Shown: positions 1 to 64,000 of the stretch, piece after piece
How positions within the stretch are numbered: position 1 is the first letter of the stretch
Layout: each line of letters opens with the position of its first letter
Assembly: GCF_035084215.1 (NCBI RefSeq)
Contig: NC_090348.1
Span: 34,162,001-34,226,000 of the forward strand
DNA: 64,000 bases
DNA from: Heptranchias perlo
Taxonomy: Eukaryota
Reading direction: 5' to 3'
Notes under the pieces: generated by a model
Told to the model about the DNA's origin: nothing
Database searches by the model: none
Seen by the model: the letters and a program-made list of their open reading frames with translations, nothing else
Program-made: the position numbers and the translations under genes

Positions 1-505
1 TTGCTAAAGCCAGACAGTGGGAATTGCTCCTCTCCCTCACATTAGGACTAATGAATATCTTGGTCATTGCTGGCTGGATAACGTGAATGCAAATTTGTAC
101 AAAGGCACAAACATCAAAAAAATGTAGGAAAATTTATAATCAATCAGCAAGAGCAGCACCAATTAAAACCCATTTAGAACATAAGCTGGTTTCATTTTTA
201 AAGACTGATATACTTCAAAATAATAACATTCTTAAATCATGGCAAGTGACACTTGAGACCTGAAATAGTCATGGAGTTACCTACTTGACTGCCTATATAT
301 GTAGACTTTTAAAAAAACATCAGACAGGTGCAATTGCTTTGACTTACTGTAAATATCATTTCTAAAATAGTCAGTAAGACTGGGTTTAATCAACACTACC
401 TTTTTAAAACACTAAATGGTGTCAAACTGCAATTAGTGACCAAGAAGTTGTTTTTTTAAAAAAAAACAGAACCCAGAGTTCTTATAAAACAAGCACAATA
501 CTTAC

Positions 506-652
506 ACTGTGATTCACAAAGTGCGAAATATTTCCAAATCTTGCAGCATCCACAGTGTACTCGTCCTCCACATAATCTAGGTCAAACAGGTAGGTGATGC
601 CTTTACTGTCATAAAATCTCCCACGCCTTTCTGCTTCTTCACTAGTAATTAC
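506..652 (-). CDS. SUV39H2: SUV39H2 coding exon 4 (SET domain; gene continues past the left edge)
   Basis: 147 nt, AG/GT bounded, phase 0-0; [49 protein letters not shown], typical SUV39H SET sequence. Confidence 0.96.
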
Positions 653-1460
653 CTTCCAACAGAGAAAGTTTAAGTAGACATATGTAGTTTGGTGGAGCAG
701 CAGTGAATCAGGTCTGATCAAGGCTGAATTCATGGCATCATTCTTCACTTCAATAATCAACTTGAAATCAAGTCATCACTCATATTTAGGAAATAGTCAT
801 TACAGATCATCTACTTAAAATGTAATACAATCATATATCACTGGTATTTCAGTAAATTGTAAGTACATGTGTAAAATGATCTTACTCCATCCATCTGAAC
901 TGAAAAACACTAGCAGATTCTGCCCCTCCAAACATGGGCAGTGTCTGGCGAGTGCATTTTGAGCTGTACAACACAAGGTTGACATACTAGTCTGACAGAT
1001 GCTGCTGGGTAGGGGAAAGCAACTCGAGGTGAGCACAAAAGAATCACAAAACATTAAAGCAGATTAGCTTAGACAAGATCTTGCCTAAATATGCCTAGTA
1101 ACAATGCTGTACATTAGCTGCCTTTGACAATGCAACAAGATGCCAATATAAATAAACAGAAATCTCATTAACTTGGAAACAAATATTTAAGAATTAAAAA
1201 TTAGCCAGCACTGCAAGTAGCTTTTTATTAGTAACAGGCAATGCAAAGTTGGGGGTTGTTCATTGCCCTCTCTCCTCCCCACCGAAACAAATTTTTGCAG
1301 ATTTTGGCTAACCCAAAAGTTCCAAATCTAATAAACCAAAATTAGATTTGCAATTTATATTCTACATCCAATTGTGGAAACACGGGTCAAAAGTTATGCT
1401 TCCAGGTTTACCAGGCCAAGATGAACGTGCACTGAAAGCTACTGCTATTCCTAGCTTAAC

Positions 1461-1893
1461 GGTCAGCTTGGCTCAGTTGCTTCCACTCTCAAGTCAGAAG
1501 GTTGTGGGTTCAAGTCCTGCTACAGACTTGAGCATGTAATCTAGGGTAATACTCCAGTGTACTATTGATAAATGCTGCATCATCGGAGGTGCTGTTTTTC
1601 ACGAGACGTTAAACCAAGATTCAGTGTGCCAGCTCAAGTGGATAAGAAAAATCCTGTGGCACTATTTGAGGAAGAACAGGGAGTTCTCCCAGTGTCCTGG
1701 CCAACATTCTTCCTTCAACAAATACCAACAACAGATTAGCTGGTCATTTCCTCCATATGCAGTTTGTGGGACCTTGCTATGCTTGCTTACATTAACAAAA
1801 GTGACTGCACTTTCAAATAAATCTGTTGTAAAGAGCATTGGGATGTCCCGAGGACAGGAAAGGTGCTATATAAATGCAAGTGCTCTCTTCTTT
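1461..1893 (+). mobile_element. tRNA-derived SINE (SacSINE1/Deu-domain-like)
   Basis: Head with TGGCTCAGT A-box and GGTTCAAGTCC B-box; tail ...ataaatgcaag; homologous to the copies at 21.8, 29.3 and 62.7 kb. Confidence 0.75.
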
Positions 1894-2169
1894 TGAAAGT
1901 CGCTGGCCAAAACGAACAGGGAAATGCACCGATTTTGTTACGAATACCTGTATTGATTTCCACTCCTTAGTATAACTCAAGATTGATTTTGTGCCATTCC
2001 TTTCACCATTTCTATTCCTCATTTGTTCTTGTATTAGATTTTTTTTAAATTTCCTGCTCATTAGAAAAGCTTTCAAGTGACTGTAGTACCCAATTCACAC
2101 ACTTGATGGCATTGTGTAGAAATATACCAAGGGCTCATTTTGAATCATATTTTCTAGTTCAGAATTAGG

Positions 2170-2650
2170 GATGAGGGAGGCCATTTGGCCCACCTTACTT
2201 TATCCACCCAGAGAGATCTAAACAACCCCCTATTGTAGCATAGAGTTGTTTCCTAAATAATTCCAGAATTTTTGCCTCTATTACTCTATCTGAAAGTTTG
2301 CTCCACACATTGATAACTGTGTGTTAATACGGATTTCCTGGTATCAGTCCTAAAATTACCTTTTACTAGTTTAAGCCAGTGTCCCCTAGTTCTACTCCCT
2401 CAGTTTAATTTAAAGTGATATTTTGGGTTAACGATATTATATAATTCTATAAAAATTACCTCTCAAACTTCTCCTCTGCTGAAAAGCTCAAGTTTCTCCA
2501 GTCTTTCCTCATGACTCAGACCCCAGATACTGGAAACATACTTGTGGCTCTTGTCTGCACTGCCTCCAGCACTTGAATAGCTCTCATTTCTTGGGGACTA
2601 AAACTGGATGCAGCATTCAAATGCAGTCAGACCAGAGCATTATAACCTTT
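2170..2650 (-). mobile_element. Decayed CR1-like LINE 3' fragment
   Basis: Degenerate matches to the CR1 3' region seen in better copies (tgtcccctagttcta, actgcctccag, aactgga). Confidence 0.55.
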
Positions 2651-3589
2651 GGTTATTGATTCCCATTGACAAGCTTGAGAGGGACAGATTGAGGCGGTGG
2701 GGGTGGGCGCATAACACACTTGGACACCTGGGAAGTGTTTTTCTCTCTCTCTCGCTCGCTCTTCCCTCTCCCCATTCAAAAGCGGTTACTATCTTTAGGG
2801 GAATTAAAAATTATAAATTCAAGGAAGGAGTAAGACATGGAAATTCAGTGCATTAAAAATAGCAAGATCTGTTTTTTTTTAAAAAGCAACAAGCTTGGCC
2901 TTATTCACTGGTTATACAGCTGTCTGATTTCATAAAATTAACTAAGCATTAAAATTATGTAACCCAGAAAAGACCAGTCTTAGTCCATTTTAAAAATATC
3001 TCCCTCATGATAATCAGTGATTCATAAACGAGGCCAACTAGAGAGCACCAGTTTTTAATTTGATAAGAGCTAGTGCCAGTTGGTCATAGCAAAGAGATGA
3101 ACAGCACAAAGGTGGTGGTCAGGGGACAACAATACAAAGCAGGACAACCAAGCAGACAGCCATCAACAACTGGCATTCATGCTGGCAGTCACATGTGCGA
3201 CCTTAAAGTGTAGGGGGGGGGGGGGGACTAGAAAAACAAACAATACAATTTCTTCATGAAGCTGAAAGAGCTACTCCCAACATAAATCTCATGGGACTCA
3301 AAAATCTAGTTTCAGGAAGTTACACAGGTTGCAAAATCTTTCAGTCTGCATAGGAAAAGTCAGCAAAAACAGAATATTTAAAAATAAAAAATGAAAAGCC
3401 TTCAATATACTTCATATCACACCAGTGGCATTCAAAAAACAAGAATTAATTACAATATTTACCATTCCACTGCTGGCCCAAAAAATGAAGCCAGGAAGTT
3501 TTAAGAATATTGGGCTTTTAAAAAAAATTTGGATCATGTTTTGAGTCACTGAACACAGCCATCAGTCCACTTCTTTCTACGTGCTGCCC

Positions 3590-4090
3590 ATCAGTAATAT
3601 TGTCCACAGGCACGGGTGCAGTACGTATGCTGGTAATACCTAGCTCTACTCTCCACTTCCCTCAACCACGTCCAAAAAAAGTAATGAGTCAAAATTTCTT
3701 CCAACAAACAATGGGAAGGCCAAGATACACTTTTCATCCCTATATAAACTTTGCTCCCCTGTCATTGACTCCACCTCCCTCCCTGGCCACTGGCTCAGGT
3801 TGAACCTTAGAATCCTGTTTGACCCAGAGCTGAGTTTCAAACATCATAGCTATTCACGACCAAGATCTCTTACTTCCACTTCCGGCACTCCGACCACCTT
3901 CACTCCGACTTTAGCCTCACCATCAACAAAATCTTTATTCATGCTTTTATCACCGCTAGACTCATTTTTTCCAATCTTCTCCTTGCTGGCCTCACATCCT
4001 TCACCCTCCATAAACTCCAACTTGTCCAAAATTCAGTCACCTAGATCCTGTCTTGCACTCAGTCCCACTCACCCACCACTCCTGTCACAC
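3590..4090 (+). mobile_element. Decayed L2-like LINE fragment
   Basis: Similar to 28085-28400 (gagctgagtttc..., cttccactt, ttcaccctccataaactc). Confidence 0.6.
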
Positions 4091-4489
4091 CATTATTCTC
4101 TTATAGTGGGCTGTTCAAGTTGTAGGAGTCAATTTAGTTCCATAAGGATAGAATTGGCTTGCAGGCCCACACCTTCCCAATGAGCACGTCCAGTGAGCAT
4201 TGCTCCTCACCAAGAGAGCACCCAATTGGGCAGTGAGCTGGAGTAACATGCATCTCCTGGGAACTCTGCATCCCTCTGACCTTAATTTCAGAATTTGGTT
4301 ATATCCCCAATTTTCTTTTTGGCAAAGGATATTAGGGATGTAGAGTGGGTCTGTAGGTATCCAGAGGGAAGAGACAGGGGAGGGTTGGGAAAGCAGGTTG
4401 CCACTTGGGGTATGGTCAATTCCTCAGGGCACCAGTGTAGCTGGGGAAAGGAGGGGGAGGGGGTTCTGCACCCAGGATGTTGCCTTGTT

Positions 4490-4493
<4 letters not shown>

Positions 4494-4520
<27 letters not shown>
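4494..4520 (+). repeat. (CA)n microsatellite
   Basis: Direct observation. Confidence 0.9.
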
Positions 4521-4900
4521 TTTTTGGGGCTGGTGCACATTTCCATTGTTTGTTTTACAACTCATGCCTTTGTTGTGCTTTTCACTATCTTAACTCTTTT
4601 GTTCTAATATCTTCTCATTGCCTCACCAAGATCATCTTTTATATAATTTAGCATGTTCCTCCTTCCCTACTGAGCAGTTTTCAACCCATTAATTTTGTGA
4701 TTGGAGTATCTGCTGTCTCGTTTCCTTCCCCCACCCAAAAAGTTATTTTGCTCATCTCCCAGTTCTGAAGAAGGATACAGTCAAATGCGGTTCAACTTCC
4801 AAGTTGTTTTTTTTCCTCAGAAAAAAAAATTAACCAGTAATTTGAACCAAGCAACTAGGAATTAATGATGTTCAAACTGCCGATATGGTCTAAGCAACAA

Positions 4901-6640
4901 GACCATAAGAGATAGGAGCAGGAGTAGGCCTTTTGGCCCTTCGAGCCTGCTCTGCCATTTAATGAGATCATGGCTGATCTGATTTTTACCTCAACTCCAC
5001 TTTCCTTCCTTTTCCCCATATCCTTTGACTCCTTTGCTGATCAAAGATGTGTCTAACTCAGCCTTGAATGTATTCATTGACTCCACAGCTTTTTGGGGTA
5101 AAGAATTCTAAAGATTCATGACCGTCTGGGAGAAGAAAGTCCTCCTCATTTCCATCTTAAACAGGCAACTCCTTATTCTGAGACTATGCCCCCTAGTTTT
5201 ACATTTCCCCCATTCCTCAGCAACTACCCTATCGAGTCCTCTCAATCTTATATGTCTCAATAAGATCTCCTCTCATTCTTCTAAACTCCAATGAGTATAG
5301 ACCCAACCTGTTCAATCTTTCCTCATAAGACAACCCTTCCCTACCTGGAATCAACCCAGTAAACCTTCTCTGAACTGCCTCCAATGCAAGTATATCCTTC
5401 CTTAAATAAGAGCACCAAAACTGTATGCAGTCCTCCAGGTATGGTCTCACCAGCACCTTGTACAATAGTAGCAAGGCTTCCCTGCTTTTGTATGCTCTGT
5501 ACCGCAGCATTTAGTAGTATTTCTCCATTCAAATAATATTATGCTTTTTTATTTTTCCTCCCAAAGTGGATGACTTCACATTTTCCCACATTATATTCCA
5601 TCTGCCAAATTTTTGCCTATTAATATCCGTTTGCAGACAATTTGTGTCCTCCTCACAACTTACTTTTCCACCCATCTTTGTATCATCAGCAAATTTGGCC
5701 ACAATACACTCTGTTCCTTCATCCAAGTCACTGATATATATTGTAAATAGTTGAGGCCCCAGCACTGATCCCTGCAGCACCCCACTAGTTACAGATTGCC
5801 ATTTTGAAAATAACCCTTTTATCCAGACTCTGTTTTCTGTTAGCCAATCCTCAATCCATGACAGTATATTACCCCCAACACCATGAGCTCTTATCTTGAG
5901 CAGTAATTTTTTATGTGGCACCTTATCGAATGCCTTTTGGAAATCCAAATATACTGCATCCATTGGTTCCCCTTTCTCCACCCTGCCCGTTACTTCCTCA
6001 AAGAATTCAATAAATGTCAGACACGATTTCCCCTTCATAAAACCATGTTGACTCTCCTTGATTGTATTATGAGTCTCCAAATGTCCTGCTACTACTTCCT
6101 TAATAACGGATTCTAGCATTTTCCCCAATGACAGATGTTAGGCTAACTGGTCTATAGTTACCTGCTTTCTGTCTCACTCCCTTCTTGAATAGGTGTGTTG
6201 CGTTTGCGGTTTTCCAATCCGCTAGGACCTTGCCAGAATCTAGTGAATTCTGGAAGATTACAACCAATGCATCCACTATCTCTGTAGCCACTTCCTTGAA
6301 GACCCTTGGATGCAAGCCATCAGGTCCAGAGGACTTGTCAGCCTTTAGACCCATTAGTTTATCTAGTACTTTTTCCTCTAGTGATAGTGATTGCTTTTAG
6401 TTCCTCCCTCCCTTTTGCCCCTTGGTTTTCTACTATTATTGGTATATTATTAGTGTCTTCTATTGTGAAGACAGTTACAAAATATCTGTTCAATTCCTCG
6501 TTTTCCATTATTATTTCCTCAGTCTCATCCTCTAAGGGACCAATGTTTACTTTAGCTGCCCTCTTCCTTTTTATATACTTGAAGCTTTTACTGTCAGTTT
6601 TTATATTTCTTGCTAGTTTACTCAATTTATTTTCTCCCTC
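4901..6640 (-). mobile_element. 5'-truncated CR1-clade LINE with frameshifted reverse transcriptase
   Basis: ORF fragments GPDGLHP, NYRPVSLTS, QHGFMKGKSCLT, YLDFQKAFDKVPH, QGSVLGP, FADDTK, RRMRGDLIETYKI. Confidence 0.92.
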
Positions 6641-7433
6641 TATTAGTCTCAGACTACTGGACTAAAAATAAATGAAAAGACAACTTATATTCTGAGCAGC
6701 TGATTAACCACCTGTTTTAATACTGCTCAGCTGCTCCAAGAACAATAGGAATTCCAGTAAAAAACTGATTGGCACAAGTGGAAAGGCTAGTTCATGCAAA
6801 TTGGTGCTGCCAAGTTCAATTTAAGCATTTTATTCACATGATCATTATATAGCAGCAATCTCTAAAAGCAGATTCCACTGCATTAGTGTGCTAGCATTTT
6901 GCACCATAGAGTGAGTTTTTAATTCCCAAAATAGCAAGCCAAAATCTTGGCCAGGCAAACATAGGTAAGGTACTTCCTAACAAAAAAATGTTTTGATGGT
7001 TGGGGTTGGCAGGGGGGAGAAAGAGAAAGGAGGAGGAAAAAAAGCGAGTCAATCTGATCGTATGGACTTTAGCCATTATAGGGAAAGAGGAAGGTGTTCA
7101 AAAGATAGCAATGATGCTATTGGGGCAGAAAACCAGGAGGTGACCATCAGCTACATTTGAAGAGGATAGCTGTAAGGAAGTGAGAGAGAAGGAAAACTGG
7201 CCTCAGAAAAGGTCACTTAACCACCATCGAATGGCTAATGGCATGCATATAGATTGTATCTATACACAAGGCCTTTCCAAGTAGATGCAAGAGGCTACAA
7301 CAGAGTCCAATAAGCTGCTGTCAGCACATTTTTCCGGTAACAGACCATCTTGCTTGACCAGAGAGTCTGTGATTTAATGTTAGTGCAGCATGATATTCAT
7401 GGCAATACCTACCACAAAATAAACACAACCTAC

Positions 7434-8102
7434 CTCTCCGACATATTCCATAACAAAACTATTCTTCTTGATTTTTTGGAGGGTTTTGATCCCCCACCCT
7501 CTTCCATTTGAAGTTCTAAAGATGCAGAGGTCATAAAGTGTACCTTTCTGTACCACTCTGTTTGGACACTGAAAACTGCAACTGCAGCAAGAATTACATT
7601 CAAAAATGGGTTTGCCTGGTGCAATCTTAAGTTGCCGTTGCTCATTGTAAGCAAATTGTGCCCCTGCTTCTTCCGGACAACATTTCTCCTCCAAACAGTT
7701 TAAACACTCACAGCCAACCAAAGGGTCCCTATTCAAATTTATTCCATGAGAAGGTTTGTATTGATTAATGTAATGGAAGTCCAATGGAGGAGGTTCAAAG
7801 TCTACTTCATTTTCCACCAGAATTTTACCTCGATGGTTCTTCTTCCGGTTAAGTTCTTCTTCCCATCTTTTGAGTGCTACTCTTTGTTTTGATTTCTTTA
7901 CAACATAGTCTGCAACTGCAGATTTGTAATCTTTATAGTTGTTCAATTTTAGCCTTTTTGCTGCTTTTACTTTTTCCAAGAATTTGCTTTGATCATCTTG
8001 AAACTGTTTTACAAGTCCGATACATCGGAGATTCCTCCTAGGCTCCCATGTGTTTGTAGATTCTGGCCATCCCTTCCACTTCACCAGATAGTACTCTTTA
8101 CC
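7434..8102 (-). CDS. SUV39H2: SUV39H2 coding exon 3 (chromodomain C-half, pre-SET, start of SET)
   Basis: 669 nt, phase 0-0; [21 protein letters not shown]...GCECLNC...CPNRVVQKG...GRGWGIKT...FVMEYVGE; acceptor tttttaag, donor GTAGG. Confidence 0.97.
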
Positions 8103-10044
8103 CTTAAAAAAGAGGGATAAAAGTTTAACATTTTAAAATTTAATTATCATTTTATTATAATTTATTTTTTTATCTTCACAAGACCCATGATTAAAAGATT
8201 AGTAAGAACACTTGAACAGTTTCAAACTTTGCCCCATTCCCTCCAAAGTGCATCCAGACAATATGGTTCAGTTCATCTGCTCACTTGTACCATCAAGCTA
8301 GTGTTGCTTTAAGAGCAAGAATAGATATTCTTGTAACTATTTTTGCGGTTTTAGTTTACCTTTGGAGAAAGTAAAAATAGTAGACATTACCGTTACAGCA
8401 TTACTCATTGATTTCAATATGGGAAGTACTATAACCATAAAATAAATAAAGATTTTAATAGATTAGAAATAGTAGTAAAGCTACTCCTAGCAACTTAGTG
8501 AAATCACTAATATTAGGTGCATCTTCAACCAGTGTGCAAACTAAAAATTAAGTGGTTGGCCCAAGGAATATAGAATTGTCTGGAACCCAAACAACATACA
8601 TTCAACCCAATTACAAACTTGAGACCGCAAAATAGTTATCAACATGGATCTTAGCACTCAGCTCCTAACTGTACTAGAGTAAGGATAATTCACTAAAATT
8701 TACATAATCAACCTCATACAAGCATAACCCACCCATTGCAAGATATTGTATAGCCATTATGCTGAACTCATCATTAGATTCAAACATTCACAGAACACTC
8801 TACTATTGTTCTGACAGCTTATGCCATCCAGACCAGGACAATATTAAAACTTTGCAATACTCCAATCCCTGTGCTATACATGGCACATATAGGTCAATTA
8901 TAACTCAAAAACTGTTCAAGAAATGTGACTTATCCAATTGTACAACTATACTGGAAAACCTCAACTAAATCTAGAGCTTCTGGTTGTAAGGCCAGAAACT
9001 GTTAACTAACATTCAGATCTATCAAGATGAATATCAATATAGGTTATAAAAGCACTTCTCAAAAATGCTAGCTTTGTAAAGATAGTACTGGAAACCAACA
9101 GCAATAGGCCAGGAACTATGTGCCTCCCAAGATAAAGGCTGTGCTGACTCCAGAATGCATAGGTCTGGAAAAAGAGCTGGTGTCCCACCTTCTTAAGTAT
9201 TGAATGGTGCAGGAACACAGCACTAAATATTGAATCACTTTTGTTTCTGAAGATCACAACCTATTTTCCACCTCAAGTCAAACCTGCATATCTTTTAAGA
9301 AAAAAGGTTTGAAGAAACAGATGTTAGATTTCAGGCAATGAACAGAGAACGCTCTTTATTAGGATTTTAGTTTAAAAGGAGAGACAACTAGAGGCAGCAG
9401 CTAAAATTATTCTACAGTAACCTGATATAGCCTATTTAAAGATGGGAAAAAGCAAGTGACAAGCAATTTTGACAACAGCTTTACAAGTCACAAATGGACC
9501 TACTTACTGAGTGCTCTTATTCTGGGAGGTGTGAAAAAACCCTTTAGGATCTGTAGTGAAATTGAAGCTACAAAAGCAGCAACCAATATCCTCAGCTGCT
9601 GCTACAGATTCCCCCGCTATATTGGTCAGCAAGTGCATGGTTGGAGGTAACATTGTAGGCTGAACAACCAGCAGCACCCAGACACTTTCTTTGGGTGCCT
9701 CCAACAAAAGGCAAATCCCTGCCATTGACGGTATTTGTCACGTTCACCTATTTGCCTTTGATGTCCCACATGGACCTATCCCCAATATCGAGGAGGTTCG
9801 CAGCCAAAAAGTTGTGTGCAGTTATGCTTTTGTTGCTGAATCCTTTTGGCCCACTGTACTAATGGGGTGAATTCTAGCACAAATGAAACTAACAGATTTA
9901 TCCAACACACGTGCTCAAGTATTAACACTCAGAAAACACGAGTCACGGGTCCCTAATTATAGCTATACCAAACAACTCGGCACAATTATTTCTGTTCATC
10001 ACTAGGGTTACTGGTTCAAAAAAAAGTTTCTAAACCATTCTTGG

Positions 10045-10665
10045 GCAAGTTGATGAGGCGGTTAAGAAAATGTATGGGATACTTATTTTTGTGTTCAATA
10101 TCCCTATTTACAAAGCCAAGGAAGTCATCCTAAACATTTACAATCACTGGTTAGGCCTCAGCTGCAGTATTGTGTACAACTCTAGGTACCACATTTTAGG
10201 AAGGATGTCAAGGCCTCGAAGGTTTATCAGGATGCTACCAGGGATATGGAGAGATTGGAAAAGCTGGGATTGTTCTCCTTAGAGCAGAGAAGGTAAAGGG
10301 ATGACCTAATAGAGGTATTCAAAATAATGAGGGGTTTTAATGGAGCAAATAGGGAGAAACTGTTTCCTCTAGCAAGTGAGTCGGTAACCAGAGGTCATAG
10401 ATTTAAAATAATTGGCAAAAGAACTAGAGGGGAAATGAGGAGACTTTTTTTCAAGATCTAGAACACTACCTGAAAGGGTGGTGGAAGCAGGTTCCACAGG
10501 AACTTTCAAAAGGCAACTGGACATGTACTTGAAGAGGACTAATTTGCAGGATTATGGGAGAAAAAGCTGGGGTGTGGGACTAAATTGGACAGCTCTTTCA
10601 AAGAGCCGGCACAGGCACGATGGGCCAAATGGCCTCCTTCTAAGCTGTATCATTCATGATTCTAT
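10045..10665 (+). mobile_element. CR1 LINE 3' fragment
   Basis: ttctccttagagcagagaagg, ccagaggtcatagatttaaa, gggccaaatggcctcctt tail. Confidence 0.8.
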
Positions 10666-11202
10666 GAAAAACAAGGGAAAGAAAAGCAGCAAGATAATCA
10701 AAGCTGGGGCTTACAGCAGAATATAGATAAACTAAGGATAAGAAAGCAAATAGATTAATAAACATGCAGTACCTTGCTTACGTGAACTAGGGAATCAGCA
10801 AGCATTTGGACAAATTATTGGAGATGGACACCACCCACAGGTTAATGTGGACTGAACATTATACTGAAAGGTAAATGGAATAAAATCTTAGAACTCTTAA
10901 AAAAAAATTACTGTACCTATTTTCTCAGACATTCACTTCATGTTGTTGTTCTTCTTCTTCAGCCTTTATGAATTAAACCTAGGCCTAAACTTCAATCCAC
11001 ATTATCCCATGGTGATGGTGTTAGGAATATATTTTTCAATGAGTAAGGAATAAATCAGAAGATGCACTAAGTTACAAATCCCAGGACGAAATGTCAGCTT
11101 CAGTTACAACTAGTAATGAACAAGTTCATTGAGCCATTTTGAGGGGTGGGAAACAGAACAGAAGTTTTGACTTAAGAGGAAACACAAGTGTATTGAGCCT
11201 AC

Positions 11203-11348
11203 CTTTTCTTTCTTGTATCCACATAGATATTCCACTTCATATTCTTCCAGATCCTTTTTGCTGATTCCAAGGGAAGGACAGGTAAGTTTTTCTCCCCGGC
11301 ACAATTCCTGGAGAATTTCAAGTGATGCTAAACACGGAACACACCATG
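11203..11348 (-). CDS. SUV39H2: SUV39H2 coding exon 2
   Basis: 146 nt; (T)WCVPCLASLEILQELCRGEKLTCPSLGISKKDLEEYEVEYLCGYKKEK; the WCVPCL start is SUV39H2-type rather than SUV39H1-type. Confidence 0.95.
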
Positions 11349-12348
11349 CTGAGACAATAAAACAAAAAGAGGACAAAAAGTTAGTTTGGGGGGGGGCGGG
11401 GTGCGTGGCGTGGGAGAGCAGGCCAGGAAAGAGAAAGAAATTGAAGATACAGCAATGATGTAATTACAGGCACTTATAAAATTGTTCAAGAGTTAGTACA
11501 TCTATAATCTACACCCTGATGATGGATAACACTTTGGAACCAATACATGTCTGATGTTGTGTAGTTCAAAATACTCTCGAGACACACAATCTAATCCAAG
11601 TTTGGAAGACAAATCTATAATCTGAATGTACTGCTGGGACCTTTTCAGTGTAAACAATTTCATGCATTCGCTTACACTTTCCTGAGAAGCTGAAGCACCA
11701 ATGCTTCATCTCCACTGCATATGACTGAGAATTTTACCAACTCATCATTGCACCTTCCAGGAAACTGAACTGATCATTTAATAGTGAGCACTATCATCTT
11801 GACAGTTGAACTGCTCTTTCAGAAAAGTATTACTGTACCAACCACAAAAACCACAGAAGCTTTGATAAAATGGCCCCTCCCTGTCTTTTTTCAAATGCAA
11901 ACCATCAATTACAGCACCCTCAAGTTTAAATTTGTTACCTCAATTTAGAAAATTCAAGTATTTTGCCTAGCTAATCAAATTCAAATACATTCCTTTTCTT
12001 TACAATCCAGCATGGTATTTAAGCTACATATTTCTACCACTACTTTCAGCTAGTTGTGATAGATTAGCACTGGCTTCCATTTGTGTGGCCACCACCCAAA
12101 TAGATCGTTAACATAATGCAATATGGTGCAAGCATGGCTCAACTACCCAAATTTGTAAATTGGTTAAAAACTGCACAATTGATCAGGGGTAGGGAGTGAC
12201 TAAAGTATACATTTCAGACACATTTTAAAATCCATGCACATTAATTTTGAGGGGAGAGGAGGAGGGTAAAAAAAGAGAACAATCATTGTAATTTATAAAA
12301 AAGTTTTGAATTTAGTGTTTAGGTAGGCTTTATGGATAAAGCATTCGA

Positions 12349-13030
12349 CAACTTGCATTTTTATAGCTCCTTTAACGTAGATAAATGTCCCACTGTGTTT
12401 CGCAATTAAACAAAAATTGACGCCAAGCTAAGGAAGGAGATATTAGGAAGGGTGACCAAAAAGCTTGGTCAAAGAGGTGGGTTTCAAGGAGGGTCTTAAA
12501 AGGAGAGGGAGGTAGAGGTTTAGGGAGGGAATACCAGAGCGTAGAGCCTAGACGGCTGAAGGCACAGCCGCCAATGGTGGGGCAAAGCGATTTTGGGATG
12601 CACAAGAGGCCAGAGTCGGAGGAACGCAGAGTTGTTGGAGGATAGCAGGGCTGGAGAAGGTTACAGAGATAAGGAGAGACAAGGCCAAGGGATTTATAGG
12701 TGAAGTGTTAGGAGCCAATGCAGGTCTGCAAACACAGGGTGTAATGGGTGTGCAGGACAGGCTACAGACAGCAGTTTTGGATGGAATCAGCAGCGAGGCT
12801 ATAGAGTTTGAGGGGGCCAAAGACAATGGCTTTGGTCTTCCCAATGTTTGGCTGGAGGAAATCGCAGTTCATCTAAGACTATATGTAAGTAAGCAGTCTA
12901 ACAGCACAGAGGCAGTGGAGCTGTCAAGAGATGGTGGAGACGTAGAGTTGGGCATCGCCAGCATACATGTGGAACCTGAACCTGTGTCTTCAAATGAAGA
13001 TGCCAAGGGGCAGCATGTAGATAACAGGAG
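12349..13030 (-). mobile_element. L2-clade LINE 3' fragment
   Basis: PTIGGCAFSRLGSTLWYSLP...FKTLLETHLF C-terminus; reverse complement of the 28.1-28.8 kb copy. Confidence 0.8.
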
Positions 13031-15546
13031 AACATAGAAATAAGTAAACAAGTTTCTTTTTCCCCCCCCCCCTTTCCATTTCATTTGTCAACCTGTTACT
13101 CCTGCGCCATTTCCCAGGTGGACGGCAGGTATACAAGTGGCACAAGATCAGGACAGTGACATACCCACATTTGTTTCACTTCCCTTCCTCCCCAAAAAAT
13201 GGATGGCAACTCACTGAATGGGGAATTGTAGCTGCATACTCATGTTATGCCGACGGGAGCTGCACTAGAACACCAATATGTGATTTTTGAATTTTATAAA
13301 ATAATAAAATCACTAAACCTAATTTCCAAATTTATCATGTCAATATATCCAGTCACTTAGTAACTAATACCATTTTAAACCCAAGAGTGAGGTACACCAT
13401 ACAATCCATTGAATTACGTAGGTCAAAGAGATTAATAAATAGAAGTGAGATGCAACCTGCTCACCAAATATTGCACTTTAAAAAGTACATACAATCTGCT
13501 GTCCATGACTATGAGAGACAGCATTCACCTCTCGTCATGGTTACATAACAGCCAGCTAACAGCCCAAAATGAACTTCTATATACAGGCCCATCAATAACA
13601 AAGCTTGTGAAAACTTCTTGTGCTGTCATATTAGGCTGTTGTCTACAAGTACCCAGTATGCCCTCAGTCAATGACATTCTGCATAATAAAACAACTGGAA
13701 TCCACAGATCTGATGGGAACAGAGATATATCTGGGTCTCAAAATGCCAGCAGTCTCCACTTAGAACGTAAAACTCCAGAGCCAGATTCCTCCCTCTTTTG
13801 TGGGTGTCAGGATACCAATAGGCTAGACTGCAGCAGCAGTGCCACATAAAGTAACAGGGATCAATGGCAGCACGGAGTTCAAGCATTTCAGATTGAGTGC
13901 TGTTTTCCCAGGACCAATTTAGACATCGTACAAAGTGCCCAAATTAAATACAGCTCGAATGTACAGCAGCAATTATTGCCCATTTTATGTTGTACAATTT
14001 ATTGGGAGTATTTACCATATTTTTTTTTTTAAAGTGATGCTTTTACTTCATCAATTTTAGGATTAGTATTGAAGGCATGCATACTTTTGTTTTAAAAAAA
14101 TAATAGATAGCCACTGTTCCCAGAGTCAAGTGCCCTAGACACATTGCGTACTTCTCTGCATTCAAACATGGTAATGACAATCATATAAATTTCAGTATAG
14201 AAGGAGACCATTCAGCACACCGCTCCTCCAATACTGATCTACCTTTACTACTGTGCTGTACACTCTAATCCCATTTCCGACTTTTAACATATACATAAAC
14301 CCCTCTTAAAATGTCAGGACTGACTCAGGTACAACCAGTTGTGGCAATACATTCTATATTCTAAACCAATTTTATGACAAAAAACTTCTAACCTCCCCTT
14401 TCATGCTTCAAGTACTAACCTTAAAACGTTTTATTTCCTGGTTACCAATTCACTAGCCAGTGGAAATAATCTTTCACTACTGACCCAGTCAAAATTATAC
14501 TTCTCTTTCCCCCACTCCACAAGCTTCTCCGCAAATGTGTTAGGATTAGCAACATGACAACACGGCAGCACAATTTACATAAAAGGCTAAAGTAGGGATA
14601 TCCAAGCTTTTGTCTTGGGAGAGTTCCATTGGTGCATACCATGGATCCTCACGAGCCCCACAAAGTTTAAATCCACGCTCCCATTAATATGCACAATTAA
14701 TAGCTGATACAAACAGATCGTATGTTCTGATTAGGTACTTATCCACCAACAAGACAATGGCACCAAGAACCCCCCTTTCCAAACCTCCAGATCCACAAAG
14801 TTCAAACAAACCAGCAAATAGGAAGTACAAATGCAAGTAGGAGAGTTACTTGGGCTTCAAGACCTGGATTTTCAGGGCTCGGAGGCTGCATATGTCTCCA
14901 AGTGTGCAAGTTGGAATCCTGTATAAAGGACGTTATCAGTGAAAGCCACCTTGGTTCTTATGTCTATCTCCACCTACTTATTTCTCTTCTCCCCTCTCCA
15001 GCGAACTGCTTGGCAACACATCAAAAACAGAGGTTTGAAAACAAACTGAAGATGCAAACCTCAATCCTTTTTCTCTCTTTTGATATAAATATTTATTTTT
15101 AAATACTGACATTATTGGTACTGGCTCAAAAGAGACACTGAAAACAGTTAGGAACCTGAAACATCAGAGTTAGTCATAAACCCAAGGATGATTCAGCATG
15201 AACTAAATGTTGAATCAGTCCCCCTTAATGTTAGATGCAGTACTCCCAAATGAGAGAAACAAAAAAAACATGGTGGTTATTTATAATCCTTTGTAACGGA
15301 CTTTTAAAAGGCTTTCAATTCTCCCTCTTGAATCAACTTTGCAGAGTCCAAAGTCAACTGCTGGAAATCTTTCCAATAAAGTTAGAAGCTTTCAACTTTT
15401 TCTGATGCAAACCCAAGATTATGTTACCTGGATTTTATGCAAGGTTTTTTTTAAAAAAAGACAATAGCAAAATATTACTTTTGGAAGTAACATATCACTG
15501 CAATGATAAATAAAGGCCTAGACACCAGAAGAACATCCTGCTCTAA

Positions 15547-16410
15547 GAACATAAGATGTAGGAGGAGTAGGCCATACAGCCCCTCGAGCCTGCTCTGCCA
15601 TTCAATAAGATCATGGCTGACCTTCGTCCTCAACTGCATGTTTCTGCCCGATCCCCATATCCCTTGATTCCCTTAGAGTCCAAAAATCTATTGATCTCAG
15701 TCTTGAATATATTCAACGACTGAGTATCCATAGCCCTGTGGGGTAGAGAATTCCAAATATTCACAACCCTCAGTGAAGAAATTCCTCCTCATCTCAGTCC
15801 TAAATGTCCAACCCCTTATCCTGAGACTATGTCCACTAGTTTTAGACTCTCCAGCCAGGGGAAAACAACCTCTCAGCATCTACTCTGTCAAGCCCTCTCA
15901 GAATCTTATATGTTTCAATGAGATCACCTCTCATTCATCTAAACTCCAGAGAGTATAGGACCAATCTACACAATCTTTTCTCATAGGACAACCCTCTCAT
16001 CCCAAGAATCAATCTAGTGAACCTTTGTTGCACCACCTCAAAGGCAAGTATACCTTCCTTAGGAAAGACCACCAAAACTGCACACCAGGTATGGTCTCAC
16101 CAAAGCCCTGTACAATTGCAGCAAGACTTCCTTACTCTTGTACTCCAATCCCCTTGCAATAAAGGCCAACATACTATTTGCCTTCCTAATTGCTTGCTGT
16201 ATCTGCATGTTAACTTTCTGTGTTTAGTGTACAAGGACACCTAAATCCCTCCGAACAACAACATTTAATAGTTTCTCACCATTTAAAAAATATTGTTTTT
16301 CCTACCAAAAAAAGTGAATAACCTCCCCACATTATACTCCATCTGCCATCTTTTTACCCACTCACTTAACCTATCAATATCCCTTTGCAGACTCTGTGTC
16401 CTCCTTAAAT
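15547..16410 (-). mobile_element. CR1 LINE 3' fragment
   Basis: Same family as 4901-6640 (aagaacataag...gagcctgctctgccattcaat...atcatggctga). Confidence 0.85.
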
Positions 16411-16639
16411 AATTCTTCAATTAATGCCATGGGATCTTTAACATCCACCTGAACCAGTAGACAGGCTGGTGGCTTCATGTCTTATCCAAAAAAAAGTTTT
16501 TACTGCCAGGTTACAGATCACGGCACAAGTTTACTTTGGGTTTTAGAGACTTCCTTACTCATTTTACTCTAGCAGAGAAAAGATATATATTTACTCATGT
16601 ATTCAAGTTTCATCACTTAATTATCTTTGCTTAAAACCT

Positions 16640-18003
16640 TGGATACAAAGATCCTCCAGCTAACATTGGGAAGACCGAAGCCATTGTCTTTAGCCCCCGC
16701 CACAAATTCCATACCCTTGCCACTGACAGATTCAATCTCCCTCCCCAGCCAGCGTCTCAGGCTGAACCAGACTATTCATAACCCCAGTGTCCTATTTATC
16801 CTGAGCTTTCAAACCCACATCCTTTCCATCAAAGACTGCCTAAGTCGATCTCCATAACATCACCTCTGCCCCTATCTCAACCTATTTCCCACCAAAACCC
16901 TTATCCATGCCGTTGTCAACTCCAGACTCAATTATTATAATGGCAAGTAACATTCACGCCAGACAAGCGCCAGGCAATGACCATCTCCAACAAGAGAGAA
17001 TCTAACCACCTCCCCTTGACATTCAACAGCATTACCATTGCCAACCCCCCCACCATCAACATTCTGGGGGTCACCATTGACCGGAAACTTAACTGGACCA
17101 GCCATATAAATACTGTGGCTACAAAAGCAGATCAGAGGCTGGGTATTCTGCGGCGAGTTACTCACCTCCTGACTCCCCAAAGCCTTTCCACCATCTACAA
17201 GGCACAAGTCAGAAGTGTGATGGAATACTCTCCACTTGCCTGGATGAGTGCAGTTCCAACAACACTCAAGAAGCTCAACACCATCCAGGACAAAACAGCC
17301 CGCTTGATTGGCACCCCATCCACCACCAGCGCACCGTGGCTGCAGTGTGTACCATCTACTGTATGCACTGCAGCAACTCGCCAAGGCTTCCTCGACAGCA
17401 CCTCCCAAACTCGCGACCTCTACCACCTAGAAGGACAAGGGCAGCAGGCACATGGGAACAACACCACCTGCACGTTCCCCTCCAAGTCACACACCATCCC
17501 GACTTGGAAATATATCGCTGTTCCTTCATCGTCGCTGGATCAAAATCCTGGAACTCCCTGCCTATCAGCACTGTGGGAGAACCTTCACCACACGGACTGC
17601 AGCGGTTCAAGAAGGCGGCTCACCACCACCTTCTCAAGGGCAATAAATGCTGGCATTGCCAGCGACACTCACATCCCATGAACAAATAAACCAATGCCCT
17701 GGCCAGCCTCTCATTCTCCACCTTCTGTAAACTTCAACTTCCAAAACTTTGCTGCCTGTATCTGATTCTGCACCGGGTGCAGCCTTTCCATCACCCCTGT
17801 CCACCTACATTGGCTTCCAGTCCTCCAACGTCTCAAATTACAATTCTCATCCTCATGTTAGAATTGTCCCATTTCTAACCTCCAACACCAAGCTGTTGGT
17901 ATCCCTCTGAATGGTATCCTCCTTTGACTTGGCATCTATTTTTCTGTGAAGCACGTTGGGAATTTTTGTCTACATTAAAAGGTGCAATATAAATGCAAGT
18001 TGT
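16640..18003 (+). mobile_element. L2 fragment interrupted by a second LINE 3' fragment (16937-17690)
   Basis: L2 sequence breaks at ...caattatt and resumes at ccaatgccct; the insert encodes ILGVTIDRKLNWTSHI...YKAQVRSVMEYS (post-RT region) and ends in aacaaataaa. Confidence 0.8.
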
Positions 18004-18499
18004 GTGGTACCTTTGAAAGGCATGACCTACTGGATGCAATACTTTTAAATATAAAGATACACACACGCAACAACGGCCTGCGGGACACTTAACCGTGGCA
18101 ACACACTAAGTTTTAAACATAATTATGTGTGACTTTGAATTAATCTTTTAAATACAAATTTTTGCACGATACTACTTGTCTACGCAGCAACTGCAAGGCC
18201 TCCACTCCACCTTCCCCAGAGGGCATTATTAGTCATAATTTTACGATTAAGACCTAACATAAAAGCAAATCGCTCAACACATTCTTCACAAACTATATTT
18301 TCATCACAGCGCATTTTTTTTTAAAAGTCGGAACAAAGCAACCAGAAGAATTACTCAGTGCTTTAAAACTGAAACTAAAAAAAAGTTACTTCAGTACAAC
18401 GTACCCACAAACCAATGTGTAGATTAAAAATACGTTTAAAAAGAATAAACTGATCATTTCGTGTAGGTTTTAAGCTTAGTTACTAACCTTCGCCCCCTC

Positions 18500-18930
18500 C
18501 CCTAAGAAAAAATAAAGGTAAGTTGAAACAGGAACCGCAGGAGGTTAGATCCTGCATTGCCTGAGCCGCTGACGGTTCGTTTTAAAAGACTGGATATTCC
18601 GTTTAAATCGCGCCTAAACCGGGGACCCCGGAACGCGCGAGCCCTTGTGCGGGCGAATCCCGGAGCACGCGCCACAGTGACAGCACCATCGGCGGCTGCA
18701 AACCCCGAGCAAAAATCACATACAGGCATTTAAAAATATACATATATATATAAACCGCTCCTCTCCTCTACTACCACCACCCCCACTCCCAAATAGCGAC
18801 AGATACTTACTGCCTCGGGTTTCAGCCATCTTGGACTTTCCATTCAAACATGGTGGCGCGTAAAGACGCTGCATTAAACAAAAACTCCTCCCCCCCCCCC
18901 CCTTAAAGCGGCAGGGATATTCGAACAAAG
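18500..18930 (-). promoter_or_regulatory. CpG-rich promoter/first-exon region of SUV39H2
   Basis: Local CpG/GC enrichment (e.g. ggaacgcgcgagc, gcacgcgcc) against a CpG-poor background; surrounds the start codon. Confidence 0.7.
18811..18829 (-). CDS. SUV39H2: SUV39H2 coding exon 1 (MAETRG + 1 nt)
   Basis: aagATGG in good Kozak context, GTAAGT donor, phase 1 joins exon 2 in frame; lies in a CpG-rich patch. Confidence 0.88.
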
Positions 18931-19294
18931 ACTTCCAACAACAAAAAAGGCTTAAGGAGGCACTCGAGCCTGCTGTTAAAGGTATAACGTTGCATTATCC
19001 GCATGCCTGGGTTATTTGCAGTCGAAGTTCTTTTGTGTATGGGGAACGCTGCAGTGCATTCGCATCCCGTGCAAATGGATGGTTGCTGTAATCTGTTTTC
19101 ATCCCATGCAGTGCTTAACGTGCATCTCCTACTAAATTGGTAAACTTGAAATCACAAAAAAAAAGTGCAAAATATAAAACAGAAGCAGAAAATGTTGAAA
19201 AGGCAGGTTAACGTTTCAGGTGTAAACTCTTGGTCAAAATTTGCTTATCTTCCCAGTTTTCATTGCAAAGATAGGGTCTGTGTCCAAAACATTA

Positions 19295-19510
19295 TGTGGA
19301 GATGCCGGTGATGGACTGGGGTTGACAATTGTAAACAATTTTACAACACCAACTTATAGTCCAACAATTTTATTTTAAAATCCACAAGCTTTCGGAGGCT
19401 TCCTCCTTCCTCAGGTGAATGTTCACCCCACCCGGAAGCCTCCGAAAGCTTGTGGATTTTAAAATACAATTGTTGGACTATAACTTGGTGTTGTAAAATT
19501 GTTTACAATT
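19295..19510. mobile_element. Palindromic Penelope-like non-autonomous element (family A) with 12-bp TSD
   Basis: 77-bp inverted arms at 19327-19403 and 19434-19510 (2 mismatches); TCCAAAACATTA duplicated at 19283-19294 and 19511-19522. Confidence 0.8.
19381..19419 (-). ncRNA. Minimal type-I hammerhead ribozyme motif
   Basis: UUCAC-CUGAGGA-A-GGAGG(AAG)CCUCC-GAAA-GC-UU-GUGGA; stems I and II pair. Confidence 0.72.
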
Positions 19511-19992
19511 TCCAAAACATTAGCTAGCCCTTTCTCTTTTTAGTTGCCCACCGACTTGCTGTGTGTTTCAAACATTTTCTATTTTTGTTACAAAAAGTGC
19601 ATGCAGCTTCTCTTTACAGGCACATTATGCAGTCTTAAAATCACAGCAAGTTAGCTTCTATTTATATTATTGGAAAGTAACATTTATATGTGTTTGTTTT
19701 CCCTTCAGTTTCTTTCCTTCAAGTAATGTTACAGTTCCACGGGCAGGCTTCTGATACCTTGGTCCTATAGTCGTTTTTCAAGTGTGAGCGATGTTGTGTG
19801 TTGCAGGATGTTTGACTATGGGGACATCACAGACGGGCCCGATAGACGTACTTCTAACAGTAATTTTCTTCTTCAAATAATTTTTTTAACAATTGATTAC
19901 AGTGACTCTCAATTGATATGCGTTTTATAATATAGGGTCTCAAAGAATATGCTTAATCCCGTATTTCAAGGTTACTTTATTCATAACATTAA

Positions 19993-20050
19993 AAACATAA
20001 AATGCTGGAAATACTCAGAGGGTCAGGCAGCATCTGTGGAGAGAGAAACT
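19993..20050 (-). repeat. Fragment of the family-B hammerhead-associated repeat
   Basis: aaaatgctggaaatactcag...gcagcatctgtggagagagaaac is the reverse complement of 52918-52975. Confidence 0.7.
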
Positions 20051-20654
20051 ATTACGTTATTCATAGTTTAGTATATATTATTTTAAATATTTTTTTGAAA
20101 AAAAGGATTAGCACTTCATTTATTACTTTCTTCAAAACCCCAGATACTATCATATTGTTTCATTGCTCGCAAAAAAATAATACGTTATTATTTCTCTGCA
20201 CACATACTGAAATAAAGCCCATTATCATCATTTGAATTGTGTGGTGCAACAGCACATTAGTTTAAATAATGTGATGTGCCCTGATGCACTGTGACTGTCT
20301 AATCCTTTGAAAGGAAGAGAGAAAAAGGAAGAGCAAAAAGAAATAAGCAGTGAAGGAGGAGACAGAAAGAGAAGAAAGTGAGGGAGGAGAGATTGGTAAA
20401 GAGAGAGACAAAAGTGAGCGAGAGCAAGAGAGAAATAGTGCAACCTCATTCCTATCAGTGTCCTTCGCTGCAGAGGTGTGAAGGACTTGTGGTGGGGCCC
20501 AGCTTGAAAAAGTTGTGGGATTTATTGTCATGAATAACAATTGACTTGAGCCAGCCTTGGGCCAAGAAGTGTGGATGGGGAATTCTGTGAATGGGTTATG
20601 CATATGCGTGGGCCTCAATGTCCCTAACATAATTTTGTTTGTAGTTACATTTAT

Positions 20655-20920
20655 GATTATTGCCCTCAGTGTCCTGAGTCAGAATGGGAGAAATTGGCCA
20701 GGTTCCTGCTCCTGATTGCTATCGAGTGACTTCTGCTGGAAATTTTCATGTGCGTGCATCGGGTAAGGACAGGGTTGAGCTCAGCTGTGTTACCTCCCTG
20801 AGGTCAAATAGCCTGCCAACATTTTCTGCCTGGACAAGACATCAGAGGGTAATCAGTACCAATGGAACAGTCATCTAAGAGTCAATATCTTCAGGATAGG
20901 AGGGGAGCAAATTGGTAGAA
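20655..20920 (+). mobile_element. Diverged SINE-like family C copy
   Basis: ggttcctgctcctgattgctatc...ctgctggaaa...aggacagg...aaatagcctgccaaca, shared with the 30.5, 31.2, 35.8, 37.9 and 51.1 kb copies. Confidence 0.65.
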
Positions 20921-21840
20921 ACAAAAGGAAAAGCAAAAACAAATGGTTAACATAAGAACATAATAAATAGGAGCAGGAGCAGGAGTAGGTCATACGGCCC
21001 CTCGAGCCTGCTCCGCCATTCAATAAGATCATGGCTGATCTTTCAGGTTGAGGAATAGTTACAATAGGAGGGCAGAAGAGAGAGTGGATATGTATCTAGA
21101 GCCTTAAGCACAGTGCATAAATTAAAAGATGTAGGGAGGTAACACTACTAGGTGTTAGATTTTTTTCTATCTACATTTCTGTATATAGTATGTGCACTGT
21201 TACAGTATGGATAGTTTATTTTGTGAGCTTATTATTTTAATTGTGACCTGTATTTTATGAAAAAAATTAATAAAATGACTATTTCAAATGAACAACGAGA
21301 TTTGATCACAGAAGCATGCCATCTTCTGCTGTTTTACTAGGACACCTTTCTCTGGCAATTATTCAACCCTGGCTTGTTGCTCTCAATGGATAACATTATC
21401 TTACTTTATCTTCAGCAAGGCAAAAATAATCACGCCAAGTGGAATATTTTATCATCTCAGTCTATACCTATACCTTTTATCCTCCAGTCTAATTTCCAAC
21501 CAGATATTTATCCCAATCTTTTTTTAAAGAATTAATTGGGACTGCATCAACTGCTTTTGTCAGAATCTGTTCCACGCATCTACTACTCCGTGGAGAAAAA
21601 CCTTTCTTCCAGTCTCTAATCTTGCTTGATGCTTGTTTATTTTAAACCAAATGGCTTTTAATTCTGTGCTTGTAGTCTGAATCAAATAGCCTATTTACAT
21701 AAACATCACCAGTGGCAGCATTTTAAGACCTTGACATTAATCTCTTCGATCGCCTTTTCTCCAGTGAAAACGAGTCCCGCTCTGTGAGTTAGAAGCTTAA
21801 AACCCAGATTTGTTCTTGTCTCTCTTTGAATCCTCCACAA

Positions 21841-22237
21841 GAAGAAAAAAGAAAGACTTGCAGTTATTTAGCGCCTTTCACAACCTCAGGACATCCTAAA
21901 GCACTTTACAGCCAATGAACTACTTTTGAAGCATAGTCACTGTTGTAATGTAGAGAAACGTGGCAGCCAATTTGCACACAGCAAGCTCCCACAAACAGCA
22001 ATGAAATAAATGACCAGATTATCTGTCTTTAGGTGTTGGTTGAGGGATAAATTTTGGCCAGGACACTGGGAGAACTCCCCTGCTCTTCTTTAAATAGCAC
22101 CATGGGATCTTTTATATCCACCTGAGAGGGCGAACGGGGCTTGGTTTAAGGTCTCATTTGAAAGACTCCCTCATGACTGCACTGAAGTGCCAGCCTAGAA
22201 TATATGCTAAAGTCTTTGGAGTGGGACTTTAATCCAC

Positions 22238-22268
<31 letters not shown>

Positions 22269-22286
22269 ACTGAGCCAAGGCTGACA
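21841..22286 (-). mobile_element. tRNA-derived SINE (SacSINE1-like), nested in an old CR1 fragment (about 21460-22560)
   Basis: Reverse complement begins gtcagccttggctcagtggtagcactc (A-box); full-length match to the other copies. Confidence 0.8.
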
Positions 22287-22984
22287 TCAATGTCCTTTTG
22301 AAGATAGAGCGTCCAAAATTACATACAATATTTTGCAGAATGATTTGTACAAGATTAGAATAGCTTCTTTATACTTACAGTTCAAAGTCCTCAAGATATA
22401 CCTGGTATTTGATAACAGCTTTTTATTGACTGGAAATTTTCAGTGAATGATCAATGACCAAACCCAAATCCTTTCTCTTTTCCTTTCACTATGAACGTAT
22501 ATTTGGTGCTTCCTGTTGCAACATGTATTCCTCACATTTGTTTACATTAAAATGTATAATCATAAATAGCTTAAGCTTTGCTGACAGATTTTAGCATCAC
22601 CTGAACACTTTAATTACATTATTGTCTTGTAATTACTTCCCCTGATGGGACTAGAGTGTACCATTATCTCCCCAAAGGAACTGATTTAAACAAAATAGTT
22701 TATCTAGTCATCTCTAACCCAGCTGGCACCAGCTCCCTTCTAAGCAGGTAAAGTGGCAGATACAATAGTGAGCTTATTGCATCTGTTGTTGTGTACAAGC
22801 TGCCTGGGAACAGGCTTATACGGAACATAGGTAGTGATTCACAACTGATGTTTGCCCATGCACGGAGTCCTACATTGAACATGTTAACCCTGGAGTGGGT
22901 TATTCTGCAAAACATTAATATATTTCAAAAATAATTGTTAAAAAATTATATATTTTAATTGGTAGAATACATGAACCTCTTAAG

Positions 22985-23716
22985 CTTCATGATCAGTACC
23001 CAAAGGCTATAGTGAGAGCAAATAAAGTATTAGGATGTATTGCTAGGACAATCCAATACAAAACAAAAAGCACTATAATGTCCTTGTATAAGTCCCCGGT
23101 TAGGCCTCATCTAGAATACTGTGATGATCCCCTCACATGGTGGATGATATAGATGCCCTGGAAATGGTTTGGAGGAGGTCCAGTAGACTGATATCTAGTT
23201 TAATGGCTCTTAGTTACCATAATAGGCTTAGAAAGGTGGGTCTTTTTACTTTAGAAAAGCATAGATTGTGAGATGGTTTAATTGAAGTCTTTAACATATT
23301 GGAGGGATTATATTCTGTGCATGTGGATAAGATATTTGAGTTAGATAGGTCAGGGAGAATCAGGGGACATGCACATAAGTTACATAAGCATAGAACTAGG
23401 TTAGATGTCAGGAAGTTTTTCTTTTCACAGAGGGTCATCATCCTTTGGAACAAGTTGCCGGCTCGTACAGTGAGTACAGATTCACTATAAGTGTTCAGAA
23501 GGGAGCTGGGCAAGTTCCCAGCTGTGATTAATATTGCAGGTTACAAAAGTTATATGGGGAATTGGGAAATGTATCTCCTGGTCACTGGTCTCCTGGAACT
23601 CATTTTGATCTCCTCTGGGGGGTCGGAGAGGAATTTACCAGATTTTGTTTTCCATGAATTGGCCTGGGTTTTTTGTCTCTGCGTTTTGCCTCTCCCAGGA
23701 GATTGTGTGGCCACTG

Positions 23717-23749
<33 letters not shown>

Positions 23750-23840
23750 GGAGGGAGGTGGGGGGTGGCAATGGGCAACATGTTGTTCATCGCCCATTAA
23801 TGATATGAGACAGGCTCGGTCGGCCAGCCATTTTCATAGA
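22985..23840 (+). mobile_element. CR1-like LINE 3' fragment containing (TG)n
   Basis: RIRGHAHKLHKHRTRLDVRKFFFSQRVIILWNKLP C-terminal motif; (TG)n at about 23722-23748. Confidence 0.78.
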
Positions 23841-24679
23841 TTTGTAAAGAATCTTGATGTCAACATAGTGAGGATTCAGGGAAAAGGAAAAGTTAGATGA
23901 TGGCAAATTTGGAGCTTTGGAGAAACAAAAAAGGAAAATTCAAAGGGGCATTGACCATAGTAGCATTGATAAAGTAGAGAAAGACAAGGAAGGAAGAATG
24001 GTTGCAATTGCAAGTGAAAGACCGGTTACAACCTAGTGGTGAGACAAGATGCTTTTTCTTTCTGATTGCAAGGTGTGAAAAAGAAAGAAGTTACTAGCAA
24101 TGAAAAATGGTGAGTTTCCTACCACCCTCATTGGTGAAACCACTTTTACAGTCACAAGCCTGGCAGCTGAAAGTAGTGGCATGTGAGTGTTGAAAACACA
24201 ACTACCAATGACTTGTTTTGTTATGAACTGCTGGACACATAAAACACTGCTGCAAACAAACACACTTGATGTGGTTAAAAACGGAATTACTCTGGGTTTG
24301 ACCATTCAATTAGGAGATCAGAGTAGATGAACAGAATTTCTAAATGTGATAAAAATAGAAAATCCCAGAAATACATAGCAGGTCAGTCAGCATCTGAAAA
24401 AAAGGGATAAGTTAGTGTTTTGGATGGGACAGTTCTAATCTCTCATTTGAATAGTTGCACCCACAAAATAGTTCCAGAATTATTCTGATTTTAACCATGT
24501 CATGTGTTCAGTGCTGATGAAGGGTCAAACATTAACAATTTTCCCCTTTAAACTCTCCCTAACCTACAATGATGAGTTCCAGCATTATTTTTACTTAGCA
24601 ATTAAACTACTAATTTAATTGGCCACTTCAATGATATTTGATGTTTATATACAATAAAGTAATAATACTTACATGGGAA

Positions 24680-25728
24680 ATAATACTTTAATGGTCAGCA
24701 AGTGATTTTGAGACTGGAAGGCTGCTTCCAGTGGGGTTCTGCAGGGCTCAGTACTAGGTCCTTTGCTTTTTGTGGTATCTAGTAATGATTTGGACTTGAA
24801 TGTAGGGGGCATGATCAAGAAGTTTGCAGATGATACAAAAATTGGCCGTGTGGTTGATAGTGAGGAGGAAAGCTGTTGACTGCAGGAAGATAACAATGGA
24901 CTGGTCAGGTGGGCAGAAAAGTGGCAAATGGAATTCAATTCGGAGAAGTGTGAGGTAATGCATTTGGGAAGGGCAAACAAGGCAAGGGAATACAGTATAA
25001 ATGGGAGGACACTGAGAGGTGTAGAGTAATAGAGGGAACTTGGAGTGCATGTCCACAGATCCCTGAAGGTAGATAAGGTGGTTAAGAAGGCATATGGAAT
25101 ACTTTCCTTTATTAGCCAAGGTATAGAATATACCAGGGAGCTTATGCTAGAATTGTATAAAACACTAGTTAGGCCACAGCTATGTACAGTTCTGGTCACC
25201 ACATTACAGGAAAGATGTGATTGCACTCGAGAGGGTACAGAGGAGATTTACGAGGATATTGCCAGGGCTGGAGAATTTTAGCTATGAGAAAAGATTGGAT
25301 AGGCTGGGGTTGTTTTCTTTGGAACAAAGGAGGCTGAGGGGAGATTTAGTTGAGGTGTATAAAATTATGAGGGGCCTAGATAGAGTTGATAGGGAGGACC
25401 TATTTCCCTTAGCAGAGGGGTCAGTGACCAGGGGGCATAGATTTAAAGTAATTGGTAGAAGGATTAGAGGGGAGCTGAGGAGAAATGTTTTCACCCGCAG
25501 GGGTGGTAAGGGTCTGGAACTCACTGCCTGAAATGGTGGTAGTGGCAGAAACCTTCAACGTATTTAATAAGTACTTGGATGTGCACTTGAAGTGTCGTAA
25601 CCTACAGGGCTACGGACCAAGTGCTGGAAAGAGGTATTAAGCTGGATAGCTCTTTTTCGGCCAGCACGGATATGATGGGCCAAATGGTCTCCTTCTGTGC
25701 TGTAACTTTCCATGATTCTGTGATTCTA
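24680..25728 (+). mobile_element. CR1 LINE RT/3' fragment
   Basis: cagggctcagtactaggtcc (QGSVLG), tttgcagatgatacaaaa (FADDTK), LFSLEQRRLRGDL, TRGHRFKV. Confidence 0.9.
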
Positions 25729-28084
25729 AGTGTTTTTAAGAGTTAGTTTAAAGATACATTTACGGTTCTGCAGGTGTGGACACATAGAATGTCTGCTTCT
25801 TTGACGGTGAGTTCTTTTACTTCTGTGAAGGACTGTTCATAACTTACTCATGTTCACAATGGTCATTGGTGATTGATTTTTTTTATACTCCTGAAGGAAT
25901 TTTTGGAATACCGCTTATTTCTTTATGCCACACAGTAATGGCATAGCAACTAGGGAAATTGCCAAAAGTTAGCAAATAGTTCAATTCCCTGGCCAAACCC
26001 GCCAGTGCAGATTGTCTCATGTTACATGCCTGAGCTGTGCCCAACATGGACTCCTTGCCAGATATCCAAACTACCAAGTAGGTTATGCCCCAACAATCTC
26101 AGGAACAAAATGGTACCTGCAAAGGTCTAGAGAAGAGATATTAAATCCAAAAAACAGAAAATTAATTGAGCTGAATTCAAGCACTCTTGCTACATGCAGC
26201 CTATTGTTGTGGGCTCACCTGACAAGTGCCAGTTTTGCATAGAAATACGTAGAAGTTTCTACACAGGAACAGGCCATTCAGCCCAACCAGTTCGTGTTGG
26301 CGTTTACCCTCCTAGCAAGCCTCTAATGACAGTAACCTTCAATGTGACTTAATCAAGCAACCATGCAATCTCCTGGTTGTGTGAAACAATCATTACATAT
26401 CACGTGCAAACTCAAAGGCCTTCAGACCATTAAAATACGCAGGAATGTATAAGGAGAATCACAGAGAAGGTGGATGGAATCTTGGAGAAAGATCAAATGG
26501 GGGATCTTGGGGATATAATTACCTTATGGCTATGTTAGGGTCCGGTATGTTTATTAGTATGCACCAGTGTTGTCAACTCTGACATTAGCTTGATCTTTCA
26601 CTGTCCAGAAAAACATGTTGGTGATAAATTAAATAAGTTTTTGCATTAGGATTTTTTTTTGTGCATATCAAACTAAGGGATATCAATATTGGATACTGAG
26701 CACTTACTTATTTTAGGCACCACTGTCAACATCAAGCACTCTCAGGTCAAGTGTAGTGGAAGGACAAAAATTTCTCTTCTTTGTCCCAACAATTGACCAC
26801 CTCTTACTGCATTTTTCCAATTCTCACAGTAGTCATTCTTTGGTCTCTCAGTGAGATTGCTAATTTAATGTCATAATAAGCAATCTTCCTGTGTTATTGG
26901 AGCTCGATTGAAACTACACAAATTTGACACTACTAAACTCTGTGATCAGGCAATGAGTATAATCGACATGAATAGCATTTAAAGAACCAATTAAGCAGAA
27001 GGGGTAGAGTGACATCTGGATTTGAATGTAACTCTAAAGTAATGCATATGGAAAAGGGAAACAGAATATGCAGATACAATGAAGGGATGCTTACTTGGAT
27101 GTGAATTTATAAACAGAGTTATGGGTTCAGGATCAGTAATGACTATAGGTTAAACATAGTTTATGTTACTCATGTGCTCTTGCAAGTCAGAGCCATAGTC
27201 ACTTTAATAAAATGCTGTGAAGTCCTTTGACCTAATTTTTTCTCCATAAAGTTAGAAAAAAAGACACGAATTGACAGGTTTTGCACTAAAATATTGGGAT
27301 ATATTAACTTTCTTAAATCTAGATTCTCTATTTTTTCTGCATGTGTGTCAGAAATACTTCATAGCACACTTCTTTCAAAACCCCATTAATATATTTCATT
27401 TATTTTACATATTCTATCTTTCATATTATACCCTTTAGTCACTTTTCTTTTCAACCCTCCTTAATGGTAGTATTAGATATGAATGTTCCCTAGTACAGGG
27501 AGAAACCTCTGTTTGAAGAGTTTCATCTCTTTTAAGTACAGTACCATGATTCCAATCTACAACGGCAAAAAGGGATTGATGGTAATCCCTTCTACTTTCT
27601 GTAATCATTTGCCTTATGAAGTATCTGATCACTTTTGTCACACTTCCATAGTGAGAACTAACATCTAAAAGAAAATACATCACAGTATTTTAGAAAAACC
27701 CGTTGTTTATTTCAGTTCCTCTGCTTGTGAACCTAAGCCCTCTTTGTTGGATGTGCTGGAGGACGATAATAGATGATCGACAGTGAGAGAGAAGACAGGT
27801 GCATTTTAATCTTGGGCATTATTATTAAATGATGTTTATATATGAATATTAGTCTCTTGGTCTATGATGTCATCTGAATATCGAGTTCAAATTACATCCA
27901 TGAGTCATTCCCAACCAAAATTCTAATTGTTTATAGCTCATATTTATTATACTACCCAAAAGCCTTCTAATCTTAGTGATATATTTTGGAGTTTACTGGA
28001 GTGTGCAGTGCCAGCAGATACAGGACCCTTTTGTAAGGAAGTGTATGTTAGCCTCTCTCTACTATTTGTCAAATATTAGTGGCA

Positions 28085-28810
28085 ATCTTGGCATCCTATT
28101 TACCCTGAGATGAGCTTCCGACCACAAATCCGCTCCATCAACAAAACCACCTACTTCCACCTCCTTAACATCGCCCATCTCTGCCCCTGCCTCAGCTCAT
28201 CTGCTGCTGAAACCCTCATCCATGCCTTTGTTACCTCTAGACTTGACTATTCCGATGTTCTCCTGGCCGGCCTCCCATCTTCCACCCTCCATAAACTTAA
28301 GCTTATCCAAAACTCTGCTGCCCGTATCTTAATTTGCACCACGTCCTGTTCGCCCATCACCCCTGTGCTCACTGACCTACATTGGCTCCAGGTCCCTGAA
28401 TGCCTTGATTTTAAAATTCTCCTCCTTGTTTTCAAATCCCTCCATGGCTTCGCCCCTTCCTATCTCTGTAACTTCCTCCAGCTCTACAACCCTCCGAGAT
28501 CTGTGCGCTTCTCAAATTCTTGCCTCTTGTGCATCCCCGATTTTAATTGCTCTACCATTGGCGGCCGTGCCTTCAGCTGCTTAGGCCCTAATCTCTGGAA
28601 TTTGGTCCCTAAACCTCTGCCTCTCTACCTCTCTCTCCTCCTTTAAGATGGTTCTTAAAACCTACCTCTTTGACCAAGCTTTTGGTCACCTGCCCTAATA
28701 TCTCCTTATGTGGCTCGGTGTCAAATTTTGTTTAATAATCGCTCCCGTGAAGCGCCTTGGAATGTTTTACCACGTTAAAGGAGCTATATAAATGCAAGTT
28801 GTTGTTGTTG
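28085..28810 (+). mobile_element. L2-clade LINE 3' fragment with (GTT)n tail
   Basis: AAETLIHAFVTSRLDYS...IQNSAARIL...LHWL...GGRAFS; ends aaatgcaagttgttgttgttg. Confidence 0.9.
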
Positions 28811-29332
28811 AGTTCAATGCTCATTATAACATAAAATATAGTGCATCTTATTTGCAGGCTATAAATGGAGAAAACATTACCATCAATTTTCTAGTTATAT
28901 GCTAATGATGTTTATTGTCTTTGGTTTTCGTCATAACCAATCTTATTCCTTTTGCTTTTTCTCAGAATTACAGTTCCCTAAAACTAGGCTTGAATATGTG
29001 TAACTTCAATACAACGTGCAACAACTAATAAACATAGATTTTGAATTATACCTTTAATTGTGTGTCACCCCTGATCAATCCCATTTGGTAATTTTATTGT
29101 TGCGGGCAATAATTTACTGAGGATCGTGGTACAACATAGCAAAATTTGTGTCATTTTGACCTTATTTGTTGCTAAGCAACTTTCTGACTACTTGATGGAT
29201 AAGGAGACTTCAAAGCAATTAGAACTGATTAGAAATTTGGTGTGCTATACATAACAGGTGATACAGTGATATCATTTCAAAATTGAGTTAAAGCTTTCTC
29301 AAGTAAAATAAACCCAATAATTGATTCTATAG

Positions 29333-29745
29333 AAAGAAGAACTTGCATTTATATAGTGCCTTTCACAGCCTCAGGATATTTCAAAGTACTTTATAGCAAT
29401 GAATTACTTTTGAAGTGTTCTCACCATTGGAATGTAGGAAACACAGCAGCCAATTTGTGCACAGCAAAGTGCCGTAAACAGCAATGTGATAATGACCAGA
29501 TCATCTGTTTTCAGGTGTTGGTTGAGGGATAAATATAGGCCAGGACACCAGGGAGAACTCCCCTGCTCTTCTTTGAATAGTGCTGTGGGGTATGCAAGGC
29601 CTCAGTTTAATGTCTCATCTGAAATACGGCACCTCCGACAATACAGCATTTCCTCAGCTTATGTGCTCAAGTCTCTGTAGTGAGGCTTGAACCCACAACC
29701 TTCTGACTCAGAGGTGAGAGTGCTACAACTGAGCCATGGCTTACA
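29333..29745 (-). mobile_element. tRNA-derived SINE (SacSINE1-like)
   Basis: Homologous to 21841-22286; B-box-like gggttcaagcc on the minus strand. Confidence 0.8.
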
Positions 29746-32700
29746 TCTTGAGTCAATGAGCTTTAATAATGTATTAAAAAGATAATTTTGTTTCATCTAA
29801 ACAAAAAATAAACTCTGAACTGGAAGAACCTACTCAAACTGCTTGTGGATTTTTGGTATCATGACAGTATTGCACTGGTTAATATTATTAGCTAATATTA
29901 CAAGTGAAACTATAAATTTCATACATTCAATAGTTGAAATACTACTGTTGAAAGTACCAATAGTTCTATTGGTGTGGGTCTGTCCACACATCTCACTGAG
30001 TTGTCCCTAAGGTTTCAGAAGCCATCCTGCTCCAAAATAAAATGAATGACCTGGCAGAATTCCTTACTTAGGATAACTTCAATTATGGAAATTTAAAAGT
30101 CAAGCGATCCCTCTCAAGATAACCCTGGATAGACACACCAGTGTTCTATAACATGCTTGAGTCTCGTGATCTTAGGGAGATGCCAGAGCCCAGATGCTTT
30201 CCAAAGGAGAACAATGCAATGTAAAACTATCCTGGTTCTTCTTGTGCACCTCCCAGAAGCCATCTTAAAGCAGGACTAATGTTGGCCTGGCAGCAGGTCA
30301 ACTGCCCTTTCAAATTACAACCTATGAAAGACACAGAAAATGTTATGGAGATGAACATTTTTTTTAAATGTACAACATTATTTTAACACATTGTCATTGA
30401 TACTTTTTCATTCATATCTTTAAAGTGTTTGAAACATAATTGGATTACCAGCTATAATTACCCAGGGCAATGTGTGTGTGTGTGTGTGCGCATGCGCGTG
30501 CATGTGTGCTGGGGTGGGGGGGGGAGGGAAGCAGGAGGAGCTGAAATTGGTCTTCGTGCCCCTGGCCTAAGGAAGAGAAAATCAGCCAAGGTTCCTGTCC
30601 ACTCGCCAAATAGTGAATAGCTAAGCCATCTAAATCAGAATGTCAGAAGTTTGATCACTAGTCTGTATAGAATTAGCTGCTCTTAGTTGTAGATGCTAAA
30701 ACTTAGGGGTAAAAGGTTAGGGAGGGGAATATTGGCCAGGGTTTATGCTCATGATTGGTATCTAGAAACATTTGCGGGAAGTGCATGTGTGGACATCAGG
30801 TCAGAAAAGGATGGGCTCGGCTGCCCAGAGTCCTGTACAGTTGGTCACGATGTCCTCGGTTCAACATGTAGTTCAACATTTGATTGACTTTGTTGAATGT
30901 TGCTTTGTTGTTTTCTTTTTGGACATGTTGAGCTTTGAATCTAAGGCTATGTTTTCAGCAGCATTCATGGAGTATGTTGTTGGTTATTTTTTCCTCCTAG
31001 GTGCAGTACTATATACTTGTGTAGATTCTTGTAAAATTAATTGGATAGGTACAATTTAAAGTCCTGTTGTACAGATTACTTGTCTGCTCCCCACCTTTTA
31101 CTGAAGGCATCAACTGTTACTGGGCTACAGTTCCACAGACCCTGGCCACTATCGGACATTATTGGTGTGAGCATAAATAGGCAATTTAACACTGAGGAGC
31201 ATCACTCAGCTGCTCCTTGCACCTAATAGCCACACACATGCACTTTCCAGCAGGAGTCACTGGATAATGATCAGGAGTGGGAATTCTAACTGATTTTCCC
31301 CCTCTCGAACAAAAAAAAATTGTTGAGGCCAAGAGTAGTGCACTTATGCCAATTGAACAGAAATCAACTAGCTCAGCACAGACGGAGATCAAAACTGGGA
31401 CCTACCTGGTCTGGACAGCTCAACTCCACACCTGCAGGACACCTATCAACTGTGGCACAGGGAAGCTCTTAGAGTTTTGATTGGTCAGTACTAATTAAAT
31501 TAATATTTCAGTTGTGAAAATGAGAAGCATTTAAGTTTGCACAACATATATTTTAAGAGTGAAGGAATGAAAACAAATGAGAATTATGTAAGAATAGGGA
31601 AGATTTTGCAAGCCAACGAAAGATGGAAAGTGCTGCTAACGTGAAGGCATTTCACGATAGACAGAACTAGTTCTATATAGCAGTTAAATCATCTGATCAG
31701 AGGTCACGTATCTTTAAATTAGTATCATCCATACTCTAGATTTAATGTTGTGAAAATACGATTGTTACATTGCCACCTTTGACAGAGAAGTTCGACAGTC
31801 TCAGTTAAATCTTCTGGGGATGTATGTCTGACTGCACTTCCACACTCATCCTCCTGGCACGTTAACCAAGACTAGACAGACATCATTAGGCTGATTTGGA
31901 TTGCCCTTTCCTCATAATGAAGGACAGCATAGCATTTGGAATTTATCACATGGGAATCCGATTACTCTCTGCTGCAGTGTTAAGCAAACTGCTATGTTAC
32001 ATGACCATTCTGGCAATTAGATGAAGACAAAATTTTGTGTGTCAGAAGACAAAAACACCAGGATTGCAAGAAAGTTTAAATTATTTGATTGAAATAGCAC
32101 CAAATGTAATATTTCAAACTGCAAAAATAGTCTACTTAATGCCAAGTTACATTTACATTGAAATTGGAAATTTTGTTACTTAGGAGCTTGTTACATCAGA
32201 ATCAAATCCCCATTTACAATATTCACCTGCTGGTAGGCCATAGCCTCCAAAACTGAATGGTCACTGTTTATACTACAAACATCAACTGGTAGTTCGCTCA
32301 CCCAGTTTAGTTGTGTGAATACCCAATCATCTCATTATGGCAAGGTAGTTAATAGCCTTTCAAAGCCACTTCAGTTTTGATTGATGGGCTAGGTAATGTA
32401 ATCTGCTCCTTACCACAATGCTGTCTTGAGATCATGGATATAAGATTCCTAAATTTTGAACCTTCCTATTTAGTCTGTTGAAATGTAATCCTAGGAATAG
32501 AGTTTCATTGCAGTAATTTAAGCTCAATATCTCTATTGTTTCATGTTTTAAGTTCCAAATGGCCAAAAGTTTAGACAGCACACAATAAAATAATTTACAC
32601 AAAACTACTTATTTTGAATGCCTATTCTGAGTAAATAGTTTAACTACCATCAGGTATCAACACATTTGTGTCCCCACTCCTTATACACCCATCAACCATA

Positions 32701-33774
32701 ATAAGAAAAAAAATCGATGTACCATACAAACAGGGGTCCTAAGACTGTACAACAAGAGCAGTGGCATTTGTACATGTGCATGCCACAGACTAACTCTTCC
32801 AGTTGACAGTTTTGAACCATGATTTTATTTTTGTTGAATGCATTCATTTTGCTAACACCCATATTTGTGCAATGTGGCTGTATATCCATCTCAGACATTA
32901 GGCTCATACTGGTTCTTCTGGATTTTTAAACTTGGTTTTTCACCTCTCCCAGGAGGTCACATCGTTTTGGGTGGGGTGGAGAATGTATATATGATACACA
33001 AAGTATCACAATTGTTTGGGACAGGCTGGATGGACCAGAGGGTCTCTTCCTGTCAGTCATTGTTTGTATGTTCGTGACATCCTATGAAAAGTAGATACAT
33101 ACAAATATACTTGTGCCAGTATCACAAATCCACGCCAGAAGTATAGGAAGATTTCTGGATAGTTACACGGTAGAGTTTATTAGTGCAGCTATTATGGAAA
33201 CCACTTGTTTGAACAGAAATGTACATAGTTGTCTTAGTGTATAAAAAGTCAAATAAAAAAAATAAATAGCTCAGGTGTCCTATCTCCTACACTCGTCTTT
33301 TTCAAATGTCTCAGCACATTTCCAAATAAGTGAATGAAAGTACTACAGAGAAGTTTGTCTGAACACTTCACACAACATGTACCTAGGTCTTATTCCCAGG
33401 GTAACAGTTTTTTGGTTGCCAATCATAAAATAGATCAGACTCCACCTGAACTTAAAACAATTACCTTAAAAAGGACTGATTTTATATTTAGGCCAAACTT
33501 TAGCTAACATGAGCATGTTACAATATCAAACCAATACCAGTGCTTTCAAAGTAGGATCAATATTTGATTCGTGGTCTAGATTTTTTTTAAAAACAAAAAC
33601 AAACAGAACACTGAACATTTCATCAGGCCAGAGGATGGAGCAGATTATATCGTTGGTGTCATTTCCTTATTATTTAAGGCAAGCGAGTACTTGTCTGTAG
33701 GAGTGGTTTTAATAAGATGCATCTTTCAACAATATGGATCTTGAGTTTACAACAGTTCTTTTGCAATCAATTAT

Positions 33775-33853
33775 CTATGATACAACATCAATGGTGATAG
33801 CCTCTGAAACTCCTGTTCCTTGCTCTGTACATGTAACGTGCAGTGATCCATCC
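33775..33853 (-). CDS. HSPA14: HSPA14 coding exon 14 (last, ends in TAG)
   Basis: 79 nt; DGSLHVTCTEQGTGVSEAITIDVVS*. Confidence 0.95.
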
Positions 33854-36188
33854 CTTTAAAGAAGAAAAGTTATTGAATGAGTATCCAATTGAAAGACAGA
33901 CAATACCAACTCAGTAGTTATTTTTTGTAACCAGAGCTGTGGTGGTAGCGCAATGGCCACGGGTGGAGGGCAACTGGTAATATCCAGCCTTCAGCTGTTT
34001 TATTACTGTTTACTAATTTAATTAACTTATTCCAGGTTAGTTTCAATCTCTTTTCCAGAGGCTACTTACAACTGGATGATGTGAAAATTAGTGTGACCTA
34101 CTTCTGTAAAGAGAAGCAATCAGCATTACCAAGCTATCAAAATACTCATGAAGCTGAACAGAGAAGCAGAAAAATAGAGTTCAGTTCTTTGTGCCAATTG
34201 TTTTATTGCTACATTATTATAGCTCAGTGAAGGAGCAAATTTGGTAACATATGCAAATGGTGTTAAATTTATTCTGTACATGCTGCACAGAAATTTAAAT
34301 ACAACCAATTATTTTTATCTGAAACATTCTGAAAGTGATAAATTTGAGTTCAATGCAATGACAGGTCACTTACTGTGTATTAGAACAGTCATTTAACTCT
34401 TTCATTGCTACAGAAGACTTTATTCACCCATTCAAATATAAAATGAGTCACAAGCATAGCAAGATTAAAGAGAAAACATTATGAATGCATTAGAGCAATG
34501 CTTCCCAAATAGCAGACCCGAGTCATTTTAGGTGGATCATGCAGCAAATTGGCATGAGCATAGACCAGTCAGTCAAGTTTTGTCCTAATCATGAATCTTC
34601 TCATGGGCTGAATTGATCAATGATCAACTGTGATGTATGACTAGCTAGAAATTGAAGAGCTCTACGGAAAGGACAAAAGCACCTCTTTATTGCATCTGGG
34701 ACAAAAATGCACGGACACTGTGACCTTGATAATTGATGGGAGTCAGCTAAAAGGTTTTGCCCGACTTATAATGTCTTAATTTGGAGCGGAGACAAATTCC
34801 TATAGTGCAGCAAACTCTGGAGCGGTGACTGTTTAAACCTGAATCAACTATCAACACTGAGATGGGTGGTGATTCTTTTTGCTGTTTGTTTCTAATGTTC
34901 TGTCTTCAAGAAAAAGAACCTCCAATTAAATTTTAATGTAACTACTAAATTGTTCACTTTTGTTGTTCATTTAAACAGTTATTTAGCAAGTTTTCGCTCT
35001 TCAGGTACCCCAGTTTAGTGGCAGTTTATGGTGCAGAGTGGTGTGAGGACTGGGAGCCTGGCTCTCAGGTTGCACTATTATATTTTAACACACTTTTAAA
35101 TAGATGTCATCGGCTCATGATTCGGTCACATCAAAGGCACATCCAAAAATAAACAGTCCAAGCTACACTAAATCTCTCCACCTCTCTCTCTCCTCCTTTG
35201 AGACACTCCTTAAAACCTACTTCTTTGACCAAGCTGACCTGTCCTAATGTTTGATAACTCTCCTGTGAAGCACCTTGGGACGTTTTACTAAGTTGAAGGC
35301 ATGTTGTTGTTGTGGACACTTATGAGCCTACCGATCTGCCATCAGATTAAGTGGCTCTCTTCTTCTATCCTTTAAAACAGAGGGGCCGATCCTGTTCATC
35401 GCAAGCATGCAGGCACACAGACTTGCACCTTGGGCCCAAGTACAACTTCTTCTAGTACCAAGTAATGGGGTTAGTATGCTTTTCATTTTTTGTCATTTAG
35501 AACTCAGTAATATTAATGGCCGAGGTAAGTACGTCTTGATTGAATATCATTGGGAATCCTTGCATTAGAATGAGTAAGCATAATATGGTACCTCTTGGTT
35601 CACTTTAAACTCAGTTCAAATTTTCCACCCAAAGTAGCTCAAGTCTTTTCACTTACTTTTAATAATCATAGCATCATTTGAACTCTGGTTATAAGTATTT
35701 CTCCTAGGTCCATGTATTCCTAGATGGCCAAGTGGCACATCCTGGTGCAGGTCTAAGTCATAGAAATTAGAAAAACCCAGGTTTGCTGACTTGTCTGTAT
35801 TGAATTAGCTAATATCAGCCCAAGCAGCATTTAGGGAGCTACAAACGACTATGGCACCCTAGACAAGGGAAGGGGAAAAAAATAGCAAGGCTTCTCTTTC
35901 CTAAAATCGTTATCTAGTGAATCTGGCTAGAAAGAACGCAAGGATGGACAGAGAAAGGACAAGATCAGGCTCAGACTTCATGCTTGAATGTCTATGAACA
36001 GTCACTAGCCTCACACATGAAGAACGGCCTGGGGTGGGGTGGGGACGGGACGGACAAAAGGAAACTGATGGCTGTGGAACCACACACCAGTTAAGGATCA
36101 ACACCTTTACGACAGAAAGTAGAAAATTAACAAAAAAAATCTCACGCATCATTCCCAAATTCCCCAAAAAACAAACTTCAAAACATAC

Positions 36189-36259
36189 CTTTTCATGGTA
36201 AGAACAGCTAAAATGTCATGGTTGCTGCCTTCCTTCAGTTGTAAATCTTTGAGTACAAT
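36189..36259 (-). CDS. HSPA14: HSPA14 coding exon 13
   Basis: 71 nt; IVLKDLQLKEGSNHDILAVLTMK(R); AG/GT bounded. Confidence 0.94.
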
Positions 36260-37516
36260 CTGGTCAATAAAACAAAATTAAGCAAAAGCTATGAAGTAGG
36301 TAGAAAGGTGTGCTGTAACTGGTCATCTTATCAAAGTAAAACAATTATTTTACACAATGCATTTCTCCCTCTTTATATCTGATTTCCAAGGTTTAAAGCT
36401 GATTTCATCTCAACTATTTGCAACTCAAGTTAATCCAAAAGTTGACACTTAGCTCTAACAGAAACACAATATTCAGGACATAATATGACCAAAAGTAATC
36501 CAGGTTTCCTTACACTATGTTGCACCCTATGAGTACTTAAATTTAATATTCCAGGGTTCTTGGGGATTATAGTGATGTAAATAAATAGCGGGGTGGGGAG
36601 GGAAAAAGAAAAACAGAAGCACCAATGTGCTCCTCGCCAATAACTTGTGGAACAATATACTAACAGCAGAATTAATCTCTACAATAAAATATATATGGAA
36701 TATAAAATCCTCAGACCCTGCTCTATAACAGTTGCTTGTTAAAACGTTTTTAAAACAGTCTTACCCCATTTGCTTACTGTTATTGTTTTGTCCATTTTGG
36801 ATTTTTTTTTTTTACATTCACACATTTTCTAATGTCATTATAAATATATTTTGATTACATTAAGGTTTTTTGGCTGGTTGTAATTGTGCTTGCATGTCAT
36901 GGGTTTAAAAGATTGAAGGAATTAGTTTTTGTTCCGAGGTTCAGCTGGGTCAGGGAACAAGGGGTTCTTCTCCACTAGTAGTCTTGCATTTAAAAAAAAA
37001 CTTCTCCAATTATGGTTTCTTATCTTTTTGGTCCTTCTCTATCATGTATCATTACGAGGCAATAGGAGGGGCAGAAGACCTACACCCAGGTGATATGATT
37101 TTAACCAAACCACTGGACAGGCAGATTACAACTTCCTTTAGAGAAGCACCGTAGCTTTACTCAACACCTCCCTTGATGGCCCAGTTGAGAATAAGAACTC
37201 ACCACTACATCACAAATCACAGAAAACAAACATATATAAACAATGCAAGGAAACGCATTGTTTTGTCATAAATGCCAAATACTGCATCAACTGAATGACA
37301 CAAATGGAGTGATCTAAACCTAAACAGCATTCCAAAACTTCACTAGCATCCTCTAGTGGCACAAAACCATACATTTATCATGTGTTATGCAGGTTTTAGC
37401 CAAAACAGTCACAACAAAATCCACTCAGCTTCAGTGTTAACCTTGTACTTGGACGATGGGAGAAGATTTTCTATCTGCACTATGTGTAACAAAATCATAA
37501 ATAGTTCCACATTTAT

Positions 37517-37604
37517 CTGAGGAAGGAGGAAGCCTCCGAAAGCTTGTGGATTTTAAAATAAAATTGTTGGACTATAACTTGGTGTTGTAAAATTGTTTAC
37601 AATT
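37517..37604 (+). mobile_element. Solo 5'-truncated family-A Penelope-like fragment with a hammerhead core
   Basis: CTGAGGA-A-GGAGG(AAG)CCTCC-GAAA-GCTT-GTGGA, followed by the same 3' sequence as the 19.3-kb arms. Confidence 0.8.
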
Positions 37605-37874
37605 CATAAATAAAATCACAATTATATTAGATGTCACCAATTGTGAAAATAATTGAATTCTTTATAATAAATAATAATTTATTTTCTGTTAACCTTGAAG
37701 TTAGTCAGATTTGCATGGTTCCTAGCAGCCACATACACAGGGTAATGGCAGTGCCCTGGCACAAGCCCACCATCTCAGCTGCAGGCATCCAATGCAAAGA
37801 AAAGGGGAGGGGGAATTGCAAAAAAGGGGGAGAAACTTACCAAAATCCCTTGACAAAAGCACCTCAGCTCCCTT

Positions 37875-38275
37875 TGATGGCTTAGTGGATAAGTGCACCA
37901 CCTAGTGTGGCACTGAGCTATACAGACCAGAAGATCCCAGGTTCTGAATTAGCTCATCACAGCAGGGTTAGCATTTGGGACTACAATTGGCCTGAGTGCT
38001 CCTGGGCTAGAGATGGTGGGGAATGGGGAAAAAAGAACAGCCAGTGTTCCCACTCACCATCCAATGACTCCTGTTGGAAAATTCTTAAATGGACAACAGG
38101 ATGAGGACAGGGTCAGGCTTGGCTATGATGCCCTCGGTCAGACTTGGCTGTGATACCCTCCAAAACCAAATAGTTTGCCAACACTAACTGCCTAGGCTTA
38201 TACATGAAGAATGCTCACTTGAGGAGGCATGCCAGCACCTATGAAATATACACTAGCACAGACAGAGCTTTTAGG
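37875..38275 (+). mobile_element. Near full-length SINE-like family C copy
   Basis: tRNA-like head tggcttagtgg...cccaggttc; body shared with other copies; contains acatgaagaatgctcacttg. Confidence 0.65.
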
Positions 38276-38428
38276 AGAGATCTTTTATTTAATTGTTTCA
38301 AGGACTTCCTTCCCCTCCTCTCCCCTTGCCAAGTTCTAACTTCTATACACATGCAAGCAAATAGAAGGCTAGTCTGAGAAATAGACAGACAGTTATAGCA
38401 GTCAATAGCATGAAGAACAAAAACTGAC

Positions 38429-38602
38429 CTGTGCTAATTTGTTTCTTTCTGGTTCGCATTGCTTTTCCCCAGACTCATACAGCTCAAGGCACACAGAGGA
38501 AATATTTCCTGGTGCCTGAAATGCATGATGTCGTCTTGCTGGTAATGGAGTACCTGATGGAAACACTACAGTGTATGTATCAAATTTAGATTCATCACTC
38601 TC
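38429..38602 (-). CDS. HSPA14: HSPA14 coding exon 12
   Basis: 174 nt; [58 protein letters not shown]. Confidence 0.95.
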
Positions 38603-39180
38603 CTACAGGAAAACACAGGGTAAAAAAAAATAATTAAGATGCATGTGATTGCCTAAATGTGTAAATGAAGATGCTATAATAGAATCATTTACAAGGCAAA
38701 GTATCTTTGCTGATTGTTTTTTAAAATTATTTCTAACAGGTAGAAAAAACAATTTTCAATTTCCCCATCAAAACAATACACAGGGTATTCTTAAAAAAAG
38801 TTCCGAGCACAATCTTATTCCACTTCAATAAACCAGAATTTTAGTTATTTGCAACTTTGAGACTGCTACACAGCATTAAAACCCATGTTGAATGAAAATA
38901 CACAATATGGATAAGCATTACTGTAAATGAAATAGTAATGTGAGGGACAGCACAGCTAACAAATCAAAGAGTGGAAAATGAGGTAACTGACAAATAAATA
39001 CACTCCTTGATGCACTGGCTTAAATAAAAGCTGAATGTAAGTCATAGATTTCTAGCTATAAATTGCACACAGATGTGGTTTGGAGAATTAGATACTGCAC
39101 TGAAAGCATATCAAGTTACTTGGGATTAATGCTTTTTTTTAAATATAATTTCCCTGCAATCAGAAATCAGACTTTAATAC

Positions 39181-39396
39181 CTTAACAAGAATGTTTTGTG
39201 CGGAGCACTCCACAATGACAGCATCTTCCTCTAGTCCATTATTCTCCTTCCCCAAAAGCATAGCAGCCTCAATAGCTGCACCAACAGCTATCACTTCGTC
39301 TGAAGGGATGGAGTTAAACAAATCAACATCTAGGAACAGATCTCGAATCATCTGCTGCAATTTTGGAATACGAGCAGAGCCCCCACAAAGAACAAC
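39181..39396 (-). CDS. HSPA14: HSPA14 coding exon 11
   Basis: 216 nt; [21 protein letters not shown]...[15 protein letters not shown]...NILVK; Hsp70 adenosine and connect-2 motifs. Confidence 0.96.
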
Positions 39397-40432
39397 CTAA
39401 AACAAATGAAAGAAAATGTTTAACACTTTAAGGATTAGATTAGAATAGAATAACTAATTCTAATAGATAAAATAAAAGGTTCTGGTTCTCAAGAGTTCCA
39501 CAGAAACATTTGATTTATTACACAACAGAAATAAGAGAGGCTAGACTGCCATTTAATAGTTCACAGCGATTGTTCGGAAGACCATTTAGTAGTGATCCAA
39601 ACTGAATTACAGGGACAAATAGATCGTGCTTCTGATTTTTGTCTTGCCTTTCCCTTCCCAAAGGAAATCAGATTTTTTTTAAAAATGGGTAAAACCACCA
39701 GTCAAATGTGTGTTTTTTGGATCCAAAATAGTACAGAATGTTTGTAAACAGAAAATCAGCTTTAATCCAGTTTAATCAGCAAAACAAAATTTTTGAAAAA
39801 ATAAATAAGATACTTAAAATAAACAAATTCATCTGTCTCTATAAAGAATAATGCTAATCGGGGATGGTGGATACAATTAGCTACACCCTCAGCATCTCCC
39901 ACCACCTCCCCAGAAACTTTGCTCTGCTATCTGTACGATGGAAGTGATTAAATGCACGATCTACTTCAATGTTGCCCATTGATGCAAAGAAAAAGTAAAG
40001 TGCTCAACCTCCACATCAGAACTGCAGTATGCAAACATTGACATTACTAGGTTTTAAAATCAGGGTTAACTCTAATTTTTTGAAGTAGGGAGGGGGTAAT
40101 TATCAGGTCTAACCCTAAAATCAGAAGGCTTATAAATAGAGCAGCACTTTATTTTTAAACTCGGTCACAATAACTGACCTGTGATAGTTCATCTTATATT
40201 ATGAGCTGAAGAACCTAGTCAGTGCTTAAATTGAAATAAAGTAAGAGTATTTCCCTAAAGTGCTTGCTCCAGTATTTGATCTGCCAATCATACATTTCAC
40301 CTGTTCAGAGGGTAGGGATTAAATACCATCATTACAATGAATATATACATTCCTTCATAACTAAATCTTTTAAAATTGGCTTGTTTCTCCTGGTTTAGGT
40401 CAAATTTAAAATTTCAGCATGCCTGTACAAAC

Positions 40433-40535
40433 CTTAGATATTTCACTTCCAGAAAGTCCAACTTCTTCCAGAAGCTTCTGAATAGGTTGGATACTTTGGC
40501 TGAACAGCACAGAACATACAGATTCAAATCTCGCC
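40433..40535 (-). CDS. HSPA14: HSPA14 coding exon 10
   Basis: 103 nt; ARFESVCSVLFSQSIQPIQKLLEEVGLSGSEISK. Confidence 0.93.
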
Positions 40536-40669
40536 CTAAAAATAAGATGCACACTTTAATACGAAGGCAATCTATTATCCACAAACAACGTTTAAATGCT
40601 ATAGTGCACCGGAGTCTTGTGGAGCCATGAAGAGTTATATAGCTTTTGAATAAGTTGCTCATGATACTA

Positions 40670-40845
40670 GCTCAATTGCTAAATTTAAATGTGAGATAGA
40701 TAGCTTTTTGGCAACCAAAGGTATTAAGGGATATGGGCCAAAGGCAGGTATATGGATCTAGATCACAGATCAGCCATGATCTTATCAAATGGAGGAGCAG
40801 GCACGAGGGGCTGAATGGCCTACTCCTGGTCCTATGTTCCTATGA
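40670..40845 (+). mobile_element. CR1 3' end fragment
   Basis: cagccatgatctt...gggctgaatggcctactcct...cctatgttcctatg tail. Confidence 0.75.
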
Positions 40846-41541
40846 AGGGATTAGTCGGTACAACAGACGCATTCAGGCTAGGTTGTTAACTGGGTTCCTA
40901 TTTTAAAATCGTTATTTGTTAATGTTAATCATTAAAACTGTTCCAAGAAGATTAATGATACAAGACTGAGAAATATTGAAACAGTTTCAATAAAAAAAAC
41001 CTAGAACAGAACTAACGATATTTGCAACAAAATTAATAGCAGAAAAAGCCATCTTGTTCCATTGAAAATTGCAAAAAACAAAGGAGCTTTTAAAAGGTTT
41101 AAATTGGGAATGCTTATATATCGCATTATTACCCAGTTAATTTCTAAAATAAGTGGATACCAAAAAAAGTTTAATACTTTGAACCTTTTCGCCCATCCTT
41201 TTTTGCTCTCTGTTGTCTCCTGGTATCAAGCTTCCTCCTTCATTCTATTGGGTGGATGATCTGAGGCACAGACTATTCCAGCCAGCCCAATACCATTCCA
41301 CAATCAAATGACAAGAGTGGAAGTGGCCCCTTTTTCTCATCTTTGCCAAATGCAGCAATCCTTCTAGAATACTGGCAGAGAACTAGCAAAATTCAGGCAG
41401 CAAGGGAAATGGAATTTGAATATCAGCTATAGGGTTGGAAGTCTGGCTTTGGATAGAGGCCCAATGCTACAATGATATCCCTCCTACTAAGGTTCAACCT
41501 CAACATGGCTCTTGGCCTAACACAATTAACTATATACATAC

Positions 41542-41697
41542 CTGGACACATTGCAATCGAAGTCTAAGCCTTCATGAAGCGAATCTACAAAACAATTTGA
41601 ACTTTCCAAGGTTGACAAAGCATGTTTAGCATCTTCAGCACTATTAACAAGCTTCATCATGGCTCTTGGGTTTCCCTTTATACTGTGTCTAAACAAC
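41542..41697 (-). CDS. HSPA14: HSPA14 coding exon 9
   Basis: 156 nt; [51 protein letters not shown](R). Confidence 0.96.
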
Positions 41698-41800
41698 CTA
41701 TATACAAAAAAAGTTTACATTTTTAATCTGGCAGAAATGGTGCAAGTATAATCAATTTGAAGGTGAGCCAACATGTTCTGTATTGCTGTTGTGCTCTTAC

Positions 41801-41962
41801 CGCTGAAATTCTGAAGCTAAATATTGTGCCAAGGCCTCTGTGAAACACTCTCCTCCTATGCTGTCATCAGCATGAGAGGCAAGGACTCTGTACATGCCAC
41901 TATTCACTTCTACTATTGTAACTGATAGTGATGATCCACCAAGTTTGTAAACCAGTACATTA
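41801..41962 (-). CDS. HSPA14: HSPA14 coding exon 8
   Basis: 162 nt; [53 protein letters not shown](R). Confidence 0.96.
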
Positions 41963-42463
41963 CTAAAAACAGAGAGAGAAAAAGACAAAATAACAACATG
42001 AAAACAAAAACTGTCAGATTTCAATGTTTGTCTTGCTCAAAATGTATTTTAATACATAACTGAAATCCACAATTAGTTGGGTCAATTACCAATGATTCAA
42101 TTTAGAAGTGCATGCAGTATTAATATGAACCATCAAAAAGAATGGGATACAACAAATTAGGTTAAAACAGAACAATTGCATTAGGCCCCTCCAGCAGCTT
42201 ACAGGTACGTGGTTGATTTGTCTAGTAAGGTTGCCCATCTTTTAAAAAACACTTCTAGTGCTTAAAGTCCCACCTCAAATCTGGAAATAAGAAATTTACT
42301 ATATACAAATATTTATATAACCTAACCAAAAAAATAAAAATAAAGATCTTACGCCATTCTAGTGAACTAAAATGCTTTGAATATTGAATACAAAGCAAAT
42401 TTCAAATATCGCATGCCATCATACTCACTACGTTGCAACCTTTAAAATGTAAAAATAAACTAC

Positions 42464-42568
42464 CTTTTCCCAGTAGGTGACTCCTGTCCAACTCCAAATG
42501 CGAGAAGGGCTGCTGCAGGTTCATGAATCAATCGCAACACATTGAATCCAGCTGCTTGGGCTGCCTGC
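42464..42568 (-). CDS. HSPA14: HSPA14 coding exon 7
   Basis: 105 nt; [34 protein letters not shown]. Confidence 0.96.
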
Positions 42569-42910
42569 CTACACAACAGAGCATTTCACACCAAATAAAC
42601 AAACAGTAAATATTTTGACACACAAGTTTCAGAATAGAAAAGTAAGAGGGTAAGTAGTGGAAATCTTTTTCCTCCCCTAAAGGTTAGCATCCATTAATTT
42701 AGAGTACATGACCACTTTTTCCACAGGGAGAAAAAAAGGCTGATTTTACACAGAAGAATGGCAATAAAAAAAAAATCAGAAATGAATGAAATATGATATT
42801 GTGAACCAATGGAAAAGTGCCAAATGTTTAAATGCACAGAGCAATGACAGGTAGATGGATCAGTTTGAACTTTCATGATTGGGTAGCTTAAAAAGGTCTA
42901 CCTCGCCTAC

Positions 42911-43001
42911 CTTAGAACATTTTGCTGGTTCTTCCCAAAGTCCAGTGGGACGGTTAGGACAACATCATTTACATCAGAGCCCAGTGCTGATTGTGCAGTT
43001 T
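42911..43001 (-). CDS. HSPA14: HSPA14 coding exon 6
   Basis: 91 nt; (E)[29 protein letters not shown]. Confidence 0.95.
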
Positions 43002-43292
43002 CTGTTAACACAAAAATAAATCCAATTAGCCAACTTATGAAATAAAACCTCAAAATTGTTGAAAATTAAGTTATGTAATCTCAAAACACATCCATTATTA
43101 ATGGTGGGCTCCATGATCATTATGACACTGGATAGCCAAGGTTTGATCCTCTGTTTATATACTTTATCTCCAGCCTTGAATAAGAACATATTATGATTTA
43201 GTACTCCCAATGCAGAGCTTTACTCGATGGGAGAACATACTAGAATTTTGGATGTGGAGATCAACGTACCCCATTCTCAACCTGCTTGATTT

Positions 43293-45385
43293 TAGAATCA
43301 TAGAATCTTACAGCACAGGAGATGGCGATTCGGCCCATTTCACCGGCTCTTTAAAGAGCTGTCCAATTCAGTCCCACACCCCAGCTTTTCCCCCACAACG
43401 CTCTTCAATTAGTCCTCTTTTAAGTACGTGTCCAATTGCCTTTTGAAAGTTCCTTTGGAATCTGCTTCCACCACCCTTTCAGGTAACATGTTCCAGATCT
43501 TAATAACCCTGTGTGAAAAAATCTCTCATTTCTCCTTTAGTTCTTTTGCCAATTATTTTAAATCTATAATCCACTTGCCAGAGGGGATAGTTTCTTGCTA
43601 CTTGCTCTATCAAAACCCCTCATGATTTTGAATACCTCTATTAGGTCGCCCCTTAATCTTCTCTGCTCTAAGGAGAACATAGGAACAGGAGTAGGCATTT
43701 AGCCCTTCGAGCCTGTTCCACCATTCAATGAGATTGTGGCTGATCGGTGACCTAACTCCATATACTCACCTTAACCAAAGGGATATGGGCTAACAAAAAT
43801 TTATCAATCACAGATTTAAAATTAACAATTGAGCTAGCATCAACTACCGTTTGCAGAAGAGAGTTCCAAACTTCTACCACCCTTTGTGCATAGAAGTGTT
43901 TTCTAACTTAGCCTAAAAATTAGAGCCAAGACTTTCAGGACCATGTCCCCAGTCCTAGACTCCCCAACCAGCAGAAATAGTTTCTCTCTATCCACCCTAT
44001 TAGTTTCCCTTAATATCTTGAAAACTTAGATCAAATCACCCGCTAATCTTCTAAATTTCAGGGAATACAACCCTAGTGTGTATAATCACTCATTGGAATT
44101 TAACCCTTGGAGCCCAGGTATCATTCTAGTAAATCTATGTTGCACTCCCTCCAAGGTCAGTATGTTCTTCCTATGGTGCAGTACCCAGAACTGAACAATA
44201 CTCTAGGTATGGTCTAAACAGGGCTTTGTATAGTTGTAACATAACTTCTACCTAGTCCTCTAGCTATAAAGGCCAGCATTCCATTAGCCATTTTGATTAT
44301 TTTCTGTACCTGTATGATATTTTAATGATTTACATACATGGACCCCCAAGTCTCTCTGCATCTCCAGTGTTTCAAGCTTTTCACCATTTAGAAAGTACAC
44401 TGACCTATCCTTTTTGGGTATAAAAGTGGATGACCTCACACTTGCCTACAGTGAAATCCATTTGCCACAGTTTTGCACCATTCAATAAATCTTATTAATA
44501 TCTCTCTAATTTTATGCTTCCATCTACACTGCTTACAGCTTCTCCAATCTCTCCACGTAACTGAAGTCCCTCATCCCTGGTAAAACTCCTCTGTATCTAC
44601 TCCAAGGCCTTGACATCCTTCCTAAAGTGTGGTGCCCAGAATTGTACACAATACTCTAGCTGAGACCTAACCAGTAATTTGAAATGGTTAAGCACGACTT
44701 CCTTGTTTTTGTATTCAATGCCCCTATTTACAAAGCCAAGTATCCCAGACGCTTTCTTAACCGCCTTATCAACTTGCCCTGCCACCTTCAAAGATTTGTG
44801 AATATGCATCCCCAGGTCCCTCTGCTCCTGAACCCCCATCAAAAGAGTACCGTTTAGATTATACTGCCTCTCCATGTTGTTCCTCCCAAAGTGAATAACT
44901 TCACACCTATCCGCATTAAATTGCATCTGCCATGCGTCTGCCCATTTCATCAGTCTGCATATGTACTCCTGAAGTCTGCTACTATCCTAAATACGTTGCC
45001 AAGTTTTGTATCATCCGTAAACTTCGGAAGTGTACTCTCTATACCCATTGCATTCTTCGCTCCAGTCAGAAAAACATCCGTTCACCACTACTCTCTGCCT
45101 CCTCTAGCTTAGCCAATTACATACAAAGTTACCACTGTCCCTTTAAAGCCAGGTGCTTCTATTTTCTGAATAAGTTTGTTATGTGGTACTTTATCAAATA
45201 CCCTTTGAAAGTCCATATATATATCTACTGCACTACCTTCATCAACGATCTCAATCAGGTTAGTCAGACACAATTTACCTTTAACAAATCCGTACTGGCT
45301 ATCCTTTATTAACCCATGCTTCTCCAAGTGAGAATTAATTTTGTCCTTGACAATGGTCTCCAGGAGTTTTCTGTCCATTAATTTT
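43293..45385 (-). mobile_element. CR1 LINE fragment with a second CR1 nested at about 43680-44535
   Basis: RT fragments QYGFVKGKLCLTNL, MDFQRVFDKVPH, WQMQFNADRCEVIHFG; host sequence ...aaggagaac resumes at agcttctccaatc. Confidence 0.88.
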
Positions 45386-45631
45386 GATAATGTCACATGG
45401 TCACCATTATGAGATTTTATTCATCATGCCAGAAGCAATGAAGCCATTTAGCACACAGGCATAAACATTACAGGATCAACTTCTTTTAGAATGTCCACTG
45501 TAGTGCCATCCCCACCAGTGGCACTGTTCCATGTCGTAGCTATGATGTGGAGATGCTGGTGATGGACTGGGGTGGACAAATGTAAGGAATCTTACAACAC
45601 CAGGTTATAGTCCAACGATTTTATTTTAAAA

Positions 45632-45668
45632 TCGCAAGCTTTCGGAGATTATCTCCTTCGTCAGGTGA
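45632..45668 (-). ncRNA. Minimal hammerhead ribozyme motif (one stem-I mismatch)
   Basis: UCAC-CUGACGA-A-GGAGA(UAA)UCUCC-GAAA-GC-UU-GCGA. Confidence 0.62.
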
Positions 45669-46104
45669 GTAGTGAATGAGAGCTTCTCAAATCGCATATC
45701 TTATATTAGGCTGGGACACCATCACACCAATCAAAGGTGTCGTTGGTGTTCAGACAGGTTGGCCACGGAAAACAGTAGGTCCCAGTATGCTGAATACACA
45801 TTGTGTCAAATTACACAGACAGAGAGAAAGAGACCCGAAAGGCAGAGAGAGAGAGAGAGAGAGAGAATTTTCAGTTTTTTTTAATCTGTTATCTGTTTTT
45901 AATACAACTGAAAATTCTCTCTCTCTCTCTCTGCCTTTCGGGTCTCTTTCTCTCTGTCTGTGTAATTTGACACAATGTGTATTTAGCATACTGGGACCTA
46001 CTGTTTTCCGTGGCTAACCTGTCTGAACACCAACAACACCTTTGATTGGTGTGATGGTGTCCCAGCCTAATATAAGATATGCGATTTGAGAACCTTTCAC
46101 TCAC

Positions 46105-46141
46105 TCACCTGACGAAGGAGATAATCTCCGAAAGCTTGTGA
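46105..46141 (+). ncRNA. Minimal hammerhead ribozyme motif
   Basis: UCAC-CUGACGA-A-GGAGA(UAA)UCUCC-GAAA-GC-UU-GUGA; perfect stems I and II. Confidence 0.72.
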
Positions 46142-46237
46142 TTTTAAAATAAAATCGTTGGACTATAACCTGGTGTTGTAAGATTCCTTACATTTGTCCA
46201 CTTCATAGCTGTTCTGATTTCTGAATTTTAAAAAAAA

Positions 46238-46420
46238 AATATTTGTTCTCAGAATGTGGGTGATACTGGCATGGTCGCATTTATTGCCCTGAGGTGACGG
46301 GCCTTCTCCTTGAACCACAGCAGTGCTTGTGATGACGATGCTCACACAACGGTGTTAGGTAGGAATTCCACAATTCTATCCCAGAGATGATGAAGGAACA
46401 GTAATAAATGGCGAAGTCAG
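46238..46420 (-). mobile_element. 3' fragment of the LINE family inserted at 16937-17690
   Basis: Reverse-complement similarity to 17510-17690 (gcatttattgccc, cttgaacc.c.gcagt). Confidence 0.6.
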
Positions 46421-46943
46421 GACGGTGTGTGGCTTCTGACAACCATTTTCCTTTCAGTCAGGTATGACTCCAGCATTAGTGGGTTTTCCCTATGACCCCC
46501 ATTAACTTCAATTTTGCTAGAGTTCCTTGGTGCCATACTCCGTCGAATATTATCTTGATGTCGTGGGCAGGTGATCTTAACACCCAGATTAAGAAAAAGC
46601 AACACTGATCACGATACTGATGACAGTCTAGGTTTCTAGCCATGTTGCAGGTTAGTTCATTAAAACATTCTACCTGTTCCTGAGTGTTTATTTCCAAGAA
46701 TCAGTGTACCATCTTGGACCCACACGAGCACAGTATTATATATTTAACACATCTCCAAGGTAAAGTGCAGGAGAAGGGTTGTCGAGAGATATTCAATGTA
46801 AACCGCTATATAGCCAAAGTGGACCCTTGCCTCTATCCATAATTACATCTCCCATGGAAGCCTTCTGACTGTCAGTCAATTATTTAAAAATTTATTCAAA
46901 ATTTTATTTACAAATTTCCCTCCGAGGACAGAATTATACTCAC

Positions 46944-47049
46944 CCTTCATTTTCTCAAAAATCAATTTCATTACTTCCTCTGGAGAGACAATCTTGAGCT
47001 CTTCCCCAGTATCAATCTCATATCGAGGTTTGCCATCCTTATCAATAAC
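46944..47049 (-). CDS. HSPA14: HSPA14 coding exon 5
   Basis: 106 nt; VIDKDGKPRYEIDTGEELKIVSPEEVMKLIFEKMK; GTGAGT donor. Confidence 0.96.
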
Positions 47050-47699
47050 CTGTTTAAACATTTAAAAAGACAACTCAGCTTGACCCTAATTACAAGAATA
47101 GAATTAATTCTACAGCAAGAAAATGTTTGGGACAACTGTAAATTTCCAAATATACCAACATCTTGTTGTACAGCGCTTGAGGGGGATGATATCCCATGAC
47201 AAATCCTGTACGTTTCGCAACCTACTAGACAAGCGTGACTTCCCTGGTCACACTCAATGTTACGTTGAAAGTCTAGTCATTCACTCTTCCCTTTTGATAA
47301 GCTACTGGCATGAAAAAAAATCTTTGACAATAAGGTCATCATTAGTGAGTGATGGTATGCATGTATTTTCTGTTTTTGCAAGCTCTTCTCAATTTATCAC
47401 ACTTAATGCAACTGTTAAAAAAACAGAATGTTTCCAATTAAGCATAAACTAATTGAAGGATACCCTTTAGTGCTGCAAGAGGGAAGTCATACCCTTGACA
47501 GCTCCCCTGCAACATAAACTTAGACACACTAATCTGGTTGTGTTCTAAGTAGTAATCTATTTGCATTGAACCCTCTCTTTTTTTCCTACTCTGTTTATTT
47601 TGTCGTCCTTAACACAGTGCTTTGAGATATCTTCCTGTATATCTAGAAATGTATTTTACTGTTGTAAAATATATGTTATATTTAACCTTGGTGGTGGGG

Positions 47700-49030
47700 A
47701 AGCTTTTAGAAACGATAATCCAGGACAAAATCAACAGTCACTTGACAAGTGTGGATTAATAAAGGAAAGCCAGCACAGATTTGTTAAAGGCAAATCGTGT
47801 TTAACTAACTTGATAGAGTTTTTTTGTGAGGTAACAGAGAGGGTTGTTGAGGGCAATGCGGTTGATGTGTATATGGACTTTCAAAAGGCAGTTGATAAAG
47901 TGTCACATAATAGACTTGTTAACAAAACTGAAGCCCATGGAATAAAAGGGGCAGTGCCAACATGGATATGAAATTGGCTAAGTGACAGGAAACAGAGTAG
48001 TGGTGAACGGTTGTTTTTCAGACTGGAGGATGGTATACAGTCGTGTCCCCCAGGTACTAGGACCGCCGCTTTTTTTGATATATATTGACTTGGACTTGGG
48101 TGGACAGGGCACAATTTCAAAATTTGCAGATAACACAAAACTTGGAAGTGTAATAAACAGTGAGGAGGATAGTAACAGACTTCAAGAGGACATAGACAGT
48201 TGGTGGAATGGGCAGACACATGGCAGGTGAAATTTAAACGCAGAGAAGTGTGAAGTGATACGTTTTGGCAGGAAGAATGATGAGAGACAATCTAAACAAA
48301 ATGGAGCAATTCTAAAATGGGTGTAGGAACAGAAAGGCCTGGGGGTATATGTCCACAAATCTTTGAAGGTGGCAGGACAGGTTGAAAAAGCAGATAAAAA
48401 GCATGCGAGATCCTGGGCTTTATAAATAGTGGCATAGAGTACAAAAGCAAGGAAGTTATATTGAACCTTTATAAAACATTGGTTCGGCCACAGCTGGAGT
48501 ATTGTGTCCTAAAGTGCGGTGCCCAGAATTGGAAGGATGTCAAGGCCTTAGAGGGTGCAGAAAAGATTTACTAGATTGGTTCCAGGGATGAGGGACTTCA
48601 GTTACGTGGATAGACTGGAGAAGCTGGGGTTGTTCTCCTTAGAGCAGAGAAGATTAAGAGGAGATTTGACAGAAGCGTTCAAAATCATGAAGGGGTTAAA
48701 TAAAGTAAATAAAGAGAAGCTATTCCCATTGGCGAAAGGGTTGAGAACTAGAGGACACAGATTTAAGGTGATTGGCAAAAGAACCAAAGGTGACATGAGG
48801 AAAAACACTTTTATGCAGCGGGTAGTTATGATCTGTAATGCGCTGCCTGAAAGGGCGGTGGAAGCAGATTCAATTGTGGCTTTCAAAAAGGAATTGGATA
48901 AATACTTGAAGGGAAAAAGTTTGCAGGGAATGAGCGGGGGAATGGGACTAACTGGATTGCTCTTACAAAGAGCTGGCATGGGCTCGATGGGCTGAAGGGC
49001 CTCCTTCTGTGTTGTAACCATTCTATGATA
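47700..49030 (+). mobile_element. CR1 LINE RT/3' fragment
   Basis: KGKSCLTNLIEFF, MDFQKAVDKVSH, KFADNTK, LFSLEQRRLRGDL, TRGHRFKV. Confidence 0.92.
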
Positions 49031-49469
49031 TTAAATTTTGCATTTTGTAAACAAATAATTCAATAATTATTATACCTAATAGAGGTAAAAGAATAATCAA
49101 TAATTTTATTTCCAATGAGACTAATCTTGGTAGGATTCATAAATCTTCACATAGTATCATGAAAACCTGTCGAAACCACATCGCCTTGATGGGATGAAAT
49201 TATGATCTGAATGGATGGGGATAATGTGCAACTTGTGATATAATCAGGGCTTGTGACTTGTCATAGTGAAATACATTGAAAATCATGGACCCATTACAGG
49301 GAAAAATTTTTATACTGCTACAATTGGTAGAATAGTATTTAAAGCCCTATATTTTACAACAATTCTAAAATGCTGGATTAGGTATAAATCACTTCATTCT
49401 AAAAACTAAAATCCTGAGTGGGTATTGATGACAAATGCTCATAGACTGAGAATTAATTGCTACAAGTGA

Positions 49470-49800
49470 AATCCCCAATTTATGATGCGATAAAGGGTTT
49501 AGGTAGGGGTGGGGGATCAAAGGCAAGGTTGAAGAGATGGATTTTGAGCAGGTTTTTAAAAACAGGTACGGAGGTAGCAAGGCAGAGGAAACCAGGCAGG
49601 AACATAGTTTCTGGGGAGGTTGATGAAGTGAAGGCCAAAGCCACATAGGTGCTGGGAGGAGTCAAAAAGATGGCTTCAGTTTTGTTGACATTAAACTGGA
49701 TGAAATTTTGGCTCATACGGTTCTGTATGCTAGACAGGCAGTTGGAGTGTGTGTTGATGGCTTTTGAAATGATGGAGGAGGTAGAGCTGGGTCTTGCCAC
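49470..49800 (-). mobile_element. Decayed L2 fragment
   Basis: WMSQNF-like MSQNFIQFNVNKTEAI; FKNLLKIHLF. Confidence 0.55.
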
Positions 49801-50396
49801 GCTATTTTGAGAAAATAAACTGTGAAAGAATATTCCAACAACTCTGCCTGTGTCACCAACTAAGTAGCATCAGCTTGAAATCCCTATTTCTGAGGGAAAG
49901 TGATTGATTTGCCTGACAGCATAGCAGAGGCTGATCAAAATCAAAGCCTCTGTTTGTGGGAGCAGCAAGTGCAAACTGTTGCCGAACTGAGATGGCATTT
50001 ATAACACGATACCCCCTCCCTCAACAAAAATCTGGCTCCCTATTTAATTTACATACTTTCAATCTGCAAACTTATCTGGGTTACTGTTCTTATACAGGTA
50101 ACAAACATAAATAACGCTGTATGCATTTTCATTTCGGACAGTTACTATAGCTTTCCAAAGAGATTAAGCTTATAGTCTTGGTATTAGGTGTTATAAAGAC
50201 ATTTGTTTTCTTGGAGGTCAATTTCAGAGGTGCATTTTTGCACTCACATTGTTAATCGCTACGCTTCACCAGTGTTCCAGGTGAGCGATGAACTCAAGAA
50301 TGAAGAACCATTGGTCAGTAATCTAAAAGCGAACGTAAAAAAGTATGCAAATAACTTTCTAAAATAGGCCAGAGCCACCTTTATGCCGATACTTAC

Positions 50397-50445
50397 AGAA
50401 CATTTGCTTTCAGCCACATGCTTCTGAACTTGAGGATCATCAAAA
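50397..50445 (-). CDS. HSPA14: HSPA14 coding exon 4
   Basis: 49 nt; FDDPQVQKHVAESKCS; GTAAGT donor; phases fit both neighbours. Confidence 0.92.
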
Positions 50446-52114
50446 CTGGCAAAAAGTAAGAAACAACTTTGAGAACAGGAGGGTACAACTTAACTGAAAG
50501 AATGTCAATGTATAAAATTACAAAATACTTCCACTCTTTTAAACATTGTTATTATATGCTTTCCAGTCACAACGTATAAGTACACTATTTACTAGACAGA
50601 GACAAATAATTTAGTTTATTGGATTTCAATCCACTGTCCCCGCCCTGTACATATGCCCTGATGGTTTATTGATCACACTTTTGGTTGCTGATGCTCTATA
50701 CATTGCTATACAGGGAATATGTTCTTATTTTTCATCACACCTGCTTTATGTTTAACAGGTATTTTATCATTACTTCCTATAATATTCTCTCTTCCCAGAG
50801 TATTTACATTATCCATATTATTTTTTGTACTCCAACCTTTGCTCTTGTCCCCTTTTTTTCCCCCTATCTTTAGATTACTATTTGCACCAGGACCATCTCG
50901 TCTTCACCCCTCCCCCACATTGGTTTAAAATCTTTTCTACGGTCCTATTTATACTTTCCACTAAGACCTTGGATCCAGACCAGTTCACGTGCCGCCCATC
51001 CCAGCGGTACAGCTCCTTCCTGTCTCCTCCTTCCCACACGACATTTTCAGCCACATATTGAATAGTGGAATGTATTACTTTGGTTTCATTTTATAGTTTG
51101 AAACTTTCGCAGTTAAGATGTGCCAGGAATCCTGCTCTTAATAACCATATAGGCCATTGGGTGAGGACAGGACTGGCATTGGCTGACCCATGGTCAAATA
51201 GCCTGCCAATACTCACCATCAAGGCTCACATGTGAACACTGACCACTTCACCAGAGGGTACGTGGCACCTATGAAACTGCAACCCAACAAGGAGTCAGTG
51301 CAGTTGGAAAATAAAATCAAGGAAGAAAATTATAGGGAAAATAAGTTTTTTTTTAAAAAAGGGTCTTTGTACAATTCACATTCCAGAGTGGACTGTTTTT
51401 GTGTTTCAGATATTTAAGAGGCAAGCAGCATATACATTGGGTGGATGAGCACATCTTAACTACAAAAGTTTCAAATTATAAATTAAAACTAAAGTAATAT
51501 ATTCCACCACTCAATTCATGTTATGGATTATATTGTTTCTGCTCTCAGAAACATATTGGATAATCATGCACAATAGAAATAACTGTCTCCTTAATCAACA
51601 AATCAAGAGAACAAAAGAGTCAATTTACTTATATTGGTCAATCGAGCTTCCTTTTATACACAAGTTACTTATCCTTACAAGCAATAAGAATAAAAATATG
51701 ATTTCATTTGGAATTCTCGCACAGGTTTGAGAATTTAGAAATACACTATGAATTCACCAATTAAGGAGCAAGTACATTCATTTTATTAACAAAATCCTTG
51801 ATATCTGCATGTGATGAATTGCATAATTGCATGCCAAAGCAAAAGGTTTTACAGACTATATTAATTTATAAAATGGCAATCAGTTATTAAAAATTATCTT
51901 CATATTCAGTGTAATGCAGCTTCATATTATAAAAAATTCACCTTGGACAAAACATGGTATACAATCCTTGCACTTCTCTATAAAGTGCATATAAAATGAT
52001 CAAATATTTCATATCTTCCCACAGTGCAACTTAGGCTACAAATATTTGCACTGCATTTGCTAACTAAGCAAACCAAGATATATTTACATAGGTACCAAAC
52101 ATTTAAACACTTAC

Positions 52115-52197
52115 CGTCTGCCAAGAATCTGTTTCACTTTCACAACAGTGTTTGAAGCATTTCGGATTCTACCTTGTTTTGCTGCCAAGCCAACAAT
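52115..52197 (-). CDS. HSPA14: HSPA14 coding exon 3
   Basis: 83 nt; IVGLAAKQGRIRNASNTVVKVKQILGR. Confidence 0.95.
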
Positions 52198-52276
52198 CTA
52201 ACAAATAAATAAACAATGAGACCCTCATAATTCAACAATGTGTACAATGTCAAAGAAATAAAACTGTTTCAATTAC

Positions 52277-52357
52277 CTTCTCGTTTTCTCTGTATGCAAC
52301 AACTGCTGGGGTAACACGGTCACCTGAATCATTTGCTACAACATCTGCTCGACCATC
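52277..52357 (-). CDS. HSPA14: HSPA14 coding exon 2
   Basis: 81 nt; [27 protein letters not shown]. Confidence 0.96.
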
Positions 52358-52749
52358 CTGGATGGAAATAAATTCAAGTTTTATATTACAGGTAAAATGT
52401 CATACTGTATATCAAGAATTACCATTTACTAAAAACCAACAAAACTGTATTCAAAGAATATGCAAGTAACTTGTTATCAAACCACCTTTTCACCTTTGGT
52501 GACACTGGCACAGGCACAATAGGCAGAATGTTCTCCTTCTGTGAAATTTCTATTATTCTACGACATATTTTGAATACTGCCTTGACTGATAGACATGGGA
52601 ATCTCCTGTCTGCTGACTGCAAAGGTTCCATGTAAAAGGAACCTAGTTCTTTGGAAAAGGCCACTGTTCAAAATAGCAGTTTCATTAAGTATGCCATAGG
52701 ATTGCCAGTGCAAGTGGAAAATTGTCACACTAGTGCAGTAGAGATGCTT

Positions 52750-52980
52750 TAATCACTCCTGCCCTCCACCCCATCAGAGGCCTTCCCTTTTGTTCTTTCC
52801 TCCCCTTCCCTTCCTTCTCCCCCCACCCCCACTTTGCCTGGCTCTGTACTTGCTTAAAAACTGTTAATTCTTCAACTTCTTCCAGGTCTGACGAAAGGAC
52901 ATCGACCTGAAACTAACTGTTTCTTTCTCCACAGATGTTGTTTGACTTGCTGAGTATTTCCAGCATTTTCTGTTTCTATT
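52750..52980 (+). mobile_element. Family-B Penelope-like repeat with a hammerhead-like core at 52888-52918
   Basis: CTGACGA-A-AGGAC(ATC)GACCT-GAAAC, followed by ...acagatg...gctgagtatttccagcattttctg. Confidence 0.7.
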
Positions 52981-53867
52981 AGAGAGGCTCTACTGCTGTG
53001 TGCTATCTTGACCTAACAATAAGCTGACTGGGAGACAAGATTTCAAAAAAGTATTCCATCACCCAGCAGACATTCTTCATATTGACAACCAAAAAGCATT
53101 TTAGATGGATTTTGTGAATGCAAAACAAAATAACTTGATATCATGTAGTCTCAAGAACCTATATTTCTGTGAAGCATACCCTCAAATATGTAAAATGCAC
53201 ATTTTAAAAAAGTGTCCCACTATGGATACAAAAAAGTCAACACTTTCTAATATCCTTTACCTAGGAGATATTTTCTCACAATAGATAATAGAACTATTGA
53301 ACCATACAATAGATATATTAACATAAGCTGTCATCATAATTAGTGCTAGGATCAGTTCAATATTTGATCCAAATAAGAATCACATTTTACAAGTGTGGAT
53401 TTTTAAAAATAAAATTGCAATTGAGAAATCCCTTATGATTGCCAAATACATTAAAAATGTGTTAGTTTGGCTCGTGTTAACACTGTCGCCTCTAGGCAGA
53501 AGGTCTAAGCCCCATTCCCGGATTTGAGCAGGCAACCATGACAGAGACTTCAGTGCAATACTCATGGGCTACTTTGTTACTAAGATTGAGACCATCCATT
53601 CAGCTGCCTCTGGTGCTTCCTCCCTTTCCCACCAAGCCAAACTTCTGCAGCTCCCCAGGACTGCCCTAGCCATGAACGCATTTCCCTCTAGTTTCTCTCC
53701 CATCACCACTTATGTTCTCTCTGAACTCATCTTGTCCTGATCCCTTGACCCCACAGCCTCCAAACTATTGACCACCCAACTTCCCTTCCTGGCCTCCATG
53801 CTAGCTGACAATGCAAATGGTTTCCTTTCCTCATGTACTGTTCCCTTCCAAAACTGGCGGCATCATC

Positions 53868-53935
53868 CTCATCCTCCTCCTCCTCAACCCTCCCCATCCT
53901 CCTCCTCAACCCTCCCCATCCTCCTCCTCAACCAC
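53868..53935 (+). repeat. Pyrimidine-rich minisatellite (tcctcctcctcaaccctccccat)x2-3, next to an L2 remnant
   Basis: Direct observation. Confidence 0.75.
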
Positions 53936-54313
53936 CCCTTCCTTCTGTCCTTGCAAACTAGCCCCATCACCAAATTCCATTTCTCCTCCAAAAGGAACGT
54001 GCAGTCTCCTCCCAAATCTGTGACTTTAGAGCTAACAAACGAAAACACAAGCGCACAAGACAGAACCTCCCAGCTCTCAAAAGTTCATTTAAAAACAAAC
54101 GCAGCAAACCAGACTCCAATGCAGCAGGTTAGTAGGAACAGCCAACGATGAGAAATCAATGAAACTGCACCAGCTACAATGGGTGGACTCTAAACTAAGT
54201 CGATGATTCCACACCAGGCAACGATATTGCCCTCGGGGAAACACCCTGGCCTTCACTTTATTCTTAAATCAACATATCAAGACAGCTCGCGTTCACTCTT
54301 ATCCCCGCGGTAC

Positions 54314-54370
54314 CTTGTAAACCGCCACACAGCTGCACGTGCCCCCTAAGTGAACCCCGATTGCCGCCAT
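54314..54370 (-). CDS. HSPA14: HSPA14 (Hsp70L1, ribosome-associated complex subunit) coding exon 1
   Basis: 57 nt; MAAIGVHLGGTCSCVAVYK, the HSPA14-type N-terminus (GVHLG in place of canonical GIDLG); the 14 exons sum to 1533 nt = 510 aa + stop. Confidence 0.96.
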
Positions 54371-54626
54371 GTCGGTAACTAGGAGAGGCCGCGATGCACA
54401 CCGGGAAGGCTCTCAGATGACTCAGGCGCTGACCAATGAGCGGGAGGACGAGAGGAAAACAAAATGGAGTATGCTCATTGGATCACTGAACCACCAATGG
54501 GGGAGGAGAGTATACTGTCCTGACGTCACTTCCCCTGGTTACAAGCGGCAGATTGTGTTTATGTTTGGTTTTTAACGCATTTTGGGTTTGGTCCGTTAGC
54601 GGCTCGTGCGGGGCTGGGGAGCGGCC
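54371..54626. promoter_or_regulatory. Bidirectional HSPA14/CDNF promoter and 5' UTRs
   Basis: 256 bp between divergent ATGs; CpG-rich; CCAAT boxes at 54433, 54477 (ATTGG) and 54494; TGACTCA at 54418; perfect CRE TGACGTCA at 54521. Confidence 0.85.
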
Positions 54627-54711
54627 ATGAGGGCCGTGTTGCTCTGGTCTCTGCTGCCCTTTCTACTGCCCGCCGCGGGGATTAACGCGTTACAACGGGG
54701 GGAATGTGAAG
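54627..54711 (+). CDS. CDNF: CDNF coding exon 1 (signal peptide)
   Basis: gccATGA start; MRAVLLWSLLPFLLPAAGINALQRGECE, hydrophobic signal peptide followed by CE; GTGAG donor, phase 1. Confidence 0.9.
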
Positions 54712-56869
54712 GTGAGCTGAGGACCTTCCACCCCCTGGTTATTAATAGTAAAGAGGAGCAATGGATCACTCACCAACAGTCTCATTTGATATATTTTTTA
54801 TTGTTATTGCTCCCAGTGTTGAATGTTTATTTGTAGCCAGTGTCATTAGCTGAGTGGTTCCTGAGGTGCTGTAAAACTAACCCAGCTGTTGCTCTGTTTG
54901 GTTGTGTTTCTTACCCTTATATGGACCTACTTTTTTTTTGCTGCCATTTTATCCACAGGATAAACAGATCAACTTGGTTAACAGATCAACTTGGTTCGGT
55001 TTACAAAGTTGCTGATTTATGCACAGCAATGAATTTCTTCCCATTGCTCCCAAACCCTGACTGTTTTCCATTTCTTTTACCAAAACCAGGGTGGAGGTGG
55101 AATTGTACCTCGAGTCCTTGTTTTCTTTGCTGATGAGAAAAAAATGCCAAGATCTGTTGTCCCCCCCCCCCCCCCCCGAAGGCTGCGTTCTGTAAGCTGA
55201 TCATTCAGCAACATTGATATTGATCATGGACTTTTGCAGCCATCCTGATATCTGAAATATGGTAATCGTAGTCTGAGGGTATCCAGTAAATAAACTATTG
55301 GTTGAGTTAATGATTTCGAGTGCATGTTTTCAGTAATTATAAAATGTAGCATTGTCATTGTGCCTTTTGGTAAGGCTTAATAGTGCAGATGTAAAATTCG
55401 TGTACTGTATATCCTTGAGCTGAAAACATCTAGCAGTACAATTAAAGATTTTTGCCCTTCCAAAGTTGGGTTGTGTCTTTATAGGTCTCGCTAGTGGTGG
55501 GAGTAATGTGAAGTGACAAATCAAATGTACTGCACAACAGTAAAGTGTATCAATCAAATAAACCTAGTGCTAACACTGAGTTGTGTGAGCTAGCTTGTTG
55601 CTGAACTTTGCAAATAACTGTTCTAAACTTGTTTGACTTTATGTAAGCATGTTTAGCACACAGGCAGCGAAATTCATGAAGAAAGACTGGCATGCAGCAA
55701 GTGATGCATTATAACATTTTTTGCACATGGTGAGTGTGTGTGTCTGAAGTTTTGACATTTTTAAAACCAAAAAGTAGATCCTTGCTCTAAAGTCTGTGGC
55801 TCCATATTCTGTTTGGAACTGTTTGAGTCGTAATTATTTTGCATTGGATTTAGTTGTCTCTTAGTACAGCAGCTTTCCTCTGAACCAAAGCTTGTTCTTT
55901 CGTGACATCATTCTATAGTCCCTGCATCATTATCCTCTCTTGATTTTTCAGTTTCGTATTTTGTCTTTCACTGGTCATATTGTGTATATTCAACTATCGA
56001 GTGTTCTTGGTAGTTTACTTTTTGCCATATGGATTGCCAATACCACCAACTTTTGCACAAAATATTTTTGGTTCATTGCTTAATATTGAAAGATAAATTT
56101 GTGAGATCAAATATCAAATGCCTACATTTGGAAAATATGGTATAATTTGACCTTTAAATTCCATCTTAATAACTTTGCATTAAAGTTTACAGACTTGTTT
56201 AAAATCTGTACTTTTAAGTTTGTGTTATAACAGTTTATGTAAACTAGTTTTGTTGGTAATTTTTGAGTTTATCAACATAAGGCACGTGCATGCTGGCGAT
56301 TGGAAATGCTTCCATTTTTGCCCCCTTTTCTGCATGGAGCACCACCAGGTTGGGTATAGCATGGGATAGATGTATAGTAAAGCTCCCATTACTCTACTTC
56401 CAAAATGTATTTATGACAACAAACTCAGAAAATTGCCCCTTGCTGCAAGAGTGTGATTTTTTTTTTTCATTTCCTATACAAGCTATCCTTTAGTGATGTT
56501 GCCTGGTTTAGTGTCCGTCTATGCTAAATAATGGCCAGTTTTGTTCTGGCACCATTCCCATTAGAAATCAAGCTGAAACTGCCATTTGTCACATTACCTT
56601 TTATAGTCGGAGAGCAGAGTCTTTCAGTCTATAAGGATTCAAATCCAGGTTGTGAGGTAAAATGACAGTGTTCCAATTTAGTCTTCAAAATGTTATTAAT
56701 TTACTTATCCCTGAAATGTCATCTTTTTATAGCTTTCCGTACATGTTTGGAAGGCAGAATATAATGTGTCTGGGATGACCATAACTGTTTTCATATTAGC
56801 TGAGACATTACAGTGAAGAAAAAAATAATTTTACGTAGCCAGTATCTCTGTTAATAAATTATTTTTAGA

Positions 56870-58105
56870 AATAGAAATACATAGAAGTTACAACACAGTA
56901 ACAGGTCATTTGGCCCAACCAGCCCGTGTCACCGTTTAGCCTCCAAGCAAACAAATCGTTTTATCACATTTATCCTCCCTGTTCCCATATCCCTTTGTTC
57001 CCATTTTCTTCACCTATCCAATCTAATCTTAAATGTTGACATAGTTTCTGCCTGAACCATTAACCCTGGAAGTAAATTCCACAGCCTCGTATCTCTCTGT
57101 AAAGAAGTTTCACTTGTTCTTTGTTCTAAATCTCTTACATTTAATCTTGTATCTGTGGCTCCTCGTTCTAGACCCTCGACTACTGGAAATAGTCTGCTTC
57201 TATCTACCCTGTCCCATCTTTTCATATGTTTAAACACTTCTAGCATGTTGCTCTGTAATCTAACAAAAAGGCCCCAATTTAATGTCCTGTGAACCCATAC
57301 TCCCAAATCCTTCTGCTCTTCCACAGCACTGAGCCTACTTCCATTCAGAGTATATTTACTGCTGTTTGTGTACCAGAATGTTTCACCTTACTTACTGACA
57401 TTGAATTTTATCTGCCGCTTTTTAGCCCATTCCCCCATCTTATCAATATCCCTTTTAACTTTCTTTGGTCGTCTAAATGATAATTTTGATATAAATGTGA
57501 CTAAAGTTCTAGACAGGTTTAAAGGGCTCAAAACAAATAAATTCCCTGGGATAGATGGTACTCCCACAGTACTAAGAGAGACAAGGGAGAAGATTTTTGA
57601 AGCAATGACTGTCATTTATAAGCAAGTTAATGAACATTGGGGAGGTCCAGGTGGATTGGGAACAGACTAACGCAGACCCATTTTCAAAAGCTACAATAAA
57701 AGAGACATCAGCAACTGCAGACGCATAATAATGCAGTGTTATTTTCAATACTGGGTAAAATAATGGAATCATCAGGAGTAAGCTTGAGGATTACCTGTAT
57801 GATAATAGTAAAGATGAAATGGCATAGATTCAAAAGGCGAAGATCCTACCTGACCAAACACCTTAACTTTTCTGGGGAAATGACATCTCAAGAGGTTTGG
57901 TGTACCATGACTGCACAAAACATTTGACAAAGTTCCACGTGAAACTCAAAACAGTTGGGTAAAACTTAGATATGGGTAAGGAATTGGCTGAACAGTAGAA
58001 GTCAGCAGCACCCATAAGAGGAGTTATGTCAGGGTGAAAAGAACTGGTGGATGGAGTGCCCCAGGGATCAGTATTGGGTCTTCTAATGTTTTATAATTTA
58101 TATTT
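56870..58105. mobile_element. CR1 fragments in opposite orientation (minus 56870-57460; plus 57480-58105)
   Basis: Minus part has post-RT/3' motifs (KRDIDKMGEWAKKRQIKFN, LWNLLP); plus part has GLKTNKFPGIDG through ggagtgccccagggatcagtattggg (GVPQGSVLG). Confidence 0.7.
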
Positions 58106-58777
58106 TTTTAAAAAGTCTAAAGCAAAGAAACTACTTAGCAATTCTAAAGCTTTTGAACAAAACCAGATTTGTCTTTCTCAAAGCCACATAATAAAGATAT
58201 AGTCGTGGAATTTTGAAACCTCCAAGTCTTCATGAAAAAATTGCAGTTGAACCTTGCAATCCATTATTTTTCATGAACAAAAAGTACATTAGAATGGATT
58301 ACTGATGTCTCCACAAATGTTGATACCAACATAAGAGTTACAAATTTTATAGAATGAAACTTGAGCTTCAAAAATTAAGTGGTTCGAATGTCAACCTCCA
58401 CCCACCGCCACAAACTCTTGACTTTTATTATGTAAAATTCTGAAGGGTTCAGTTTTGTACCTAGACAAAAAACATATTTGAGAAATGCTACTTAAGAGAC
58501 CAATTGTAGTCCATAATATATAATGCTGCCCATGAAGCAGGTTTGTTTTTCTGTAGCCTATCCAAGTTGTGTCGAATACAATGCAGCAGCCTCACATCTC
58601 TTATCTTTCCGTAGTAAAGTGTAAAAAGGATGATGACTTTAAAGGTCAAAAATATATATATTTTATAGTTATTTATATGCCTAAAGGTTAACTTTTTAAG
58701 AGTTCCATTCATTATAAACTATGTTTTTGAATTTGGTATTTCTTTGAGATTTTTGTTTCACATTTTAAAATTCTCAG

Positions 58778-58905
58778 TATGCATTGGATTTCTGGAGAGA
58801 TTTTATCAGTATTTGAAAGCACAGGATGTGGAATTGACCCCTGCAGTCGTAGTAAATGAACTGATGCTAATATGTGAACATACCAAAGGAAAGGAAAACC
58901 GATTG
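58778..58905 (+). CDS. CDNF: CDNF coding exon 2 (saposin-like domain)
   Basis: 128 nt; VCIGFLERFYQYLKAQDVELTPAVVVNELMLICEHTKGKENRL; ARMET/MANF/CDNF family; head-to-head synteny with HSPA14 favours CDNF. Confidence 0.92.
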
Positions 58906-58929
58906 GTAAGTATGTGATATTTGGTACAC

Positions 58930-59412
58930 ATTTATTGTGGTTGTTAATTGGACTGCAGTGAAAAGGAAAAGGTGCAAAGTAGATTTACTAGGATGATACC
59001 AGGAAATAGCCATGGTGAGAAACTTTTTAAAAACTAAGGTGGTATTCAGTAGAGCAGAGAAGGTTCAAGGGAAACCTATTATTGGCCTCCACAGTTTCAA
59101 AGAGGGTAAACATTGAAAGACTGTTCCTACTGGTTGCTGAATTGGTGACAAAGGCCCGCAAGCATAGGATTTTTTAAAAATTAAAAACATAAAGGGGGAG
59201 GTTAGAAGTTTTTTTAAAATTAGAATATGGAATACATTACCACAATTGAAAGTCAGTCATAGCATTTAAGAGGGAATTAAACACGGGTCAAGAAAGATAT
59301 TGGAATAGAGGGACACAGCAGGAAAATTGAATTAGAGGGGATAGTTCTGATGTGTACCTGGCACAGGCACGATGGCTGAATGGCCTCCTCCTGTAGTGAA
59401 ATTTGTATGATT
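58930..59412 (+). mobile_element. Decayed CR1 3' fragment
   Basis: agatttactaggatgataccagg, agagcagagaagg, ggctgaatggcctcctcctg tail. Confidence 0.7.
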
Positions 59413-60680
59413 ATTTAATTACAAAGACATTATTCAGTGTGGCTGTATATTGTACCATCATTGGACAAGGCCATGGAGTGGGAATGCTGCTTTATTGTCT
59501 CACTCATTTACCAATACTGCACAGGATTTGGCACTAGGAGGTGAAGTATCTCTCTGCATGGAGATGGGCAATTGCTGGGCAATCCTATCTGAGCTACTGT
59601 CATGCAAAGGGGAGCTAAGAAGGTGGGCTGGAGCAGGCCATTCATCATCCACACGCTGACATTATTAGCATTTTTTTTTGGTGGTTTATATTGTATTGAA
59701 ACAAAGGAATATTATGCTACATTGTACTTGTCTTTTTTAAAGGATATTAATGGTAATATATTCTTGCATCTTATTAGTTCCACTGCACACAGCTTGTGCT
59801 TAAATTTGTATTTAGTTTTCTTTCTGCTCTGCTGCTTCTCTTTTCTAGAAATTTGATTTATGAAATGCCCATATGTTCTGACAAGCTCCACGCCCCCACA
59901 TAAACCAGTGGCTGGTTTCAACAGCAGTTAGAATTAGATTAAATATTCAGCTAAGTAAAAATGGAAAAAAAAACTACTTATCCATTAGTGGTATTGGGAA
60001 TGTATAAATGAACACTGGATGTCCTGGTGTTGATGTTTATACAGTGAGCAAAAGTGACTACATGATGCAAATAATTAAGTCATGAGTATGTTTTGACCTG
60101 TCAGTTCAGCAAGTTGTATAACTATCTCACAAGAACTTAAATAGTAGTCTGTGTAAATGGCAGCTAACTTGAGCTGTTGCAAGCTAAAACATTGTTATAA
60201 CTGAAGGAAAAAATAAGCAAATTGTGACCCTATTTTCATGCACAGAGCTGCAGAGCAGCATCCTTATGCGTGGATGTGGCAGAGACTATGCTTGGGATTT
60301 AGTCTGCAGCCCGCTTTAAGGTATAAAATGAGTTACTACTACATGACAAATTACCCAAATTTTAGCTTCAGCTCAGAAAATACATCAGAATTTAATAATT
60401 ATATATCGGCAATCATGATAGAAGAATTGCAGACATTGATTTGATATGGATGGTCTCCACTACATTGGGCTTGGATAACATTAATCCACTGGCTTCTTAC
60501 TTCTTTTCTTCTAAATACATTTAGACCTCTGTGAATCAGTCCCACCACTACTTTATAAGCAGAAGTCATAATTGTTTGCCAAAAGTTTTTTTTGAGTGCT
60601 GCATTTATAAAATATGATTGTGATGGTATGCTGTGAGTGTCTGTATTACATAAGTATGTAATTTAACTTTTTTATAATAG

Positions 60681-60822
60681 TGCTACTATATTGGAGCAAC
60701 AAATGATGCTGCAACTAAAATTGTCAATGAAATAGCCCGTCCTATGAGTGCACATGTACCTGTACTGAAGATTTGTGAAAAGCTGAAAAGGAAAGACACT
60801 CAGATATGCGAACTGAAATATG
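60681..60822 (+). CDS. CDNF: CDNF coding exon 3 (final exon not seen in the window)
   Basis: 142 nt; [47 protein letters not shown]. Confidence 0.93.
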
Positions 60823-61194
60823 GTATGAGTAACCTCATTTTCTCTACTGTGTGCATTGTTTTGAATGTATTATTTTTTGAGAGCTGTTTGAGGTGTACTC
60901 TTTTACAAATGTATATCTTGTGTCTACCGTGTGCTTGTATCCGTCACACTTCAGGAATCCCACTTGATATGCAAAATATGTGTCACTTGCACGTGATTGG
61001 CTCATAGTTCATATTTATAAAACCAACAAATCGCAACTGAACAGTTGAGGAACGTACCAATCAAAAGTAGGCAAAGTTGGTATATTTCAAATTTTAGAAG
61101 TATGAAATCAGCAAAAGCTTATCATTTTTTAAAAAAAGAGAATCAACTTAGAACTACAGTGAAATTTGGTCCGACGGACAACCATAAAATAAAA

Positions 61195-62225
61195 TCATTA
61201 AGGTTACAGCACGGAAGGAGGCCATTCGGCCCATCGAGTACACGCCAGCACTATGCAAGAGCAATACAGCTAGTCCCACTGCCCCGCCCTATTCCCGTAG
61301 CCCTGCAAACATTTTACTTTCAAGTACTTATCCAGTTCCCTTTTGAAGGGCATGATTGAATCGGCCTCCACCACCCCCTCGGGCAGTGCATTCCAGATTC
61401 TAACCACTTGCTGTGTAAAAAAGTTTTTCCTCATGTCTGCTTTGGTTCTTTTGCCAATCACCTTAAATCTATGCCCTCTGGTTCTTGACCCTCCCGCCAA
61501 TGGGAACAGTTTCTCTCTATCTACTCTGTTTAGGCCCTCCATGATTTTGAATGCCTCTATCAAATCTCCTCGCAACCTTCTCTGTTCCAAGGAGAACAAC
61601 CCCAGCTTCTCCAGTCTATCTATCCACGTAACGAAAGTCCCTCATCCCTGGAATCATTCTAGTAAATCTCTTCTGCACCTTAAGGCCCTCACACCTTTCC
61701 AAATGTGCAGTGTCCAGAACTGGACACAATACTCCAGTTGTGGCCGAACCATTGTTTTATAAAGGTTCATCATGACTTCCTTACTTTTGTACTCTATGCC
61801 TCTATTTATAAAGCCCAGGATCCCGTATGCTTTTTTAAGCGCTTTCTCAACCTGCCCTGCCACCTTCAACAATTTGTGCACATATACCCCCAGATCTCTC
61901 TGTTCCTGTACCCTTTTTAGAATTGTGCCCTCTAGTTTATATTGCCTCTCCTCATTCTTCCTACCGAAATGTATCACTTCGTATTTTTCTGTGTTAAATT
62001 TCATCTGCAACGTGTCCGCCCATTTCACCAGCCTGTCTTTATCCTCTTGAAGTCTATCACTATCCTCCTCACTTTCATGACCCTTCCAAGTTTCGTGTCA
62101 TCAGCAAATTTGGAAATTGTGTCCTGTACACTCAAGTCCAAGTCATCAATACATATCAAGAAAAGCAGTGGTTCCAGCACCGACCCCTGGGCACACCACT
62201 GTATACCTCCCTCCAGTCCAACACC
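61195..62225 (-). mobile_element. CR1 LINE RT/3' fragment
   Basis: QGSVLEPLLF, KFADDTKLG, MKFNTEKYEVIHFG, FSLEQRRLRGDL. Confidence 0.92.
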
Positions 62226-62694
62226 AATTCGACACTTCACGACAGTCCCAAATATTTTATGTCATAAGAGATACAAGAGGCACTCTGAAACGACAGACAC
62301 TCACAAATTACAGACTGCTGACAGCCTTCAATGTAACCAGCCCTACTTAGTGTATTTTACCCTTAAAACATGGTACATGGACCCCTGTAAAGTTTTTCAC
62401 AAGCGATGTCACCAGTGCCTAATTGCAAGGGGCTAATTACAATTAAGTTTCCCTCTGTCTAATGACCATGAAATGCAAGGCATATCTTTTAAGTCAATTT
62501 CAGGAAAAATTTGAGAAAACGGCAGCTAAACCCAAGCATAATGAGTTATCACTGGACCAATTATACAAAAAATGGACAGCTGATGCTAGTCCCCTAGGTG
62601 TCTGTAATTCACAGATTTCACTGTACATACTTAAGTTTTGTAACATATAATACACGTAAATCTCAAAATTTACAAGAAAAGGATTAACCTATAG

Positions 62695-63125
62695 ACTGGG
62701 TGGTAGATACTTGGTTTAGAGGCAGCACGTTTGCCTCTCAGCCACAAGGTAATAGAATTAAGCTGCACTTCAGGACTTCAGCACATAATCTATTAGACAT
62801 TTCAGTGCATTAATGAAATATTCTCGGGAGCTACCGACTTTCAGATGAGACGTTAAACTGAGACTCCCATCTCCTTGTTCAGGGTGTAAAAGATCTCGGC
62901 ACTTTTTCCAAAGAAGATAAGAGATTGTTGGCCAGAACACAAAGCATTCAACCCTCCACCAACCCCACCAAAAACAGACCCAACTGCTTTTCATGCGATT
63001 TTACTGGCTGCTGTGTTTGCATACAAAATGGTGACTACACTTCAAAAGTAATTCGTTGGCTGTTAAGCACTTTGAGACTTACTGAAGGCATGAAAGATGC
63101 AATATAATTGAAATGTCTGTCTGTC
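62695..63125 (+). mobile_element. Diverged SacSINE1-like SINE
   Basis: ttcagatgagacgttaaac, gactacacttcaaaagtaattc.ttggctgt, shared with 1461-1893. Confidence 0.65.
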
Positions 63126-63427
63126 ATAGATTTCCATGGCTGCAGAATGTCCCTGCTGCCTCTTATCTTTCTGTCCTTCTATTTCTTCCCTCAGTTTCTC
63201 CATTGTAACTGCATTGGAATCAGCTACTGGTGTTCTGATTTTGAAAGATGTCAGGTGTCAGAAATTTTTAATCGTCACTAATGTACAACACCTTAATCCT
63301 CCTCCATTTCACACCTTGCACAATTCACTGCATATGAAGTATGTAAACTGTGATGAATAAGCTACAAATCAATGAGATTAGAAAATTGGTGTCTACTAAT
63401 GCCATTCTGATTTAGTATACCCTGTAA

Positions 63428-63530
63428 CAAAAACAGAAAATGCTGGAAACACTCGGGTTAGGCAGCATCTATGCAGAGAACAGACAGCTAACATTTTGGG
63501 TATGGACCCTTTGTCAGAACTGGAAGACAT
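63428..63530 (-). mobile_element. Family-B repeat with a decayed hammerhead core
   Basis: Reverse complement ccagtt-CTGACAA-AGGGT(CCAT)ACCC-AAAA-TGTT-AGCT...tttccagcattttctg. Confidence 0.65.
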
Positions 63531-64000
63531 TACAGATGAACAGCATTTAAAAAGGAACAGAATATCAGGAAGAGAAAAAAACACAAATGCACACACAGGA
63601 GAAGAAATAGAATGATCTGTAAAGATGACCTTCTATTGGTTTATTTGATATTTTATGTATTTCACTAGAAAATTATGGATTAAAAAATGCTATTTGGCCA
63701 ATTTTGCTTCAGTCATCCAGAATTACCCAACATCCCCCCTCCCCCCCCCAAAAAAAGGAGCTGGAAGCACAGTTCGAAAAGTCTAGAACAGGAAATCATG
63801 GCAGGAAAAGGATTTTAGCAGTCATTTACAGACAGCATGAAGCCCTGGAGGGAAAATGGGACCGGGGTGGGGTTGGCAGGAACAGTCTACGGATTTGATC
63901 TTTAAAGAAAACACTCAAATGTTTCATGAGTCATTTACTTAAATATAGAAAGGGACAACACTGAAGCTATGGAAGAAGAAAATGTTGAGGAGTAGTTCTA

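Follow-up and report, generated by a model that had tools for sequence, protein, structure and literature searches.

The window analysed here, a 64-kb stretch of the Heptranchias perlo genome, carries the HSPA14 gene on its minus strand, where mapping of the protein placed 14 coding exons, with an exon 100% identical to the named Heptranchias perlo HSPA14 record. The gene is flanked on one side by SUV39H2-like exons encoding chromo, pre-SET and SET domains (485-8132, minus strand) and on the other by CDNF-like exons encoding an ARMET domain (58669-61004, plus strand), an arrangement that agrees with the amniote gene order. Alignment of the arms and mapping of the exons confirmed that a palindrome of about 630 bp lies in HSPA14 intron 5 (46943 to about 43002), as an earlier note on this DNA had proposed, ~740 nt from coding exon 5 (46944-47049, minus strand) and 2.5 kb from exon 6. 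Coverage by RNA-like contigs includes exon 5 but not the adjoining unique intron. Other inverted repeats were also seen in the gene: an old pair of LINE remnants (43291-45350 and 47719-49035, 68-73% identity) brackets exon 5 from introns 5 and 4, and intron 3 holds an unrelated 67-nt inverted repeat (51057-51123 and 51449-51515, 87%, 325 nt apart) without a hammerhead.

The palindrome measures 630 bp (45572-46201) and is composed of a left, pseudo-LTR (pLTR)-like arm of 305 bp in the HSPA14 sense (45572-45876, minus strand) and a right, tail-less arm of 296 bp antisense to the gene (45906-46201, plus strand). When aligned, the arms show 290 matches, five substitutions and three indels (1, 4 and 6 nt, the last within a GA repeat), in agreement with their description as near-identical arms of about 300 bp that differ by a few substitutions and in GA-repeat length. 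The 29 nt between them (45877-45905) had been taken for a spacer. The length holds, but this is not pure spacer: about 11 nt (45877-45887) are filler resembling the neighbouring bases, while the remaining ~18 nt (45888-45905) are family sequence that forms part of the right arm (a contig covers 45888-45955, and loose ends fall before 45888). Similarly, the palindrome itself stood where the element had been placed (45546-46201), but the element really starts at 45542, with a tail and a target-site duplication that had gone undescribed. The tail, 30 nt long and A/C-rich (45542-45571, minus strand), is common to a sister copy at 19291ff and absent from the right arm, and is thus a one-sided tail of the 30-40-bp class looked for in insertions of EN+ Penelope-like elements (PLEs). 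Before 45542 the family contigs turn heterogeneous (15 and 19 contigs, with agreement of 0.4 and 0.37). An inverted 8-bp repeat of the flanks was considered and rejected, since placing the tail end at 45542 makes the flanks a direct duplication: 8 bp on the left (45534-45541, plus strand) match the right copy (46203-46210, plus strand) at 7 of 8 positions, with a CpG-type mismatch and one extra base (46202) before the right copy. A match of this quality has a chance of 0.0072 when 5x3 boundary freedom is allowed for, and the duplication at this locus is imperfect, with a stray base.

The arms appear to be non-coding. No Pfam family was found in the five frames that overlap them, as expected from the earlier reading that they hold no meaningful ORF, and a search with the arm's 71-aa antisense frame did not turn up any longer protein. 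Word matches in the right arm (46045-46105, plus strand) mark putative promoter elements: a reverse CCAAT at 46045, a TATA-like word at 46071 and Inr-like words at 46096 and 46100. An AATAAA word lies in each arm, at 45620-45625 (minus strand) on the left and at 46148-46153 (plus strand) on the right.

Each arm also carries a minimal type-I hammerhead. The left one (45632-45668, minus strand) has its C3 at 45664 and a predicted cut between 45636 and 45635; the right one (46105-46141, plus strand) has its C3 at 46109 and a predicted cut between 46137 and 46138. As the earlier note had it, the core, the extra A and the AATAAA are present in both arms, together with a 5-bp stem II and a palindromic 15.1-16.1. 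The UCAC/GUGA stem I that was said to close each arm is an intact 4-bp helix on the right; on the left its second pair is broken by a U-to-C change at 45634. Because of this break the left arm fails a relaxed hammerhead descriptor that finds three copies in the window (46109 on the plus, 19414 on the minus and 37517 on the plus strand) against 0.01 expected by chance. The 45634 change is private with respect to the other three window copies, and a rough calculation of the active-dimer energy gave -9.9 for the left arm versus -17.7 for the right. The suggested comparison with Rfam models lent no help: the 64-kb window gave 0 hits at the gathering threshold, with no hammerhead family, and no hammerhead was among 47 weak matches in 1 kb. 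Rfam miRNA matches were rejected as sub-threshold hairpin matches.

Two sister copies in the window are shorter than the 630-bp palindrome and differently structured. The first (copy B, 19283-19522, no strand assigned) is a short head-to-head palindrome with a tail on its left arm only and a perfect 12-bp target duplication (19283-19294 and 19511-19522). The second (copy C, 37517-37604, plus strand) is a single tail-less arm in HSPA14 intron 12 that begins exactly at the hammerhead C3; the surrounding region (37495-37613) shows a ~9-bp target-site duplication and 13 nt of filler with a few bases like the tail end. In both palindromic copies the tail ends at a similar distance past the start of stem II (115 and 112 nt), and the tail-less ends fall at 80-85 nt. 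The hammerhead core, stems I and II and a palindromic helix III are accompanied by covariation: the fifth pair of stem II changes from A-U in the intron 5 palindrome to G-C in copies B and C, and a pair in the downstream hairpin changes from G-C to A-U. Moreover, none of the 22 variable places listed for the family contigs falls in the hammerhead core. A remnant of a second repeat family (19553-19590) lies directly beside copy B, which may therefore be a nested insertion. The second, older repeat family occurs at 52888-52980, and also at 19990-20054, 24349-24416 and 63422-63527; it has a degenerate hammerhead-like core at 52888 (plus strand) in HSPA14 intron 1 and is probably another PLE end.

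To place the palindrome within its family, we used four sequencing runs in the form of contigs, three from one sample and one from another organism. Summed depth in the DNA run X1 rose from ~7 over unique intron to 1.2-2.7e5 for most bins inside the arms and to 2.7e6 at the hammerhead and 3' end; summed contig depth is no copy number, and a steep 3' bias is visible in it. A step of about tenfold coincides with the 5' boundary of the ribozyme, just past the TATA- and Inr-like words. The family is thus very large and 3'-biased. Fourteen of the 15 listed joints (117 in total) connect the left arm with the right, every one at a pair of coordinates of its own, with clusters near 45606-45616 and 45660-45669, so palindromes with varied centres appear to be its normal product. 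Some joints reach a depth of 100-420 (1-7 contigs), versus ~7 for a single locus, which indicates that certain short centres recur, either as hot spots or as re-amplified palindromes. None of the 15 listed joints skips the whole element, and neither these joints nor the 24 listed loose ends (of 771) fall at the predicted ribozyme cut. In the family sequence that precedes the right arm, a stop codon stands ~18 nt before 45888 and may close the ORF of the parent.

These contigs bear on the earlier proposal of a non-autonomous element that moves as a palindrome. If this were a retrozyme- or MITE-like unit copied by PLE machinery, the recurrence of short centres at high depth would be readily explained, and retrozymes have been reported as non-autonomous PLE derivatives, with one chondrichthyan among their hosts (10.64898/2026.07.22.740005). 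The proposal is nevertheless less well supported than insertion of a PLE end, and we consider it improbable: centres vary widely, with 14 of the 15 listed joints differing, the sister copies are structured otherwise, and contigs ending at 45888 continue into other sequence and not into the left arm. Furthermore, a retrozyme is built of direct repeats in tandem that each contain a hammerhead, whereas here there is only an inverted pair, whose hairpin hides the ribozyme. Given the variable inverted junctions, the palindrome is likely rebuilt at insertion.

A DNA-transposon MITE with long terminal inverted repeats would account for the long inverted arms and an 8-bp duplication, but it predicts equal termini, a fixed interior and target-site duplications of fixed length. 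What we found was unequal ends, one of them tailed, centres that vary, arms that also occur singly, and duplications of 8 bp (7/8), about 9 bp and 12 bp (perfect) across the three window copies; depth is also 3'-biased and the hammerhead stems covary. Such an origin therefore has hardly any claim on our belief.

We likewise hold it extremely unlikely that the palindrome is an assembly artefact from a fold-back read. In favour of an artefact, no listed contig spans the centre plus unique flank. Against it, the arms differ at five sites and by three indels, and where one of them is mutated the other retains the letter of the family; the unit is flanked by a target duplication, and a contig of 1535 nt extends from unique intron 28 nt into the right arm (just under the 31-nt rule for bridging). 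Compared with the family majority, changes at 45683 and 45761 are private to the left arm and changes at 45984 and 46035 to the right, as expected of neutral decay on both arms, while both share an allele at 45789/45987 that is missing in most family contigs of the RNA-like runs. On the left side, the contig of unique flank from X1 ends at 45531 and falls 10 nt short of the element, which could reflect heterozygosity at or near the site.

We next looked for a PLE parent. No PLE ORF remnant was detected in the window by Pfam on 129 frames, tblastn or an HMM of 120 PLE proteins. Collections of metagenome, viral and prokaryote sequence contained 0 matches to the exact arm motif, a BLAST comparison of the arm with 148 metagenome and viral loci returned a single 33-nt match, and among the best 120 of 1237 PLE protein matches were proteins of lamprey and lizard, with none named as shark. 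A shark parent with reverse transcriptase and GIY-YIG domains was accordingly not found in the window or the collections searched. A gapped pattern made up of the core and AATAAA, in which stems are not required, matched 29 viral loci and at least 119 metagenome loci, the latter in 28 of the 64 parts of the collection. Stems I and II form in 29 of the 119 metagenome loci (0.0012 for random sequence) versus 0 of the 29 viral ones; this is the unbiased figure for pairing, the rows of our hammerhead alignment having been chosen for it. The 29 stem-forming loci come from seven assemblies, 22 of them from one. Remnants of PLE reverse transcriptase or GIY-YIG domains accompany nine of these 29 loci (from three assemblies), compared with one of 109 loci without stem II. 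In eight metagenome loci the hammerhead and AATAAA lie 86-219 nt past the PLE ORF remnants, and in a ninth 842 nt past. PLE ORFs with reverse transcriptase or GIY-YIG domains stand beside hammerheads of the same layout at L021:25-2306, L052:172-1366 and L054:2253-3023. In L021, RVT_1 and GIY-YIG both score above the Pfam cut-off and end 159 nt before the core; in L052, 74 nt separate the core from the start of an ORF, and sister copies stop just past its ATG. The position of AATAAA, 8-14 nt past the core, is built into the pattern, yet it recurs in several independent families. Pairs of opposite-strand hammerheads in L006 and L025 were rejected as palindromes, being two different families. As judged from sequence, the layout of hammerhead plus AATAAA marks PLE ends, though this does not prove a shark parent; the link from the shark family to a PLE ORF would run by analogy, through motif layout in unrelated animals.

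Taken together, the tail, the target-site duplication, the hammerhead, the family contigs and the metagenome layout support the origin first suggested for the palindrome, from a PLE pseudo-LTR with a minimal hammerhead. The locus presents an inverted, 5'-truncated head-to-head copy, with a junction that varies in the family and target-site duplications of variable length. We therefore think it likely that this is a doubly 5'-truncated, head-to-head PLE pseudo-LTR insertion of a high-copy shark family, with a ribozyme predicted to be silent in HSPA14 pre-mRNA. Seen this way, the palindrome is probably a routine by-product of transposition rather than a regulatory device of a new sort. In the mechanism we envisage, the GIY-YIG endonuclease of the element would make a staggered cut, and each target strand would prime reverse transcription separately, a distal start giving the tailed left arm and a proximal start the tail-less right arm. 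Both copies would halt after about 300-330 nt and be joined centrally with short filler; gap filling would give the 8-bp duplication, and both arms would later gain private mutations.

The step of two-ended priming is one that we favour by a small measure. Each arm holds sequence that the other lacks, the left its tail and the right ~18 nt at the centre. These two asymmetries are more than a single folded-back cDNA can supply, so we infer that the target strands were primed separately. The asymmetry at the centre might alternatively stem from a deletion that later struck the tip of the hairpin. The same PLE origin might also have produced the mirror arm by snap-back self-priming of one strand, with the tip repaired later. 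This is the published reading of head-to-head pLTRs (PMC3846280), and it fits both the filler, which resembles slipped copies of neighbouring bases, and the allele shared by the arms, which points to one template and is equally compatible with separate priming. However, a tail on one arm and an extra centre on the other would need a second event, and the tail is one-sided in copy B too, so that we regard snap-back as rather unlikely, if still worth serious consideration. Returning to priming of both strands, we suggest tentatively, and with a little less than even confidence, that such palindromes arise from two priming events on opposite strands, mostly from short pLTR-promoter RNAs and with no ribozyme cut, and that the shark fossils are numerous enough to settle how PLE inverted ends form.

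What would become of the element in an HSPA14 transcript was addressed by RNA fold prediction. For the whole unit the predicted folding energy is about -546 kcal/mol, with a predicted pre-mRNA duplex of 300 bp; in the full-length fold every core base is paired to the opposite arm, and the probability of stem II is about 1e-15. The idea that the long hairpin masks its own ribozyme is thus upheld by prediction, with the core buried in the arm-arm duplex. Since transcription of HSPA14 would yield the antisense arm first, with which the sense ribozyme would pair on emerging, masking would be immediate. Each transcript carries just one sense ribozyme, in HSPA14 the mutated left-arm copy, which would be further handicapped by its broken stem I and by having no tandem partner with which to form a dimer. 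On this model the ribozyme is predicted to be inactive in the HSPA14 transcript, and the element, folded in the RNA as a long hairpin, would be removed by splicing.

Such a hairpin might have been recruited for HSPA14 regulation, through splicing, editing, intronic polyadenylation or small RNAs. The predicted 300-bp duplex and the AATAAA in the HSPA14 sense would lend themselves to this, and domesticated intronic hammerheads exist in amniotes (PMC6155905). However, stem I of the sense ribozyme is broken, both arms have private changes, the nearest splice site is 740 nt away and the palindrome is one of very many copies, all of which makes recruitment very improbable.

A few A-to-G differences in the element sense were seen in the RNA-like runs only: 46092 A>G in 11 contigs each in X5 and X6, and T>C at 45670 and 45685 in X6 only, probably in one contig. 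All three are absent from DNA of the same sample, and give a weak hint of editing of family-level transcripts. The locus also suggests that shark pre-mRNAs contain many long duplexes from this palindrome family, possibly as a main A-to-I substrate, which we offer purely as a lead. To our knowledge, the shark lineage is without Alu-like pairs.

By itself the locus carries little weight, likely being one of very many PLE stumps; its value is as a record of mechanism. Two published readings compete, self-priming on an antisense template (PMC3846280) and extension of two strands from two start sites (PMC11167929), and counting arm asymmetries across the shark genome would directly test how PLE head-to-head ends form. 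A literature search found no publication on the shark family or on twin priming in PLEs; the family may already be contained in the data of the retrozyme preprint (10.64898/2026.07.22.740005) or in Repbase. Head-to-head tailed pLTRs and paired opposite-strand hammerheads have both been published, and the palindrome is of this known kind.

Among known systems, the non-LTR retrozymes of that preprint resemble the shark unit in being non-coding, hammerhead-bearing and PLE-derived. They form tandem direct arrays that can dimerise in cis, whereas the shark unit is an inverted pair in which each strand has a single sense ribozyme. Ultraconserved intronic hammerheads of amniotes (RECK and others; PMC6155905) are likewise of type I and sit in an intron, but they are canonical and conserved, while the shark ribozyme is minimal, high-copy and decaying. 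Much closer are the minimal hammerheads of metazoan PLEs (Cervera and De la Pena 2014, PMC4209133), which occur as dual motifs on opposite strands ~100-700 bp apart and show no activity as monomers and low activity as dimers. The shark arms share with them the extra base between positions 9 and 10.1, G10.1-C11.1, a short stem I and a palindromic 15.2-16.2, and differ in that the HSPA14-sense copy is mutated; the available text of that paper and two of its supplement files hold no shark example.

In the anole element Poseidon PAc (Anolis carolinensis), the ORF begins at stem II and reverse transcription initiates 111-118 nt into it, at two sites that delimit the tail; extension takes place on both target strands and does not depend on ribozyme cleavage (Frangieh et al. 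2024, PMC11167929). The tail bounds thus lie about 110-118 nt past the start of stem II, much as in the shark copies, but at the place in stem II where the PAc ORF begins, stop codons close all three frames of the shark arm. Finally, the typical structure described for PLEs comprises an inverted pLTR, an optional 31-bp tail and an 8-10-bp target-site duplication (PMC3846280, PMC8557442, PMC8969392), and the pLTRs of A. vaga have a layout of promoter words similar to that at 46045-46105 (PMC3846280). The portions available of PMC3846280 and PMC8557442 do not name the shark family. Like the EN+ PLE insertions of those two papers (Arkhipova et al. 2013, PMC3846280; Craig et al. 2021, PMC8557442), the shark palindrome has head-to-head pLTRs, 5' truncation, a 30-nt tail at one end only, a target-site duplication within an 8-12-bp range and TATA/Inr-like words; it departs from them in that both halves are truncated inside the pLTR, so that no ORF remains.
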